A stretch of 64,000 nucleotides of DNA from a virus. Under the pieces are notes generated by a model. The model did no database searches. It was not told the DNA's origin and saw nothing but the letters and a program-made list of their open reading frames with translations. Positions 1 to 64,000 of the stretch are shown here, one piece after another; the first letter of the stretch is position 1, and each line of letters opens with the position of its first letter. The translations under genes were made by a program, and so were the position numbers. The stretch lies in the UHGV virus genome UHGV-1351569; one strand, written 5' to 3'.

Positions 1-1210
<1,210 letters not shown>

Positions 1211-1251
1211 GATTTCTCCTAATCTGGGCTTTAATTAGTTTATAATATTTA

Positions 1252-2953
<1,702 letters not shown>

Positions 2954-2966
2954 TTAAAAATCCTTT

Positions 2967-2982
2967 GGGGCCTTGCGGCCCC
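2967..2982 (-). terminator. GC hairpin GGGGCC-ttgc-GGCCCC between wac stop and gene 13 start
   Basis: perfect 6-bp GC stem with tetraloop in the 32-bp intergenic gap; weak U tract, so may be an RNA-stabilising hairpin rather than a full terminator. Confidence 0.45.
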
Positions 2983-2985
2983 ATG

Positions 2986-4443
2986 TTATGCTGGTGATAA
3001 AAAGGTAGAAAGTAGTACCCATTCGCCGTCTTTACGAACGTAAGCTTGGCCATCTTTTGGAGCTTCAGGGATATAACCTGCTTCCTGTAAAGTCTGAACA
3101 TCCCCCTGTAATGAAGATACATTACTTTTAATACTACGCATTTCTTGATTAATAGAAGAAATGTTAGTTTCATTAGCTTTTATTGAATTAGTTAATCCGC
3201 GCTCTTCTACTGTTGAACCATTTGGATTTGTGCCGCTTACTAGTTTATTTAGTGCAACAACTTGGCCTTTAATTCCAGTAGTGTTATTACCAATTTCAAC
3301 TTGTAAGTTTTGAACATCATTGTTCAGTCTATTAACTGAAGTTTCAACAGTTGAAACCCTATTTAAAAGAGACCCAGGAGGAGAAGGCTGACCTCCACTA
3401 GAATCAGTTCCAACGATTTGGTTTAGCCATGAAACGTTTGCTCGTAGTCCAGATGAAGTGTTTTCACCAACAATTCCATTTAAAAACTCAATTGATGTTG
3501 TATTATCTTTAATTTGACCTTTAATACTAGAAGGAATATCATCTGAGCCAATTGACGTTTCAATGACAGTCAATCGTTGTTTAATACCTCCGCTTTTATT
3601 TAGTTCATCATTTAAAGCTGAAATTTCTTGTGTATTAGTGTTAACATCTGTGATTATTGAAGTATTTCCTGGATATCCAATAGAAGTTTTGATAGATTTA
3701 ATTTCGGAACTAAGATTAATCTGCGATTGATCTAAATTATGAACACGTGAATATATGCTTTCACTGAATGAAGATGGTCTTTGTCCAAGTTCTTGTCTAA
3801 GATTTCCGACTTCAATTGTCAGTGAACCTACATCAGATTCAATAAATTTTTCTTCCAAATCACTTAGACGTATTCCTTGGGAAGTTATAGCATCTGTATT
3901 ATTAATGATGCGGTGCTTCATACCCGTGCTGCTATTTCCTACAACAGGAAGACCATTAATGTCTTGCCCAGCATATTGTCCTAATTCCCTTTTAATCCAT
4001 AACAAATCATTTCTAATCGTTCTATAAACTGAATTTGCTTGCGAATTAAATGGACCAATATCAGAAAGAATATTATCAACCGTAGTATTTGTACCATTTA
4101 ATATATCAGTATGTTCATTCGTGAGTGTCTTTAAATTTGATATATCATTTTTATTAACACTGATCTGTGATAGCGCTTCTATATCTCCTGATACATCTAA
4201 AATGCCTTGAATGGTTTTAATATCTTCCTGAGATGTTTCAATGGCAGTTTTAAGAATTCCTACATTTTCGTCGAGAACCTCGACATTTTTAAACACAGAA
4301 ACAGTTGGTCTATTCATTGACCCATCGTTTCCATACTTAGTACTAGCTCCTAATATTTCTTCACCATTTTTAATCCATGAAATACGTTCCTGACCTTCGC
4401 CAGGAACGCTATCAACAAAAGGTAACTCTTTTAATTCAATCAT
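2986..4443 (-). CDS. wac: fibritin (whisker antigen control protein)
   Basis: 485-aa ORF ending ...[30 protein letters not shown] (fibritin foldon); repetitive coiled-coil body; between 12 and 13. Confidence 0.9.
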
Positions 4444-4452
4444 TTGTAATCC

Positions 4453-6003
4453 TTAGTAATGAATTTTAATAATATAGTTTAATGATATATTCCATGGTCT
4501 AGTTTCATAACCAATTAATCCTTCACGATTAAGTGTACCAAGGGCATCTCTCGGTCCACCCAATTCAAATCCATCATTAGTGAAGTATGAAGCATTATCC
4601 CAGTCGGCATATTTTCTAGTTCCAAGATATCCTTGATAAACGGACGCACCAAATGGAGCTTCATGTCTTTGGTATTCTCCCCAACCACCAGCATGTTTAT
4701 GGTATGACATTTGTTGTGCCTGAACGCCACCAACATGCATTCCGTCGCATCCTACACCAAGTCTATCCTTCCCATAACCATCTTGTCCACGTTGATTTAA
4801 AATATGACCGCCCGTGCCAGCTCCTCTAACAAAAAGACCTCTCATATCAGGAATGCCAGGGTTATTCCAATCACCACCAAATCTTGTTCCAACTGTGTTT
4901 CTATAATCAGGATATTGATCTCCTGACACTGTTCCACCATGGCACATAATCCAACCCGGAGGTGCTGAATCTCCTGCAAACATCATAATAGTTCCAACTG
5001 GAACCCTTTCTGACGCATATCTTTCAGTGGCAACAGGTTGATCGCCATTTTTCCACATTCCGCCGCGCGACCAAATTCCGTTTGCTGTAAGATGGTCTAA
5101 ATTTAAAGAACCATTAATAGTTTGTCCACCGCGAGTATTAATTACATCTGCGTTCCATGCTAATGCACCAGAGCTATCACCTTCAGGGGCAATACCGGCT
5201 TGCGTCGTTAATTTTACCACCCCACGCATAGAACCAGTAGCTCCTCGACCATTTAGTGTTTCACCTGTTACTGCAACATCTCCCAAATTACTGTTAATTT
5301 CCGATTGTGTCCCTAAACGTATAACACCCTTATATTCTTGTGTTGCAACAGAATTCATAAAGGTATACGGAGAAATTGCATATCCTTCGCGGAGAGTTCC
5401 TTGACGAGTTTGCGCAACAGTAGATAATTGAACTACACCTCTCACAGATTCTGATGCAGTATCTTCGGAAGGAGCTATTTGTGAAATTAATTTTATTGCA
5501 AGTTTTTGGGTTTTTAATGGAGTCATTGCCGTAGTATCATCTACTCCAGCTAAAGCTGCAGGTGTAGATGATATTTTAATAACCCCGTTTGATGACTCAG
5601 ACGAATATCTATTTTGGAACACATCGTCAGTGTGGTATTTCAGTTTTTGCGGCGTTATTGATGAATTATTATCTGAGCCTTCTAATGTTTCTTCATTTGT
5701 TGAATAACGCGTTAAACCATATTTAGTTTCAGTAGCATTTGGATATAATAATCTTGTTGCTAATGTAGCTGGCGTAACGATTTTAGAATTATTAGTTCCA
5801 TCTAAAACCTCTTGCTCTGACGCAATCATTGCTATTCCTTTAACTTCCATAGTTGCATCAGGAATACCATTTACGCCGATATTACTTATTTTTGATAATG
5901 CAGACTGCACTGTCGTGACAGTGTCAGGAAAATTCGATCCTGCAGGATCGAATTTAACATATTTTGATTCATTTGATACGTGCTGATATGTATTGTTACT
6001 CAT
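4453..6003 (-). CDS. 12: short tail fiber protein gp12
   Basis: 516-aa ORF, position between 11 and wac, size close to T4 gp12. Confidence 0.85.
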
Positions 6004-6659
6004 GCTATTCTCTCAAAATAATAAAATACCGTAGGTTGTGTGTGACTATCTAGCGTAACAGTTTGCGCACCTAATAATTGCCAAGTTCCGTATCCAGGTT
6101 TAGAAGGAGAAATTATTTCTTGTTTGAAAGTAATTCCTTTATCAGAGTATTGTTCTAAGATATGTTCCTGGTTATCTAAATACTTAACTTGTATTTTATT
6201 TCCTATTGTAGGATGGTCTTCAAATGAATCAATTGCAATAAATTTTGCAACCATTTCCTGTAGAGCTGTTCTAACGGCACTGGTAAATTCGATTGAAGTC
6301 ATTCCGTTAGTAGCTTTAACTGGAATACCAAACATGTTAACAATAACTGGGTCACCTGGTTTGGCTGAAGTATCAGTAACAGTTCCTTCAAATGACCAAT
6401 AGTCTGTTTGCTGCACGCCAGTAGGAGATACGCCGCTTATATTAACTAATACAGCTCCAACTTGTTGCTCTGCCATATTTCTAACATCATTGATAGCAGA
6501 TTCTACATTTGGGTCATAAAAACCTTTTGCTATTTGTGAAATTGTTACAGCGCCTACTGGCTGATTATTCATAACCGAAATATCATTTTTCTTAGTTCTA
6601 AAACCAAGAAAATCTGCTAAGCGGGAAATAACTCCCGCTTTATTATTAAGTAAACTCAT
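6000..6659 (-). CDS. 11: baseplate wedge / short-tail-fiber attachment protein gp11
   Basis: start taken at internal Met ([21 protein letters not shown]...) giving 219 aa; its ATG overlaps the gene 10 stop (TAATG). Confidence 0.85.
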
Positions 6660-8464
6660 TATGCAATCCTTATCCAACGGTATACAGTAATAGACGGTTG
6701 AATATTACTAATATTAGCAGGAGGAGTATGTGAAGAGTTTGTTGTTGCGTAATCTTCACGGTATTTTGTATATATAGGACCAGTTTCATCTGGGTCATAT
6801 TGGCAACCCCCAATAATAACCGATCCATTTTCGTCTTCAATTAAAACTCTTTCGTCGGTTTTAGTTGCAGGAAGATTTGCGTTTTCAAGCGTTACTGATG
6901 TTGTTCCAACTGTTCCACCGGCAGTATGTGAAGGATTTCCGCTAGAATCTAAATCATTATTGTTTAAAGCAAAGTTTGGATCTGTAACATCATCATTCCA
7001 TCCTACTAAAACCTGCCCTTTACCAAATAATTTCCATGAACCAAATCCCATATAAGTCACCGGATTATTTGGGTTTATAGCATTTTCATAAATTGAACCA
7101 ACAGGATAAATGCTGTCGAAAATAGATGATATTGAATTATACGTTCTAGTATAAGAATCAACTTTTTCAACATTTGGCCAACCGATTTTATCAAAATCTG
7201 TTAAGGCCACATCACCAGTAACTTCAGTAGATGATCCTTTACTAACATAACGGTCATCAGTTAATTCAATGATGTCATCTTTTTCTAAAAGAGTTCCTAA
7301 ATCATTATTGAACCATGTTATAACGATTATATCGCCGGATTCAAATTTTCTATCAAATAAAAGACTGACAGGTTTTCCATCTTCATATTCTATAGAATAA
7401 TCTGTATTCGATTCTTTCCATTCACCGCCAAGAGATATACATCCTTCTTGCGTATCTGAATTAGCGCCTTCACACAAAAACAGAGGATATCCAGCTGTTC
7501 CAGCCTGCTGCTGTAAAATTCCATTAAAACGAACCTCAAGAGAGTTAGGATTAATGGGTTCACCAGGAATTAATCCAAATGCAGAAAATGGAATTGATTT
7601 CATCGCCGATAAATCAGTAACATAAATGCTTCCTTCTAAAGAAGTCTTTGATGTTAGTTTTGAATCTAGTACTTTTATTTGGCGTCTTGTATATGAACTT
7701 CTCCATTGTGATACACCATCCATAAATGTTTCAATTTGAACGGTGTCACCAATATTACAAGGCTGTCTTAATCGAATATTAAATCCATCAAGAGGAACTA
7801 ATTCACCTTCATTTTCTCCAGGAGAACCAAAGTCACTGTTTTCGCTAAATACATCGCCATAATATAATTCATTACCGCGATGTTTTACTCTGATGTTATT
7901 GACATTATAACTAGTTCCATTAAAAACATCTAAAAAGTCTGTTTGCCCTTGAACTTCGACTAAAAATTCTTTGCGAGCTACATTACTAATATCTGAACTA
8001 ATAATTTTGTCAATTTGTTTATTTTTGACATATTCCCAACGTCCTGGAGCGCAATAAACGAGCTCTAAATCACTAAATTGAATATTAATTTCAACTGACG
8101 ATGACGACCCTTTAATTGTATCTCCGGAAGCAGCTACTAAAGTAACTGGATTGATGTTCCATGTAGCGAATACGTCTCTAGCTCTAATTACCTTGTTGTA
8201 ATCATTAACAGTTCCTTTAGGAAGTTGTAGAGTTACTCTTCCAGACGAAGTATTAATGGCATATGATTTTCCCCATTCTGCTGCTAATGTTTGTCCTGAT
8301 GAAGCATCATAAGTTTTCCAGGCACCGGCTGAATATGGAACATCTCCATCGCCAAGTTCATAATAAAGTTCATCAAAGTTTTCATTTATTTTTATACCAC
8401 CTTTACGCAGGTAGTCACCGGTACCATCATCAACAACATTACCGATATTAATATTTTGTTTCAT
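6659..8464 (-). CDS. 10: baseplate wedge protein gp10
   Basis: 601-aa ORF, size and order as T4 gp10. Confidence 0.85.
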
Positions 8465-9330
8465 TATTGAGCCACCCCGATTTTCTGCGTAGCGATAACT
8501 TTAACTGCTGCTCTCATACCGACAGTTGAAGAACTTATAGTTGCCGTTACATAATTTTCTTTAATACTAAATGCAATATTAGCGATTTCGTCTTCTTCTG
8601 TTTCATTTCCAACCCGCATGACAGCATATTCAGAAGAAATGACCGCTGAATTAACAGTATCTACAAGAATATTTATTTCTGCCGTTTTAATTTTTCTTCC
8701 ATCTACTGATTGGCATGTAACTAACAATTTAGCCATGTTATATTCAGTACGATGAAACAATGGAATGTCAACTGATCCAGACGTAGAAATATTCCATGTA
8801 CCTTCGGCCGGTGATTCCTTTTGGCCAAACATACTTTCAATAGAATAATTCCAAACAGACGTAGAATTATCAGATGAAATACATCGTAAAGTAACTTTAC
8901 TATATGGGCTAGTTACTACCAAATTACCCGAAACACCTTTAATTGAATCAATGGCTTGAATTGTTAAAGGATTAGTAACTGATATCGATCCATTAGAATT
9001 AATGAATTCAACACAGTCACCGAGTTCTCCTCTTTCAATGATAACTTTAACACCAACAGTAGAGGTATCAATATCATGCCTAGTACCAACTTTTACTGGA
9101 GTTGCGTACTCTGCAATAGAGTGTTTTTGATAATATCCAGTAGCATGGATAATTTGGCCATCTGCTCCAGTTCCATTTGCTACTGCCATTTTACGTTGAT
9201 CGCCAAACGCATTATAAATTGCGTTAAAATCACTATTAATTTTATTACCACCGTCGAATAAGATATCACCAGTAGAAGCGTTACCAATTTCGCCGGTATC
9301 AATCAATTTCTTTGGTTCTTGAATGAACAT
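8464..9330 (-). CDS. 9: baseplate wedge protein gp9 (long tail fiber socket)
   Basis: 288-aa ORF, size and order as T4 gp9. Confidence 0.85.
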   Translation of the reverse strand: MFIQEPKKLIDTGEIGNASTGDILFDGGNKINSDFNAIYNAFGDQRKMAVANGTGADGQIIHATGYYQKHSIAEYATPVKVGTRHDIDTSTVGVKVIIERGELGDCVEFINSNGSISVTNPLTIQAIDSIKGVSGNLVVTSPYSKVTLRCISSDNSTSVWNYSIESMFGQKESPAEGTWNISTSGSVDIPLFHRTEYNMAKLLVTCQSVDGRKIKTAEINILVDTVNSAVISSEYAVMRVGNETEEDEIANIAFSIKENYVTATISSSTVGMRAAVKVIATQKIGVAQ

Positions 9331-9354
9331 AGCGGTTTCCTTATGAGTTTATAG

Positions 9355-9362
9355 TATTTATA
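9355..9362 (-). promoter_or_regulatory. late promoter TATAAATA upstream of gene 9
   Basis: plus strand reads TATTTATA, i.e. TATAAATA on the minus strand, about 25 nt upstream of the gene 9 start. Confidence 0.6.
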
Positions 9363-9370
9363 AAGAAAAA

Positions 9371-9390
9371 AGGGAGCCCATGGGCTCCCT
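9371..9390 (-). terminator. rho-independent terminator after gene 8
   Basis: palindrome AGGGAGCCCATGGGCTCCCT followed on the minus strand by a U-rich run. Confidence 0.6.
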
Positions 9391-9394
9391 TAAG

Positions 9395-10399
9395 TTAAAA
9401 TGTAAACAGAATATTGATTTCTTCTGTTTGATCCATTGCCATGATAATAGGTGGCCTATTTTCCATATAAATCATTTCGCCCGAATGCCTCATTAAATCT
9501 TCCGGATCATAATAATCCTTTTCAGCTTTAACGTTTGGGTCATTTGGATTAGCTTTAGCTTCAAGAGGATTCGTGATTATTGATATTTGTCTAAATCCTT
9601 TATTTCCCGGCAATGCAGCTTCTGGAAAATAAACTGAATCTAAATATGCTTTAAAACGGATAGTATTTGCCTTAACACGGTAAATTAATCCAAAATCATC
9701 TTGTTGCCAAGTGAGATTATCTTCATACCCCCATCTAGCCGGGTCTTCTTTTAATTCCTCAGGCCAAGGAACCACGATATATTCATTCGTACATCTATTT
9801 ATAGATACATCAGGCGGAATCTCAAAAAGATATTCCCAAACATATCCGTCCCCAGGTTCAATTGTTCCTTCAGCATCTCCTCGACCTTCAGGCGGAGTCA
9901 TTGACCTAACAGAAGGAGTCCATTTTCCACCTAACTTAAGGCATTCATCCTTATTAGTTAAAGACTCAATTGAACACATTCCTGTGTCAGGAACATCTAA
10001 ACAACGATATACTAACCAGCCTGCGCCTGATTCAGTAGCATTGTAAGGAGCTGAGTTACACACTACAATATCGTTAATTCTAAATGTGTATGGATCCGGA
10101 TATCTAGTATCTCCCCAATCTCGACGAGGAATAACTGCATCAAGCATAGATGGAAGAACCTTTACGGTTCCCATCATATGAGTCCACATGTCAGTTACAC
10201 CTAATACAGAATCGGTAGGATAAGGTGGAGCAAAGCCCACCTCATTTTCATTTGATGACCACGGTTCTGATCTTCCAAATGTGATAAAGATAGTGTTTTT
10301 ATCCGGACCACTTCCAATTGAATTATAAAAATTCAACATTTTTTCTGTTCTAAATTTTGAAGTAACTATCGCACGATAGATAACACTTGAATCATTCAT
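9395..10399 (-). CDS. 8: baseplate wedge protein gp8
   Basis: 334-aa ORF, size and order as T4 gp8. Confidence 0.85.
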   Translation of the reverse strand: MNDSSVIYRAIVTSKFRTEKMLNFYNSIGSGPDKNTIFITFGRSEPWSSNENEVGFAPPYPTDSVLGVTDMWTHMMGTVKVLPSMLDAVIPRRDWGDTRYPDPYTFRINDIVVCNSAPYNATESGAGWLVYRCLDVPDTGMCSIESLTNKDECLKLGGKWTPSVRSMTPPEGRGDAEGTIEPGDGYVWEYLFEIPPDVSINRCTNEYIVVPWPEELKEDPARWGYEDNLTWQQDDFGLIYRVKANTIRFKAYLDSVYFPEAALPGNKGFRQISIITNPLEAKANPNDPNVKAEKDYYDPEDLMRHSGEMIYMENRPPIIMAMDQTEEINILFTF

Positions 10400-13300
10400 C
10401 TATTTTAACCTGTGTTGGATTTTCAGGGTCTCTTGGATTTCCTATATTATCTTTTAGACGTTTATTAACTAAATCCCTAAATTGTGCAAATGTTGTTCCA
10501 GATGCATCAAATAGAGGACTCATTAATTTACGTCGTTCAGATGGCAATTGACCTTGAAATATTGAATTATTATTTTCAGCATTATAGTCATCAGGAAGAG
10601 GATATTCTACACCAGCCATTGGGCCAGGTTCATAAATTGCTTCGCCTGTTACTGAGTCATGCTCAATTTCACCGGTTGGAGTTAATTTAGCTACTCTATC
10701 AGCATATTCAGTAGGCAATCCAGAATCCCATTTATAGTTTTTGTATTTATTAATTATAGTCTCTGTATGTTTAAGAGTTAAACCGACATTAATAAACATT
10801 GTTAAAAGGGTAATTGCTATAAATCCAAATCCTACTGGATGAACAAAACGAATAACGTCAGATTTCCAGCGGGAAGAAGGTAAATTGGATTTAATTTTCA
10901 TTACATAATATGATCTACTTCTATTAATATAGTCTATATTATTTTGAAGCAAATCCTTTCCTTTAACCCCGCGAATAATTTCGCCTTCGAAACTAGGGAG
11001 TCTTTCTGCTTTAACTTCTTGACCGGCAATTAATCTTCCCAAAAGATTATGAATAGTTACGGTCCATTGCAATTTGCCATTGGAATAGCTTCTTTCTATA
11101 TAAGTAACATTACATCTTCCTGTAGCAGTATAAATCGTTTGTCCTACTAAATCTTCAGTCAAAGAATCAGATTGAACGATTATATCATATTCAGTACCAG
11201 CCCCAGATTCAATTTCAATTTCAACTTCTTCATTATAAAGAACTTTAAAAAGAAATTTGTATGATGCTTCAATTCCTTTAGTAGAATAAAAATCATAGCT
11301 ACGTGATTCAAAAAATCTTGCAACAGCATCACGTTTGTCAGCATTTAAATAAATGTTTCTTTTATATATCTCTGACCACAAATATTCCCACGCATGCTCT
11401 TCTCGCGGATATTGGTTACGAATTAAATTTCGTAAATTATTATACTGAGTTCCATATCCATCAGAAAGATACTGAATATATGCTTCGCAGAATGCCTCAA
11501 AATTAGAATCCTGTAGCAAATAAGAATCAGGCATCATTGTGCCAATCAATGGTCTTAAATCAGGATCAGCTAATCCATGCTCTTCTTCCGGGGACCAAGG
11601 AGTTTCACGCTCTTGGTTTTGTAAAAATGCTTTTAAAAATATTCCAGTTGGCTTCCAAATTATTTCAACCGTGTCTCTCACTCGATAGTTAAAATCATAG
11701 TAAGAAATTATTTCACCAGAAGACTTATAAAAAAGCATCCCAGACGCGTATTTTTTAAATCCCGTGAATTTAACATTTGGCATTACTATCGTACAATCAC
11801 CATCATCCCAGTATTCATGAACTAATCTATCTGGTGATGTTTCCGGAATATTTTCTATAACTTTGGTGTATTTTAAATCAGCATAAACTACTACAGCTCT
11901 ATCAGAGTTGTTTATCCAACAGCGTGTGTTAGATTTTTTAGACCAGTTAAAGAATGGTTCTGCATAGTATTTCATCGGCTGAGGTGTAAAAGTTTCCCAA
12001 TCAGATTTTTCATCTGCTATAAATGCCATCATATGATAATGCTTATCAGCTAGCCATTCACGAGGAAATTCATATTTAACAGCACCTATTAACTGATATT
12101 TCGCCGCAGTTTCAGGGTCATTAACAATGTTATCACTTAAAAATTTAAAATTACTCGAAGACAGAGAAACTAATTTACCATCAGTTGACATATTCGCATA
12201 TCCAGGTTGAATACGTCTTCTTTCTTCTTCAGTGTTGCCAAAAACTCTTTTCCATGTTTTCGTGTCATGATTTAAAACATATATTCCTTTATCAGCAGAA
12301 TCAATTATTTTTGATGTTCTAGGATTAGCATTTAATGTTTCAACTTCTCCGATAATAAGAGCAAAAACTTTATCACCAATAGAATCCATTTTATAACATA
12401 CTGCTTTAGGATTTCCGGTTATAGTCATTGTATCAGGTTCAAATAGCCTTTCCGAATATGTTGGAGATAATGGGTCAGAATCTATAGGTGCATTACTCGT
12501 TTTTATGTATCTAACTTTGTCTCTGGCGACAACGTAAATGTAATCATCAGTGCAAGTAATAGCTTCCGCAATGCGGTATACATTAGCTGGCAAAGTCGCG
12601 TAAGTGGCAAAAATTTCTACATCAAATCCTAGATGTAATTGGTCGCCAAGTTTAGCAAATGTTATATCCTGCGAACTAAATCTGACATCATCAGCTGACC
12701 ATCTAACATCAGTAGATTTGCGGCCGTAGAAAATCTTGTCGTATCCTAGAACGTATGTTGTGTTTGCAGATTGGTAATATACAGTCTTAGATAAAGGATA
12801 TCCTACGCGGTCATTGAAGAGCTTTACAGCTTTCCAAGTTTGTCCTTTATCATTAGATACTTTAACTACAGGTTGATAACGCTCAAAAAGATATAGAATC
12901 CCTTCTGATTCCATCAAATAAACTCGGTTAATATCCTTACATACTTGCTGAATAGAACCTTGTATTTCATGATACTCATTTTCACCAATAATAAAATTAC
13001 TTATTGATGAAACATCAACATATGATGGGCTGAATTGAAACGATTCATTCATCAATGCAGCCATTATAGTGTCATTGTTAAAATTGACATAGTCAGAATT
13101 ATTAAGAGTAAATTTTTCCTGAATGAATTTATTAGCTAATTGCATTTCAATCATGTTTTGAAATGTATAAGCGTTTGTAGCAAAAGTTTCAAACTCTTCA
13201 GTATAAATCCAATCAGACTGCTTAAAATCCTGCGCAGCTGTAGCTACTCTAATAATGTACGATGTCAATGGATTAGCATTATCAAAAAAGAAGCTGTTAT

Positions 13301-13490
13301 TTGCAGTATATCCTAAGTTAATCCATCTGTATTGATTACTCGGGAGATTTTCCCCCGAGTTTGTTTTTGTCTCAGCGATTTCTACAAAATAGTAGAAATT
13401 AGCACCAACGTCATCCCAGCGTACTTGCACCTGATTTGCGGATAACTTGGAAATTCTGAGACTAGTGACTGAAGGTGCTTTTACTGTCAT
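10392..13490 (-). CDS. 7: baseplate wedge initiator gp7
   Basis: 1032-aa ORF, size and order as T4 gp7. Confidence 0.85.
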   Translation of the reverse strand: MTVKAPSVTSLRISKLSANQVQVRWDDVGANFYYFVEIAETKTNSGENLPSNQYRWINLGYTANNSFFFDNANPLTSYIIRVATAAQDFKQSDWIYTEEFETFATNAYTFQNMIEMQLANKFIQEKFTLNNSDYVNFNNDTIMAALMNESFQFSPSYVDVSSISNFIIGENEYHEIQGSIQQVCKDINRVYLMESEGILYLFERYQPVVKVSNDKGQTWKAVKLFNDRVGYPLSKTVYYQSANTTYVLGYDKIFYGRKSTDVRWSADDVRFSSQDITFAKLGDQLHLGFDVEIFATYATLPANVYRIAEAITCTDDYIYVVARDKVRYIKTSNAPIDSDPLSPTYSERLFEPDTMTITGNPKAVCYKMDSIGDKVFALIIGEVETLNANPRTSKIIDSADKGIYVLNHDTKTWKRVFGNTEEERRRIQPGYANMSTDGKLVSLSSSNFKFLSDNIVNDPETAAKYQLIGAVKYEFPREWLADKHYHMMAFIADEKSDWETFTPQPMKYYAEPFFNWSKKSNTRCWINNSDRAVVVYADLKYTKVIENIPETSPDRLVHEYWDDGDCTIVMPNVKFTGFKKYASGMLFYKSSGEIISYYDFNYRVRDTVEIIWKPTGIFLKAFLQNQERETPWSPEEEHGLADPDLRPLIGTMMPDSYLLQDSNFEAFCEAYIQYLSDGYGTQYNNLRNLIRNQYPREEHAWEYLWSEIYKRNIYLNADKRDAVARFFESRSYDFYSTKGIEASYKFLFKVLYNEEVEIEIESGAGTEYDIIVQSDSLTEDLVGQTIYTATGRCNVTYIERSYSNGKLQWTVTIHNLLGRLIAGQEVKAERLPSFEGEIIRGVKGKDLLQNNIDYINRSRSYYVMKIKSNLPSSRWKSDVIRFVHPVGFGFIAITLLTMFINVGLTLKHTETIINKYKNYKWDSGLPTEYADRVAKLTPTGEIEHDSVTGEAIYEPGPMAGVEYPLPDDYNAENNNSIFQGQLPSERRKLMSPLFDASGTTFAQFRDLVNKRLKDNIGNPRDPENPTQVKIDE

Positions 13491-15469
13491 TGTGATATAG
13501 GCTCCAAATCGATAGTTAAGTATTGTGGACGTAAATCATTTTCAAATACAATCAGTGAACCATCGCGTGTGAAAATAACATCGTCTATTGGATCAGAATA
13601 TAGCTCAATAGTCTGAACCTCAAATTTATCGGATGTTAAATTAATTTTAGCGATATTCCAATAAATCATGTCAGCTGGATAATTTATTTCACCGATAACA
13701 TAGTATTTGTCACGTCCATCGGAACTTGCTAATTTATTAAAATCATTGCCTGTATATGGCTGAATGTTTTCATTTTCTGTAACATCGCCAGAAGCAAATG
13801 GACCAATAATAACTTTGCCAATTCCTTTAGAATCTCGGTCTGTTGATACTATACGAACGTCATATAATACATCTTCTTCTAAACCAGTATCAGGATTTAC
13901 AACCTTTCGTCCAGAATTAAATGAAAACGTATTAGATTCCATAGAACGATCTTTTATTTGATTATTGTATTTAATACCCGCTTCAGGCGTTTTATAGAAG
14001 TTTTGTACTTCACGAACCATTTGAATTGTCGCGGATGAGCCAATGATAGAATGATCTGCATCATCTACGTATGTCAGCATCTTAGATTTAGCGAAAGATG
14101 AGTTAAAAATTTCTACATCTTCGGTATAATAACGATCAATTTTATCAATTATTTGACCTTCTAGCCACTGTTCTGATTCTTGCAGCTTATTTAAAGCATA
14201 TGTGACTTTTAAATTAGTCTTAACAAAAAGATAATTAGGAGAAATAATTGATGGTGTAATAGGAGCTAAATTATAATCTTTGAGATAATTTTTAATATCT
14301 TCACGTTGTACAGTAGTTAAATATAGTCCTGATTTAGGTTTAGCAGCAATAAATGCATAACCAGGCTTAGTAGAATCAGTGAAAGTCTGAACCGCTTGAA
14401 TAATAGAACCGAATCTTTCTGAAACGAATGTATCATAGTCGGTCGCAGTTACGCAGCGTTGCTGGGTTTCACGTTTAATAGTACCCAATTCGCGAATACG
14501 TTCAATATCTTCTGGGTCACCGCCGCCATCTGCCCCAACAAAATCTGGGTCATCGTTTGGATTTTCATTAATGTTGATGACAGTTATATTTGTTAATGTA
14601 TCTGCGTATGAAAATCCGACTGCACCGTTCGCATCTGCACCGTTAGTACTGATATACTCAATAACAATCGTAGAGTTCTGAGTAGGGTTAAGACCTCCAA
14701 TATAATTAGCGGTCAATGCTCCTTCTGCCGCATTAACGGAAATCTCACCTTCACCAAAATAAAATTCAGTATTTCCATCAATAGTTTCACGCATATAGTA
14801 AATTGTTGATGTAGAACCAGCGTGAACCATTGACTTTCTTGTCCAGTTAATCCATTCTGCTCCATCAACATACAGCTTAACTTGGTTTCTATCTATATTT
14901 TTGTCATAAATGATAATAGGTGTTAATTTATCATAAATGATTTCAGTTCTTACTATACGTCCCTGGGCCAATTTTAAACGCGGAAAATATTGATTATTTT
15001 TATCACGAATAGCAATAACATCTTCGGTAGAGACAAAGTTATAAGGATTAACAGAAGTATCCTTTGCATATGCTAAAAAGCGAGTACCACGAGGAATAGT
15101 AATGTAATTTCTATTCAATGCGTCTGTACAAGTTAGCATAATTTCAGTTTGAGCAGCTGATTTTGAAGTAGGTAAATATCCATTATCTTGTGCAGCTTGA
15201 ACTACTGAACTACGTAAGTTAGCAGTACGCATAAAGCTTTCATATACGGCAGCATTACCAAACTGCTGGATGTATAATGTATTATAAGCTAAAAGGTCAC
15301 ACAGAACGTTTAATCTTGAGCCTTCAAAATCATAATCCAAAAATTCATTTTGGCCATTAAGCCATTCAATGAGGTTTTGTTTTATTTCAGCAAACGTACC
15401 CCCGACGAATATCTCGGGAATAGCATTTGCTGTTCTTGTTAATTGATAATTTACAGGGGTATTTGCCAT
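13487..15469 (-). CDS. 6: baseplate wedge protein gp6
   Basis: 660-aa ORF, size and order as T4 gp6. Confidence 0.85.
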   Translation of the reverse strand: MANTPVNYQLTRTANAIPEIFVGGTFAEIKQNLIEWLNGQNEFLDYDFEGSRLNVLCDLLAYNTLYIQQFGNAAVYESFMRTANLRSSVVQAAQDNGYLPTSKSAAQTEIMLTCTDALNRNYITIPRGTRFLAYAKDTSVNPYNFVSTEDVIAIRDKNNQYFPRLKLAQGRIVRTEIIYDKLTPIIIYDKNIDRNQVKLYVDGAEWINWTRKSMVHAGSTSTIYYMRETIDGNTEFYFGEGEISVNAAEGALTANYIGGLNPTQNSTIVIEYISTNGADANGAVGFSYADTLTNITVININENPNDDPDFVGADGGGDPEDIERIRELGTIKRETQQRCVTATDYDTFVSERFGSIIQAVQTFTDSTKPGYAFIAAKPKSGLYLTTVQREDIKNYLKDYNLAPITPSIISPNYLFVKTNLKVTYALNKLQESEQWLEGQIIDKIDRYYTEDVEIFNSSFAKSKMLTYVDDADHSIIGSSATIQMVREVQNFYKTPEAGIKYNNQIKDRSMESNTFSFNSGRKVVNPDTGLEEDVLYDVRIVSTDRDSKGIGKVIIGPFASGDVTENENIQPYTGNDFNKLASSDGRDKYYVIGEINYPADMIYWNIAKINLTSDKFEVQTIELYSDPIDDVIFTRDGSLIVFENDLRPQYLTIDLEPISQ

Positions 15470-15477
15470 TTTAAATC

Positions 15478-15771
15478 CTATTTAATGAATACTTTAGATG
15501 ATGCCTGAGCCACAGTATCACCGCATGATATTGGATCAGCCATTTGAACAGCTTTCTTTCCAGTGACATATACCTTAGAAGTTCTGGGTTGTGTCACTCC
15601 GCCATGTGTTTCATATGGCTTTTTAATTTCTGTATGTTCTGTAATTGGATCACCTGCTACTAGAACAGCAATTCCTCCAGTGAATACTTTGCTTTGTGTA
15701 GCATTCACAACTGTTGGAGGCCACGCTTCATGACCAGCAGTAACACATTTATCATAACTTAATCCTGACAT
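15478..15771 (-). CDS. 5.4: PAAR-repeat spike tip protein gp5.4
   Basis: 97-aa ORF between 5 and 6 with Gly/Pro/His-rich PAAR-like repeats; RBS GAGG upstream. Confidence 0.75.
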
Positions 15772-16266
15772 TTATTGCCTCTCATATACGTAGCTTCTCA
15801 ATTTATTAGCCCAACGACTCCAATTTCCAACTATAGTTTTTGTGTAATTTTTAACAAGAGTTTTTCTTATTGGAGCTGGAGGATTCGTTGGTTCAGTAGT
15901 ATCAGAAGATGACCTAGAATTACTGCCAGAACCTCCAGATTCACTTTGTTCTTGGTAGTCATATATTAATGTTACTTCGTAAGTGAATGTCTTCTGGAGA
16001 TTTTGAGGAGCTTTCCATAAATACAACTGAGTGTCAGAATCAGTAGGAAGTTCTTCCCATGAAGCAGCAGTTTTAAATTCATCGCCTAAACGATATTTCA
16101 ACGCGTCATTTCCGAAACCAAATACAGATTCATATGTTCCATATAAGCGATTTTCTTCTACTAAAACCCCAGGAGTTTCTTCGTAACTAGTTATATTTAT
16201 AGATACTAACGTTTCACCTGTTTCTAATTGAGCGGTAAAGGTGACGTCGATAGAAGAACCTTCCAT
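15772..16266 (-). CDS. hypothetical protein (gp5.1-like)
   Basis: ORF between 5 and 5.4; start chosen at the Met preceded by AGGAGA ([10 protein letters not shown]...), the longer ORF would overlap gene 5. Confidence 0.55.
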
Positions 16267-16300
16267 GGATTCTCCTAAATCAGTGCTCATTGGAAGTATA

Positions 16301-18028
16301 TTAGCCAATGTCAATCCTCGATCCATCAATTGTGTATTGACCAGATGAAATAGAACTCATAGATGCCATTTTTTCTGTCCAATCACCACCAACGTCCCAA
16401 TCAACTGTCCCAGCAACTTTCCAAGAAAGATTTCCATTTACTGTATTAGTCTGATTTCCTTCAACTAAAGTGGTAGCATCTCCTTTAACTGTAATGTCAG
16501 CATTACCTTCAACTACAATAGTAACATTACCTTTGACTAGGATAGTTCCATTACCTTCAACCGTCTTAGTTTCATCGCCACGCACAAATATTGTATTGCT
16601 TCCATCTATTTGGTGGAGACGATTATCCATGTTGTAATAAATTTCTGACCCACCGACGTTAGTCTTTTTATCACCAGCTACCAAAAAATTACCATCAGCA
16701 TTTGTTATATCATACAAATTATCAACAGTTTTTCTTGTTCTTCTTCCTGACGGTGATACTTCCTCATATGTTCCAGTCGGATGAACTAATCTGTATCGTT
16801 CTTGTCCCGGGGTATCGTCAAATTCCTGAATATGACCGCTTTCAGTTTCCATTGTGTGAACATACGGATATTCACCTTTATATGAAGAAACAGGTTCTTT
16901 GAATAAAATTCTTGAATCATTCGGAATAGGAGGATCAGCCGGGTCAGAAGACTTTGCTACAGTAGCAGCCATTGCAGACAAAGACCTAGCCGGTGTTTTC
17001 ACTTCAATACCGTATGATTCCAAATTCCCTGTAAGAATAATCATGGTAACACGAGATGCACGGCCTTTTGTTTGTTGATACCACAATGAATCACGACCAG
17101 CTTTATATGCTTTTTCCCAATCTCCGGCTAACATAGCTGTTAACATTGTGTTAAATTTAGCTACACCGCCAACACCCATCTGAAATGCCATATTTTCTAA
17201 TGCCATTTGACGAGAACGATTAACTGCTTTCCAAACTGGGCCAACTTTAGAATGTGATTTAATGTCACGTTGCATATCAGCCAAATCGCGTTCAAATAAA
17301 GTTACCGCTTCTTCCATTGTAATAGAACCTGGATTTCCGGTAATTTCACGACCAACTTGTTTTGATAAAACTTTATTAATTTGGGTCATATCACGAACTG
17401 GCTGCTTCATGATAAGATGACCAATGCCAATTGTCGGATATCCTTCAGTATCCCAATAAACTTTTAGTCTTAATCCTTCATCACGGCGAAGCATTTCAGC
17501 CATTGACATATTTGGATTATCATCAGTTGGAATTTCTGATAACGGTCTATCATCAGGATTTATCGCAGTGTCTAGATTACTATCTTGGATAATATTAGAA
17601 GACGAATCATATCCTACTTCTCCGCCTTGGTTTAATACGTTAGTATCATTTCCTAGACGTCTAGGATACTGTCCAGTTGGGTCAGAAAATCCTTCAAGTC
17701 TATTAGGCTTTTCGCGAACTATTCCACCATACGTGCCAAGGACAATTCCGTTAGTTTTCCATTTGTCTAAAAAATGACCATAAACTCTAGTTCCTTCTAC
17801 TGGCCCTGTAACAGAACCTCCAATTCCAGACATTGCTGCAGAAGTTATCGGTTGAATAACTGACATCCATGGCAATTTATCGGTTGGAATACCCATTACA
17901 TCGCCTTGTGCTCTCTGAGGCGGATGCAGACCAACCACACGAACACGAACACGACCTAATTTTAATGGGTCCATTCTATCTTCAACAACACCAACAAACC
18001 AATTAAGGTTATTACTTATCATTTCCAT
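16301..18028 (-). CDS. 5: baseplate hub subunit and tail lysozyme gp5
   Basis: 575 aa; internal lysozyme motif LRRDEGLRLKVYWDTEGYPTIGIGHL similar to gene e product; C-terminal VxGNxT beta-helix repeats. Confidence 0.9.
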   Translation of the reverse strand: MEMISNNLNWFVGVVEDRMDPLKLGRVRVRVVGLHPPQRAQGDVMGIPTDKLPWMSVIQPITSAAMSGIGGSVTGPVEGTRVYGHFLDKWKTNGIVLGTYGGIVREKPNRLEGFSDPTGQYPRRLGNDTNVLNQGGEVGYDSSSNIIQDSNLDTAINPDDRPLSEIPTDDNPNMSMAEMLRRDEGLRLKVYWDTEGYPTIGIGHLIMKQPVRDMTQINKVLSKQVGREITGNPGSITMEEAVTLFERDLADMQRDIKSHSKVGPVWKAVNRSRQMALENMAFQMGVGGVAKFNTMLTAMLAGDWEKAYKAGRDSLWYQQTKGRASRVTMIILTGNLESYGIEVKTPARSLSAMAATVAKSSDPADPPIPNDSRILFKEPVSSYKGEYPYVHTMETESGHIQEFDDTPGQERYRLVHPTGTYEEVSPSGRRTRKTVDNLYDITNADGNFLVAGDKKTNVGGSEIYYNMDNRLHQIDGSNTIFVRGDETKTVEGNGTILVKGNVTIVVEGNADITVKGDATTLVEGNQTNTVNGNLSWKVAGTVDWDVGGDWTEKMASMSSISSGQYTIDGSRIDIG

Positions 18029-18602
18029 AAGATTTCTCCATTATACGTATAAGGTCGTTCATAAATGAATTAATGTCTGATTTTGCTATTATTTTTATTT
18101 GACGAAGTTTTTCATTTTCAAGAACAGCAGCTTCATACGTATCGACCGCAGCAAGTGCTCCTTCATATTGAGGATATTTTCTAGCTTTATCGCCTTTATC
18201 ATACCAAATATATGGATTATCATCGTATGATATTAAATTATAAAATTTTTCACCGTTCTCATTCACGTGATATACTATTTGGTCTCCACCCACATTTTTG
18301 TATTTTTGTATAGATGCTTGATAAGCAGCTTCTTGTGAAGTAATCCATCCATAATACGGATCATAATTATCATTACACATCAATAAAACCCAATACAACT
18401 GTGGATTTCCATATATAGCATTTGCTAATTCTTCTGGGCGCGGTGAACCTTTAATATAATAAGTACGTAAGCGGTATCCCGCAAGAGCACGTTTGAAATA
18501 GTCTTTATAGTTTCTAAAAATATCTGTCATAGGAATAGTCGGCGCGTTTTTATTCACCGTTTTGGCCGCATATTCAATCGGATCAAAAAATGTAAAGAGC
18601 AT
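18012..18602 (-). CDS. 53: baseplate wedge protein gp53
   Basis: 196-aa ORF immediately upstream of gene 5, divergent from gene 4. Confidence 0.8.
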   Translation of the reverse strand: MLFTFFDPIEYAAKTVNKNAPTIPMTDIFRNYKDYFKRALAGYRLRTYYIKGSPRPEELANAIYGNPQLYWVLLMCNDNYDPYYGWITSQEAAYQASIQKYKNVGGDQIVYHVNENGEKFYNLISYDDNPYIWYDKGDKARKYPQYEGALAAVDTYEAAVLENEKLRQIKIIAKSDINSFMNDLIRIMEKSYGNDK

Positions 18603-18615
18603 GGGCCCTCCTGTT

Positions 18616-18623
18616 TATAAATA
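18616..18623 (+). promoter_or_regulatory. late promoter TATAAATA for gene 4
   Basis: TATAAATA 27 nt upstream of the gene 4 ATG. Confidence 0.6.
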
Positions 18624-18630
18624 TATTATC

Positions 18631-18638
18631 TATTTATA
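18631..18638 (-). promoter_or_regulatory. late promoter TATAAATA for gene 53 (divergent)
   Basis: reverse complement of TATTTATA is TATAAATA, about 29 nt upstream of the gene 53 start on the minus strand. Confidence 0.6.
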
Positions 18639-18649
18639 AGGAGAATCCA

Positions 18650-19102
18650 ATGGCATATTCTGGAAAATGGGTTCCTAAAAATATATCAAAATATAGAGGT
18701 GACCCTAAAAAAATTACGTATAGATCAAATTGGGAAAAATTCTTTTTTGAATGGTTAGATAAAAATCCAGAAATTATTGCATGGGGTAGTGAAACAGCAG
18801 TAATTCCTTATTTTTGTAATGCAGAAGGGAAAAAACGTAGATACTTCATGGATATTTGGATGAAAGATTCTTCTGGACAAGAATTTTTTATTGAAATAAA
18901 ACCTAAAAAAGAAACACAACCACCAGTTAAACCGGCACATCTAACAACTGCAGCGAAGAAAAGATTTATGAATGAAATTTATACATATTCCGTTAATACT
19001 GACAAATGGAAAGCAGCGCAATCTTTAGCTGAAAAGCGTGGAATAAAATTTAGAATTTTAACAGAAGATGGATTACGAGCTCTTGGCTTTAAGGGGGCAT
19101 AA
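18650..19102 (+). CDS. 4: head completion protein gp4
   Basis: 150-aa ORF, size and position as T4 gp4. Confidence 0.8.
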
Positions 19103-19926
19103 TGGCTATTTTTCAAATAATTAATGAAAGCACTCCCCAAGTTCCAAAGGTTAAGCAATCATTAAACGAAAAGAAATGGATTCAGATAGGTCTTGAATAC
19201 AAAAAGGCCAAAGCAAAAGGAATGACAGGAAAGCAATTTGCCGAAGAAAGAGGAATAAAATACTCTACGTTTACTTCAGCAATGTCAAAATATGCTTCAG
19301 GAATTAAAACAGCTGAAAAGATTCAAAAGCTTGAATCAAAACCAATGAATAAACTCAATAAGCAAGAAAGACAACTGCTTATGATAAATTCATTCAGGCA
19401 AACATTGCGTGATAAAATTCGTAATGAAGGTGCAGCAATTAATAATAAAACCAAAAAGTGGTTTGCTGAAACTATTAAGCAGGTAAAAGGACATAAAGTT
19501 GTTCGCCCGCAGCCGGGACGAATATATGCTTTTGCTTATGATGCTAAACATAAAGAAACTCTTCCTTATTGGGATAAATTTCCTTTGATAATTTATCTTG
19601 GTTTAGGTAAACATAATTTAATGTATGGATTGAACTTGCACTATATTCCACCTAAAGCTCGTCAGCAATTTCTAGAAGAGCTTTTAAAGCAATACTCAAA
19701 TACACCTACTATTACTAATAAAACGAAATTAAAAATTGATTGGAGTCAAGTGAAAGGATTTAGGGGTGCAGATCAAATGATTAAGGCATATATACCCGGT
19801 AATATTATGGGTAGCCTTGTTGAAATCGCCCCGAAAGACTGGGCGAACGTTGTGTTAATGCCACTTCAGCAGTTCGTTTCAAAAGGAAAACGTTTCTCTG
19901 CAAACAAAGTCTGGTCAAATATCTAA
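19102..19926 (+). CDS. 2: DNA end protector protein gp2
   Basis: 274-aa basic protein, start overlaps gene 4 stop (TAATG). Confidence 0.8.
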
Positions 19927-20032
19927 TTCTATTATCTTCCATTCTTTTCTATTGTTTGTTCTAATTGGAATTGAATGGAAGGGACTTAGACCCATTATAC
20001 CACCAACATTTATAAAGCATTATGAGGAATAT

Positions 20033-20563
20033 ATGTCGCAAGCACTGCAACAAATTTTTAACCAAGCAAATACAACTAACTTTGTAGTATCAATACCGCA
20101 TAGTAATACTACATCTGCTTTTACTTTAAATGCTCAGTCAGTTCCTATTCCGGGAATTAGGATACCTGTTACTGATACCGTGACTGGGCCGTTTGGACTA
20201 GGTAGAGCACAGCGTCCAGGAGTTACATTTGAGTACGATCCACTCATCGTGAGATTTATAGTTGATGAAGAACTTAAGTCGTGGATAGGAATGTATGAAT
20301 GGATGCTAGGAACTAGCAACTATCTTACAGGCGAAAATACTGCCCAAAAAACAGGTCCTGAATACATTACGCTTTACATTTTAGATAATAGTAAAACTGA
20401 AATCGTGATGTCAATAAATTTTTATAAGCCCTGGGTTTCTGACCTGTCTGAAGTAGAATTTAGCTACACGGAAGATTCAGACCCAGCTTTAGTATGTACA
20501 GCAACGATTCCTTATACGTATTTTCAAGTAGAAAAAGATGGTAAAATTATAGCAGAAGTTTAA
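20033..20563 (+). CDS. 3: tail completion / sheath stabilizer protein gp3
   Basis: start taken at internal Met (MSQALQQIFNQ...) giving 176 aa. Confidence 0.75.
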   Translation: MSQALQQIFNQANTTNFVVSIPHSNTTSAFTLNAQSVPIPGIRIPVTDTVTGPFGLGRAQRPGVTFEYDPLIVRFIVDEELKSWIGMYEWMLGTSNYLTGENTAQKTGPEYITLYILDNSKTEIVMSINFYKPWVSDLSEVEFSYTEDSDPALVCTATIPYTYFQVEKDGKIIAEV

Positions 20564-20587
20564 TGCTTCAGTTTCATGTGTTATAAT
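20564..20587 (+). promoter_or_regulatory. middle (MotA-dependent type) promoter for gene 1
   Basis: MotA box TGCTTCA at 20564-20570, 11 nt spacer, TATAAT at 20582-20587. Confidence 0.55.
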
Positions 20588-20612
20588 CTTAACTAAATTT
20601 GAGGAGAAACAT

Positions 20613-21325
20613 ATGAAACTAATCTTTTTAAGTGGTGTAAAGCGTAGTGGAAAAGATACTACTGCAGATTTTATCATGAATAATTATTCTGCAGTTAAAT
20701 ATCAACTTGCTGGTCCTATTAAAGATGCATTGGCTTATGCATGGGGTGTATTTGCAGCAAACACTGACTATCCTTGTTTAACTCGTAAAGAGTTTGAAGG
20801 AATTGACTATGATCGTGAAACTAATTTAAATCTGACTAAATTAGAAGTAATTACGATTATGGAACAAGCATTTTGCTATCTTAATAGTAAAAGCCCAATT
20901 AAAGGTGTGTTTGTTTTTGATGACGCAGTTAATTTCGTAGCATTTAACAAGATTGCTGACGTTATAAATAATATTGAAGATCAATGGTCAGTCCGTCGTC
21001 TGATGCAAGCCCTAGGTACGGATTTGATTGTTAATAACTTCGACCGCATGTATTGGGTAAAATTATTTGCTTTAGATTATCTTGATAAATTTAACTCAGG
21101 TTATGATTATTATATCGTTCCTGATACCCGTCAAGATCATGAAATGGATGCGGCTAGGGCGATGGGTGCTACAGTAATTCATGTAGTTCGTCCTGGTCAA
21201 AAATCCAATGATACACATATTACAGAAGCTGGATTGCCAATTCGTGATGGCGATTTAGTAATTACAAACGATGGTTCTCTTGAAGAACTTTTTTCTAAAA
21301 TTAAAAATACACTAAAGGTACTATA

Positions 21326-21326
<1 letters not shown>
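20613..21326 (+). CDS. 1: deoxynucleoside monophosphate kinase gp1
   Basis: 237 aa, P-loop GVKRSGKDT; translation recognised as T4 dNMP kinase. Confidence 0.9.
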
Positions 21327-22023
<697 letters not shown>

Positions 22024-22035
22024 TTTCACAAAGTT

Positions 22036-22065
22036 GTTTACATGCTGATGAGGTAGTGATACTAT
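22036..22065 (+). promoter_or_regulatory. early promoter (-35 GTTTAC, -10 GATACTAT inside a GATGAG...CTCATC stem-loop)
   Basis: T4 early-promoter-like -35/-10 pair preceded by TAATTTCACAAAGTT. Confidence 0.6.
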
Positions 22066-22095
22066 TATCTCATCAAAATTAATTAGGAAAATAAA

Positions 22096-22353
22096 ATGAA
22101 AACTTTCAAAGAGTTTGCTACAAAAACTACTATTACTGAATCTTCTCATGGTATGGAAGTAAAGCTTGGAATGGCTTTAGCTGAAGCTGAGCGTCTTTTC
22201 TCTCGTATTAAAGAACTTGCTGCTGCAGTCGATCCTTCATCTTTTAAAGGAGACCAAACGAAAGTTAAAGCACTTTTAGCATTATGCTCCGATGCAGGAG
22301 AAATTGCTAAAAACGGTTCTAAGATGAAGAAACGATTAGAAGATTTAAAATAA
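22096..22353 (+). CDS. small protein with capsid-targeting-like N-terminus (internal-protein-like)
   Basis: 85 aa, starts MKTFKEFATK..., strong RBS AGGAAA; occupies the position of ipI. Confidence 0.55.
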   Translation: MKTFKEFATKTTITESSHGMEVKLGMALAEAERLFSRIKELAAAVDPSSFKGDQTKVKALLALCSDAGEIAKNGSKMKKRLEDLK

Positions 22354-22366
22354 TTTCACAAAGTTA

Positions 22367-22395
22367 TTTACACATGGTTTTAGTAGTGATACTAT
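22367..22395 (+). promoter_or_regulatory. early promoter (repeat of the 22036 module)
   Basis: TAATTTCACAAAGTTATTTACA ... GTGATACTAT within a GGTA...TACC inverted repeat. Confidence 0.6.
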
Positions 22396-22429
22396 TACCC
22401 TATCAAAACAAAACCAAATGGAAATCAAA

Positions 22430-22738
22430 ATGAAAACTTACCAAGAATTTATCAATGAAGCAGCTGCGCCAAAGACATTTGTTATTAATACTCAAGCGAG
22501 TCTTGATGACGAGTACGCAGAGGCAATTTTGAAGTCACTTGCTAAGAACGGTGTTGAAGTGTCTGCATCGGACTTTAAGAAAGGGGCTTCCGAGATGTTT
22601 ATTTCTATAACTAAAGGATCTAAAGCTAAAATTAAATCATCATTCGGAGTTGCTCGTGCCGATCAAATCGACAACCATGACTTTAAACAAACTGGTGCTA
22701 AACGACAGAACACAATTGCATCACGTGGAATAAAATAG
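22430..22738 (+). CDS. internal-protein-like protein with capsid targeting sequence
   Basis: begins MKTYQEFINEA (consensus capsid-targeting sequence of T4 internal proteins, prohead protease site after ...xE). Confidence 0.6.
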   Translation: MKTYQEFINEAAAPKTFVINTQASLDDEYAEAILKSLAKNGVEVSASDFKKGASEMFISITKGSKAKIKSSFGVARADQIDNHDFKQTGAKRQNTIASRGIK

Positions 22739-22750
22739 TTTTATAAAATT

Positions 22751-22780
22751 GTTTACTTTTAGATGGGGTAGTGATACTAT
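22751..22780 (+). promoter_or_regulatory. early promoter (third copy of the module)
   Basis: GTTTAC ... GTGATACTAT inside a GGGTA...TACCC inverted repeat. Confidence 0.6.
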
Positions 22781-22808
22781 TACCCTATCAACTACTGAGG
22801 AGAATAAA

Positions 22809-22994
22809 ATGAAACGTTGTGAATTAATTCGAAATGTTGCTATTGCAATTTCTGCTTCTGCTTTTAGTTTTTCAATGTTTGTTGGATTTATATGCGGATT
22901 ATTAACTACAGCAGAAAACGTTTTTTCACTTGTAGTAGCATTTTTAATTGGTTTAATTGCTATCGTTATGGATAAAATTTCTAAAGGTGAATAG
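22809..22994 (+). CDS. small predicted membrane protein
   Basis: 61 aa, RBS GAGGAG, hydrophobic segments. Confidence 0.5.
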   Translation: MKRCELIRNVAIAISASAFSFSMFVGFICGLLTTAENVFSLVVAFLIGLIAIVMDKISKGE

Positions 22995-22995
22995 A

Positions 22996-23379
22996 ATGTA
23001 TAAAGTGTACGCGGATTATCAGGCTAATCCATCTAAAAAGCCAAATTGTCAAATAGGATGGGCTCATGATACTTTGCTTGAAGCAGTAGATGCTGCTCAA
23101 AAATTGGGATATAAATATGTAGAGATTGTTCAACTTCCATCAGGAACAGTTATTACTCTTGAAGAGTTCAATAATATTAAACCAAACTTTTTACTTTTTG
23201 CAGGTGATAATTATTATCCTCGCGGTGGATATGCTGATTTAATCGCGAAAGCCGCTACCGAAGATGAACTCCGTGATATTATCAAAGAAAATGAAAACAA
23301 ACCGATGTATGGTTCTAATCGCTTTGATTGGTGGCAAATCGTAAATGCCCATACTCATACTATTGTTGATGAAGGTTAA
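22996..23379 (+). CDS. hypothetical protein
   Basis: 127 aa from RBS-supported ATG. Confidence 0.5.
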   Translation: MYKVYADYQANPSKKPNCQIGWAHDTLLEAVDAAQKLGYKYVEIVQLPSGTVITLEEFNNIKPNFLLFAGDNYYPRGGYADLIAKAATEDELRDIIKENENKPMYGSNRFDWWQIVNAHTHTIVDEG

Positions 23380-23381
23380 TA

Positions 23382-23672
23382 ATGATTCTTTATGCGAAAG
23401 TATCATCCATTGAAAATGGATATAAATATGATCAAGAAGCAGCTAAAGCCTTGATTGATGATTATGGCATTTTAACATGTTTTGAAGTTGAAAAGGTTTA
23501 CATTGACCGTTCATCTTCTCAAGTTAAATTAGTGAAGGAAGACCGTAAATTTAACACAGTTAACTTTGATTTCTTTATTGAAACGGAAAAAGGTCCTCTT
23601 GAATATGATATTTTCAAGAATCCTTTGGGTCTTGAATGTATTCAGAAAACGTATATTAATGCAGCGTGGTGA
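23382..23672 (+). CDS. hypothetical protein
   Basis: 96-aa ORF. Confidence 0.5.
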   Translation: MILYAKVSSIENGYKYDQEAAKALIDDYGILTCFEVEKVYIDRSSSQVKLVKEDRKFNTVNFDFFIETEKGPLEYDIFKNPLGLECIQKTYINAAW

Positions 23673-23674
23673 AA

Positions 23675-24190
23675 ATGAATATTTGTTTAGGTACTACAAT
23701 TCCGCAAGGTTATGTGATTGATGTAACTACATGGGAAAATGATGGTGACAACTATAAAACCAAAACACTGTTTGGCGTAGAAGAGCATGAAATCTTACAA
23801 TTCCAATATCTTTTAAAGAAGTTTAAAAGCCGACATTCTAGTACTAAAATTGAGCACTATTGTGGTAATGCTTCGTTCAGTGAGCAATCGCTTTTTATCT
23901 ATGAATACTTGGTTGAAGGACTGTTCTCAGACCAGCTTTGTTCAGAATTCATTAAAAAGGTCTTTGATATAGAAGTTGACCTTGGTAATAAATCCGAAGA
24001 AGACGAAGAACGTGTATTTGACTTATTCTTTGCGAACGGTAATAAAGTGCTTGAAGGACTTATTAATATTTTAGGCAGTGCTTCTGAATATTATGATTAT
24101 GATTTTCTGCGTGTAGTTGAGAGTGTTAAATACTCTTATATAGAAAAAGAAATTGTTTTGCCGACCGTTAAAATGTTTAATTTGCTTTAA
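23675..24190 (+). CDS. hypothetical protein
   Basis: 171 aa from first ATG (ORF track begins at GTG 23666). Confidence 0.5.
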   Translation: MNICLGTTIPQGYVIDVTTWENDGDNYKTKTLFGVEEHEILQFQYLLKKFKSRHSSTKIEHYCGNASFSEQSLFIYEYLVEGLFSDQLCSEFIKKVFDIEVDLGNKSEEDEERVFDLFFANGNKVLEGLINILGSASEYYDYDFLRVVESVKYSYIEKEIVLPTVKMFNLL

Positions 24191-24276
24191 GAATTATTTG
24201 TTATTATTAACTCATACCGCACTGATTAATACCCTCTATCATCAAGGGTTCTTATTTGAGAGCCTTTGTTAATAAT

Positions 24277-24349
24277 TGGGAATTAGCCAAGTTGGTAAGG
24301 CACTGGATTTTGATTCCAGGATGCAAAGGTTCGAGTCCTTTATTCCCAG
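24277..24349 (+). tRNA. tRNA-Gln (anticodon UUG), CCA not encoded
   Basis: cloverleaf read by hand: acceptor TGGGAAT/ATTCCCA, anticodon stem CTGGA/TCCAG, loop TTTTGAT. Confidence 0.8.
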
Positions 24350-24350
24350 C

Positions 24351-24437
24351 GCGAGAATGGTCAAATTGGTAAAGGCACAGCACTTAAAATGCTGCGGAAT
24401 GATTTCCTTGTGGGTTCGAGTCCCACTTCTCGCACCA
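24351..24437 (+). tRNA. tRNA-Leu (anticodon UAA), type II long variable arm
   Basis: acceptor GCGAGAA/TTCTCGC, anticodon loop CTTAAAA, encoded CCA. Confidence 0.8.
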
Positions 24438-24442
24438 AATTT

Positions 24443-24516
<74 letters not shown>

Positions 24517-24526
24517 ATTTAATTTA

Positions 24527-24603
24527 CTCCGTGTAGCTCAGTTTGGTAGAGCACCTCACTTGTAATGAGGATGTCGGCGGTTCGATTCCGTCAATCAGCA
24601 CCA
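24527..24603 (+). tRNA. tRNA-like gene with Thr anticodon UGU but non-complementary acceptor stem (probable hybrid / pseudo-tRNA)
   Basis: D, anticodon and T arms fold normally; 5' acceptor strand CTCCGTG cannot pair with 3' strand AATCAGC (4 of 7 mismatches). Confidence 0.55.
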
Positions 24604-24604
24604 A

Positions 24605-24676
24605 GGCCCTGTAGCTGGAAGGTTCAAGCAAGCGACTCATAATCGCCAGATGGTGGTTCAATTCCACCCAGGGCCA
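24605..24676 (+). tRNA. tRNA-Ile (anticodon CAU, lysidine type), CCA not encoded
   Basis: acceptor GGCCCTG/CAGGGCC, T arm GGTGG-TTCAATT-CCACC, anticodon loop CTCATAA. Confidence 0.7.
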
Positions 24677-24717
24677 TATTTTGGGAACATAAATACTCTT
24701 AGAAATAGGAGATATTT

Positions 24718-25383
24718 ATGTTCTATTACACTTATAAAATAACAAATAAAATTAATAATAAAATTTATATTGGTGTGCATTCTACCGAAAATTTAGATGA
24801 TGGATATATGGGTTCTGGTAAATTATTAAAAAGAGCCCAAGATAAATATGGTATAGAAAATTTTTCTAAAGAAATATTAGAGTATTTTGATGATAAAGAA
24901 TCTATGCTTGAAGCCGAGAAAAATATTGTTACAGAAGAGTTTTTAAATAGACCAGATGTGTATAATTTAAAACTTGGCGGTGAAGGTGGATGGGACCATA
25001 TAAATATTCCTGGGATGCTAAACCAGAAGAAAGACGCTAGTTTAAAAGGAGCTAAATCGTTTAAGTCACGTTTTAAAAATGATATTTTACTTCAAGAAAA
25101 ATATCGTAAACATGGTTCAAATGTATTTAAACAGCTTTGGGATAATCCTAAGTATAGAGAGAAATTTTTAAATACTAAATCTTTCTTGGGTAAGACCCAT
25201 ACTCTTGAAACTATTAATAAAATGAAAGAATCTCACGCCAGAAATAAACACCAACAGGGCGAAAAGAATTCCCAATTTGGTATGATGTGGATTCATTCAT
25301 TAGATGAAAAAGTTTCTAAACGTATTAAGAAAACTGACCCAATTCCAGAAGGATGGTTTAAAGGTCGAAAAATGAAATTTTAA
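24718..25383 (+). CDS. segB: GIY-YIG homing endonuclease SegB
   Basis: 221 aa; N-terminal YKITNKINNKIYIGVHS...GYMGSG GIY-YIG motif; located inside the tRNA cluster as T4 segB. Confidence 0.85.
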   Translation: MFYYTYKITNKINNKIYIGVHSTENLDDGYMGSGKLLKRAQDKYGIENFSKEILEYFDDKESMLEAEKNIVTEEFLNRPDVYNLKLGGEGGWDHINIPGMLNQKKDASLKGAKSFKSRFKNDILLQEKYRKHGSNVFKQLWDNPKYREKFLNTKSFLGKTHTLETINKMKESHARNKHQQGEKNSQFGMMWIHSLDEKVSKRIKKTDPIPEGWFKGRKMKF

Positions 25384-25386
25384 TTA

Positions 25387-25463
<77 letters not shown>

Positions 25464-25780
25464 AACAAGAAACCGGGTCGCTACCGGTAAGTCGTCGGAC
25501 TGATGTTCCCTGTTTAAGGACTGGCATTAATAAATCTTTATGTTTTGTTGATGCCCTCTTACATCACAGCAGAAACGGCGCACCGAATTATCGATTCGAG
25601 GAAATATTTTTGCCGTAAGCCGAGTAGCGTTTTTGACGGAACGTTCGGATATGGTCGAGATATGGCCTTTTAAAAATATTGAGTAGCGTCAACTGCTTAA
25701 TAACCGGGTTCGAATCCCGGCGTTTCGTACAAACACTTGCCTTAGCAGGTGGAACCCCGACAAGGTTGCCGCAAGGCTTA
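25464..25780 (+). ncRNA. small stable RNA region (rnaC/rnaD-like)
   Basis: ORF-free 0.3 kb directly after tRNA-Arg with tRNA-like T-arm CCGGG-TTCGAAT-CCCGG; T4 encodes two stable RNAs at this position. Confidence 0.4.
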
Positions 25781-25807
25781 GCCCCAACCGAAAGGTTGGG
25801 GCTTTTT
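25781..25807 (+). terminator. rho-independent terminator (GCCCCAACC-gaaa-GGTTGGGGC + T5)
   Basis: 9-bp stem, GAAA loop, T-run. Confidence 0.7.
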
Positions 25808-25809
25808 AG

Positions 25810-25817
25810 TATAAATA
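25810..25817 (+). promoter_or_regulatory. late promoter TATAAATA
   Basis: TATAAATA about 40 nt upstream of the 25858 ORF. Confidence 0.5.
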
Positions 25818-25857
25818 TAGTAGTATATTAAATCCACGAATTAAAACAGGAAATAAG

Positions 25858-26331
25858 ATGAAATCATATGCTCAATTTTTAAATGAAGCGGTGATAAATG
25901 AAGCATCTAGCACTGAAATTCAAGCTGTCGCGAAAGCAGCCATTGCAGCGGGTAAATATTCCTATAAAGATGCTTCTGACGAATCACGATTCCAATTTGC
26001 TCGTGATATGAAAGCCGAAGGATTTACAGGGAATGCAGTTAGTATGGCTTGGAAAAGTTTAGTTGCTACTGGAGCTGCTTTTGCAAAGGCTTCAGGTAAA
26101 CCTGCTCCTAAAGCAGATCCTAAAGTCACACAAGAGAAAAATATTGTTAAAGGAATTATCTCCAAATATGAAGCTATCCTTAAAGAGCTTTTAGTAATCA
26201 AAACTGAAGGCCAAAAACTGGCTCGTGCTTATAGTTTCAAAGATAACCCACATGCTCACTCTCTTGAGTATGTTGAAGACATCCAAAAAATTATTAAAGA
26301 CCGCATTTGGTCTGCTAAACAAATCAAATAA
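25858..26331 (+). CDS. hypothetical protein with capsid-targeting-like N-terminus MKSYAQFLNEA
   Basis: 157-aa Ala/Lys-rich protein; N-terminus resembles internal-protein targeting sequence; late promoter upstream. Confidence 0.5.
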   Translation: MKSYAQFLNEAVINEASSTEIQAVAKAAIAAGKYSYKDASDESRFQFARDMKAEGFTGNAVSMAWKSLVATGAAFAKASGKPAPKADPKVTQEKNIVKGIISKYEAILKELLVIKTEGQKLARAYSFKDNPHAHSLEYVEDIQKIIKDRIWSAKQIK

Positions 26332-26339
26332 CATTCTTA

Positions 26340-26366
26340 GCCCTAGCCGAAAGGTTGGGGCTTTTT
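26340..26366 (+). terminator. rho-independent terminator, near-identical copy of the 25781 hairpin
   Basis: GCCCTAGCC-gaaa-GGTTGGGGC + T5; a second GGCC hairpin follows. Confidence 0.65.
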
Positions 26367-26498
26367 GGTATCTAGGCCTTTCCGGGCCTCTCTAGGCATC
26401 ATTTAGTTTATACCCTTTATAATTATTATCCTACCTTTTAATTTCCTCTCCCTGCCCTAGAATTCCCTAAAACTTTTTAAAAAATTTTTCACAAAACT

Positions 26499-26528
26499 GT
26501 TTACATCCCTATTCTTCCATGGTACTAT
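26499..26528 (+). promoter_or_regulatory. early promoter with A/T-rich upstream element
   Basis: TTTTTCACAAAACTGTTTACA ... GGTACTAT. Confidence 0.6.
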
Positions 26529-26571
26529 ACAACTATCAACTACTGATACAGAAAACAACTTGGAGAACGAA

Positions 26572-26835
26572 ATGGATAATTACGGCGAACTGTTCAACTT
26601 CTTTATGAAATGCGTTTCAGAAGATTTCGGTCGTACAGTGAATGATATTAAAGTTATCGGTCCTGATCATCCGATGTTTGAAACTTACGCAGTAATGGGT
26701 AATGAAGATGGTCAGTGGTATACTGTAAAGGTTGTGATTAATATGTTCACGGCAGAAGGTTATGTTAAACTGTCTTCTAAAGTTTACCACGATAACGACG
26801 AAATCGCAGAAGAATATTTCAATAATATGAAATAA
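26572..26835 (+). CDS. hypothetical protein
   Basis: 87 aa from RBS-supported ATG (GGAG). Confidence 0.5.
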   Translation: MDNYGELFNFFMKCVSEDFGRTVNDIKVIGPDHPMFETYAVMGNEDGQWYTVKVVINMFTAEGYVKLSSKVYHDNDEIAEEYFNNMK

Positions 26836-26865
26836 GTTTACACAGGCTCATGATTGAGATATTAT
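26836..26865 (+). promoter_or_regulatory. early promoter overlapping an inverted repeat
   Basis: GTTTAC at 26836, -10 GATATTAT; inverted repeat CAGGCTCAT...ATGAGCCTG spans the spacer and -10. Confidence 0.55.
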
Positions 26866-26890
26866 GAGCCTGTAATTTGAGGAGAACATA

Positions 26891-27289
26891 ATGAATATTG
26901 AAGATAAAGAAATGCGAGAGTTATATAATTCATTAACACCTGAACAACAAAAAGCTGCCAAAGAATTAGAGAAAGCTCTTAGTTTAAGCTTGACAAAAAC
27001 TGATTGGGCCGCCGTGTATGAAGAAAAAATGAGGTCGGAAAATGAAGCTGCCGAGAGAAATGAATGGATTGTGGATACCAAGATTGGAGCTGATGGTTGT
27101 TCTGTTGAGGTGTCAGCTGTAGTTAAAGGTACTCATGGCGAAAAATCATGGGGTTGGCATAATGAGGCAAACAAATATATTGTTCTCTCAACATCAAAAA
27201 CTTATGGTCAAAAGGTTCCTGTATCCAAAGCTATTATTAAGCAAGCTCAATGGGAAGCCAATGAAATCTGTCTCGCAAAAATGAAATAA
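26891..27289 (+). CDS. hypothetical protein
   Basis: 132-aa ORF, RBS GAGGAG. Confidence 0.5.
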   Translation: MNIEDKEMRELYNSLTPEQQKAAKELEKALSLSLTKTDWAAVYEEKMRSENEAAERNEWIVDTKIGADGCSVEVSAVVKGTHGEKSWGWHNEANKYIVLSTSKTYGQKVPVSKAIIKQAQWEANEICLAKMK

Positions 27290-27293
27290 CATG

Positions 27294-27323
27294 TTTACAT
27301 TTCTCAAATAACAGGATATAATT
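27294..27323 (+). promoter_or_regulatory. early promoter
   Basis: GTTTAC ... GGATATAAT. Confidence 0.55.
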
Positions 27324-27363
27324 CTATACGGATTTTAAATCTTAATCAACTTAAGGAAATACT

Positions 27364-27957
27364 ATGAACACACTGAAGAAAATTGTTGAGTTTATTCGCA
27401 CTAAACTTGGTTCTGCTATGGCTAAAAATTTATCTGTCGAAGAACAGTATACTGCTGCGGCAGCAAAACTACTTGATAAAATTAAAGATCTAAAAACTGC
27501 TTCTGTTAAATCTATTAATGAAGAAAAACGTATTCGTGAACTTATTGTCGAAAAGAATCGACAAGCCGAATCAAAAGAGCGTGAAATTCGTAAACTTCTT
27601 TCCGAAGGTCAAGATGTAACAATGCACGCTAAACTCGGTTTACTATATCGTCGAACAGCTGAGCAGTTGACTACTAAGGCTGACGGTTATGCTGAAATGC
27701 GAATTGAAATCGCCAAGAAAGTAGTTGAGTTAGATGATGCTCGCCAAGAACTTGCAGTTAAATTGGAATATATCCGTGAAACTCGTGCAGCAAATGCCCT
27801 TGGAATTAGTACTGCCGATGATGTAGTTGAAATCGCAGCGCTGACTAAGGTTGATATTGAAGATACCCTTGCTCGAGTTGAAACCTTTAACGGTAATATT
27901 TCCGGGGTTGAAACTACCTCTGCCGATGTTCAGGAATACATTAATTCTCTGAAATAA
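27364..27957 (+). CDS. hypothetical coiled-coil protein (PspA-like features)
   Basis: 197 aa, predicted long helices; RBS AAGGAAA. Confidence 0.45.
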
Positions 27958-27962
27958 TGATA

Positions 27963-27978
27963 AGGGGCTTCGGCCCCT
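27963..27978 (+). terminator. hairpin AGGGGC-ttcg-GCCCCT
   Basis: 6-bp GC stem with UUCG tetraloop; weak U tract. Confidence 0.4.
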
Positions 27979-27998
27979 ATTACTTGGAGTAAATAGGA

Positions 27999-28607
27999 AT
28001 GAAAATGCAAAGTGATTTCAATTCAATGTTTGAAGAGTTCCAAAGACAGGTTGATGTTCCAGACCAATTACTAAATGCTCTTAAACGTATGGCAGAAGGA
28101 CGTAATTATTATTGGGGGTCTTCATATGAAACTGATGAAAGTCTTTCTGGAAGATTTTCTAGAGGTAAAAAGTCTTTAATACGTCCTGGAATACTCATTA
28201 AAAGTATTGAATCAATTCATTCATTGACGTGTGATTTTGATGTTGAATTTACTGATTTCATTTCTCCTGAATGGACAGTTTGTTATTTAAATGACGATTA
28301 TGATTATCTTGGCGTTTATAGTTTAAGTGACGCATGGTTTAAACGTAATTTACAAAAGTCAAATTTGTTCTATATTGATACTACGGTAAAATTTCAGGGA
28401 AAGAAATATTTCTTTACTCTTATAGTTGACTCTGAAACAAAACATGAAAATAAACGTATTCTTAGCAAAAAGAATATCTTGACTATTGTTGATGATCTTT
28501 TTGATAAATTCGTGGAAAATCCCAATTTTGAAAGCGATTTATTATTAGAAAAATTTGTTAAGGAATGTAGAGAATATGTCAAAGCCATCACTATACCTTC
28601 CAAGTAA
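27999..28607 (+). CDS. hypothetical protein (C-terminal FVKECR motif)
   Basis: 202-aa ORF; alternative start at 28005. Confidence 0.5.
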   Translation: MKMQSDFNSMFEEFQRQVDVPDQLLNALKRMAEGRNYYWGSSYETDESLSGRFSRGKKSLIRPGILIKSIESIHSLTCDFDVEFTDFISPEWTVCYLNDDYDYLGVYSLSDAWFKRNLQKSNLFYIDTTVKFQGKKYFFTLIVDSETKHENKRILSKKNILTIVDDLFDKFVENPNFESDLLLEKFVKECREYVKAITIPSK

Positions 28608-28968
28608 ACCTGTGAAGTATGAATTAAAGCGCCGGCTAATTCCTACTGATATATTAATAGGTCCTGTGACAGCTATATCATTTGTAATTCTATTGATTGT
28701 TGGAATGGTTATAGACTTTATGACTGATATTGAATCTGGCGTAATATTTCTGTTAGTATTAATTCTTCCATTTGTAGTTCCATTTTTATTAGTACCTGTA
28801 AATTGGGTAGGATACTGGTATCAAGGAAGGCATTATCGTAAACGCGTACGTGATTGGAAAGCACAGTGTAAAAAGATTAAAAAGGAACATCAGCTTAAAC
28901 TTGCTGCGTATGAATTTGATGAAATTATGAAATTTGTTAAGGAATCACGATGCAAAAGCCAAAACTAA
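28576..28968 (+). CDS. small membrane protein, paralogue family member 1
   Basis: two predicted TM helices; C-terminus ...KFVKESRCKSQN. Confidence 0.5.
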   Translation: MSKPSLYLPSKPVKYELKRRLIPTDILIGPVTAISFVILLIVGMVIDFMTDIESGVIFLLVLILPFVVPFLLVPVNWVGYWYQGRHYRKRVRDWKAQCKKIKKEHQLKLAAYEFDEIMKFVKESRCKSQN

Positions 28969-29312
28969 ATAAAGTCAAATATTCGTTTCCCGAGGCGCTA
29001 TTAATTCTTGCTGTGGCGTTGGCTGCAGCTCTTGCGGGTAGTCTTTTTGGATTGTTAATTGACTGTCTTATTTTAAACATTGACGGCACAGTAAATATAA
29101 TAGAAGTTTGGAGTGAACTTCGTTTTACTATAGCGATTTCATTATTTTCATTCTTTGGTACCATGTTATATTTTCATTATGATAATTTTAAAATAAATTG
29201 GCAAAGAAAAAAGGATTACAAAATACAATTAAAGGAATATAATAACTACATGTCTTATATTGAAAAAGAATCAATGGAAGAGTTTGTGAGTGATTGTAGG
29301 AAAATTAAATGA
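28950..29312 (+). CDS. small membrane protein, paralogue family member 2
   Basis: two predicted TM helices; C-terminus ...EFVSDCRKIK; start overlaps upstream gene end. Confidence 0.55.
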   Translation: MQKPKLNKVKYSFPEALLILAVALAAALAGSLFGLLIDCLILNIDGTVNIIEVWSELRFTIAISLFSFFGTMLYFHYDNFKINWQRKKDYKIQLKEYNNYMSYIEKESMEEFVSDCRKIK

Positions 29313-29797
29313 TTTTAAAAACTCGCTGGTATGATTTAGATGACGGGGATGATGGCATTTCAGTTGATAGAGTTGACTGGAATGGCTGTTCCGAAGATAT
29401 GAAAAATTTGCTGATTAGGGAGTTTAGAATGGGATATCAACCAGTTAAGCCATCTACTGCAACAGATGATAAATTCGTGTGTATTCATAATGGTCGCGCT
29501 AAATTAACGAACGCTGATTGGTTCACAGATAAGATTATGATTCTGTGGTATATTATTAGTTTTCCTGTGACATCATTTGTATTTTGCTTCTTTGGAGAAA
29601 GTCCAGTAGACAAAACGGGAGATTGGATTATTTTAACCATACTTGTTAATATTTTTACAGCAGCAATACTATCAGGAATATGGTACGTGTTCATTGAAAT
29701 GCCATGGCGGTTACGTAGGCAGCAAAAGATTTTTGATGAAAAGAAATATACTCAAAATTTAAATAACTTTATCACCGAATGCAGGAAATTAAAATGA
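29309..29797 (+). CDS. small membrane protein, paralogue family member 3
   Basis: two predicted TM helices; C-terminus ...NFITECRKLK. Confidence 0.55.
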   Translation: MILKTRWYDLDDGDDGISVDRVDWNGCSEDMKNLLIREFRMGYQPVKPSTATDDKFVCIHNGRAKLTNADWFTDKIMILWYIISFPVTSFVFCFFGESPVDKTGDWIILTILVNIFTAAILSGIWYVFIEMPWRLRRQQKIFDEKKYTQNLNNFITECRKLK

Positions 29798-30234
29798 AAA
29801 CATTATCAGCTGGTATTATCTTTATGACAGAAGATAAAGATTTATTCATGGGACGGGTTACTGGTTCTCGTAAGCCTGGAATGATGACACATCGCTGGGA
29901 TATTCCAAAAGGCCGTGTAGAAAATTCTGATTTGAGCGCACTAGATGCAGCACGAAGAGAATGCTTAGAAGAGACCGGTTTTAGCAATTATAATCCAGAC
30001 CTTCTAGAAGACCTAGGTGTATTTAAATATTCTAGTAATAAAGACTTACAGTTATTTTATTATACGATTCCAGTAGAGCATGAGATGTTTAGAAATTGCC
30101 ATTGCGAGTCTTATTTTGAAAATAAAGATGGCGTTATGATTCCAGAGATGGATGCTTTTGCTCTTATTCCTCGTACCCAGTGGCAATATGTGATGGGTCC
30201 TTCACTTTACCGAATAATGAACAACCTCTTTTAA
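29779..30234 (+). CDS. nudE: Nudix hydrolase
   Basis: Nudix box GRVENSDLSALDAARRECLEETGF; immediately upstream of e; alternative RBS-supported start at 29794. Confidence 0.75.
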   Translation: MQEIKMKTLSAGIIFMTEDKDLFMGRVTGSRKPGMMTHRWDIPKGRVENSDLSALDAARRECLEETGFSNYNPDLLEDLGVFKYSSNKDLQLFYYTIPVEHEMFRNCHCESYFENKDGVMIPEMDAFALIPRTQWQYVMGPSLYRIMNNLF

Positions 30235-30765
<531 letters not shown>

Positions 30766-30769
30766 AGCT

Positions 30770-30800
30770 GTTTACTTTCTCTTGGAATTGTGATAGTATA
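30770..30800 (+). promoter_or_regulatory. early promoter
   Basis: GTTTAC ... TGATAGTAT. Confidence 0.5.
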
Positions 30801-30853
30801 TTCACAGTTACTTGAATAGATAAATTACTAATTAAAATATTTAAAGGAAACCC

Positions 30854-31327
30854 ATGAAAACATATCAAGAATTTATTACTGAAGCAGCTATTAATTCTCA
30901 AATTATTGCTGAATCTTTTACTGATCTTTTGAAATTTAAAAAAGGTCAAAAAATCACTGCTGTATTGGATGATGGTACAGAAGTTGAGATGGATGTACAG
31001 GGATATAATTATGCAGTAGATGGAAAACTGTATAATAAATCTCATGCTAAATTTGATTCATTTGACGACTTTGTTAATACAGTTGAAGATGAAAAAACTC
31101 GTCGATCCATTGCAACTGGTGATGCTAAGGTTCTTATGGCACATGGTCATGAACGCATTCGCGCTAAACAGAATAAAATGGGTGAAGATAATTTTGCATT
31201 AGTTGGTTATCAATCTGGTAAACAAACTTATGGCTATCAACGTACTGCTACAGTGTATAATAAAAATGGTAAAATCGCTTTCGTGAATAGCAAAGGCTCT
31301 ATTCAGTACGTCAAATCATTCAAATAA
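30854..31327 (+). CDS. internal-protein-like protein with capsid targeting sequence (ipIII position)
   Basis: 157 aa, begins MKTYQEFITEAA; adjacent to e where T4 has ipIII. Confidence 0.6.
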   Translation: MKTYQEFITEAAINSQIIAESFTDLLKFKKGQKITAVLDDGTEVEMDVQGYNYAVDGKLYNKSHAKFDSFDDFVNTVEDEKTRRSIATGDAKVLMAHGHERIRAKQNKMGEDNFALVGYQSGKQTYGYQRTATVYNKNGKIAFVNSKGSIQYVKSFK

Positions 31328-31480
31328 GCAAATAAGAAATATGGGAACAAGCTGGACCTCATGATTCTATGAGGGATTCCCGCCAACCTGTAATAAGGTC
31401 GAGCCTAAGTGCGGTAATGGGTAAATACAGAAATGGACAATTCATGCGCCATGGAATGGCCCAAATTTAGAGAGAATAAA

Positions 31481-32020
31481 ATGAGAACATTTTTAACTGG
31501 TCCTTATCTATCCCTGATGAATGCTTTTACACACCATTCTGATGCTAGAGTAGAAGAAATTTGTAAAAACGATTATATCCCACCATTTGAAGACTTACTA
31601 AAACAATATTGCACACTTCGACTAGATGGTGGACGTCAATCTGGTAAATCAACTGCTGTGACTAACTTTGCTGCTAATTGGCTGTATGATGGTGGAACAG
31701 TTATTGTTCTTTCTAATACTTCAGCTTACGCTAAAATTTCTGCGGGCCACATTAAAAAAGAATTTTCTCGTTATTCTGGCGATGATATTCGATTCCGCTT
31801 ATTTACCGATTCTGTCCGTAGTTTTATCGGTAATAAAGGAAGCAAGTTCAGAGGTTTATCGCTTTCGCGTATTTTGTATATAATTGATGAGCCCGTTAAA
31901 TCTCCTGATATGGATAAAATTTACAATATTCATATTGAAACTGTGCACCACTGTTGCAATAGTAAATGCTGCATTGGTGGTATTACTCGTCCACAGTTTT
32001 TCATAATCGGAATGCAATGA
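31481..32020 (+). CDS. predicted P-loop NTPase
   Basis: Walker A GGRQSGKST and Walker B-like ILYIIDE; start at RBS-supported ATG (ORF extends to 31433). Confidence 0.55.
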   Translation: MRTFLTGPYLSLMNAFTHHSDARVEEICKNDYIPPFEDLLKQYCTLRLDGGRQSGKSTAVTNFAANWLYDGGTVIVLSNTSAYAKISAGHIKKEFSRYSGDDIRFRLFTDSVRSFIGNKGSKFRGLSLSRILYIIDEPVKSPDMDKIYNIHIETVHHCCNSKCCIGGITRPQFFIIGMQ

Positions 32021-32346
32021 TGACAGACACGCAACTTTTCGAATATCTTTATTTTTCGCCAAAAACTATTAAAAATAAATTGGTGAATCATTTTGAAATT
32101 TTGGCAAATAACAACGTCTTGAGCGAATTTTATCCTAAGCAATACAAATTACAAAAAGGCGTATTCAAAGGATGCAGAGTTTTGTGTACTGCTCCTAATG
32201 CAAGATTAATGAATAAAATTCCATATTTTACCATGGAATTTATTGATGGACCTTTTAAAGGACTAATCACACAGAGTTTAATGGCATATGATTCTGAGCC
32301 ATTTTTAATTAAAGAACAATCTTGGATAAATTTATTTTCTAATTGA
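32017..32346 (+). CDS. hypothetical protein
   Basis: 109 aa; ATG overlaps upstream stop (ATGA). Confidence 0.5.
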
Positions 32347-32353
32347 GGTTTAT

Positions 32354-32716
32354 ATGAAAGCATATCAAATTCTTGAAGGCACACATAAAGGCACTATTTA
32401 TTTTGAAGATGGTATTCAAGCACGAATTATTGTTTCTAAAACCTTTAAAGAGGACTCTTTTGTAGACCCAGAAATTTTCTATGGTTTGCATGCCCGTGAA
32501 ATTGAAATTGAGCAACAGCCTACAGTTAAAATTGAAGGTGGTCAACACCTGAACGTTAACGTTCTGCGTCGTGAAACTCTGGAAGATGCAGTTAAGCATC
32601 CGGAAAAATATCCACAGCTGACCATCCGTGTATCCGGTTATGCAGTTCGCTTTAACTCTCTGACTCCGGAACAGCAGCGCGACGTTATCGCTCGTACCTT
32701 CACTGAGAGTTTGTAA
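32354..32716 (+). CDS. autonomous glycyl radical cofactor (GrcA/YfiD-like) protein
   Basis: C-terminus ...[60 protein letters not shown] carries the RVSGY glycyl-radical motif; RBS GAGG. Confidence 0.8.
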
Positions 32717-32937
32717 TGGCAAAGATAATTATTGAAGGTTCTAAAGATGTGCTAAATGCTTTCGCCGAGTGGTTTAGTAATTCAGGCGAACAGCAATTTA
32801 ATGAAGCATGGAATATGGGTGATATTGATGGAATTTATCCTACGACAGAAATTTCTGTTCAGGGATATGGCATTCATGAACCTATTCGTTTAGTTGAATA
32901 TGATTTAGGTACTGGTGAGGAAGTAAAATATGATTGA
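32716..32937 (+). CDS. hypothetical protein
   Basis: 73-aa ORF, start overlaps upstream stop. Confidence 0.45.
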   Translation: MAKIIIEGSKDVLNAFAEWFSNSGEQQFNEAWNMGDIDGIYPTTEISVQGYGIHEPIRLVEYDLGTGEEVKYD

Positions 32938-33196
32938 AGATATTAAGGGTTATAAGCCACATACTGAAGAGAAAATCGGTAAAGTGAATGCTATCAAAGA
33001 TGCTGAAGTTCGTTTAGGACTTATCTTTGACGCTTTATATGATGAATTTTGGGAAGCACTAGATAATTGCGAAGACTGTGAACTCGCGAAGAATTATGCC
33101 GAAAGCCTTGATCAGTTAACTATTGCTAAAACGAAACTCAAAGAAGCCAGTATGTGGGCTTGCCGTGCAGTGTTCCAACCAGAGGAAAAATACTAA
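32930..33196 (+). CDS. hypothetical protein
   Basis: 88-aa ORF. Confidence 0.45.
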
Positions 33197-33474
33197 TGGC
33201 TCAATTAAGCGCAGGGTTTGGTTATGAGTATTATACTGCCCCTCGTCGTGTATCTGCTGCTCCTAAGAAAATTCAGAGTCTTGATGACTTCCAGGAAGTA
33301 GTTCGTAACGCTTTCCAGGACTATGCACGTTATCTTAAAGAAGATTCACAGGACTGTCTCGAAGAAGATGAAATTGCTTACTATACGCAGCGTCTTGAAC
33401 AGCTCAAAAATCTACATGAGGTTCGTGCAGAAGTTTCAAAGTCTATGAATAAATTGATTAGATTTAAAGAATAA
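33196..33474 (+). CDS. hypothetical protein
   Basis: 92 aa from ATG overlapping upstream stop (TAATG). Confidence 0.45.
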
Positions 33475-33476
33475 TT

Positions 33477-33506
33477 GTTTACTTTTCCTCTTGACTGTGG
33501 TATAAT
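33477..33506 (+). promoter_or_regulatory. early promoter
   Basis: GTTTAC ... TGGTATAAT, then RBS AGAGGAG. Confidence 0.6.
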
Positions 33507-33533
33507 TTTTCTATCAGTTAAGAGGAGAACAAC

Positions 33534-33995
33534 ATGACTATCAACACAGAAGTTTTTATCCGTCGAAATAAGCTCCGTCGTCACTTTGAGTTGGAGTTTC
33601 GTCAAATTAACAATGAGATTCGTGAGGCATCAAAAGCAGCAGGGGTCTCATCGTTTCATCTAAAATATTCTCAACATCTTCTTGATCGCGCAATTCAACG
33701 GGAGATTGATGAGACATACGTTTTTGAATTATTCCATAAAATAAAAGACCATGTTTTAGAAGTTAATGAATTCCTGAGTATGCCTCCGCGTCCTGACATT
33801 GACGAGGATTTTATTGATGGGGTTGAATACCGTCCTGGACGTTTAGAAATCACAGATGGAAATCTTTGGCTTGGATTTACAGTTTGTAAACCTAATGCGA
33901 AGTTCAAAGACCCGTCGCTTCAGTGCAGGATGGCAATTATCAACAGTCGTCGTTTACCAGGAAAGGCTTCTAAAGCAGTAATTAAAACTCAATGA
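33534..33995 (+). CDS. regB: RegB site-specific endoribonuclease
   Basis: 153 aa, MTINTEVFIRRNKLRRHFELEFRQINNEIREASK... recognised as T4 RegB. Confidence 0.85.
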   Translation: MTINTEVFIRRNKLRRHFELEFRQINNEIREASKAAGVSSFHLKYSQHLLDRAIQREIDETYVFELFHKIKDHVLEVNEFLSMPPRPDIDEDFIDGVEYRPGRLEITDGNLWLGFTVCKPNAKFKDPSLQCRMAIINSRRLPGKASKAVIKTQ

Positions 33996-34002
33996 GGTAA
34001 GC

Positions 34003-34548
34003 ATGAGAAAAGCACTACTCGCTGGTCTATTGGCCATTTCAATGATGGCACATAGCTCCGAGCATACTTTCAGTAATGTCCAACTCGATAACATGCGTTA
34101 CGCGTATCAATTCGGGGAACAATTTTCTAAGGATGGAAAATATAAAACACACAAAAATATCCACAAGAGCGGATTAGGTCATATAATGGCTGCTATTTTA
34201 TGGCAAGAAAGCTCTGGCGGAGTTAATTTAAAATCTAAACCAAAGCATCACGCTTACGGAATGTTCCAAAATTATTTGCCTACTATGCGAGCAAGAGTTA
34301 AGGAACTTGGTTATAATATGACCGACGCTGAAATAAAAAGAATGTTGAATAAACGATCCAATTCAGCTTCCTGGGCGTACATTGAACTTTCTTATTGGTT
34401 AAATATACATAAGGGCGATATAAGAAAAGCAATATCCTCTTATAATTCGGGATGGAATGTTAAAGCAGGTTCTAAATATGCTTCTGAAGTCCTAGAAAAG
34501 GCTAATTACCTTAAAAATAATAAACTTTTGGAAATAGTAAATGACTAA
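34003..34548 (+). CDS. secreted lytic transglycosylase-like protein (SLT domain)
   Basis: signal peptide MRKALLAGLLAISMMAHS; SLT motifs WQESSG, GMFQ, YNSG. Confidence 0.65.
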   Translation: MRKALLAGLLAISMMAHSSEHTFSNVQLDNMRYAYQFGEQFSKDGKYKTHKNIHKSGLGHIMAAILWQESSGGVNLKSKPKHHAYGMFQNYLPTMRARVKELGYNMTDAEIKRMLNKRSNSASWAYIELSYWLNIHKGDIRKAISSYNSGWNVKAGSKYASEVLEKANYLKNNKLLEIVND

Positions 34549-34888
34549 AATTTTGGTTTTATGTATAGGATTAATTTCATTTTCTGCTTCTGCGTCAGCA
34601 GATACATCATATACTGAAATTAGAGAATATGTAAACCGCACTGCGGCAGATTATTGTGGGAAAAATAAAGCATGCCAAGCTGAATTTGCACAGAAATTAA
34701 TATATGCATATAAAGACGGAGAAAGAGATAAATCAAGCAGATACAAAAACGATACATTATTAAAACGATATGCTAAAAAGTGGAATACTTTAGAATGTTC
34801 AGTTGCGGAGGAGAAAGATAAAGCCGCTTGTCATTCAATGGTTGACCGTTTGGTAGATTCTTATAATCGAGGATTGAGTACTAGATGA
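34541..34888 (+). CDS. small secreted protein (vs-like)
   Basis: 115 aa with signal peptide; position of T4 vs. Confidence 0.5.
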   Translation: MTKILVLCIGLISFSASASADTSYTEIREYVNRTAADYCGKNKACQAEFAQKLIYAYKDGERDKSSRYKNDTLLKRYAKKWNTLECSVAEEKDKAACHSMVDRLVDSYNRGLSTR

Positions 34889-35364
34889 TTGTAAAATATA
34901 TCAAGGGCGATATTGTCGCCCTATTTCTTCAAGGTAATATTATTGCGCACGGGTGTAACTGTTTTCATACAATGGGCAGTGGTGTAGCTGGTCAATTAGC
35001 AAGAGCCTATCCCAAAATTTTAGAAATAGATAAGACCACAACTGAATATGGTTCGCGTGAAAAACTCGGTGATATGTCTATTGTTTTTAAACATAAACCT
35101 AATGGTTTTGGCATATGTTATAACTTGTATACGCAATACGAACCAGGTCCTAATCTTGATTATGGTGCTTTAGTAAACTGCATGATAGAATTAAATCTAC
35201 AGGCAGAAACCCTTTTGTTTAAACCAGTAATTTACATTCCACGCATAGGTTGTGGTATTGCTGGCGGTGATTGGGATAAGGTTTCTAAATTAATCGACAT
35301 GTTTACTCCTGATATTGATTTAATAGTGGTGGATTATGAAAGTACATTACCCACATCCGTTTGA
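34885..35364 (+). CDS. macro-domain-like protein (ADP-ribose binding/processing fold)
   Basis: GDIVALFLQGNIIAHGCNCFHTMGSGVAGQLARAY and IPRIGCGIAGGDW resemble macro domain N- and C-terminal motifs. Confidence 0.55.
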   Translation: MIVKYIKGDIVALFLQGNIIAHGCNCFHTMGSGVAGQLARAYPKILEIDKTTTEYGSREKLGDMSIVFKHKPNGFGICYNLYTQYEPGPNLDYGALVNCMIELNLQAETLLFKPVIYIPRIGCGIAGGDWDKVSKLIDMFTPDIDLIVVDYESTLPTSV

Positions 35365-35548
35365 TCCTAAAAACAAAGCAGAAATTATTCGTCAATGGGA
35401 ACGCATTTGCCGTACTAAATGCCCAATTAATAGTTCACATGATGTAAATAAAGACTATATTGGAACATTCGTTGAATATACCTTTATTGATAAGAAAGGT
35501 CGTAAACAGCACGTAGAAGAATATTGCTTAAAGGTTACATGGTTATGA
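35336..35548 (+). CDS. hypothetical protein
   Basis: 70-aa ORF. Confidence 0.4.
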   Translation: MKVHYPHPFDPKNKAEIIRQWERICRTKCPINSSHDVNKDYIGTFVEYTFIDKKGRKQHVEEYCLKVTWL

Positions 35549-35751
35549 GCCAAACTAGTATTCTTAAAAATGCCCATTGTGAAAAGTGTAAATGGCCTGT
35601 TGTTTTTGCTTTATGTAATGATGAAATGGCTTGTGATTTCGATTATTGGTGCTATTGTTCGAACAAAGGATGTAGCAATCATAAAGGTGAAGGGTTTTAC
35701 TCGGGATTTTACCCTTATCCTGATTTCGTTAAAGAAGGTGAACCAAAATGA
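35524..35751 (+). CDS. small Cys-rich protein (possible zinc ribbon)
   Basis: CEKC...CDFDYWCYCSNKGC. Confidence 0.4.
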   Translation: MLKGYMVMSQTSILKNAHCEKCKWPVVFALCNDEMACDFDYWCYCSNKGCSNHKGEGFYSGFYPYPDFVKEGEPK

Positions 35752-35924
35752 ATGATGATTTAAAATATCAATTATTACGTGAACTTGATGTTTTGATTGA
35801 ACTTTCTGCACAAAAAGGATTTATAATTGGATCGGGTCAAAAAGACCCCAACGGTCATTCAATCGTATCGGTTATGAATCAGAAACGAGTCATTTTAAAA
35901 CTTTTGGGGATTGACATACTGTGA
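35748..35924 (+). CDS. small hypothetical protein
   Basis: 58 aa; ATGA overlap upstream and GTGA overlap downstream. Confidence 0.35.
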   Translation: MNDDLKYQLLRELDVLIELSAQKGFIIGSGQKDPNGHSIVSVMNQKRVILKLLGIDIL

Positions 35925-36106
35925 GCCTAAGCAAAGAACAAAAAGATAAATTGTTTGAGCTTATCCATGAACTTCTAGATGAGCATACAGAAGCAAACAC
36001 CTTTTATGATGAATACGGCCCGCTATCTCCCGAACAGCAGGAAGAATTTGCTGATCGGTTTGATAAGAAAGAAAATGAATTAATAGCTTATGTGAATACG
36101 CTTTAA
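35921..36106 (+). CDS. small acidic hypothetical protein
   Basis: 61 aa, GTG start. Confidence 0.4.
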   Translation: MSLSKEQKDKLFELIHELLDEHTEANTFYDEYGPLSPEQQEEFADRFDKKENELIAYVNTL

Positions 36107-36115
36107 GAAGGTGAT

Positions 36116-36697
36116 ATGGCGAGTTTAATTTTTACTTATGCAGCAATGAATGCTGGAAAATCTGCTTCTCTTTTGACTGCTGCGCATAATTATAAAGAAC
36201 GCGGAATGGGTGTATTAGTTCTTAAGCCTGCTATTGATACTCGCGATTCTGTCTGTGAAGTCGTTTCTCGCATCGGAATTAAACAGGAAGCGAATATTAT
36301 TACGGATGATATGGATATTTTCGAGTTCTATAAATGGGCTGAAGCACAAAAAGATATTCATTGTGTATTTGTAGATGAAGCTCAGTTTTTAAAAACTGAA
36401 CAGGTGCATCAATTAAGCCGAATTGTTGATACATATAATGTTCCTGTTATGGCTTATGGACTAAGGACTGATTTCGCTGGAAAATTATTTGAAGGTTCTA
36501 AAGAACTTTTGGCGATTGCAGATAAACTTATTGAACTAAAGGCAGTTTGTCATTGTGGTAAAAAAGCTATTATGACAGCTCGATTAATGGAAGATGGAAC
36601 ACCAGTTAAAGAAGGCAATCAAATCTGTATTGGTGATGAAATTTATGTTTCTTTGTGTAGAAAACATTGGAATGAATTAACTAAAAAGCTCGGTTAG
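36116..36697 (+). CDS. tk: thymidine kinase
   Basis: 193 aa, P-loop AMNAGKSAS, C-terminal zinc ribbon CHCGKK...C. Confidence 0.9.
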   Translation: MASLIFTYAAMNAGKSASLLTAAHNYKERGMGVLVLKPAIDTRDSVCEVVSRIGIKQEANIITDDMDIFEFYKWAEAQKDIHCVFVDEAQFLKTEQVHQLSRIVDTYNVPVMAYGLRTDFAGKLFEGSKELLAIADKLIELKAVCHCGKKAIMTARLMEDGTPVKEGNQICIGDEIYVSLCRKHWNELTKKLG

Positions 36698-36739
36698 TGC
36701 AAAAGTTATAAATAGGTTTATCTAACTAAAGGGGTATAT

Positions 36740-36952
36740 ATGCTACAATTAACTGAAAAGCAACTTCGCAATCTTACTGTTCTTCAATTAGATGAAATTC
36801 GTAGGGAAGTTGGAAATATCATTTCAGCTTTGCGTCGAGAAGTATCGCTCAACCAATCTCCGGCAGACTATACTAGATTGCGAAATTTTGAAAAATACCT
36901 TGATAAAGTTAAGGCCGTGCATCGGCATAAAGTAAATACAGGACAAAAATGA
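36740..36952 (+). CDS. hypothetical protein
   Basis: 70-aa ORF between tk and rI. Confidence 0.5.
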
Positions 36953-36964
36953 TAGGAGGCCTTT

Positions 36965-37258
36965 ATGGCCTTAAAAGCAACGGCACTTTTTGCCATGCTA
37001 GGATTGTCATTTGTTTTATCTCCATCAATTGAAGCGAATGTCGATCCTCATTTTGATAAATTTATGGAATCTGGTATTAGGCACGTTTATACACTTTTTG
37101 AAAATAAAAGCGTAGAATCGTCTGAACAATTCTATAGTTTTATGAGAACGACCTATAAAAATGACCCGTGCTCTTCAGATTTTGAATGTATAGAGCGAGG
37201 CGCGGAGATGGCACAATCATACGCTAGAATTATGAACATTAAATTGGAGACTGAATGA
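36965..37258 (+). CDS. rI: lysis inhibition regulator rI
   Basis: 97 aa with N-terminal signal/anchor MALKATALFAMLGLSFVLSP; position after tk. Confidence 0.75.
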   Translation: MALKATALFAMLGLSFVLSPSIEANVDPHFDKFMESGIRHVYTLFENKSVESSEQFYSFMRTTYKNDPCSSDFECIERGAEMAQSYARIMNIKLETE

Positions 37259-37641
37259 AATTCAGCGACTTTTCACAAAGTGGAAAACCTTCAAAGGCAG
37301 ATGAATACTTAGGTTTATTAATGGCTGCACAAGCTTATTTTCATTCTGCGCATTTTGAAACTAAAAGTTATGCTAGACACAAAGCATACGATTTTATTTT
37401 CTCTGAGTTACCAGATTTGATTGATAAATTTGGTGAGCAATATTTGGGGTATTCTGGTAGAAAATACACACCTTCAATTCCAGATGCCAGTAAACTTCCT
37501 ACCGACACAATTAAAATGATTGATCGCATACTAGACCAATCTAACAGCATTTACAAAGAAATGCCTCCAGCCATTCAAAGCACGATAGATGATATTACTG
37601 GAATGTTTTACCAGAGTAAATATCTTCTTTCCCTCGAATAA
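37255..37641 (+). CDS. hypothetical protein
   Basis: 128-aa ORF. Confidence 0.5.
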
Positions 37642-37645
37642 CATT

Positions 37646-37668
37646 AGTCTCCTTCGGGAGACTTTTTT
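37646..37668 (+). terminator. rho-independent terminator
   Basis: AGTCTCC-ttcg-GGAGACT followed by T6. Confidence 0.7.
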
Positions 37669-37678
37669 CATTTTACCG

Positions 37679-37708
37679 GTTTACTTTCCATTTGAGCTGT
37701 GATACTAT
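37679..37708 (+). promoter_or_regulatory. early promoter
   Basis: GTTTAC ... GTGATACTAT then RBS AGAGGAG. Confidence 0.6.
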
Positions 37709-37736
37709 ACAACCATCAGATAAAGAGGAGAACATC

Positions 37737-37925
37737 ATGAAAATTGAAGCACTTAATCAAGAAGGAAATATCTACGTCATCATTAATGGTGATTTTTTCG
37801 TCAACATGGATGAAGTTACCAGTGAAGAACTTGAAAAACTTCTTAAGAAACGCTATGATATGTGTGATGAAGCTGCAACTCATATGGCGTGTGCAATATT
37901 CTCTCTTTCATATGTGGTGGAATAA
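37737..37925 (+). CDS. hypothetical protein
   Basis: 62 aa from RBS-supported ATG. Confidence 0.45.
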
Positions 37926-38128
37926 TGATTAGTATTGAACAAGCAGATAAAATTAAAGAATTGGTAGCTTTAATTCGCAAAGCAGACGAGGAACTTAGTG
38001 ACTTTGCTTGGTTTTCGGCAGGCATTGCAAATAAAGGCGCTGAAGAACTTGAAGCTAAAGTTGATAATGCTGTAGAAGCTTTAGATATGTTTCTTGATGA
38101 AATTATCGATCATAATACGAGAGTTTAA
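37925..38128 (+). CDS. hypothetical protein
   Basis: 67 aa, start overlaps upstream stop. Confidence 0.45.
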   Translation: MISIEQADKIKELVALIRKADEELSDFAWFSAGIANKGAEELEAKVDNAVEALDMFLDEIIDHNTRV

Positions 38129-38130
38129 GT

Positions 38131-38325
38131 ATGCTAACACGTGAACAGTTTGAAAAAATCATTAAATTAGCACGTGATATTGAAATAGATTCATACCAAT
38201 TGGCAGTTGAGCATTGTGAAGGATATTCATACGATGGTATAGAAGCAGCTAAAAAGGATTTGGATAAATCCAAAGCTAAGTTAGTTCAATATCTTGAAAT
38301 GATTAGGTGGAATAATGAAAACTGA
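38131..38325 (+). CDS. hypothetical protein
   Basis: 64-aa ORF. Confidence 0.45.
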   Translation: MLTREQFEKIIKLARDIEIDSYQLAVEHCEGYSYDGIEAAKKDLDKSKAKLVQYLEMIRWNNEN

Positions 38326-38488
38326 AAAGCAGATGTTTTTAATGAAGCTAATTGAAGAATATGCTAATGCAGTTTCTGACTATGAGTATTCTTCTAGGGA
38401 AAGAGGTACAGCTTTCGCAAAGGAAGAAATGAAAATCATGGTTGATGCTCACACAAAGCTTCAGAATTTTATTGAAAACGTCATTTAA
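38315..38488 (+). CDS. small hypothetical protein
   Basis: 57-aa ORF overlapping upstream gene end (ATGAAAACTGA). Confidence 0.35.
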   Translation: MKTEKQMFLMKLIEEYANAVSDYEYSSRERGTAFAKEEMKIMVDAHTKLQNFIENVI

Positions 38489-38490
38489 TG

Positions 38491-38520
38491 GTTTACAAGT
38501 TGGCAAGGTTATGGTATAGT
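38491..38520 (+). promoter_or_regulatory. early promoter
   Basis: GTTTAC ... TGGTATAGT. Confidence 0.5.
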
Positions 38521-38655
38521 AATCTTGTCAACTGCCAAGGAGAAGAGAATGAAAGTTTTGTTTGTTGTGTATGTGATGATTCAATATTATCACCCGATGT
38601 TTACTTATAATCTGGTGAACAACATTATTGATATTATTCAAAGGAGTATGTAATT

Positions 38656-39033
38656 GTGAGTGAGTCGAAGAGAATCAATATGAAACGATTGGTATTAGAA
38701 GTTAGTCCACTTTTTGGTGAATTGGCTATAGAAAAAGTAAATAACATGTATCGTTTGACGCAAGAAGACGATATGCTGTATTTTACGCCTAGTGAAATCA
38801 TTCATTTAACCCAAATTGAATATCCTTATACTGATAAAATAGTAAGCATCAATGATGAGCACAAAATTCATTTTTATTCTTCATGCCCAGGATTTAATAT
38901 TAAAAGTGAGTCAATGTGTTTATCAGTTATCCATTGGGATAGTTTTATAGATAAGATTAAATATTTTTATTATTCTAATGAAAGAAAACATAGTTTAAAA
39001 TGGTTTAAAAAATTGCAATGCTATTATTACTAA
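38656..39033 (+). CDS. hypothetical protein
   Basis: 125 aa, GTG start 9 nt after AAGGAG. Confidence 0.45.
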   Translation: MSESKRINMKRLVLEVSPLFGELAIEKVNNMYRLTQEDDMLYFTPSEIIHLTQIEYPYTDKIVSINDEHKIHFYSSCPGFNIKSESMCLSVIHWDSFIDKIKYFYYSNERKHSLKWFKKLQCYYY

Positions 39034-39220
39034 CGCTTGCAATCAGAACGATGAAACTCTTTTAAATGTATCAAAATGTTATGAAGATGGAGATGTCTTA
39101 ACTATTCGTCAAATTGATGATTTTCGATCGCATATTGTCACATTTACCAAAGACGAAGCTATTGCGCTAAAGACTTATCTTGATTCTGTCATTCCAACTA
39201 TGATTTCAAAGTGAGGAAAT

Positions 39221-39742
39221 ATGTTTATTTCAAGTGAAAGCGGTTTAATTCGTGTTGAATTTAAAAATGACATCTTTCTTATTCAAGGAGATGATATTAT
39301 TAAAATGAGTTATGACGAAATCAAGAAAATTTGTAATGCTCTTGAAAATCATGGAAAGGTGAATGCTGTCATTGATATTGGCGATTTATGGGTGACACTT
39401 TATGAAGTATCCGAAGGATTTAACATTGAAGATGAAAACAACATCTTAGCTATTGATAAAAGAAGCGATTTGTTTGATGTGTTAAAAGTTTATGAACAGT
39501 CAAACGGTGGAAGAAAAGCTGCATTGATTTATCAAAAACCACATTCATGCGGAACTGCTTCAATCATTTCCAATATTGAAGGCGAAGTTGATACTTATAT
39601 GTGTGTTTTAAAAGCTGGTGGTGACCGTCATCCGGATTTTATTTCTATTCGTCAAAACAATGGAGAAATTTCATTATCAAAATCAGAAGCTGAAGCTATG
39701 ATTAAGTATTTAACAACCGTTACGCCTTCAATGAAAGGATAA
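39221..39742 (+). CDS. hypothetical protein
   Basis: 173-aa ORF, RBS GAGG. Confidence 0.5.
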   Translation: MFISSESGLIRVEFKNDIFLIQGDDIIKMSYDEIKKICNALENHGKVNAVIDIGDLWVTLYEVSEGFNIEDENNILAIDKRSDLFDVLKVYEQSNGGRKAALIYQKPHSCGTASIISNIEGEVDTYMCVLKAGGDRHPDFISIRQNNGEISLSKSEAEAMIKYLTTVTPSMKG

Positions 39743-39744
39743 TT

Positions 39745-40206
39745 ATGATTATTAATGAAAACTCTTGGCACTATAAATTATTCAAATTGTTTAACGATGA
39801 ATGGCAACGACCTAAGACACTATGCGCATATTTTTGGTCTATTGCCATTCCTACATTTTTCGTTTCTATTTTTGGATGTGCTATACTCGTAGGGCTAACA
39901 ATTATTTGTGCAGAAAGCCTACAACGTTGGCTTATTTTTGGTAGTTTATGGACTTTGCTTCCATCAGCATTTATACTTGCGATTTTGGTTGTTTTACTTA
40001 TTATCGGTTCATTTGTTATTCCTGCACATTTGCGTGAAAAATATAAAGATTATAAATGGAAAAAGGATTATGCTTTACACGTAGAAAATATTGATAGGGC
40101 GTATAAAGGTTTACCTCCTATTCAACCCAAGAAATCGATTATCGTTGAATTTTTAAAAGCTCGTAAAGCTAAAGTATGTCCTGTTATTGAATATAAGGCT
40201 GAATGA
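39745..40206 (+). CDS. predicted membrane protein
   Basis: 153 aa with three hydrophobic helices. Confidence 0.5.
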   Translation: MIINENSWHYKLFKLFNDEWQRPKTLCAYFWSIAIPTFFVSIFGCAILVGLTIICAESLQRWLIFGSLWTLLPSAFILAILVVLLIIGSFVIPAHLREKYKDYKWKKDYALHVENIDRAYKGLPPIQPKKSIIVEFLKARKAKVCPVIEYKAE

Positions 40207-41216
40207 TGAAAACAGTAATGAAAAGCTATTTTGGTAGTCATCTTTATGGAACTTCTACCCCAGAATCTGATGTAGATTTTAAAGAAATCTTTGTTCCTCC
40301 TGCTCGCGATATTCTTATCGGAAATGTCAAAGAGCATATGAGTAAAAACACTAACAACACATCATCTAAAAACACTAAAGATGATATTGACCATGAACTA
40401 TACAGTCTTAAGTATTTCTTTAAATTAGCAGCAGATGGTGAAACCGTAGCATTGGATATGCTCCACACTCCACCTGAGCTAGTGGTTAAATCTGATTTAC
40501 CTGATGTATGGAAATTTATCCAAGACAATCGTTCACGGTTTTATACAACTAACATGAAATCCTATTTAGGATATGTCCGCAAGCAAGCTTCTAAATACGG
40601 TGTCAAGGGTTCTCGTTTGGCCGCATTACGTGATGTATTGAAAGTAGTTAATCAAATCCCTGAGCAATGGGTTGATTACCAAGAAGACGGCTCCATTAAG
40701 CAGCGTCGCACTAAAGTTGAAGATATTAAGCATCGTCTTCCAGAGAACGAATTCTGTGAATGGGTATTCCATAATCATGAGAAAACAGGTCCACAAACGT
40801 TCTACACTGTGTTGGGTCGTAAATATCAAACAACGCTTTCTCTTATTGAGCTTAAGCAGTCACTGAATAAATTAGATGCTGAATACGGCGAACGTGCTCG
40901 TAAGGCTGAAGCGAATGAGGGCATCGACTGGAAAGCTCTGAGTCATGCTTGTCGTGGTGGACTCCAACTATTGGAAATTTACAAAACTGGTGACTTAGTC
41001 TATCCACTTCAAGACGCTCCATTTATTCTCGACGTGAAGTTGGGTAAACATCCATTTAAAACTGTTCAAGAGTTTTTGGAAGATGTGGTCGATCAAGTAG
41101 AAGCAGCATCCATTGAAGCTTCTAAGAACGGTATGCAGCAAAAAGTAGACATGGGTTTCTGGGATGACTTCCTTGAGAGGGTTTATCTTGAAAACCACCG
41201 AAGTTATTATAAATGA
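40203..41216 (+). CDS. nucleotidyltransferase-fold protein (pol-beta superfamily motif)
   Basis: N-terminal FGSHLYGTSTPESDVDF fits the hG[GS]x(9-13)Dh[DE]h nucleotidyltransferase signature; a further acidic residue in ...ALDMLHT. Confidence 0.5.
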   Translation: MMKTVMKSYFGSHLYGTSTPESDVDFKEIFVPPARDILIGNVKEHMSKNTNNTSSKNTKDDIDHELYSLKYFFKLAADGETVALDMLHTPPELVVKSDLPDVWKFIQDNRSRFYTTNMKSYLGYVRKQASKYGVKGSRLAALRDVLKVVNQIPEQWVDYQEDGSIKQRRTKVEDIKHRLPENEFCEWVFHNHEKTGPQTFYTVLGRKYQTTLSLIELKQSLNKLDAEYGERARKAEANEGIDWKALSHACRGGLQLLEIYKTGDLVYPLQDAPFILDVKLGKHPFKTVQEFLEDVVDQVEAASIEASKNGMQQKVDMGFWDDFLERVYLENHRSYYK

Positions 41217-41217
41217 T

Positions 41218-41242
41218 AGGGAGCCTTCGGGCTCCCTTTTTT
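41218..41242 (+). terminator. rho-independent terminator
   Basis: AGGGAGCC-ttcg-GGCTCCCT followed by T6. Confidence 0.7.
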
Positions 41243-41266
41243 ATTTCAAAATTTTTTCACAAAACG

Positions 41267-41296
41267 GTTTACAAGCATAAAGCTTTATGGTACTAT
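41267..41296 (+). promoter_or_regulatory. early promoter with A/T-rich upstream element
   Basis: TTTTTTCACAAAACGGTTTACA ... GGTACTAT. Confidence 0.6.
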
Positions 41297-41330
41297 ACAA
41301 CTATCAACTGATACGGATTTGGAGAATAAA

Positions 41331-42300
41331 ATGAAAACTGTAACTATCAATAAGGGTATCTACTTCGGTAAAGAAATCTCTGGAACTTTTGAGCTCTTAG
41401 GCGAATGGTTCCCAGATAATGCTCCGGTAGATGCACAAGGAGATGGTAAAGTTTTTGTTGAAATTGACGGTAAACGTCGCGGTGTTTGGGTTTACAAATC
41501 AGATATTTCATATGATGGTGTAAAAGTTGAAGAAGTTAAAGAATCGTATGAAGATATGAAAACCCGCATTAATAAAAGATTTAATGTTATGGGAATGATG
41601 ACGAATGGTATTATTAATGGAAATATTCGTTCATTGATTATCTCTGGTGCAGCAGGTATTGGTAAAACGTATTCTTTAGATAAAGCTTTAAATAAAGCAA
41701 ATGATATTGGATACATTGAATATAAAAGCATTAATGGTAAAATCTCTGGTATTGGTCTTTATGAGCAGCTTTGGAATAATCGTGAAGAGAATTCTGTCCT
41801 TTTGATTGATGATGTGGATGTTTTCTCTGATATGGACATTCTTAATCTTCTAAAAGCTGCTCTGGACACTGGAGAGACCCGTAAAGTCTGCTGGAGCACG
41901 GCGTCTTCTTACTTAGAAGAAAAAGGCATTGAGCGTGAGTTTGAATTTAAAGGAACGATTGTTTTTATCACAAACGTTGACATTGACCGCGAATTAGACC
42001 GTGGTACTAAACTTGCCCCCACACTTACAAGCATTAGTGTCCCGCTCGGTTTATTTGGATTTAGGCGTTCACACTAATGAAGAAATTATGGTCAGGGTTG
42101 AAGATGTTATTCTTTCAACTGACATGATGCAAAAGCGCGGTCTTTCTGATGAAGAAACTTATAAAGCATTATCATGGATGAAAGTTAATGTTAATCGTTT
42201 ACGCAATGTTTCACTGCGTACTGCTCTTTATCTTGCTGACTTTATTATGACCGACAAAAACGGTTGGGAAGAAATTGCTGAGGTTACTCTTCTGAAATAA
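41331..42300 (+). pseudogene. AAA+ ATPase with reading frame split by a +1 shift near a C5 run (42016-42020)
   Basis: Walker A SGAAGIGKT, Walker B LLIDDVD, sensor-1 FITN in frame 1 (stop at 42075-42077); frame +1 ORF from 42001 continues to 42300; removing one C joins them into about 322 aa. Confidence 0.5.
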
Positions 42301-42389
42301 TTCATAAGAGGACTTCTATGACAAAAAGGCAGTTCAGAAATAGATTATATGGACTGCCATTAAAAAGATGACTAGAATTAAACTGGTGA

Positions 42390-42704
42390 ATGGAGGTAAT
42401 GATGTTATACTCAAAGGCTCGTGAAATTTACGAAACTAAAATTAAAGAAGCAGTATTTCAGTTCGCAACAACGATGCGATGGACAAATGATTGGGAGTAT
42501 TCAAAAAATCATAAGAAGCCCATGGTGACAAGAAAGGCTCATATGTTAGTGTTAATAGACCGTGAGCAGATTAAAGCCCGAGAAGCCCTCCAGAATCATA
42601 AAAAGGCTGCCTTTGAATGGTTTATGGATAACACTGCTCCTGAGACTAAGAAAGCAGTGAGCGCCTGGTTCAGTGGAAAAAATTGTGAAAGAAGTTTCTT
42701 TTAG
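42390..42704 (+). CDS. hypothetical protein
   Basis: 104-aa ORF. Confidence 0.45.
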   Translation: MEVMMLYSKAREIYETKIKEAVFQFATTMRWTNDWEYSKNHKKPMVTRKAHMLVLIDREQIKAREALQNHKKAAFEWFMDNTAPETKKAVSAWFSGKNCERSFF

Positions 42705-42706
42705 TG

Positions 42707-42736
42707 GTTTACAAGACTGTTCCTCTGTGGTACTAT
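42707..42736 (+). promoter_or_regulatory. early promoter
   Basis: GTTTAC ... GGTACTAT then RBS GGAGG. Confidence 0.6.
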
Positions 42737-42764
42737 ACAACTATCAACTACGGAGGAACAGAAA

Positions 42765-43292
42765 ATGAACGCTAAAGATATTTTCAACTTGGTAAATTAC
42801 AACGATGGTAAATTTAAATCTGAAGCACAAAGCAAGTTCTTTAACGACATCTCAATCGGAGGTGAAATTACTGTTGATGGAGGACAAATTTACAAATCCC
42901 GTTGGAATTGGATCGTTATTATCGATGAGATTGGTATTGTAGAAATTTACAAGAATACGAATAAAAATCGTACATTACACTGGTCTCGTGATACTAATGA
43001 ACAGTACAAAAAGGATAAAGCATCTAAATTATCTCGTGTAACTCAAGAAGATATTGAGTTCATCAAGAAAGATATTTTAATGTATGATAACTTAATTGCT
43101 GAAGAGCAAGCTGTTATTGATAAATTTGACGAGATTAAAGCTTCTCGTGAAATTCCTGATTTTATGAAAGAATCAGTAAATGAACGATACTCTCTCATTT
43201 CAGAGCGTATTGAAACTTACAAAAAGCAAAGAGCTGAACGCCAAAATACTCTTCGGAAGTTTGAAGAACGGTTAAAGACGGTACTCGCATAA
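42765..43292 (+). CDS. hypothetical protein
   Basis: 175-aa ORF. Confidence 0.5.
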   Translation: MNAKDIFNLVNYNDGKFKSEAQSKFFNDISIGGEITVDGGQIYKSRWNWIVIIDEIGIVEIYKNTNKNRTLHWSRDTNEQYKKDKASKLSRVTQEDIEFIKKDILMYDNLIAEEQAVIDKFDEIKASREIPDFMKESVNERYSLISERIETYKKQRAERQNTLRKFEERLKTVLA

Positions 43293-43347
43293 CCGCTTTA
43301 TACCAAGGATGGTATAATGGTTCTAAGCCCTTTTAATTGAGATTGTT

Positions 43348-43752
43348 ATGAAACAGTTGATAATTAAAAGATTGAATTTATTGATATGTTGTTTATGTAT
43401 AGTAATTGCATATGGTTATTACGCAATTAATGATTATATGCATTATAAAGATTATGATGTTACTGTAGTTAATACCTTTACAGGAACTCAAGGAAAGGGG
43501 TCTAGTTTATCGTTTATTGCTGTATATGAACTCAAAGACGGTTATAGATTTAGCGAATATATTTCACCAGAGATGTATTCATCAATAGAAAAAGGCGATA
43601 ATATTACTGTAAGTTTACGTCCTTTCGACGTAAAACAGACATTGTTTGATAATATTGTTTGGTTCTTTGGAATGGTATTAGTTCAATCTGTATGCGGTGC
43701 TTATATAGTCTTTTCCATCATATTCTGCATATTTAGTAAAATTGAAAATTGA
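43348..43752 (+). CDS. predicted membrane protein
   Basis: 134 aa, N- and C-terminal hydrophobic helices. Confidence 0.5.
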   Translation: MKQLIIKRLNLLICCLCIVIAYGYYAINDYMHYKDYDVTVVNTFTGTQGKGSSLSFIAVYELKDGYRFSEYISPEMYSSIEKGDNITVSLRPFDVKQTLFDNIVWFFGMVLVQSVCGAYIVFSIIFCIFSKIEN

Positions 43753-44651
43753 GTGAGGAAAATATGTCAGTAGTAATTAATAATGTCAATGCAGTAATTA
43801 AATCTTTAGTTAATAAAAAATTGAATGAATGGACTGTACTTCGTCGTGGAGAGCCAGATAAATTTTTTCATAGATTTAACCCAACTTTGGATTTGAATGT
43901 TATTGACAGAGATGTTCATGCTGAAATTTTAGATAAATTTAAAGTTGATATTGGGTTTGGATTAGATAAACATTTACAACGAACAAACGGGTCTGGAATG
44001 GGTTTATCTAATCGCATCATGAAAGCCCTTAATAAAATTGGAGCGTTGTCTCGTATTAATGCGAGTGAAATCCTTCGTAATTATAATAAAGGATATGACC
44101 TTTATGGTCGACTAATGCCAAAATTATCATTCGATCAAATGATTGCGGATTTGTGGGAAAATCAACGACGATTATTAGCATTGGGAGCTCGATTAGCTAA
44201 AGGTCTAGATAAACAAATGATTTTTAAGACCAATAATACAGAAGACCTTAAATGCTTTAAATTTAGTATTCGTGGCGATGATTATTACATCAGAACTCGC
44301 TCCACAGATTATGTCAATATGGGCCATCATCTCTGTTTAGCTTTTGAAGTTTTAAAAGAAGCTGGAACATTAGAATATACGTCTGGTACTAAATGCCCGA
44401 TTGGTTCAAATTGTATTTTGATTTATCGCCCGGATGAATCCAGTTCAACTAAATTGCCTACGAAACCTGTACCAGTTCGTAGTAATGAAAAACATTCTGA
44501 ACAAATTGATTATTTTAATAAGCAAATTGAAGAGCTGAATATTTCTATTCAACAGTATGACGATGAAATTTTCAGACTATCTGGATTGAGTAGTAAAGCT
44601 AAATCTGAGCGTGAAAAGTTAATTAAAATTGTCGATTTACTTAAATCTTAA
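43749..44651 (+). CDS. hypothetical protein with C-terminal coiled coil (array member 1)
   Basis: 300-aa ORF. Confidence 0.5.
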   Translation: MSEENMSVVINNVNAVIKSLVNKKLNEWTVLRRGEPDKFFHRFNPTLDLNVIDRDVHAEILDKFKVDIGFGLDKHLQRTNGSGMGLSNRIMKALNKIGALSRINASEILRNYNKGYDLYGRLMPKLSFDQMIADLWENQRRLLALGARLAKGLDKQMIFKTNNTEDLKCFKFSIRGDDYYIRTRSTDYVNMGHHLCLAFEVLKEAGTLEYTSGTKCPIGSNCILIYRPDESSSTKLPTKPVPVRSNEKHSEQIDYFNKQIEELNISIQQYDDEIFRLSGLSSKAKSEREKLIKIVDLLKS

Positions 44652-44659
44652 GGAACACC

Positions 44660-45688
44660 ATGAAAACTCGTTCTCAAATTGAAGATATGGTTCGTAACGC
44701 CAGCTATACTCGTGATGTTATGACATTTTTGTGCCAAAATAATTTAGACCCTGATAAAGTTAATCGTGTTATTCATCACTTTAAGTATACGAATAGCAGT
44801 GAATGGGTGCGTAATTTTAGTAAAGCGGGGTATATTACACAAATGACTGCTCGTGAGCAGCTCACCGATTTCTGTAAAACTATTGATTATAAAAATCCTC
44901 TATTTGTTCAAGGCGTTGGTCAAAGTAAGGTCGATTTATCAACAGGATTTTTTAATCCAAATCATTATCGTATTGAATGGAGATTTATTGCTCTATTCCG
45001 TAAACAATTAAAGCAAATTTTGTCTACTGCTAGTCGATTAAAAGGTTCTGATATTAACTTAAAGAATCTGAAATTTGATGGTTATACTCTTCAGATGGAA
45101 GTAAGACCATTAAAAGAAAATAACAGAACTGCACGAATTAGCTTTAAACCTAATACAAAAAATTCTCTTTCAATTTGCGAATGCCTTAAATCGCAGTTGA
45201 CAGAAGCATTTAAGTATATGGATGTTGTTGCTGCTGTTCAGTCTAAGATTTCACAACATTTCGAACGATTTAAATTAGACACAACAACATATGAACTTGA
45301 TATGATCGTTTCATTTAAATATGAATTTTTGAGAAAGGACGAAGTTACACAAGAGAAAAAGCAAGAAGTGCAAGATAACTTAAATTTAAATTTATCCAAT
45401 TACTCATCAAACGATCCTAAATTTTGGATGTATAGTTCAGGTAATAAGGATGCATGGAAATTCAATAAAGTGAATTTTCTTCCTGTTGAAAATCCGAGTC
45501 TTAAACCTGTTGAAAAATGGCATGCAGATGCGATTGAGAAGTCTATCAAGGCAGTAGATGATGAACTCGTTAAAGCAACTAATGAAGTGCTAGAAGCTGA
45601 AAAGATGCTAGAAAAAGCTCAAGAAAAAGTCAAAAATCTCACGAAGCAACGTTCTAAACTGAACAATGCACTAAATGCACTGAACTAG
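44660..45688 (+). CDS. hypothetical protein with C-terminal coiled coil (array member 2)
   Basis: 342-aa ORF. Confidence 0.5.
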   Translation: MKTRSQIEDMVRNASYTRDVMTFLCQNNLDPDKVNRVIHHFKYTNSSEWVRNFSKAGYITQMTAREQLTDFCKTIDYKNPLFVQGVGQSKVDLSTGFFNPNHYRIEWRFIALFRKQLKQILSTASRLKGSDINLKNLKFDGYTLQMEVRPLKENNRTARISFKPNTKNSLSICECLKSQLTEAFKYMDVVAAVQSKISQHFERFKLDTTTYELDMIVSFKYEFLRKDEVTQEKKQEVQDNLNLNLSNYSSNDPKFWMYSSGNKDAWKFNKVNFLPVENPSLKPVEKWHADAIEKSIKAVDDELVKATNEVLEAEKMLEKAQEKVKNLTKQRSKLNNALNALN

Positions 45689-45717
45689 TTTACTTTACCA
45701 CAGGGATGTGGTATAAT
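45688..45717 (+). promoter_or_regulatory. early promoter
   Basis: GTTTAC ... TGGTATAAT. Confidence 0.55.
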
Positions 45718-45745
45718 GTTCTTACTTTCTACTGAGGAGATTAAT

Positions 45746-46747
45746 ATGACTCGTAACGAATATATCAAATCATTCAATAGCGTTATTGATGATAAAGCTA
45801 TACCGATGTTTGGCCAAAATAGCGTTCTTTCTATTATCAATCAATGGCTCAATAGTGTTGATGCAAGTATTGTTTCTTCTACTAAATTTATTCATGAAAT
45901 TCGTAAAATTTCTAGCCGTGTAGATAAAGATGTTATCAAGAAAACCTTTAAAGAGTCTCGTCTTCTTTCATATTTGGTTAATCGGGATATTCTTGGTAAT
46001 TTTGGGAAAGAAATTAAACGAACCAAAGATGTAGTAGGATATAATTGGTTCGGTGATGTTAATTCTTATCATCTTAATAATAAAGAAGACCCTGAGAATA
46101 TTTTTACTCGTCGTTGGATTAGTAATTTCAGACTTTTCAAAGGACAGATTCTAAAATCAGCTTCTAAATTATGTTATGGCGATTATCGTCAAATTCATCC
46201 TTTGGCTTCTGATATGATTATCATAAAAGAATATGAACTTGATAAAAATAAAGTATCTATTTTTGTGAATTATGGATTTTTTACACCAGAAACTAACCAA
46301 AAGAATATTAATAAATTTTTCTCAATTGCTAGCACTATAACTCGTCAATTAGAGACCGCATTACTTTGTATGGAAACAGTAGAAAATATTCATACATATC
46401 CTTTTAAGAATATATGCGGATGGGAAGGATATAAAATTGTAATTAGTCTTCGTGAAGTGAAATGTGCTTATTCACCTACTGATAAAGAAATTTATCAACA
46501 AAAATGTGAGGAAATTGTGAATACTCCTAAAGAAGAAACTACCCTTGAGGAACTAATGGAATGTCTTGATGATTCACCTGAACCGGTAGAAATTCGTCCA
46601 GAAGTTATTGCATTAGAAAAAGCTTATAAAGAAGTTCTAGAAATTTCTAATAAAGCGCAGAAAGAATATGAGCAGGCTAAAAGGATTTGGGAAGAATCTG
46701 TTAATCGTCTTGATCGTCTGGAACAAGCTTTACAGTTAATTAAGTAA
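45746..46747 (+). CDS. hypothetical protein with C-terminal coiled coil (array member 3)
   Basis: 333 aa from RBS-supported ATG (GAGGAG). Confidence 0.5.
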   Translation: MTRNEYIKSFNSVIDDKAIPMFGQNSVLSIINQWLNSVDASIVSSTKFIHEIRKISSRVDKDVIKKTFKESRLLSYLVNRDILGNFGKEIKRTKDVVGYNWFGDVNSYHLNNKEDPENIFTRRWISNFRLFKGQILKSASKLCYGDYRQIHPLASDMIIIKEYELDKNKVSIFVNYGFFTPETNQKNINKFFSIASTITRQLETALLCMETVENIHTYPFKNICGWEGYKIVISLREVKCAYSPTDKEIYQQKCEEIVNTPKEETTLEELMECLDDSPEPVEIRPEVIALEKAYKEVLEISNKAQKEYEQAKRIWEESVNRLDRLEQALQLIK

Positions 46748-46799
46748 TTTAAAGCCAAGGATGGCTCGGAGTATAAACTATTAACCAAGTGAGAAGAAC

Positions 46800-47726
46800 A
46801 TGAAAACTCGTAAACATTATATTGATTATTTTGACAGTCTTATTACTAAACATCGTAATTATCAGATAGGACACAGAGCAGTAATCAATAATATTCTTCG
46901 TGATTTTTTAGACTATATTGGATGGGAAAACCATATTTGTAAAGATACACAAAATGCGTATTCACATTCTCTTGGTTCTTTGCTCGAGTGGTTCAAACGT
47001 TCCCGATTACTATCTTCTGTGATAGCTGTTAATAATGTTAAAAAATTTATGTATCCAAGCTACATTGAGACTAATGTATCAAATGCTAGTGTTGTTACAT
47101 TTAATATTATTAACGACGTGAAAAGAACTTATTTAGAAGAATGGTTTTCTAAAGATAGTAAAGAAAAATTTGCCAGTGAGTTTTCACACGAATTTAATAA
47201 TAATGTGAATATGCTTTTTAAGCATTCTCGTAGACTGTTTTGTCATGGCGATGACCGTACTATTAATGTAAATGTAAAAGATTGGGTTACGGCTAAATTC
47301 ATTCCATCATCACAGAATGGACCATTTGAATTGTCAATTATTGTTTGTGCTCCGCATGAAATATATAAAAATATTCCATATATGAAACCATGTGAAGCTA
47401 ATAAACATAATAAAACGATTCGTTCTTTGACTTATAATCTTCGTACGTTATTGTCTAAAATGGACGTAGTTGAATCCTTTGATGATAATACGAATTATGG
47501 TCTTTCACTATTTGAAACTAAAGTTGTTATTAAGTTAAAGGACCCTAGTAAATTTAAACCTACGCCAAAGCCCAATCGTGGGAATGATACTATGAAAGAA
47601 GAACGCGAATATCTCAGTGCTCGTTTGATTGAAGTTGAAAAACAGATTGAAGAGCATACTAAAGTTATTAAGGCTTTAACTGCCAAAGCAAATGGTTTAC
47701 GTGATGCTATTGAGGTACTGAAATGA
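46800..47726 (+). CDS. hypothetical protein with C-terminal coiled coil (array member 4)
   Basis: 308-aa ORF. Confidence 0.5.
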   Translation: MKTRKHYIDYFDSLITKHRNYQIGHRAVINNILRDFLDYIGWENHICKDTQNAYSHSLGSLLEWFKRSRLLSSVIAVNNVKKFMYPSYIETNVSNASVVTFNIINDVKRTYLEEWFSKDSKEKFASEFSHEFNNNVNMLFKHSRRLFCHGDDRTINVNVKDWVTAKFIPSSQNGPFELSIIVCAPHEIYKNIPYMKPCEANKHNKTIRSLTYNLRTLLSKMDVVESFDDNTNYGLSLFETKVVIKLKDPSKFKPTPKPNRGNDTMKEEREYLSARLIEVEKQIEEHTKVIKALTAKANGLRDAIEVLK

Positions 47727-48040
47727 AAAAGCGTTTATTAGAAGATATTGCAGCTTCAAGTAATTCCAGTCTAATTAAAATTATTATGGCTGGTGAAGAA
47801 GACGATCTGGAAATGCGTGGAAAGATTCATGGTTGTGACGATTTAGATTTTAAACCTCCAGCTTGGGATGCCATTATGGCTATGGTTGAACGTCGCGAAA
47901 GGGCTTCTAAAAGCGTTCCTAATTGTCCTGAATGCGGTACTGAACAGGTTCAATTAGTCCATTGGCAGACTAGTAATCTTCGTTATAAATGCCGTCATTG
48001 CAAACACCGATTTAACCGAGAAGAAAATGACCAAGCGTAA
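47723..48040 (+). CDS. small protein with C-terminal zinc-ribbon-like CxxC...CxxC
   Basis: NCPECG...CRHCKH. Confidence 0.45.
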
Positions 48041-48254
48041 AGAATATATGGAGATTGCTGAAAAGGCAGTACGTGAATTAGCAATAGCATATTATAATGA
48101 ACATGGTAAATTTCCTGATAGATACAGCGTGCTTAAATCTGCTTTAACTCGTTCATATAAAAATATGCTATCAGAAGTAAGTGATATTATTACAAACATA
48201 AAGAACAAACGGGCCAAAGTCTTGATTACGACGAGACTTTTAAACAAGTACTAG
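48027..48254 (+). CDS. hypothetical protein
   Basis: 75-aa ORF. Confidence 0.45.
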
Positions 48255-48269
48255 GAATTAAGGAATAAT

Positions 48270-48533
48270 ATGTTTAAAGTATATGGTTATGATAGCAACA
48301 TCCATAAATGTGTGTATTGCGATAATGCAAAACGTCTTTTGACTGTGAAGAAACAGCCGTTTGAATTTATCAATATTATGCCGGAAAAAGGTGTTTTTGA
48401 TGATGAGAAAATCGCTGAGCTTCTGACGAAACTAGGTCGTGATACTCAAATTGGTTTGACAATGCCACAAGTATTTGCTCCTGATGGAAGTCATATTGGC
48501 GGATTTGACCAATTGCGGGAATACTTTAAATGA
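48270..48533 (+). CDS. nrdC: thioredoxin (glutaredoxin-like) NrdC
   Basis: 87 aa, MFKVYGYDSNIHKCVYCDNAKRLL... with CVYC redox motif. Confidence 0.9.
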   Translation: MFKVYGYDSNIHKCVYCDNAKRLLTVKKQPFEFINIMPEKGVFDDEKIAELLTKLGRDTQIGLTMPQVFAPDGSHIGGFDQLREYFK

Positions 48534-48745
48534 TGCTCGAAGGAACTGATTATATCCATGACTACCGCGGAAGCGCGGTATATGTAGGTGATGAGGTTGC
48601 AGTTTATTACGGGTATGGAACTTTGATGACAGCAAAGGTTATTCAAATTAAAAATAACCGTGCTAAACTCGAAGTTTATTATTCTAATGGTGAAAAGTCT
48701 ATTTCTAAGTGGAAATACGGCGATTGCATGGTCAAACTGGGGTAA
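48530..48745 (+). CDS. hypothetical protein
   Basis: 71-aa ORF. Confidence 0.45.
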   Translation: MMLEGTDYIHDYRGSAVYVGDEVAVYYGYGTLMTAKVIQIKNNRAKLEVYYSNGEKSISKWKYGDCMVKLG

Positions 48746-48928
48746 ATATGATTTACGATATTAATGTAGCAAGAGCTCCGTCAATGGTTACTATTCCAGC
48801 TGAAGAATTAGATCGTCTTCAGAAAATTGAAGAGCTTCTTTGGGAAATTGAATCTGATTTGCCATCAGGACTAGAATCCTGGATTGATTATGAAGAACTT
48901 AATAAATTGCGAAATTAATTGGTGAAAA

Positions 48929-49249
48929 ATGAATATTGAAAATAAATTAGATGTTGATGCAGTTCTGAGCGAAATCATCGAAGACCATGATGCATTTTCA
49001 GAAAATTATGATTTCGATTTTTCGGATTATCTTAAACCTGTCGAAATAGAAGACTGGGTGCAAGATGGTAAATGCCAATATCGTCAGTGTGTTTATTTTA
49101 GTCCAAAACATAACGTTCATGTGTCTGTAAATGAATCTCGTTCAGGTTCTTACCATTCTGACTGGTATTATGCAGTTCCGACTGTTGAACTAGTCGAGCC
49201 CCGTGAACGTGTAGTAACTCAGACAGTACGAGAATGGATTACGCTATAA
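48929..49249 (+). CDS. hypothetical protein
   Basis: 106-aa ORF. Confidence 0.45.
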   Translation: MNIENKLDVDAVLSEIIEDHDAFSENYDFDFSDYLKPVEIEDWVQDGKCQYRQCVYFSPKHNVHVSVNESRSGSYHSDWYYAVPTVELVEPRERVVTQTVREWITL

Positions 49250-49372
49250 AACCTTGGTGGGCGGCTAGATGGGAAACAGTAGAGCCAGAGCCGGAAGAAC
49301 CGGTTTACACTGATGAAGAAACAGTATATAATGAACCAACAATAAATGACTTAATTGATATGGAGATGGGAC

Positions 49373-49819
49373 ATGATTACAGTAGATAAGTGGTTTAGAA
49401 TTAATCGTGCTGATAAAGGGCTGTGTAATTACTGGCCGGAACTTAGTGCAGGTACTGTCTTTAAAGTTCGTGAACTTGCAAAAGAATGCGAAGATGATAT
49501 AGAACCTGATACTGGAATTATTGAAATTGAACTTTCTGATGGAAAGATTATTAACATCTATGATAAGCCAATTACATATTGGTGCTTGTGGAATACCGAA
49601 TCAGTAGAAAATGGCGAAATTGAAGAAGTTGTAGAACGAGTTGATCAAGCTATTCATAAACCTAAAGCCGCTTTTCAAGGTGAACGCATTTCATATGCAT
49701 TATCTAAATCGGCGTTGAAAAAAGATATTGATGATTACGAAGGAAATTTAATGCAAGCCGCGGCAGAATATATTGAATGGCTTGAAACTCAAATTTCTTT
49801 TTCTGACCGAGCGTTTTAA
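49373..49819 (+). CDS. hypothetical protein
   Basis: 148 aa from first ATG (ORF track begins at TTG 49355). Confidence 0.45.
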   Translation: MITVDKWFRINRADKGLCNYWPELSAGTVFKVRELAKECEDDIEPDTGIIEIELSDGKIINIYDKPITYWCLWNTESVENGEIEEVVERVDQAIHKPKAAFQGERISYALSKSALKKDIDDYEGNLMQAAAEYIEWLETQISFSDRAF

Positions 49820-50036
49820 TGAAAACCGAATTAATTTATACTGAAAAGTTAAATGGTGGTAAGGTTTGGAAACTTTTTATTAAAGGAAGTCCTACTGACC
49901 CTAATATGACCACTTGTATAGGAACTTATTCTCGTCCTACTAAAAAGATGATTCGACAATATAAGCGATTGCATCGAATGTTTTACAATACTTGAAAATA
50001 ATAAATACCCTTATCTATTCAAGGTAAGGGTTTATT

Positions 50037-50510
50037 ATGTTATTGACTGGCAAATTATATAAAGAAGAAAAACAGAAATTTTATGATGCGCAAAACGGTA
50101 AATGCTTAATTTGCCAACGAGAACTAAATCCTGATGTTCAAGCTAATCACCTTGACCATGACCATGAATTAAATGGACCAAAAGCAGGAAAGGTACGTGG
50201 ATTGCTCTGTAATCTCTGTAATGCTGCAGAAGGTCAAATGAAGCATAAATTCAATCGTTCTGGCTTAAAGGGACAAGGTGTTGATTATCTTGAATGGCTA
50301 GAAAATTTACTTACTTATTTAAAATCCGATTACACCCAAAATAATATTCACCCTAACTTCGTTGGAGATAAATCAAAGGAATTTTCTCGTTTAGGAAAAG
50401 AGGAAATGATGGCTGAGATGCTTCAAAGAGGATTTGAATATAATGAATCTGACACTAAAACACAATTAATAGCTTCATTTAAGAAGCAGCTTAGAAAGAG
50501 TTTAAAATGA
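50037..50510 (+). CDS. 49: endonuclease VII (Holliday junction resolvase)
   Basis: 157 aa, zinc site CLICQ...CNLCN and HDHELNGPKAGKVRG catalytic region. Confidence 0.9.
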   Translation: MLLTGKLYKEEKQKFYDAQNGKCLICQRELNPDVQANHLDHDHELNGPKAGKVRGLLCNLCNAAEGQMKHKFNRSGLKGQGVDYLEWLENLLTYLKSDYTQNNIHPNFVGDKSKEFSRLGKEEMMAEMLQRGFEYNESDTKTQLIASFKKQLRKSLK

Positions 50511-51044
50511 CAATTGAAAAAGAAATTGAAGGATTGATTCATAAAACTAATAAAGACCTTTTAAACGAGAATGCTAATAAAGATTCTCGTGTTTTTCCAA
50601 CTCAACGGGACCTTATGGCTGGTATTGTGTCTAAACACATTGCCAAAAATATGGTCCCGTCTTTTATTATGAAAGCGCATGAAAGCGGAATTATCCATTT
50701 CCATGATATTGATTATTCCCCTGCTCTTCCATTTACTAATTGCTGTTTAGTAGATTTAAAAGGAATGCTTGAAAACGGATTTAAGCTCGGTAATGCACAG
50801 ATTGAAACTCCTAAATCAATCGGCGTTGCTACTGCAATTATGGCACAAATTACTGCACAGGTTGCTTCCCACCAATATGGCGGAACGACTTTTGCGAATG
50901 TAGATAAAGTACTTTCTCCTTATGTTAAACGCACCTATGCAAAACATATTGAGGATGCAGAAAAATGGCAAATCGCTGATGCGTTGAATTATGCTCAATC
51001 CAAAACAGAAAAAGATGTCTATGATGCATTCCAGGCGTATGAGT
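50507..51044 (+). CDS. nrdD: anaerobic ribonucleotide reductase NrdD, exon 1 (3' boundary approximate)
   Basis: N-terminal NrdD sequence; reading frame terminates just inside the intron. Confidence 0.75.
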
Positions 51045-52077
51045 TAATTTAATTCAGGCTCATGTAAAACCGGTCTAAACGGGGAACCTCTCTAGTAGAC
51101 AATCCCGTGCTAAATGTTCTTTTGAACTAAATGCCTAACGACTAACCGTGATGAATGTAGCGGTGTAGAATAGAAGCTAATGCTATTCGAAACGGCCGGC
51201 ATCGAAAGATGAAGATATAGTCTAATCTGCATGGCGACATGCAGCAGTCATCTTGTATAAATAAGATTATCTTATGAATACGAGGTGAAACAATGAAATG
51301 GATAAAAAGACGTTGTACTAAAATAAAAGATAAAGACGCATTTACATACTTAGTTAAGTTTTCTAATGGCGACATTTATATCGGTTATAAAAAAGTTAGA
51401 ACAATTAAAAACAAGCCCACAAACTGGAAAACTTACACAACGTCATCTAAGTATATAAATGAACGCTTAAAAACTGATACACCTACTAAATGGATAATTT
51501 TAAAAACATTTGATAGTTATAAAGACGCATTAAAACATGAAGAAGAGGTCATACGTAAATATTTTTATAGCAAAAAATGTTTAAATAAATCCATAGGCGG
51601 TAAAAAGTTTTATAAGCATCCGGATACTGAAGAACATATTCAAAAATTAAGAGATGCTCATAAGGGTAAAGTGTTATCCGAATCTCATAAAAACAATATA
51701 AAATCTTCTGTAGCTGAATATTATGCTAAAAACGGAAGATCTAAGGAACATGTGCAAAATAATATCAATAGTCGAAAAAGTAAAAAACAAGTATCGATAA
51801 AGCTTAAAAATAAAACTTTTAGAAGTTTTAAAAAAGCGGCGGAATATTTAAATTGCACTGAAAGTGAAGTCGAAACTCATCCTCTTGTTTTGAGTATTAA
51901 GACTACTATTCATAAAGTTCCTGAATATGTGGTTGTTGACGGTATTAAGTATACGTCTTATATAGAAGCAGCTAAAGCGCTAAATTTTCATCCTAGCACT
52001 ATAAAAGAACGTTGCGTATCTATGGACTATCCAAATTTTGTTGTTTCATATAAACGGGCATGAATTTGCGACTCATG
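51045..52077 (+). mobile_element. group I self-splicing intron in nrdD carrying a homing endonuclease ORF (boundaries +/-10 nt)
   Basis: about 1.03 kb interrupts nrdD between ...DAFQAYE and EYNDEVNTLF...; contains a free-standing ORF. Confidence 0.7.
51293..52063 (+). CDS. intron-encoded homing endonuclease I-TevII-like
   Basis: 256-aa basic ORF inside the nrdD intron with degenerate GIY-YIG-like N-terminus (YLVKFSNGDIYIGYKK). Confidence 0.75.
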   Translation: MKWIKRRCTKIKDKDAFTYLVKFSNGDIYIGYKKVRTIKNKPTNWKTYTTSSKYINERLKTDTPTKWIILKTFDSYKDALKHEEEVIRKYFYSKKCLNKSIGGKKFYKHPDTEEHIQKLRDAHKGKVLSESHKNNIKSSVAEYYAKNGRSKEHVQNNINSRKSKKQVSIKLKNKTFRSFKKAAEYLNCTESEVETHPLVLSIKTTIHKVPEYVVVDGIKYTSYIEAAKALNFHPSTIKERCVSMDYPNFVVSYKRA

Positions 52078-53369
52078 CCGAATATAATGATGAAGTAAAT
52101 ACACTTTTCAGCTCTAATGGACAAACGCCTTTTGTAACAATTACGTTTGGTACGGGAACTGACTGGACTGAACGAATGATTCAGAAAGCAATTCTGAAAA
52201 ATCGTATTAAAGGTCTTGGTCGCGATGGGATAACTCCTATTTTCCCTAAGCTTGTTATGTTCGTTGAAGAAGGTGTTAATCTTTATAAAGATGACCCGAA
52301 CTATGATATTAAACAGCTTGCTCTAGAGTGCGCAAGCAAAAGAATGTATCCTGACATCATTTCGGCTAAGAACAATAAAGCTATCACCGGTTCATCTATT
52401 CCTGTTTCTCCAATGGGTTGCCGCAGTTTCTTGAGCGTATGGAAAGATTCGACTGGTAATGAAATTCTTGATGGACGTAATAATCTTGGCGTTGTAACAC
52501 TGAATCTTCCTCGCATCGCGTTAGATTCTTATATTGGAACACAGTTCAATGAACAGAAATTTGCCGAATTGTTCAATGAACGAATGGATTTATGTTTTGA
52601 AGCTTTGATGTGTAGAATTAGTTCCTTAAAAGGAGTTAAAGCGACTGTTGCTCCTATTCTTTATCAAGAAGGTGCATTCGGGGTTCGTCTTAAACCAGAT
52701 GACGACATAATTGAGTTATTTAAAAACGGTAGAAGTTCAGTGTCTTTGGGATACATTGGTATTCACGAATTGAATATTCTTGTCGGTCGTGATATTGGGC
52801 AGGAAATTTTGACTAAAATGAATGCTCATCTTAAGCAGTGGACTGAAAGAACCGGTTTTGCTTTTAGTTTGTATTCTACACCTGCTGAAAACCTGTGCTA
52901 TCGCTTCTGTAAACTTGATACCGAAAAATATGGAAGTGTAAAGGATGTTACTGATAAAGGCTGGTACACTAACAGTTTCCATGTTTCAGTAGAAGAAAAT
53001 ATCACTCCGTTTGAAAAGATTTCTCGTGAAGCGCCATATCATTTCATTGCGACAGGTGGTCACATTTCTTATGTTGAACTTCCTGATATGAAAAATAACT
53101 TAAAAGGTCTTGAGGCTGTATGGGATTATGCTGCACAACATTTAGATTATTTTGGCGTTAACATGCCAGTAGATAAATGTTTTACGTGTGGAAGTACCCA
53201 TGAAATGACTCCTACTGAAAACGGGTTTGTTTGTTCTATTTGTGGAGAAACTGATCCTAAAAAGATGAACACAATAAGAAGAACTTGTGGTTATTTGGGA
53301 AATCCGAACGAACGTGGATTTAATCTTGGCAAAAATAAAGAAATCATGCATAGGGTTAAACACCAATGA
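52078..53369 (+). CDS. nrdD: anaerobic ribonucleotide reductase NrdD, exon 2 (5' boundary approximate)
   Basis: C-terminal glycyl radical motif RRTCGYLG and zinc ribbon CFTCGS...CSICG. Confidence 0.8.
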
Positions 53370-53836
53370 ATTATGATAGATTTTATCCTTGCGATTTTGT
53401 GAATGGCCCTGGATGCAGGGTCGTTCTTTTCGTTACAGGTTGTTTGCATAAATGTGAAGGGTGTTATAATAAATCAACATGGAATGCTAGAAATGGCGTT
53501 CCATTCACTGGTGAAACACTAGAACAATTAATTGAATGTTTGAATAATGATTATATAGAAGGATTAACTATAACTGGAGGTGACCCTCTTTATCCTGATA
53601 ACCGAGATGTTATTCATTGCATTGTTCAAACAGTAAAAAATCTTTATCCGAATAAAAGCATTTGGTTGTGGACCGGATATAAGTTTGAGGATATTAAACA
53701 ACTAGAAATGCTTAAATATGTTGATGTTATTATTGATGGGAAGTATGAGAAAAATCTTCCGACCAAAAAGCTGTGGCGAGGATCAGATAATCAGCGACTT
53801 TGGTCAAATACCGATGGGGTGTGGAAACATGATTAA
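53366..53836 (+). CDS. nrdG: anaerobic RNR activating enzyme NrdG (radical SAM)
   Basis: 156 aa, CxxxCxxC (CLHKCEGC) cluster. Confidence 0.9.
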   Translation: MNYDRFYPCDFVNGPGCRVVLFVTGCLHKCEGCYNKSTWNARNGVPFTGETLEQLIECLNNDYIEGLTITGGDPLYPDNRDVIHCIVQTVKNLYPNKSIWLWTGYKFEDIKQLEMLKYVDVIIDGKYEKNLPTKKLWRGSDNQRLWSNTDGVWKHD

Positions 53837-53950
53837 ATTGAATTATATTATGGACACTATAAATGATATGATTTTTCATTTTGGTCCAGAATTTTATTCG
53901 CAATATAGTTTAGTGCTTATCAATGCTTGGTTAATCAATTAAGGGTAAAT

Positions 53951-54163
53951 ATGTATAAATTTCGTAAAGGTTTAGCTGATTTTCTTACAACCGTAACGTT
54001 CTTTTTGTTTATGGCAGTTGGTGCTATTTTTCTTATTCCTTTTATTGCTATATTTTTCGTGATTAGCTTAATTTCTCCAGAAAAAGGCTTATCTTCTAGC
54101 GAATTCAATGAGCGTCTGGATAAAATTACTAACAAGCTTAATGCTGCTCTTAGTAAGGAATAG
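53951..54163 (+). CDS. small membrane protein
   Basis: 70 aa, hydrophobic helix. Confidence 0.4.
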   Translation: MYKFRKGLADFLTTVTFFLFMAVGAIFLIPFIAIFFVISLISPEKGLSSSEFNERLDKITNKLNAALSKE

Positions 54164-54165
54164 TT

Positions 54166-54474
54166 GTGAAACAAAACAAGATTGAAGTCTATGGAATTCC
54201 AGATGAAGTAGGTCGTTGTCCTGGATGTCAATCAGTTACAAAACTTTTAAAGGAGCTCAATGCTCCTTTTACTTTCTATAAAGTTCTTACAAATAATGGT
54301 AAGATTGAGTATGATCGTCCACTGATTGTATCTCTTGCTAAACGAGCTGGATTCGCATCTCTTAGCATTCGTTATCCAGTCATTTTCATCAATGATTCTA
54401 GACAAAAGAACATTAAACACTTCAAAGAAACTCTCATTTCACTTGGATATGATAGAGATATCATAGAAGACTAA
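54166..54474 (+). CDS. nrdH: glutaredoxin-like protein NrdH
   Basis: 102 aa, CPGC redox motif, GTG start after AAGGAA. Confidence 0.7.
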   Translation: MKQNKIEVYGIPDEVGRCPGCQSVTKLLKELNAPFTFYKVLTNNGKIEYDRPLIVSLAKRAGFASLSIRYPVIFINDSRQKNIKHFKETLISLGYDRDIIED

Positions 54475-54477
54475 GAC

Positions 54478-54499
54478 GGGCCCTCTGGGCCTTTCTTTC
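54478..54499 (+). terminator. hairpin GGCCC-tct-GGGCC plus U-rich tail
   Basis: short GC stem followed by TTTCTTTCT. Confidence 0.45.
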
Positions 54500-54572
54500 T
54501 CACATTCTGTATATTACCATTCTAAGCTATCGTTCCCTTCTTATCGTTCCCTAAAATAATTTTCACAAAGTT

Positions 54573-54602
54573 GTTTACAAGAAGTTCAAACTGTGGTATT
54601 AT
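54573..54602 (+). promoter_or_regulatory. early promoter with upstream TTTTCACAAAG element
   Basis: GTTTAC ... GGTATTAT. Confidence 0.55.
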
Positions 54603-54756
54603 TAACATATGAATTGCCTTTGAGGAATTGATATGGTTGATAAAGAGATTAAAAGGGATCAGTATTATCGTGTTAACGGACATATTGTTATTGTTACAGC
54701 AGTAGATGATCTAGATGTTCATTATACTGTACTTAAATGGAACAAACGCATGATTT

Positions 54757-55023
54757 GTGATCGTGCTGTATTTAGTTCAGTTGCTAAGGAAATTAAACTC
54801 CATGGGTAAAACGTATCGTCGTAAAGATTTAAAAGTACGTGATTATGACTATTTCGGAAAGCGTAAAGCTCCTGATGGTGTAAGTCATAAAGATATGGTT
54901 GAAAACATTTTTCGCTCTGATAAATGGCGTAGAATGAAAGGCATTGATTCAGAAGTTAAAGATGAGTTAAATCGTCAATTGCGTGGTGAAGTAAGAAAGT
55001 TGAAAAAAATCAGTTTACATTGA
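54757..55023 (+). CDS. hypothetical basic protein
   Basis: 88-aa ORF; likely start at internal ATG 54802; a 58-aa ORF (54633-54809) lies upstream. Confidence 0.4.
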   Translation: MIVLYLVQLLRKLNSMGKTYRRKDLKVRDYDYFGKRKAPDGVSHKDMVENIFRSDKWRRMKGIDSEVKDELNRQLRGEVRKLKKISLH

Positions 55024-55025
55024 CG

Positions 55026-55235
55026 ATGATTTTGATTACAATACTTCTCAACGAGTTGCTAAGCGTAAATCAAACGAGTGCTATCGTTACAGCTGAGGAA
55101 AATATGAATATCAAACGCATGCTTTTTAAACAAGGATTATACACTTTAAATATTGCTCCAAAAGGCGATACGACCAAGTGGTCAGTAAATGACTGGATTA
55201 AATTCATTGATGAAAACGGTAACTGGAAAATTTAA
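55026..55235 (+). CDS. hypothetical protein
   Basis: 69 aa from first ATG. Confidence 0.4.
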   Translation: MILITILLNELLSVNQTSAIVTAEENMNIKRMLFKQGLYTLNIAPKGDTTKWSVNDWIKFIDENGNWKI

Positions 55236-55436
55236 ATGAATCCTGAATCTAAATTATCACAACGAATTGCCGAAGCTCGTCGTCAGTTCTTTGAAAATAT
55301 GATAGCCCAAGGTATTGATGACGAAGTTTTTCTGAACTGGTTTTGGAATCACAAATATTCAAAATGCGCAGGAGCAATATTAATATCAGCTGCAATGATG
55401 TACGAAGGCTGGAAGGGTGCCAAACGGTTTAGCTAA
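55236..55436 (+). CDS. hypothetical protein
   Basis: 66-aa ORF. Confidence 0.45.
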   Translation: MNPESKLSQRIAEARRQFFENMIAQGIDDEVFLNWFWNHKYSKCAGAILISAAMMYEGWKGAKRFS

Positions 55437-55453
55437 GGGCTTCGGCCCTTTTT
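55436..55453 (+). terminator. rho-independent terminator
   Basis: AGGGC-ttcg-GCCCT followed by T5. Confidence 0.7.
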
Positions 55454-55488
55454 GGATAATAAAATTTTAACGTAATTGAGGATAATGT

Positions 55489-55815
55489 ATGACTATTCAA
55501 ATTAAAAACGCCATCAATTCTTATGCATATGATAAAGTAGTTTCTTTGCTAGAAAAAGGCGATATTGTAACTCCTCAAATTTTGGATAAATGGGAAAAAG
55601 AGCTTCATCAGACGATGAAACAGAATGATCAGAAAATTGGACGCAATACTGTCCGTGAATTGTTGGTTCAATATATCTTGTCAGAATTTGATGTTAAAGC
55701 TTTTGGCGTAGAATCTAAAGCTTATCAAAAGCATGAAATTTCTGATAAAACTATTCGTCGTATGAAAAATCAACGCAAGAAAAAATTTGCTGATCTGAAA
55801 ATTACTAAGGCATAA
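55489..55815 (+). CDS. hypothetical protein
   Basis: 108-aa ORF. Confidence 0.5.
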   Translation: MTIQIKNAINSYAYDKVVSLLEKGDIVTPQILDKWEKELHQTMKQNDQKIGRNTVRELLVQYILSEFDVKAFGVESKAYQKHEISDKTIRRMKNQRKKKFADLKITKA

Positions 55816-55817
55816 TT

Positions 55818-56033
55818 ATGAATGAAGCTCTTATTAACGATTTACGTCTTGCTGGGTATGAAGTAAATACAAATGGCATTGGTTTAACTCAAATTGAAGG
55901 AAACGGATTCATCCTTGAGTATGAATTTAGCCAATGGTGGTTATACGCTAATTACGGCGAATTGATTGAATACGTTGACCAATTTGATTCACTAGATGCA
56001 GCTCTCGAAGCGGCTAAGTTGATGAATGTATGA
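55818..56033 (+). CDS. hypothetical protein
   Basis: 71-aa ORF. Confidence 0.45.
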   Translation: MNEALINDLRLAGYEVNTNGIGLTQIEGNGFILEYEFSQWWLYANYGELIEYVDQFDSLDAALEAAKLMNV

Positions 56034-56299
56034 AATTTATTAATATTTCTATTACTATTGAAAATTATGGAATTTTCTATGTTGATCAATACATGAAAAT
56101 TTCATTTTTCCCAAATAAGACTGGTGTTGGATATTGGGAAAGCCATGTTTCTGAATTAAATGAAAGCGAATATGTTAGCACACATGAAAAGTTTTTAGAC
56201 TTTTTATATCATGCTGATTTAACTAGTCATTATATAGATATTCATGAATTTAAAAAGATGATGGAGAAAGTATTCCAAGCATACTGTTTACTTAGATAA
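56030..56299 (+). CDS. hypothetical protein
   Basis: 89-aa ORF. Confidence 0.45.
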   Translation: MKFINISITIENYGIFYVDQYMKISFFPNKTGVGYWESHVSELNESEYVSTHEKFLDFLYHADLTSHYIDIHEFKKMMEKVFQAYCLLR

Positions 56300-56377
56300 C
56301 TGATATCCTCTATGCTTTAAGATAGATCTTCAAATATTATGATATAATAGATCTATGAATTGAGCTAAGAGGTGAAA

Positions 56378-56935
56378 ATGTCAGAAACTAAGCCTAAATA
56401 TAATTACGTAAACAATAAAGAGCTTTTACAAGCTATTATTGATTGGAAAACAGAATTAGCAAATAATAAAGACCCAAATAAAGTAGTTCGTCAGAATGAT
56501 ACTATCGGATTAGCCATTATGCTTATTGCAGAAGGCTTATCTAAACGTTTCAACTTTTCAGGATACACCCAATCCTGGAAACAAGAAATGATTGCAGATG
56601 GTATAGAAGCTTCTATTAAGGGGCTTCATAATTTTGATGAAACGAAATATAAAAACCCACATGCGTATATAACTCAAGCTTGTTTTAATGCATTCGTCCA
56701 ACGTATTAAAAAAGAACGTAAGGAAGTTGCAAAGAAATATAGTTACTTCGTTCACAATGTCTATGACAGTCGTGACGACGATATGGTTGCGTTAGTAGAT
56801 GAAACTTTTATTCAAGACATCTACGATAAAATGACGCATTACGAAGAATCAACCTATAGAACACCGGGGGCTGAAAAGAAAAGTGTTGTAGACGATTCTC
56901 CTAGTTTGGATTTTTTATATGAGGCTAACGATTAA
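56378..56935 (+). CDS. 55: late transcription sigma factor gp55
   Basis: 185 aa from [21 protein letters not shown]...; position between nrdH region and alpha-gt. Confidence 0.85.
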
Positions 56936-57137
56936 CCTCTCCGGATTCTTGGAAGAAATACCCGAAGTTGAAGCTATTCCCTATTTACTTAAAATGTATC
57001 TCAGGGAAGTTTTAGCTCTTGACATTGATATTGATCCAGAAAATCCGTATGATACCGCTTTTAAATCTAATGGTGTAGAATTAAACTATCGGTATCATTT
57101 AACAGATGATGATTTTTATTTTATATTAGAGAAATAA
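56919..57137 (+). CDS. hypothetical protein
   Basis: 72-aa ORF. Confidence 0.45.
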
Positions 57138-57138
57138 T

Positions 57139-57456
57139 ATGACTGATAAACCCGAAATTAATGATGAAGTGGAAAAGCTTATTTCTTCTATTGAAGAAAA
57201 GAACCGTCTTGAAGCAGAAAGAAAAGCAAATAAGTTATTGTCTAAAAACAAACGCGAACTGAACCGTCTCTATAAGCACGCTCAGATTGCAGCTGAAAAC
57301 AATAATTTTGCTCAATACGAATATGCTATCAAGAAAAGTCGGGATATTCTAAAACAGCCATATAACGATGAACTCATTAGTATTCTTTGGAAGACTACTA
57401 GATCGCAGATTGAGGATATGATTGATGCTTACACGCGTAAAATTCAAGCGTCTTAA
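57139..57456 (+). CDS. hypothetical protein
   Basis: 105-aa ORF. Confidence 0.5.
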   Translation: MTDKPEINDEVEKLISSIEEKNRLEAERKANKLLSKNKRELNRLYKHAQIAAENNNFAQYEYAIKKSRDILKQPYNDELISILWKTTRSQIEDMIDAYTRKIQAS

Positions 57457-57628
57457 AATTAATGCAGGATTTACTGAATCTTTGAATGGTCATCTTTGCG
57501 TGAAAATTTCTGAAAAGGAATACCATGATAGTTCAATTAAAGAAGTTAATCCTCCTATTGTAAGAGCAGACCCTAATATGAAAGTGTGGGTTGATTCCTA
57601 TCAAGTCAAAAAATGGTGGCAACTGTGA
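57422..57628 (+). CDS. hypothetical protein
   Basis: 68-aa ORF. Confidence 0.4.
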   Translation: MMLTRVKFKRLKINAGFTESLNGHLCVKISEKEYHDSSIKEVNPPIVRADPNMKVWVDSYQVKKWWQL

Positions 57629-57803
57629 AAGATGAACACCCAGACTTCTGAAATAGATTATAATAAAATTCGTTCCTCTAAAGTAGAAATGATGAGACGC
57701 TTTAAAGAGTCTCATGATAAAGCTAAAGCAGAAGGAACTATAACATATAAGCGTATAAAATTTAGAAGCTCTAATGAGCCTCTGTATGGTGTATTATGCG
57801 GAT

Positions 57804-57819
57804 AGGAGCTTCGGCTCCT
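57804..57819 (+). terminator. hairpin AGGAGC-ttcg-GCTCCT
   Basis: GC stem with UUCG loop; weak U tract. Confidence 0.4.
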
Positions 57820-57823
57820 ATAT

Positions 57824-57847
57824 TGCTTTACAAATTTTTGGTAAAAT
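57824..57847 (+). promoter_or_regulatory. middle promoter (MotA box TGCTTTA, -10 TAAAAT) for alpha-gt
   Basis: MotA box at 57824-57830, 11 nt spacer, -10 at 57842-57847. Confidence 0.55.
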
Positions 57848-57871
57848 AAACCAAAACAATGAGGATATTAA

Positions 57872-59074
57872 ATGAAAGTATGCATTTTTATGGCTCGAGG
57901 TCTTGAAGGTTGCGGTGTAACTAAATTTTCTCTTGAGCAACGTGATTGGTTTATTAAAAACGGTCATGAAGTAACTTTAGTTTATGCTAAAGATAAATCA
58001 TTTACCCGTAATTGCGCGCATGATTATAAATCATTTTCAATTCCGGTTTTATTGGCAAAAGAATACGATAAAACACTTAAGCTGGTAAATGATTGTGATA
58101 TTCTAATTATCAATTCAGTTCCTGCTACTTCAGTCGAAGAAGACACTATTAATAACTATAAAAAAATTATTGATAACATTAAACCTTCGGTTCGTGTTGT
58201 AGTTTATCAACATGACCATTCTTCTCTTTCTTTGCGTCGAAATTTGGGATTAGAAGAAACTGTTCGCCGAGCTGATGTTATTTTTAGTCATTCTGATAAT
58301 GGTGATTTTAATAAAGTTCTGATGAAAGAATGGTATCCAGAAACTGTTTCACTGTTTGATGATATTGAAGAAGCACCGACCGTATACAACTTTCAGCCTC
58401 CTATGGATATTGCGAAGGTTCGATCAACCTACTGGAAAGATGTTTCTGAAATTAACATGAATATCAACCGTTGGATTGGTCGTACGACTACATGGAAAGG
58501 TTTTTATCAGATGTTTGATTTTCACGAAAAACATCTTAAACCTGCAGGACTAAGTACTATTATGGAAGGTCTGGAACGTTCTCCAGCGTTCATTCCTATT
58601 AAAGAAAAAGGAATTCCATACGAGTATTATCGTCTTCATCAAGTAGACCAAATTAAAATTGCTCCTAATTTGCCAACGCAAATTCTTGACCGTTATGTAA
58701 ATAGCGAAATGCTTGAACGCATGAGTAAATCCGGATTTGGTTATCAGCTGAGTAAATTAGATAAAAAATATCTACAACGTTCTTTAGAATATACTCATCT
58801 CGAGCTTGGTGCATGTGGAACAATTCCAGTATTTTGGAAATCTACTGGCGAAAATTTAAAATTCCGTGTTGATAATACTCCGTTAATTTCTCATGATAGC
58901 GGTATCGTTTGGTTTGATGAAAATGACATGGAATCAACATTTGAGCGTATTAAAGAACTGTCATCTGACCGAGCTCTTTATGACCGTGAACGCGAAAAAG
59001 CTTATGAATTTTTGTATCAGCATCAAGATTCAAGCTTCTGCTTTAAAGAACAGTTTGACATTATTACAAAATAA
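57872..59074 (+). CDS. a-gt: DNA alpha-glucosyltransferase
   Basis: 400 aa, MKVCIFMARGLEGCGVTKFSLEQRDWF...; size and position as T4 alpha-gt. Confidence 0.85.
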   Translation: MKVCIFMARGLEGCGVTKFSLEQRDWFIKNGHEVTLVYAKDKSFTRNCAHDYKSFSIPVLLAKEYDKTLKLVNDCDILIINSVPATSVEEDTINNYKKIIDNIKPSVRVVVYQHDHSSLSLRRNLGLEETVRRADVIFSHSDNGDFNKVLMKEWYPETVSLFDDIEEAPTVYNFQPPMDIAKVRSTYWKDVSEINMNINRWIGRTTTWKGFYQMFDFHEKHLKPAGLSTIMEGLERSPAFIPIKEKGIPYEYYRLHQVDQIKIAPNLPTQILDRYVNSEMLERMSKSGFGYQLSKLDKKYLQRSLEYTHLELGACGTIPVFWKSTGENLKFRVDNTPLISHDSGIVWFDENDMESTFERIKELSSDRALYDREREKAYEFLYQHQDSSFCFKEQFDIITK

Positions 59075-59090
59075 AGGGCTTCGGCCCTTT
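59074..59090 (+). terminator. rho-independent terminator
   Basis: AAGGGC-ttcg-GCCCTT; same 21-mer recurs at 63781. Confidence 0.6.
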
Positions 59091-59250
59091 AGCTTTATAC
59101 GGAGTTTGATATAATGATATTTCTTGGATATGTGATACTTTTTCTCGCATTTTATCTATTCACTAGAGCATGTTGGATTGGGTTCTTTAGCACTCCAGAT
59201 GGATTTATTTCAATAATTTTATTTTGCATTTCAATGACGGTTCTTGATAT

Positions 59251-60270
59251 ATGAAAATTTTAAATTTAGGTGATTGGCATTTAGGCGTTAAAGCTGATGA
59301 TGAATGGATTCGCGGTATTCAAATTGATGGAATTAAGCAAGCGATAGAATATTCTAAGAAAAATGGAATTACTGTATGGATTCAATACGGTGATATTTTT
59401 GATGTACGAAAAGCGATCACGCATAAAACTATGGAGTTTGCTCGTGAGATAGTTCAAATGCTTGATGACGCTGGAATCACATTACATACTATTGTAGGAA
59501 ATCACGATCTCCACTATAAAAATGTAATGCATCCAAATGCTTCTACTGAGCTTTTGGCTAAATATCCTAATGTTAAAGTATATGATAAGCCTACTACAGT
59601 AGATTTTGACGGATGTTTGATTGATTTAATTCCTTGGATGTGCGAAGAAAATACTGGTGAAATTCTTGAACACATCAAAACTTCATCTGCTTCTTTTTGT
59701 GTTGGTCACTGGGAACTGAATGGATTTTATTTTTATAAAGGAATGAAATCTCACGGTCTTGAACCTGATTTCCTTAAGACTTATAAAGAGGTGTGGTCTG
59801 GTCACTTCCATACTATCTCTGAGGCTGCTAACGTCAGATATATTGGGACACCATGGACACTAACTGCAGGTGACGAGAATGACCCTCGTGGGTTCTGGAT
59901 GTTTGATACAGAAACAGAACGAATGGAATTTATTCCAAACAACACCACCTGGCATCGTCGAATTCAATATCCATTTAAGGGAAAAATTGACTATAAAGAT
60001 TTTACAAATTTATCAGTACGTGTTATAGTAACTGAGGTAGACAAAAATCTAACGAAGTTCGAATCTGAACTAGAAAAAGTTGTGCATTCATTACGAGTTG
60101 TGTCAAAGATTGATAACTCTGTCGAGTCAGATGATAGTGAAGAAGTTGAAGTTCAATCTCTTCAGACGTTGATGGAAGAATACATTAATGCAATTCCAGA
60201 CATCACTGATTCTGACCGCGAAGCACTTATTCAATATGCAAATCAGTTATATGTAGAGGCAACACAATGA
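59251..60270 (+). CDS. 47: recombination endonuclease subunit gp47 (Mre11-like)
   Basis: 339 aa; phosphoesterase motifs LGDWHLG, GDIFD, GNHD. Confidence 0.9.
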   Translation: MKILNLGDWHLGVKADDEWIRGIQIDGIKQAIEYSKKNGITVWIQYGDIFDVRKAITHKTMEFAREIVQMLDDAGITLHTIVGNHDLHYKNVMHPNASTELLAKYPNVKVYDKPTTVDFDGCLIDLIPWMCEENTGEILEHIKTSSASFCVGHWELNGFYFYKGMKSHGLEPDFLKTYKEVWSGHFHTISEAANVRYIGTPWTLTAGDENDPRGFWMFDTETERMEFIPNNTTWHRRIQYPFKGKIDYKDFTNLSVRVIVTEVDKNLTKFESELEKVVHSLRVVSKIDNSVESDDSEEVEVQSLQTLMEEYINAIPDITDSDREALIQYANQLYVEATQ

Positions 60271-60530
60271 CTTTTGATGAATTTAAAAATGTTATGATGA
60301 GTCAGCATTTTGAATGTGAAGTAAAAGATGATATTGGGCATAAAGAAATTATTGAATATTGGTTTGAACCGCTAGAGGTTGAAGATAATTGTATTAAAAA
60401 GGTCACGGTCTGCACTGACTGGGCTGTATCTTTTAACTTCAACATTTTAGATAATGACACACCTAAATCATTACAAGATATGGCTGTATCTTGTATTAAG
60501 GATGCATACTGTGAAGTTTTCGACATTTGA
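60267..60530 (+). CDS. hypothetical protein
   Basis: 87-aa ORF between 47 and 46. Confidence 0.45.
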   Translation: MTFDEFKNVMMSQHFECEVKDDIGHKEIIEYWFEPLEVEDNCIKKVTVCTDWAVSFNFNILDNDTPKSLQDMAVSCIKDAYCEVFDI

Positions 60531-60717
60531 CATTAACGATGAATTCATAGCAAATATTGATTACACCGAAGAAGATTCTAGATATGTTGGAATAATTTAT
60601 ATCACATCAAAAGCAGCACAAGGTGTTGTTTGCATGGCTGAATTTGATGAATACTTTTTAGATTATGATGATATGATAGAATGGTCTAAAAGATACATTA
60701 AAAGGAATCTTTTGTGA
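60502..60717 (+). CDS. hypothetical protein
   Basis: ORF overlapping upstream gene; start uncertain (ATG 60502 or GTG 60511). Confidence 0.35.
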   Translation: MHTVKFSTFDINDEFIANIDYTEEDSRYVGIIYITSKAAQGVVCMAEFDEYFLDYDDMIEWSKRYIKRNLL

Positions 60718-62396
60718 AGAATTTTAAACTAAACCGAGTTAGGTATCAAAATATAATGTCAGTAGGTGGAAATCCTATTGACATTCAATTAGATAAGGTT
60801 CAAAAAACTCTTATTACTGGACGAAATGGCGGTGGTAAGTCTACTATGTTAGAAGCCATCACATTTGGGCTTTTTGGCAAGCCATTTCGTGATGTAAAGA
60901 AAGGTCAATTAATAAACAGCACAAATAAGAAAGAACTTTTAGTTGAACTGTGGATGGAATATGATGAGAAAAAGTACTATATCAAAAGAGGACAAAAACC
61001 AAACGTTTTCGAAATCACCGTTAACGGTACACGTCTTAATGAATCTGCCAGCAGTAAAGATTTCCAAGCAGAATTTGAACAGCTTATCGGAATGTCATAT
61101 GCCAGTTTCAAGCAGATTGTTGTTCTTGGTACAGCAGGGTATACCCCTTTCATGGGTTTGTCGACCCCTGCACGAAGAAAGCTTGTGGAAGACCTGCTTG
61201 AGGTAGGAACATTAGCTGAAATGGATAAGCTTAATAAAGCACTAATACGTGAATTAAATTCACAAAACCAAGTGCTTGATGTTAAAAAAGATAGTATTAT
61301 CCAACAAATTAAAATATATAATGATAACGTTGAACGCCAGAAAAAATTAACTGGTGATAACCTTACTCGTCTGCAGAATATGTATGATGATTTGGCAAAA
61401 GAAGCTAGAACGTTAAAATCGGAAATAGAAGAAGCTAATGAAAGATTAGTTAATATTGTTTTGGATGAAGACCCGACTGATGCATTTAATAAAATCGGTC
61501 AAGAAGCATTTTTGATTAAATCAAAAATTGACTCGTATAATAAAGTCATTAATATGTATCACGAAGGTGGATTATGTCCAACCTGTTTGTCACAATTAAG
61601 TTCCGGCGATAAAGTTGTTTCTAAAATTAAAGATAAAGTTTCTGAATGCACGCATTCGTTTGAACAGCTTTCAACACATCGTGATAATTTAAAAGTTCTT
61701 GTTGATGAATACCGAGATAATATTAAAACCCAACAGTCGTTGGCGAATGATATTCGCAATAAAAAGCAATCTCTAATCACGACTGTAGATAAAGCTAAAA
61801 AAGTTAAAGCGGCTATAGAAAAAGCATCTTCTGAGTTTATTGACCATGCTGATGAAATAGCACTGCTTCAAGAAGAACTTGATAAAATTGTTAAGACAAA
61901 AACTAATTTAGTAATGGAAAAATACCATAGAGGAATTTTGACTGATATGCTCAAAGATTCTGGTATTAAAGGTGCTATTATTAAAAAGTACATTCCATTA
62001 TTTAATAAGCAAATTAACCATTATCTTAAAATAATGGAAGCGGATTATGTGTTTACATTAGATGAAGAATTTAATGAGACAATTAAATCCCGTGGTCGTG
62101 AAGATTTTAGTTATGCTTCATTTAGTCAAGGTGAAAAAGCACGAATTGATATTGCTCTTTTATTTACTTGGCGTGATATTGCTGAAAAAGTTTCAGGTGT
62201 TAAAATAAACACACTAATTCTTGATGAAGTTTTTGATTCAGCAACCGATGTTGAAGGTGTAAAAGCTATTTCAACTATTTTAGATAGTTTAAAAAATACT
62301 AATGTTTTTGTTATTTCACATAGAGACCATGACCCACAGGCATATGGTCAGCATCTCCAAATGAAGAAAGTTGGTCGATTTACTGTAATGGTTTAA
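60714..62396 (+). CDS. 46: recombination endonuclease subunit gp46 (Rad50/SbcC-like ATPase)
   Basis: 560 aa, Walker A GRNGGGKST, central coiled coil with CxxC zinc hook, C-terminal LILDEVFD. Confidence 0.9.
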   Translation: MKNFKLNRVRYQNIMSVGGNPIDIQLDKVQKTLITGRNGGGKSTMLEAITFGLFGKPFRDVKKGQLINSTNKKELLVELWMEYDEKKYYIKRGQKPNVFEITVNGTRLNESASSKDFQAEFEQLIGMSYASFKQIVVLGTAGYTPFMGLSTPARRKLVEDLLEVGTLAEMDKLNKALIRELNSQNQVLDVKKDSIIQQIKIYNDNVERQKKLTGDNLTRLQNMYDDLAKEARTLKSEIEEANERLVNIVLDEDPTDAFNKIGQEAFLIKSKIDSYNKVINMYHEGGLCPTCLSQLSSGDKVVSKIKDKVSECTHSFEQLSTHRDNLKVLVDEYRDNIKTQQSLANDIRNKKQSLITTVDKAKKVKAAIEKASSEFIDHADEIALLQEELDKIVKTKTNLVMEKYHRGILTDMLKDSGIKGAIIKKYIPLFNKQINHYLKIMEADYVFTLDEEFNETIKSRGREDFSYASFSQGEKARIDIALLFTWRDIAEKVSGVKINTLILDEVFDSATDVEGVKAISTILDSLKNTNVFVISHRDHDPQAYGQHLQMKKVGRFTVMV

Positions 62397-62410
62397 TTTA
62401 TTAGAGATTA

Positions 62411-62434
62411 TGCTTTAATTTATTAGAGTATAAT
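62411..62434 (+). promoter_or_regulatory. middle promoter (MotA box TGCTTTA, -10 TATAAT)
   Basis: MotA box 62411-62417, 11 nt spacer, TATAAT 62429-62434. Confidence 0.6.
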
Positions 62435-62451
62435 CTCTATGGAGGAAAAAC

Positions 62452-62640
62452 ATGGAATATTCAACTGGACAGCATCTATTAACTATTCCTGAAATAAAAC
62501 GATATATTCTGAGAAATAATTTTTCTAATGAAGAGCATATAGTTACTGAATCTATGCTTAAGAATGCATTTAAATCAGAATATACGAAAATAATGTCCAA
62601 CAGGAATGAAGCTTGGACTGTTACTGATTATTATGACTAA
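62452..62640 (+). CDS. hypothetical protein (45.2 position)
   Basis: 62-aa ORF between 46 and rpbA. Confidence 0.55.
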   Translation: MEYSTGQHLLTIPEIKRYILRNNFSNEEHIVTESMLKNAFKSEYTKIMSNRNEAWTVTDYYD

Positions 62641-62649
62641 AGGTGTATT

Positions 62650-63039
62650 ATGACTAAAATTACTGTGAATTATACTGTTGATGTAAAAGATATTCAGCCA
62701 AAACACGTGCGTTCTGAATCAAATCCACAAAACCAAAATAAAATTCGTCGAGCATGGGTTTTGTCTCTTTCTGATAATGCAATGGAAGTTATTCAGAACA
62801 AAATTAAATCTGCACCTGCTCGTCATGCGTATTATGAAGCTATTGATCGTGAAGTGAGTGATAAATGGATTGAACTGATGCGCAAACATACGGCAGAATC
62901 TCTAAACGCTGGTGCCAAATTTATTATGACTTCATGTGGTGAACGCCTTGAAGATGATTACTGCGGTAATGCAGATGAACGTCTAATTGTTGCTGCTCAA
63001 ATTGTTGCTGAAACAATTGCTGCTGATTTTAATCGTTAA
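62650..63039 (+). CDS. rpbA: RNA polymerase binding protein RpbA
   Basis: 129-aa ORF immediately upstream of gene 45. Confidence 0.65.
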
Positions 63040-63040
63040 T

Positions 63041-63063
63041 TGCTTTATTAAATTAGTTATAAA
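63041..63063 (+). promoter_or_regulatory. middle promoter for gene 45 (MotA box TGCTTTA, -10 TATAAA)
   Basis: MotA box 63041-63047, -10 at 63058-63063. Confidence 0.6.
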
Positions 63064-63094
63064 ATTAAATCTCATTTGAATTGAAGGAAATTAC

Positions 63095-63781
63095 ATGAAA
63101 CTGTCTAAAGATACTACTGCTCTGCTTAAAAATTTCGCTACTATTAACTCTGGTATTATGCTTAAATCCGGTCAATTTATTATGACTCGCGCAGTTAATG
63201 GTACAACTTATGCGGAAGCAAATATTTCTGACACTATTGATTTTGATGTAGCGATTTACGATTTGAACGGTTTTCTCGGTATTCTGTCTCTAGTTAATGA
63301 CGATGCAGAAATTTCCCAGTCAGAAGATGGAAATATTAAAATTGCTGATGCCCGTTCAACAATTTTTTGGCCAGCAGCTGATCCGAGTACAGTAGTTGCT
63401 CCTAATAAACCAATTCCATTCCCGGTAGCATCTGTTGTTACCGAAATTAAAGCTGAAGACCTTCAACAGCTGTTGCGTGTATCTCGCGGTCTGCAGATTG
63501 ATACAATTGCTATCACAGTAAAAGAAGGTAAAATTGTAATTAACGGTTTTAACAAAGTAGAAGATTCTGCTTTGACCCGTGTTAAATATTCTTTGACTCT
63601 TGGTGATTATGATGGTGAAAATACATTTAATTTCATTATCAATATGGCAAATATGAAAATGCAACCAGGAAATTATAAACTTCTTCTCTGGGCAAAAGGT
63701 AAACAAGGCGCTGCTAAATTTGAAGGTGAACATGCGAATTATGTAGTAGCTCTTGAAGCTGATTCTACCCACGATTTTTAA
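63095..63781 (+). CDS. 45: sliding clamp gp45
   Basis: 228 aa, MKLSKDTTALLKNFATINSGIMLKSGQFIMTRAV... recognised as T4 gp45. Confidence 0.9.
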   Translation: MKLSKDTTALLKNFATINSGIMLKSGQFIMTRAVNGTTYAEANISDTIDFDVAIYDLNGFLGILSLVNDDAEISQSEDGNIKIADARSTIFWPAADPSTVVAPNKPIPFPVASVVTEIKAEDLQQLLRVSRGLQIDTIAITVKEGKIVINGFNKVEDSALTRVKYSLTLGDYDGENTFNFIINMANMKMQPGNYKLLLWAKGKQGAAKFEGEHANYVVALEADSTHDF

Positions 63782-63783
63782 TA

Positions 63784-63799
63784 AAGGGCTTCGGCCCTT
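63784..63799 (+). terminator. hairpin AAGGGC-ttcg-GCCCTT after gene 45
   Basis: identical to the hairpin after alpha-gt. Confidence 0.5.
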
Positions 63800-63832
63800 T
63801 ATAATTTACACTAAAACTTGAATGAGGAAATT

Positions 63833-64000
63833 ATGATTACTGTAAATGAAAAAGAACACATTCTTGAACAGAAATATCGTCCATCTACTATCGATGAATG
63901 TATTCTTCCCGCCTTTGATAAAGAAACCTTTAAATCTATTACAAGTAAAGGTAAAATTCCACATATTATTCTTCATTCTCCTTCTCCAGGAACAGGTAAA
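63833..64000 (+). CDS. 44: clamp loader subunit gp44, 5' portion only (runs off window end)
   Basis: MITVNEKEHILEQKYRPSTIDECILPAFDK...HSPSPGTGK (Walker A begins at the window edge); RBS GAGG. Confidence 0.85.
   Translation, partial: MITVNEKEHILEQKYRPSTIDECILPAFDKETFKSITSKGKIPHIILHSPSPGTGK

Follow-up and report, generated by a model that had tools for sequence, protein, structure and literature searches.

A one-base insertion in the AAA+ gene nrdC.10 as a probable loss-of-function lesion in a gut-borne T4-like phage clone

The DNA analysed here, a stretch of 64,000 nucleotides from virus genome UHGV-1351569 (the window), is part of a T4-like (Tequatrovirus) genome, in which the gene nrdC.10 is broken by a single additional cytosine. 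The lesion is a run of five cytosines (C5) at 42016..42020 on the plus strand, one C above the existing in-frame allele with four (C4), which reads GCC CCA CAC and encodes Ala229-Pro230-His231. The inserted base is present in the DNA, is confined to one strain, and deprives the encoded product of the conserved end of the protein. Two open reading frames (ORFs) are left, one at 41331-42077 and one in the +1 frame ending at 42300, and they are the two halves of one 322-aa gene. nrdC.10 belongs to the early accessory genes of T4-like phages, and we regard the insertion as very probably a genuine and recent frameshift that abolishes its function.

The window shares about 96% identity over 24 kb with many isolate genomes, and the gene order around nrdC.10 is conserved, with nrdC.11 upstream and nrdC.9 downstream. 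The name nrdC.10 is used as annotated in PP01, and a single 969-nt CDS occupies the place of the gene in SA20RB, ECP2301, PP01, F1, 236Ecol005PP and SP1. Both synteny anchors are intact and, like all the features of the locus described here, lie on the plus strand: nrdC.11 (40203..41216) encodes an RlaP-type nucleotidyltransferase (PF10127, E = 3.3e-11), while the nrdC.9 homologue (42390..42704) belongs to DUF7203. An intrinsic terminator, composed of the stem-loop AGGGAGCCTTCGGGCTCCCT and a following T run, lies 3' of nrdC.11 at 41218..41247, and the annotation of SA20RB places a terminator at the equivalent position. It is followed at 41268..41296 by a site resembling a T4 early promoter (TTTACA, 17 nt, TACTAT), from which nrdC.10 would be transcribed; at the equivalent position, the annotation of SA20RB likewise notes similarity to a T4 early promoter. 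The ATG of nrdC.10 at 41331 has a GGAG Shine-Dalgarno sequence 8 nt upstream. The surroundings of the gene are also mosaic. Between nrdC.11 and nrdC.10, F1 has a DUF4031 gene and a 49-aa ORF (24069-24478 of its record), both of which are missing at 41217-41330 of the window, and 236Ecol005PP has an additional 239-aa gene (17061-17780 of its record) overlapping the 3' end of nrdC.10.

The 5' part of nrdC.10 (41331..42077) consists of 248 codons and a TAA. It covers the N-terminal beta domain and the linker helix as well as the motifs Walker A, Walker B and sensor-1. Its final 18-19 codons (42021-42074) are out-of-frame nonsense, TLTSISVPLGLFGFRRSH, and the premature TAA at 42075..42077, which results from the frameshift, overlaps an ATG (TAATG). 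The 3' part of the gene, in the +1 frame, runs from His231 onward at 42021..42300 and encodes the S-R-S motif, strand beta5 and the helical lid. This frame is free of stops from 41998 to the codon at 42298-42300 that ends it, and a GTG lies at 42001. When the 322-aa protein of vB_EcoM_F1 is compared with the window by tBLASTn, residues 1-235 match 41331-42035 in one frame at 98.3% identity, and residues 228-322 match 42013-42297 in the adjacent frame at 98.9% identity. Because both halves match a single F1 protein in adjacent frames, the division of nrdC.10 over two frames is, at the level of sequence comparison, far beyond what chance would be expected to give. Removal of one C from the C5 run yields a 969-nt ORF of 322 aa. 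These frames, the stop, the position of the C5 run and the 322-aa fusion had all been described in a first-pass annotation of the window, and direct reading of the sequence agreed with it on each. At the protein level the two possible products differ across the junction, the full-length form containing the peptide LAPHLQALVSR and spanning KLAPHLQALVSR, and the truncated form reading LAPTLTSISVPLGLFGFR.

The repaired protein corresponds to the family phrog_1250, which is annotated as being of 'unknown function'; residues 1-322 align with positions 1-327 of the 327-position profile at E = 1.3e-166, and as encoded in the window this match is divided over the two frames. There are 1006 homologues at E <= 1e-5, typically 321-340 aa long, in several T4-like genera, including phages of Escherichia, Klebsiella, Serratia, Acinetobacter, Aeromonas and Vibrio. 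The proposal that nrdC.10 encodes an AAA+ ATPase, made earlier from its motifs, is supported by the predicted fold. Walker A (GAAGIGKT, 41646-41669, residues 106-113), Walker B (VLLIDDVD, 41796-41819, residues 156-163) and the sensor-1 strand (IVFITN, 41958-41975, residues 210-215) occur in canonical order on an alpha/beta core, with the model strands placed as expected. The motif residues G, K, DD and N are invariant in 40 of 40 aligned homologues, an alignment in which sequences share 53-80% identity with the first one. An 89%-identical homologue was modelled with AlphaFold2 from this alignment, with a mean pLDDT of 88.8. In the model, residues 1-61 form an N-terminal beta domain, which is followed by a long helix, by an alpha/beta core at 102-244 and by a helical lid at 250-321. 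Foldseek comparison of the model with the PDB returned 180 matches at E <= 0.001, and the top 50 were all AAA+ proteins, including ORC/Cdc6, RFC, RuvB, Hda, NtrC1/PspF, NSF and dynein, with no one clade favoured.

No Pfam AAA model reaches its gathering score (AAA_14 with 23.5 bits against a cut-off of 27, PF00004 with 16.5 against 21.2), and no useful match came from searching solved structures by sequence. An AAA motif in nrdC.10 was already recorded in 2006, together with sub-threshold Pfam AAA scores (PMC1524935). In GenBank, many records call nrdC.10 and most of its neighbours 'thioredoxin', a label that appears to have been carried over from the nearby nrdC; the protein has an AAA+ fold, not that of a thioredoxin. 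Compared with the clamp-loader, initiator and RuvB groups of AAA+ proteins, the fold and the motif order are alike and there are weak PHROG matches to clamp loaders, but TM-scores are only about 0.35-0.45, identity is 11-16%, and the N-terminal beta domain is unique to nrdC.10. The SRC box of clamp loaders carries an arginine finger. The S-R-S motif of nrdC.10, directly before beta5, resembles this box and is presumably a candidate arginine finger.

The break falls within the ATPase core. The shift point is at Ala229/Pro230, after sensor-1 and before the P-H..AL.S-R-S helix, beta5 and the lid. P230, H231, S237, R238, S239 and Y241-L244 (the YLDL strand) are invariant in the 40-sequence alignment, and all of them lie 3' of the shift. 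The S-R-S motif (42037-42048), beta5 (VYLDL, 42049-42063) and the lid segment RLRNVSLR (42196-42219) are encoded in the +1 frame; the lid and the conserved arginine between sensor-1 and beta5 are present in the repaired protein and its homologues, and both are out of frame in the window. The 248-aa product thus retains the N-terminal domain and the motifs Walker A, Walker B and sensor-1, and is without S-R-S, the last core strand and the entire helical lid. Since the break precedes the invariant S-R-S motif, the last core strand and the lid, the truncated product is almost certainly inactive as an ATPase. The earlier suggestion that the downstream ORF is the lid of the ATPase is right as far as the lid is concerned; this ORF also contains S-R-S and beta5, and the break lies inside the core instead of at the boundary between core and lid.

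This position bears directly on the possibility that the locus is a functional split gene, in which the 248-aa N-terminal part and a separately started C-terminal part of 70-99 aa would come together as an active ATPase. In favour of this, the downstream frame is undamaged and agrees fully with that of functional alleles, and gene callers do predict a downstream ORF. However, the callers pick four different starts (giving 70, 81, 87 and 99 aa), none of them with a Shine-Dalgarno sequence, and such a sequence is absent at each of the candidate starts GTG 42001, TTG 42013, GTG 42037, TTG 42055 and ATG 42088. The product of ATG 42088 would be without S-R-S and beta5. The cut lies inside the alpha/beta core, between sensor-1 and beta5, where there is no domain boundary, and no orthologue is split at this place. 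The intactness of the downstream frame is explained by the recent origin of the lesion. The overlapping TAATG at 42075-42079 was considered as a signal for translational coupling and rejected, as its ATG lies in the third frame and opens an ORF of only 16 codons, not the frame of the lid. We therefore judge a working split gene to be extremely improbable, and return to a disrupted gene as the preferred reading.

A disrupted gene requires that the extra C is real. An additional base in a homopolymer is the classic type of sequencing or assembly error, and a miscall could have added a C to a true C4 run; the C5 allele is found in no isolate genome, and the window holds three further 1-nt indels that break ORFs. 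However, an exact look-up of the 248-aa product led to 11 contigs with the same C5 run. They represent at least nine samples, with both MEGAHIT (k119, k127) and SPAdes-style NODE assemblies among them. Nine of these contigs were fetched and were 100% identical to the window along their whole length, up to 20,747 nt. They comprise a JGI contig (3300045988), ENA ERZ27229741 (a MEGAHIT contig with a k119 name, equally long), three NODE-named contigs in SPAdes style (ERZ2661042, ERZ2661055 and ERZ2661092), and four k127 MEGAHIT contigs from separate runs (SRR2191093, SRR2191451, SRR2191163 and SRR2228257) of PRJNA217052, the Fiji Community Microbiome Project. The JGI contig is the 168,202-nt metagenome contig Ga0495776_001669, with which the window is 100% identical at bases 95331-116077; by arithmetic, the window corresponds to bases 64001-128000 of it. 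A look-up of the 70-aa downstream ORF added ERZ2661035 and a fifth Fiji run, SRR2191108, which are 100% identical across the gene and carry C5.

These contigs, being all 100% identical, represent one clone seen repeatedly in assemblies and not independent lineages, and they come from three sample sets whose independence as projects is not established, as the ERZ2661xxx entries could be re-assemblies of related data. All the same, a random miscall would not turn up again and again in at least nine samples that were each sequenced and assembled on their own, and the sequencing-error reading is rejected on this ground. Additionally, 29 C4 relatives have been sequenced without the change, and the structural and replication genes of the window contain no frameshift despite holding about 42% of its homopolymer runs of at least 5 nt. 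The placement of lesions in accessory instead of essential genes is too weak an argument when taken alone, given that 42% of these runs lie in essential regions. Taken together, a sequencing or assembly error is very unlikely to account for the C5 run. The same clone was seen at 100% identity in at least six PRJNA217052 runs, several ERZ2661xxx assemblies and JGI 3300045988, and its recurrence reflects either a widely shared gut phage clone or carry-over between samples.

In the relatives, the gene is intact. More than 500 sequenced relatives have the 969-nt gene in frame, and none of them stops at the place where the ORF of the window ends; the site reads GCTCCA in most and GCCCCA (C4) in 29 records. 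With a 161-nt query across the site, the best 60 of 503 matching phage records were all exactly one base shorter than the window. A 31-mer of the C4 allele occurs in those 29 records, which include RB3, RB5-10, Sf24, IME340 and T4_ev240, whereas the C5 31-mer, centred on the run such that any 28-nt seed must include it, had no match in 50,697 phage records. The C5 pattern was also not found in IMG/VR or in the JGI metagenome collection scanned, and a scan of GTDB gave one match, in an archaeal metagenome-assembled genome, that was taken as chance. When compared with nrdC.10 of T4, a 36.7-kDa phrog_1250 member in the nrdC-mobD region, the gene of the window lies in the same place behind its own early-type promoter, and the repaired 322 aa are 98-100% identical to the proteins of other Tequatrovirus phages, with the same Walker A, Walker B, sensor-1, S-R-S and lid; the allele of the window differs by its one extra C, which leaves 248 aa only and occurs in no isolate genome.

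Some other records of nrdC.10 are short or disrupted in ways of their own. Cluster members of 247 aa and 252 aa, which could have been taken for orthologues ending at the same place, have an intact C-terminus and are either calls shortened at the N-terminus or fragments at contig ends, and EC121 and KPV15 annotate only the 247-aa form starting at Met76. Two scaffolds, found through the 70-aa downstream ORF as possible independent disruptions, contain N gaps and are artefacts. A real-looking lesion, which is a different 1-nt insertion at gene position 557 with an extra C in CGTAAAGTCCTG, is present on a 168.5-kb contig (JBRTCF010000011.1 of GCA_053218395.1), and phage BYEP02 has a C-terminal frameshift in nrdC.10 that gives 290 aa. 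Sporadic lesions of nrdC.10 are not rare.

We infer that one C was added to a C4 allele (GCC CCA); the simplest route is slippage during replication of the homopolymer, the mechanism described by Streisinger. The ribosomes starting at 41331 would then read Ala229-Pro230 followed by 18 wrong residues, and stop at 42075-42077. The insertion adds a base identical to those of the run, relatives carry the in-frame precursor, and the product loses the conserved segment P230-L244 and the lid. Once repaired, the 322-aa sequence is the same as that of three intact proteins (P0001, P0138 from Shigella phage ESh16, and P0146), and there is no added damage downstream, from which it follows that the lesion is recent. 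Like Streisinger-type frameshifts, for which the hotspots of T4 rII are the model, the change from C4 to C5 is a same-base addition with the C4 precursor present in relatives, and two other lesions of the strain extend A-runs. It differs from the rII hotspots in that it is a fixed natural allele in metagenomes and not a laboratory mutant, and that C4 is a short run and no known hotspot; slippage is accordingly offered here as the probable mechanism.

Conserved accessory genes of the strain carry three further 1-nt lesions. All F1 proteins were compared with the window, and the breaks found were then checked against two further relatives. In the mobD.1 homologue (38656-39211), an extra base in GGTTTAAAAAATT at about 39007-39014 (near 39012) places F1 residues 1-110 and 108-177 in adjacent frames. 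In the nrdC.1 homologue (48027-48265), a base is lost near 48191, turning TATTATATAC into TATTATTAC, with the last 15 or so residues changed and 75 aa encoded instead of 80. In a DUF5499 gene (54802-55093), the homologue of a T4 11.8-kDa protein, an A6 run has become A7 (55003-55009), which shortens the product from 97 to 73 aa. The three were retested with 121-nt queries, as 31-mers could be masked by the low-complexity filter of BLAST. Every record listed in these searches differs from the window by the indel in question; the records listed for mobD.1 are one base shorter, and for nrdC.1, 286 phage records differ from the window only by the gap at the lesion. The mobD.1 and nrdC.1 lesions both fall within the metagenome contigs matching the window at 100% identity. 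The A7 run of the DUF5499 gene is absent from the best-matching isolate genomes and, unlike the nrdC.10 lesion, is shared by diverged strains, being either a recurrent hotspot or a spreading allele; the 73-aa product was seen with flanks of 93-96% identity in Logan assemblies ERR15315964, SRR29747663, ERR14020261 and ERR1302796. Across the same region of about 30 kb, two relatives have one and zero such 1-nt lesions, against the three others in this strain, and the structural and replication genes in the window have none.

The tRNA cluster of the strain is also reduced. A chimeric tRNA-like element at 24527-24603 replaces the Pro, Ser and Thr tRNA genes of F1. Its 5' acceptor strand and D-arm come from tRNA-Pro(UGG), its anticodon arm and 3' end from tRNA-Thr(UGU), with the junction in the D-arm that the two share. 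Its acceptor strands are not complementary and ARAGORN makes no call. The strain keeps tRNAs for Gln, Leu, Gly, Met(cat) and Arg only. Given the several 1-nt lesions and the deletion in the tRNA cluster, the clone has shed several accessory functions. The lost Pro and Thr tRNAs match both codons of the nrdC.10 shift site (CCC ACA), which is probably a coincidence.

This match does bring in ribosomal frameshifting, which, whether programmed or leaky, would restore the wild-type 322-aa protein. In such a mechanism, tRNA-Pro(UGG) on CCC would re-pair with CCA, with CAC (His) as the next codon, and slipping by +1 at GCC CCC ACA would give back precisely the ancestral protein. Sites of the type CC[C/U]-N are prone to shift, up to about 1% at CCC-C in Escherichia coli, and for the UGG isoacceptor, pairing is weaker on CCC than on CCA (PMC4519876). 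The Pro, Ser and Thr tRNA genes have been replaced by a chimeric Pro/Thr tRNA that is probably dead, and the loss of the phage tRNA-Thr(UGU), the reader of ACA in the A-site, might enhance the slip. However, the C5 site is not conserved, being present in one clone only, while more than 500 orthologues are in frame. There is no GGAGG-like Shine-Dalgarno stimulator upstream of C5, the A-site codon ACA is a sense codon, neither a stop nor a known slow codon, and the downstream RNA structure is not significant against shuffled sequences (z = -0.77). The expected yield of slippage, at most about 1%, would be noise and not a programme. Compared with the +1 frameshift of the prfB type and the slippage of tRNA-Pro at CCC-N, the site shares a CCC followed by a base that allows re-pairing to CCA; it is without the in-frame A-site stop, known slow codon, Shine-Dalgarno stimulator, conservation and structure. 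A frameshift that restores the protein is therefore unlikely. Among the three explanations offered by the first-pass annotation, the evidence thus selects the genuine pseudogene; an error of sequencing or assembly is ruled out, since two kinds of assembler gave the same C5 on 11 contigs that stem from at least nine samples, and a programmed frameshift finds no support in an unconserved site with neither stimulator nor structure.

A narrower form of this idea concerns compensation within the strain. After the loss of tRNA-Pro(UGG), tRNA-Ser and tRNA-Thr(UGU), slower decoding of ACA could let the peptidyl-tRNA-Pro slip from CCC to CCA, and the raised +1 slippage at GCC-CCC-ACA would rebuild wild-type NrdC.10 and offset the lesion. 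We consider this highly improbable. Should it be true, it would be a natural case of frameshift suppression in a phage that depends on the tRNA repertoire. Returning to the preferred reading of a broken gene, the loss of function would not need to be complete, and the allele may be leaky, not null, through spontaneous +1 slipping of tRNA-Pro at CCC-A.

We take the locus to be a real and ordinary pseudogene. Both ORFs should be annotated as one frameshifted nrdC.10 pseudogene and not as two genes, and the extra C in the window is not to be 'corrected' as an error. nrdC.10 is probably dispensable for this strain; the literature searched contains no direct statement on the dispensability of nrdC.10 itself. 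T4 remains viable after deletion of the neighbouring blocks nrdC.1-6 and nrdC.11-mobD.3 (PMC9825161), and nrdC.5, a counter-defence gene directed against the Dsr1 defence system, is likewise dispensable (PMC9391042). A gut-borne T4-like clone, present in several Fijian samples, thus has accessory early genes inactivated by several 1-nt indels, as well as a deletion of tRNA genes. These lesions, together with the tRNA deletion, are in keeping with the idea that the accessory functions of the nrdC-mobD region are host-specific and dispensable.

Follow-up and report, generated by a model that had tools for sequence, protein, structure and literature searches.

Growth of the T4 'evo 3' deletion clone on dsr1-carrying cells is restored by T4 nrdC.5 (Srikant, Guegler and Laub 2022; PMC9391042). 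Dsr1 is a sirtuin NADase defence protein with a TPR sensor that responds to the major capsid protein (PMC12803255). Further phage genes have been reported as defence inhibitors: nrdC.1 inhibits Septu and bas37_0203, an orthologue of nrdC.8, inhibits Druantia III (bioRxiv 10.1101/2025.11.20.689424), while OLD is inhibited by gp49.2 (PMC13096335). DSAD1, the inhibitor of DSR2, is a functional analogue only: it is reported as a phage protein that likewise neutralises a SIR2-type NADase with a sensor for a virion protein, but the target is DSR2 rather than Dsr1, the phage group is a different one, and no relationship in sequence or fold was found. In the HIDEN-SEQ supplement, E. coli K-12 supports T4 growth without any essential role for nrdC.3 to nrdC.6; in the preprint text nrdC.3, nrdC.4 and nrdC.6 are not among the hits, and one comparison table gives no significant depletion.

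Here, we analysed a window of 64,000 nucleotides (the complete stretch of viral genome UHGV-1351569 that was available), whose source phage is a Tequatrovirus, i.e. a T4-like phage. As reported in the initial annotation, four ORFs on the same strand fill positions 43749–47726. The lengths of 300–343 aa given there required adjustment, since the starts of ORF1 and ORF3 were moved, resulting in proteins of 295, 342, 333 and 308 aa. The genes and signals of the locus are the following:

43764..44651, + strand: ORF1, orthologue of T4 nrdC.6, 295 aa, 97.0% amino acid identity
44660..45688, + strand: ORF2, orthologue of T4 nrdC.5, 342 aa, 95.0% amino acid identity
45689..45717, + strand: putative promoter, TTTACT, 17 nt spacer, TATAAT, with TG upstream (consensus scan only, 10 of 12 matches)
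45746..46747, + strand: ORF3, orthologue of T4 nrdC.4, 333 aa, 98.2% amino acid identity
46800..47726, + strand: ORF4, orthologue of T4 nrdC.3, 308 aa, 95.8% amino acid identity
47723..48040, + strand: nrdC.2 homologue, zinc-ribbon protein of 105 aa (CPEC...CRHC)

For ORF1 the most likely start is ATG 43764 and not TTG 43749, given the GAGG Shine-Dalgarno sequence of the former, the MSV or MSQ with which homologues start and the 296 aa encoded by T4 nrdC.6. Similarly, ATG 45746 is the most likely start of ORF3, as judged from a GAGGAG Shine-Dalgarno sequence, homologues starting with MTRNEY and the 333 aa of T4 nrdC.4. The first 12 nt are identical in ORF2 and ORF4. The gaps between ORF1 and ORF2, ORF2 and ORF3, and ORF3 and ORF4 measure 8, 57 and 52 nt, respectively; the second of them holds the putative promoter, which is overlapped by a small hairpin (45696–45713). 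The stop codon of ORF4 overlaps the ATG of nrdC.2 (ATGA; CTGAAATGA). Of seven phages compared, six (the window, T4, VR25, PM2, F48 and phiR1-RT) show the same overlap between the last family member and nrdC.2, with RB69 having a TAATG overlap instead, which suggests that the last member of the array and nrdC.2 may be functionally linked.

ORF2 scored 422.2 bits against Pfam family DUF7235 (PF23882; cut-off 30), with residues 1–342 covering the whole model, and its gene is flanked by the orthologues of nrdC.6 and nrdC.4, as is nrdC.5 in T4. The protein differs from T4 NrdC.5 in 5% of its amino acids and by two residues in length. The statement of the initial annotation that the function is unknown no longer holds for ORF2, since its orthologue in T4 acts against Dsr1, an activity that is known for the T4 NrdC.5 protein only (PMC9391042), to which the ORF2 allele is 95% identical. 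In contrast, ORF1, ORF3 and ORF4 are merely distant paralogues of T4 NrdC.5 and fall outside DUF7235: ORF1 and ORF3 gave no match to this model and ORF4 a sub-threshold match of 11.2 bits confined to the tail. ORF3 and ORF4, the orthologues of NrdC.4 and NrdC.3, hit the same PHROG family (phrog_1435; 4e-169 and 3e-100, respectively) and all ORF3 homologues bear a precomputed match to PF26897. ORF1, the orthologue of NrdC.6, hit phrog_2257 (2e-152), and its homologues carry a precomputed match to PF26899. No informative domain other than DUF7235 was detected with Pfam, NCBIfam or PADLOC, the sole match to PADLOC defence-protein models being a weak coiled-coil hit of ORF3 to BrxC (E 0.008), and a PDB sequence search with three family profiles returned only coiled-coil or designed-repeat noise. 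Many GenBank records label these proteins as thioredoxin or glutaredoxin, but none of the four matched such a domain (Pfam, E≤1; NCBIfam, E≤0.1), and the label appears to have been carried over from the gene name nrdC.x.

Whereas the databases hold PF26897 and PF26899 apart from DUF7235, our analysis unites all four proteins in one superfamily. By direct BLASTP between neighbouring ORFs only ORF3 and ORF4 were connected (2e-4), and this pair was also aligned by hhalign with 97.7% probability (E 2e-12). The direct hhalign link of ORF2 to ORF3/4 was weaker (85%), and direct comparison of ORF1 with the other families was not significant (E 0.02–0.4). The cores were also compared with the tails cut off and with distant relatives added to the profiles. 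These extended tail-less profiles connected O2x with O34x (96.6%, E 5.2e-10), and O1x with both O2x (96.2%, E 2.7e-9) and O34x (96.6%, E 6.2e-10), the links of ORF1 depending on intermediate sequences that were themselves retrieved by a profile combining the four families. As controls, unrelated families from the neighbourhood and reversed profiles reached 1.9% or less. In tblastn searches, P0248 (ORF2/ORF3-like) and P0252 (ORF1-like) matched the same gene in Enterobacter, Kosakonia and Edwardsiella phages. The proteins have in common an N-terminal (K)TRxxY/I motif, and the motif h-h-x-x-(G/A)-(A/S)-(R/K)-h-x-x-G-x-(D/N)-(R/K) is common to the alpha/beta core of the family. The proposal that these are diversified paralogues, variable at the front and alike in the tail, is thus supported, tail-less core profiles linking all four members at 96–98%; the N-terminal regions, first described as distinct, are instead strongly diverged homologues. 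Judged by these profile comparisons, homology of the four cores is supported, NrdC.3 to NrdC.6 forming one superfamily, and the four ORFs are most likely tandem diverged duplicates of one gene.

In the family plan, a variable N-terminal helical part is followed by an alpha/beta core, a flexible linker and, at the C-terminus, a heptad helix that is conserved; these parts are positioned as follows (cores and helices of ORF1 and ORF2 as predicted by AlphaFold, tails of ORF3 and ORF4 by heptad score):

ORF1, about residues 81–221, + strand: alpha/beta core, after the N-terminal helical region and before a short linker
ORF1, residues 242–294, about nt 44487–44648, + strand: helical tail
ORF2, residues 55–222, nt 44822–45325, + strand: core
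ORF2, residues 224–282, + strand: linker, disordered and indel-rich
ORF2, residues 284–341, nt 45509–45685, + strand: single terminal helix of 58 residues
ORF3, last 45 residues, nt 46610–46744, + strand: heptad tail
ORF4, last 45 residues, nt 47589–47723, + strand: heptad tail

The models of ORF1 and ORF2, the only two proteins modelled, are of moderate quality (pLDDT 77.2 and 67.6, respectively) and agree in the order of their helices and strands. The two models match PM2 A0A0A0PZG4 and Mineola A0A2Z4QAR2 in BFVD, TM-scores of the models to distant relatives ranging from 0.22 to 0.49.

The C-terminal coiled coils proposed in the initial annotation proved to be real by heptad scores, shuffles, AlphaFold helices and a tail profile. 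Each protein ends in a heptad helix of 45–58 residues, which in ORF1 is predicted as two terminal helices (242–271 and 277–294). When the whole protein was scanned, the best-scoring 35-residue heptad window was the C-terminus in all four cases, with 83–92% of the a/d positions being hydrophobic vs 17–27% elsewhere. Hydrophobic heptads reside in what is modelled as a long, proline-free helix. A composition artefact could be ruled out, as the observed score was reached by only 0–10 of 2000 composition-matched shuffles. The tails align gap-free across all families and have the end motif (Q/E)RxKLxxA(I/L)xxLK in common, and a tail profile run against the 131 ORFs of the window retrieved exactly these four (E 1e-12 to 4e-15; next best 0.011). 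In every family conservation is highest in the tail, which retains its own conserved sequence, while the N-terminus is the most variable region or among the most variable.

The family is narrow: of 1.84 billion cluster representatives, 36 were matched at E≤1e-3. Those that carry a name belong either to T4-like phages or to assemblies with a bacterial label, for the most part on phage-sized contigs, and the family was seen only in T4-like phages (Straboviridae). PM2, F48 and phiR1-RT carry a single copy, RB69, JS98 and the VR phages three, and T4-type phages four. Different members are retained, namely the nrdC.3 type in RB69 and the nrdC.4 type in JS98 and the VR phages. Conservation of the genes extends to at least 462 phage genomes, and two alleles of ORF4, about 60% identical, circulate among Tequatroviruses. 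The dN/dS values of ORF1 to ORF4 are 0.06, 0.17, 0.19 and 0.22, respectively, indicating purifying selection and therefore real genes. The protein sequences of ORF2 to ORF4 change 3–4 times faster than those of nrdC.11, nrdC.9 and nrdC.8, and between genera ORF2 is 23–28% identical vs 67–87% for flanking genes. The value of 0.06 suits an arms-race protein less well in the case of ORF1 than do those of ORF2 to ORF4.

The array belongs to an accessory-gene block that has the orientation of the T4 early genes and includes several of the published defence inhibitors. Bas37_0203, for instance, is 99% identical to window positions 42765–43292. NrdC.1, Bas37_0203, Gp49.2 and the Lon inhibitor Pin belong to the same same-strand block and are likewise dispensable on laboratory E. 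coli; however, their sequences are unrelated and are matched by neither the tail nor the superfamily profile. NrdC.8 with its helical end segment was also considered as a short family member and was rejected (E 2.5 with the tail profile, 4.1 with the superfamily profile).

On balance, we lean towards the view that the array represents a family of early anti-defence proteins that has expanded and lies within an anti-defence island. Each paralogue would be made before the late virion proteins appear and would use its diverged core and N-terminal surface to bind and silence a different immune sensor of the host, which for ORF2 would be Dsr1. The tail may provide self-association and hence avidity, or act as a common docking element. 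That ORF1, ORF3 and ORF4 are anti-defence proteins as well is suggested by their kinship to NrdC.5; direct binding as the mode of action and the role of the tail are likewise conjectural, and the effect of NrdC.5 on Dsr1 could be indirect. A more elaborate version, which we put forward tentatively and regard as rather doubtful, envisages a modular and expandable set of sensor blockers: an ancestral gene translationally coupled to nrdC.2 would have been duplicated up to four times, each core being re-tuned to a different pattern-recognition defence protein (such as Dsr1 and other proteins with Avs7-type TPR sensors), with the tail as shared docking or assembly element. Located always at the very end of the protein, the tail might enter the groove of a repeat protein or bundle with NrdC.2.

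Alternatively, the four proteins could be subunits of one hetero-oligomeric complex, possibly including NrdC.2, in which the tails form a helical bundle and all members work as one machine. The equal length and heptad register of the tails with their common end motif, the distinct tail sequence conserved by each family, the location on one strand with short gaps and the translational coupling of the last member to nrdC.2 in six of seven phages would all agree with such an assembly. Nevertheless, we deem it unlikely, given that copy numbers of one, three or four with differing retained members are hard to fit to an obligate complex. Moreover, plasmid-borne nrdC.5 alone sufficed to restore infection, in a study whose text is silent on the paralogues kept by the deletion clone (PMC9391042). 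Slightly less probable still are host take-over factors acting outside immunity, e.g. modulators of RNA polymerase, in which case the relation of NrdC.5 to Dsr1 would be an indirect one. An RNA polymerase alpha N-terminal/RPB11-like dimerisation fold and a phage tail terminator fold both scored too low to indicate common ancestry or function, and neither fold has sequence similarity to the family. We consider it improbable that, by mimicking a virion neck protein (tail terminator/completion fold), the core serves as an early decoy for immune sensors recognising such structural proteins. Finally, decaying or non-functional filler, with tails arising from AT-rich composition, might be suspected from disrupted copies (ORF3 split in two in L005, the nrdC.5 tail out of frame in RB69, a deletion fusion in P0056), but the data on selection and conservation all but disprove this reading, with dN/dS of 0.06–0.22, retention in at least 462 phage genomes and tails that are the best-conserved part of each protein, and it is further opposed by heptad scores rarely matched by shuffles and by the demonstrated phenotype of nrdC.5.

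Returning to the favoured reading of an expanded anti-defence family, the array is not a new kind of system, its genes being annotated in hundreds of genomes and one of them having a published role. Even in T4, which has been studied more than any other virulent phage, three of the four genes, large as they are, lack an assigned function. Their paralogy to a proven anti-Dsr1 factor, in a block with three recently described inhibitors, turns them into specific and testable candidates. With one, three or four copies depending on the T4-like genus, and with alternative alleles of nrdC.3, the family illustrates on a small scale how tandem duplication and divergence enlarge the counter-defence repertoire of a phage. 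If the set indeed consists of sensor blockers, nrdC.3, nrdC.4 and nrdC.6 would be three defence inhibitors not yet recognised as such, and direct screening could reveal their targets.

The array (43749-47726, + strand) lies in a T4-like setting. Its 3,978 bases have counterparts in 503 phage records, which are almost exclusively phages of Tequatrovirus type from Escherichia, Shigella, Yersinia and Salmonella; the closest is RB18 (97.1% nucleotide identity), and T4 reaches 96.3%. The corresponding genes in the T4T record are nrdC.6, nrdC.5, nrdC.4 and nrdC.3, and the products of ORF1, ORF2, ORF3 and ORF4 share 97.0, 95.0, 98.2 and 95.8% of their amino acids with T4 NrdC.6, NrdC.5, NrdC.4 and NrdC.3, respectively. 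The flanks carry the expected T4 neighbours, i.e. nrdC.11 to nrdC.7 upstream and nrdC.2, nrdC.1, nrdC, gene 49 and nrdD downstream. All four ORFs proposed in the initial annotation were found, but the starts of ORF1 and ORF3 need shifting. ORF1 most likely starts at ATG 43764, because this codon is preceded by GAGG, every homologue starts with MSV or MSQ, and T4 nrdC.6 encodes 296 aa. By the same reasoning ATG 45746 is the most likely start of ORF3 (GAGGAG ahead; homologues starting MTRNEY; 333 aa in T4 nrdC.4).

Several features were observed elsewhere in the window. A strong terminator-like hairpin (41218-41247; 8 bp stem with six G-C pairs and TTTTTATTT after it) sits immediately 3' of nrdC.11, and the record of Yersinia phage fPS-2 has an annotated terminator at the equivalent position. 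The nrdC.10 homologue (41319-42300), an AAA/STAND-like NTPase according to weak Pfam matches, is split into two overlapping ORFs by one extra C in a run at about 42015-42020 (the window has GCCCCC; three related phages have GCCCC or GCTCC), which reflects either a true frameshift or an error in sequencing the homopolymer. GC skew and AT skew flip sign near 18,000 (1-18000 vs 18000-64000); long minus-strand ORFs (e.g. 10392-13490, 1032 aa) lie to the left and plus-strand genes to the right, and the change presumably marks a switch in transcription direction between gene blocks.

Hundreds of genomes carry annotations for the array genes, which Pfam and PHROGs split into three families. Many GenBank and UniProt records label homologues of nrdC.2 to nrdC.11 as 'thioredoxin'. 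Domain searches detected a thioredoxin domain in none of the four array proteins, so this label seems to have been propagated from the gene-name prefix.

ORF3 and ORF4 belong to the same PHROG family and share 24% identity across 270 residues (BLASTP 2e-4; hhalign probability 97.7%). ORF2 matched a combined ORF3/4 profile across the globular part with 85% probability (E 6e-6, hhalign). Direct profile comparison of ORF1 with the other families gave no significant match (E 0.02-0.4), though the segments that were paired, and their order, agreed between all pairwise alignments. A four-family profile searched against 1.84 billion representative proteins retrieved only 36 at E<=1e-3, about 15 of which are new full-length relatives of 288-364 aa. 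Some of these sequences individually match three independent family profiles built without the tail, e.g. the relatives P0253 (5e-5, 2e-8 and 3e-8) and P0250 (2e-7, 5e-4 and 1.5e-5). The new relatives were then placed with their nearest family, and the extended profiles were compared after cutting off the last 65 residues.

Comparison of extended tail-less family profiles (probability, E value)
ORF1 family with ORF2 family: 96.2%, E 2.7e-9
ORF1 family with ORF3/4 family: 96.6%, E 6.2e-10
ORF2 family with ORF3/4 family: 96.6%, E 5.2e-10

Control comparisons with the nrdC.11, nrdC.10 and nrdC.8 families and with reversed profiles all remained at or below 1.9% probability. The link to ORF1 is transitive rather than direct, because the intermediates were retrieved with the mixed four-family profile. 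By eye, a core motif can be followed through ORF1 (LLALGARLAKGLDKQ), ORF2 (ILSTASRLKGSD), ORF3 (ILKSASKLCYGDYR) and ORF4 (MLFKHSRRLFCHGDDR); an N-terminal (K)TR motif is common to ORF2, ORF3 and ORF4, and the first 12 nucleotides of ORF2 and ORF4 are identical. The earlier suggestion of a paralogue family is thereby borne out for the tail-less cores of all families, with ORF1 joined via intermediates, and the four proteins are very probably paralogues.

The coiled-coil C-termini predicted for all four proteins likewise proved to be genuine heptad helices, as judged by heptad scores, shuffling and AlphaFold. In each protein the top-scoring 35-residue heptad window is C-terminal, with 83-92% hydrophobic residues at the a/d positions of the tail and only 0-10 of 2000 shuffles matching the observed score. 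AlphaFold predicts one helix in ORF2 (284-341) and two in ORF1 (242-271 and 277-294), with pLDDT mostly 73-91 over the tails. The 45-residue tails of all families align almost without internal gaps and end in a common (Q/E)RxKLxxA(I/L)xxLK, and a tail profile searched against the 131 ORFs of the window matched exactly the four array ORFs.

The complete AlphaFold models of ORF1 (mean pLDDT 77.2) and ORF2 (mean pLDDT 67.6; core 55-222 at ~70-92, residues 224-282 disordered and followed by one long helix) run through the same succession of elements: helices at the N-terminus, two paired helices, a first beta hairpin, one helix, another beta hairpin, the linker and the terminal helix. In BFVD searches both matched uncharacterised proteins of ~300-335 aa from other T4-like phages, including PM2 protein A0A0A0PZG4 (E 1.4e-5 for ORF2, 1.0e-6 for ORF1) and Mineola protein A0A2Z4QAR2 (4.4e-7 and 2.7e-4). 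Further matches came from Acinetobacter, Yersinia, Citrobacter and Enterobacter phages for ORF1 and from Erwinia and Aeromonas phages for ORF2. In tblastn, the ORF2/ORF3-like relative P0248 and the ORF1-like relative P0252 converged on a single gene in the phages of Enterobacter, Kosakonia and Edwardsiella.

Copy number differs between lineages.

Family members in related phage loci
Tequatroviruses (T4, Bas37 and loci L002-L005): four members, all four types
Loci L006-L014: three members, nrdC.6, nrdC.5 and nrdC.4
RB69: three members, nrdC.6, nrdC.5 and nrdC.3
PM2, F48 and phiR1-RT: one member each, adjoining nrdC.2 on its upstream side in PM2 and F48

The genome stretches examined of KPV15 and RB16 hold no family member. 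Since RB69 retains the nrdC.3 type and loci L006-L014 the nrdC.4 type, the nrdC.4/nrdC.3 split is older than the genus Tequatrovirus. The last member ends in a stop codon that overlaps the start of nrdC.2, which encodes a 105-aa zinc-ribbon protein, at CTGAAATGA in the window (47720-47726), T4, VR25, PM2, F48 and phiR1-RT, and at TAATG instead of CTGAAATGA in RB69. As the overlap occurs in all these phages, the ancestral unit appears to have been a single family gene coupled to nrdC.2; the arrangement suggests that the last member and nrdC.2 form a conserved, translationally coupled pair.

Some arrays are altered. Protein P0056, found on three contigs (the longest of 167,058 bases), joins the middle of nrdC.5 in-frame to the second half of nrdC.3 through a deletion that took out nrdC.4 and whose ends meet at a short NxVN repeat; in locus L005 (6980-8033) nrdC.4 is broken into two ORFs. 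Both cases show continuing loss and rearrangement within the array. In RB69 nrdC.5 (locus L015, 13348-14450), the tail lies in another reading frame than the gene body when compared with the APCEc01-type P0259, and the annotated protein therefore lacks it; the gene is either a pseudogene or affected by a sequencing error.

A function is known for one member. ECOR17 is not infected by a T4 clone with compensatory deletions, owing to dsr1, which encodes a sirtuin NADase defence; dsr1 cloned into MG1655 protects against this clone, and expression of T4 nrdC.5 restores infection (Srikant, Guegler and Laub, PMC9391042). A 2026 preprint reports for Dsr1 a TPR sensor in common with Avs7 and triggering by a phage major capsid protein (PMC12803255). 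According to the HIDEN-SEQ preprint (bioRxiv 10.1101/2025.11.20.689424), nrdC.1 inhibits Septu and bas37_0203 inhibits Druantia type III; in its supplement, T4 nrdC.3 to nrdC.6 all count as dispensable for growth on K-12. We found bas37_0203 of phage KarlGJung to be the nrdC.8 orthologue, with 99% identity to window 42765-43292 (175-aa ORF). OLD is inhibited by Gp49.2 (PMC13096335), encoded a few genes downstream of the array. These nearby inhibitors, together with the activity of nrdC.5, place the array in an anti-defence island, and the array itself includes one proven inhibitor. The nrdC.1 homologue of the window (48027-48254) is 85% identical to the anti-Septu protein of T4 over residues 1-66; its C-terminal end departs from T4, the last 25 residues matching in another frame.

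We propose that the array encodes a family of early anti-defence proteins that grew by tandem expansion. The anti-Dsr1 activity itself is known from the literature for the T4 allele, and ORF2 probably retains it; its product would most probably block Dsr1 before the capsid protein appears. For ORF1, ORF3 and ORF4 we lean slightly towards defence inhibitors as well, which would most probably act by neutralising host immune proteins other than Dsr1 via their diverged cores. The tail would most probably mediate self-association or docking, although this specific mechanism of binding plus oligomerisation, including direct binding and the role of the tail, is a tentative suggestion. A single hetero-complex of the array proteins is disfavoured, as copy number varies between lineages and nrdC.5 is active alone. 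Host take-over without a link to immunity is an unlikely alternative suggested only by a weak fold similarity, and mimicry of a neck protein is unlikely too, drawing likewise on weak fold similarity. The selection data rule out that the ORFs are non-functional filler.

Among six Tequatroviruses, dN/dS was 0.06 for ORF1, 0.17 for ORF2, 0.19 for ORF3 and 0.22 for ORF4, and 0.01-0.05 for nrdC.11, nrdC.9, nrdC.8 and nrdC. Between genera, ORF2 is only 23-28% identical, compared with 67-87% for flanking genes. Within each family the tail is most conserved; in ORF1 and ORF2 conservation is lowest at the N-terminus, by a wide margin. Two alleles of nrdC.3 exist (~60% identical), and broken or fused array copies turn up occasionally. 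All this is typical of functional, fast-changing accessory genes that are gained and lost between phages.

Orthology, tails, core homology, distribution and selection were established here. The array is no new kind of system; the modest novelty lies in uniting its genes as a single superfamily, defined by a core motif and a shared tail, whose copy numbers form a series of 1, 3 and 4. None of the papers in the literature searched goes further than listing nrdC.3, nrdC.4 and nrdC.6. The chief value of the superfamily is that it nominates three candidate defence inhibitors in T4.
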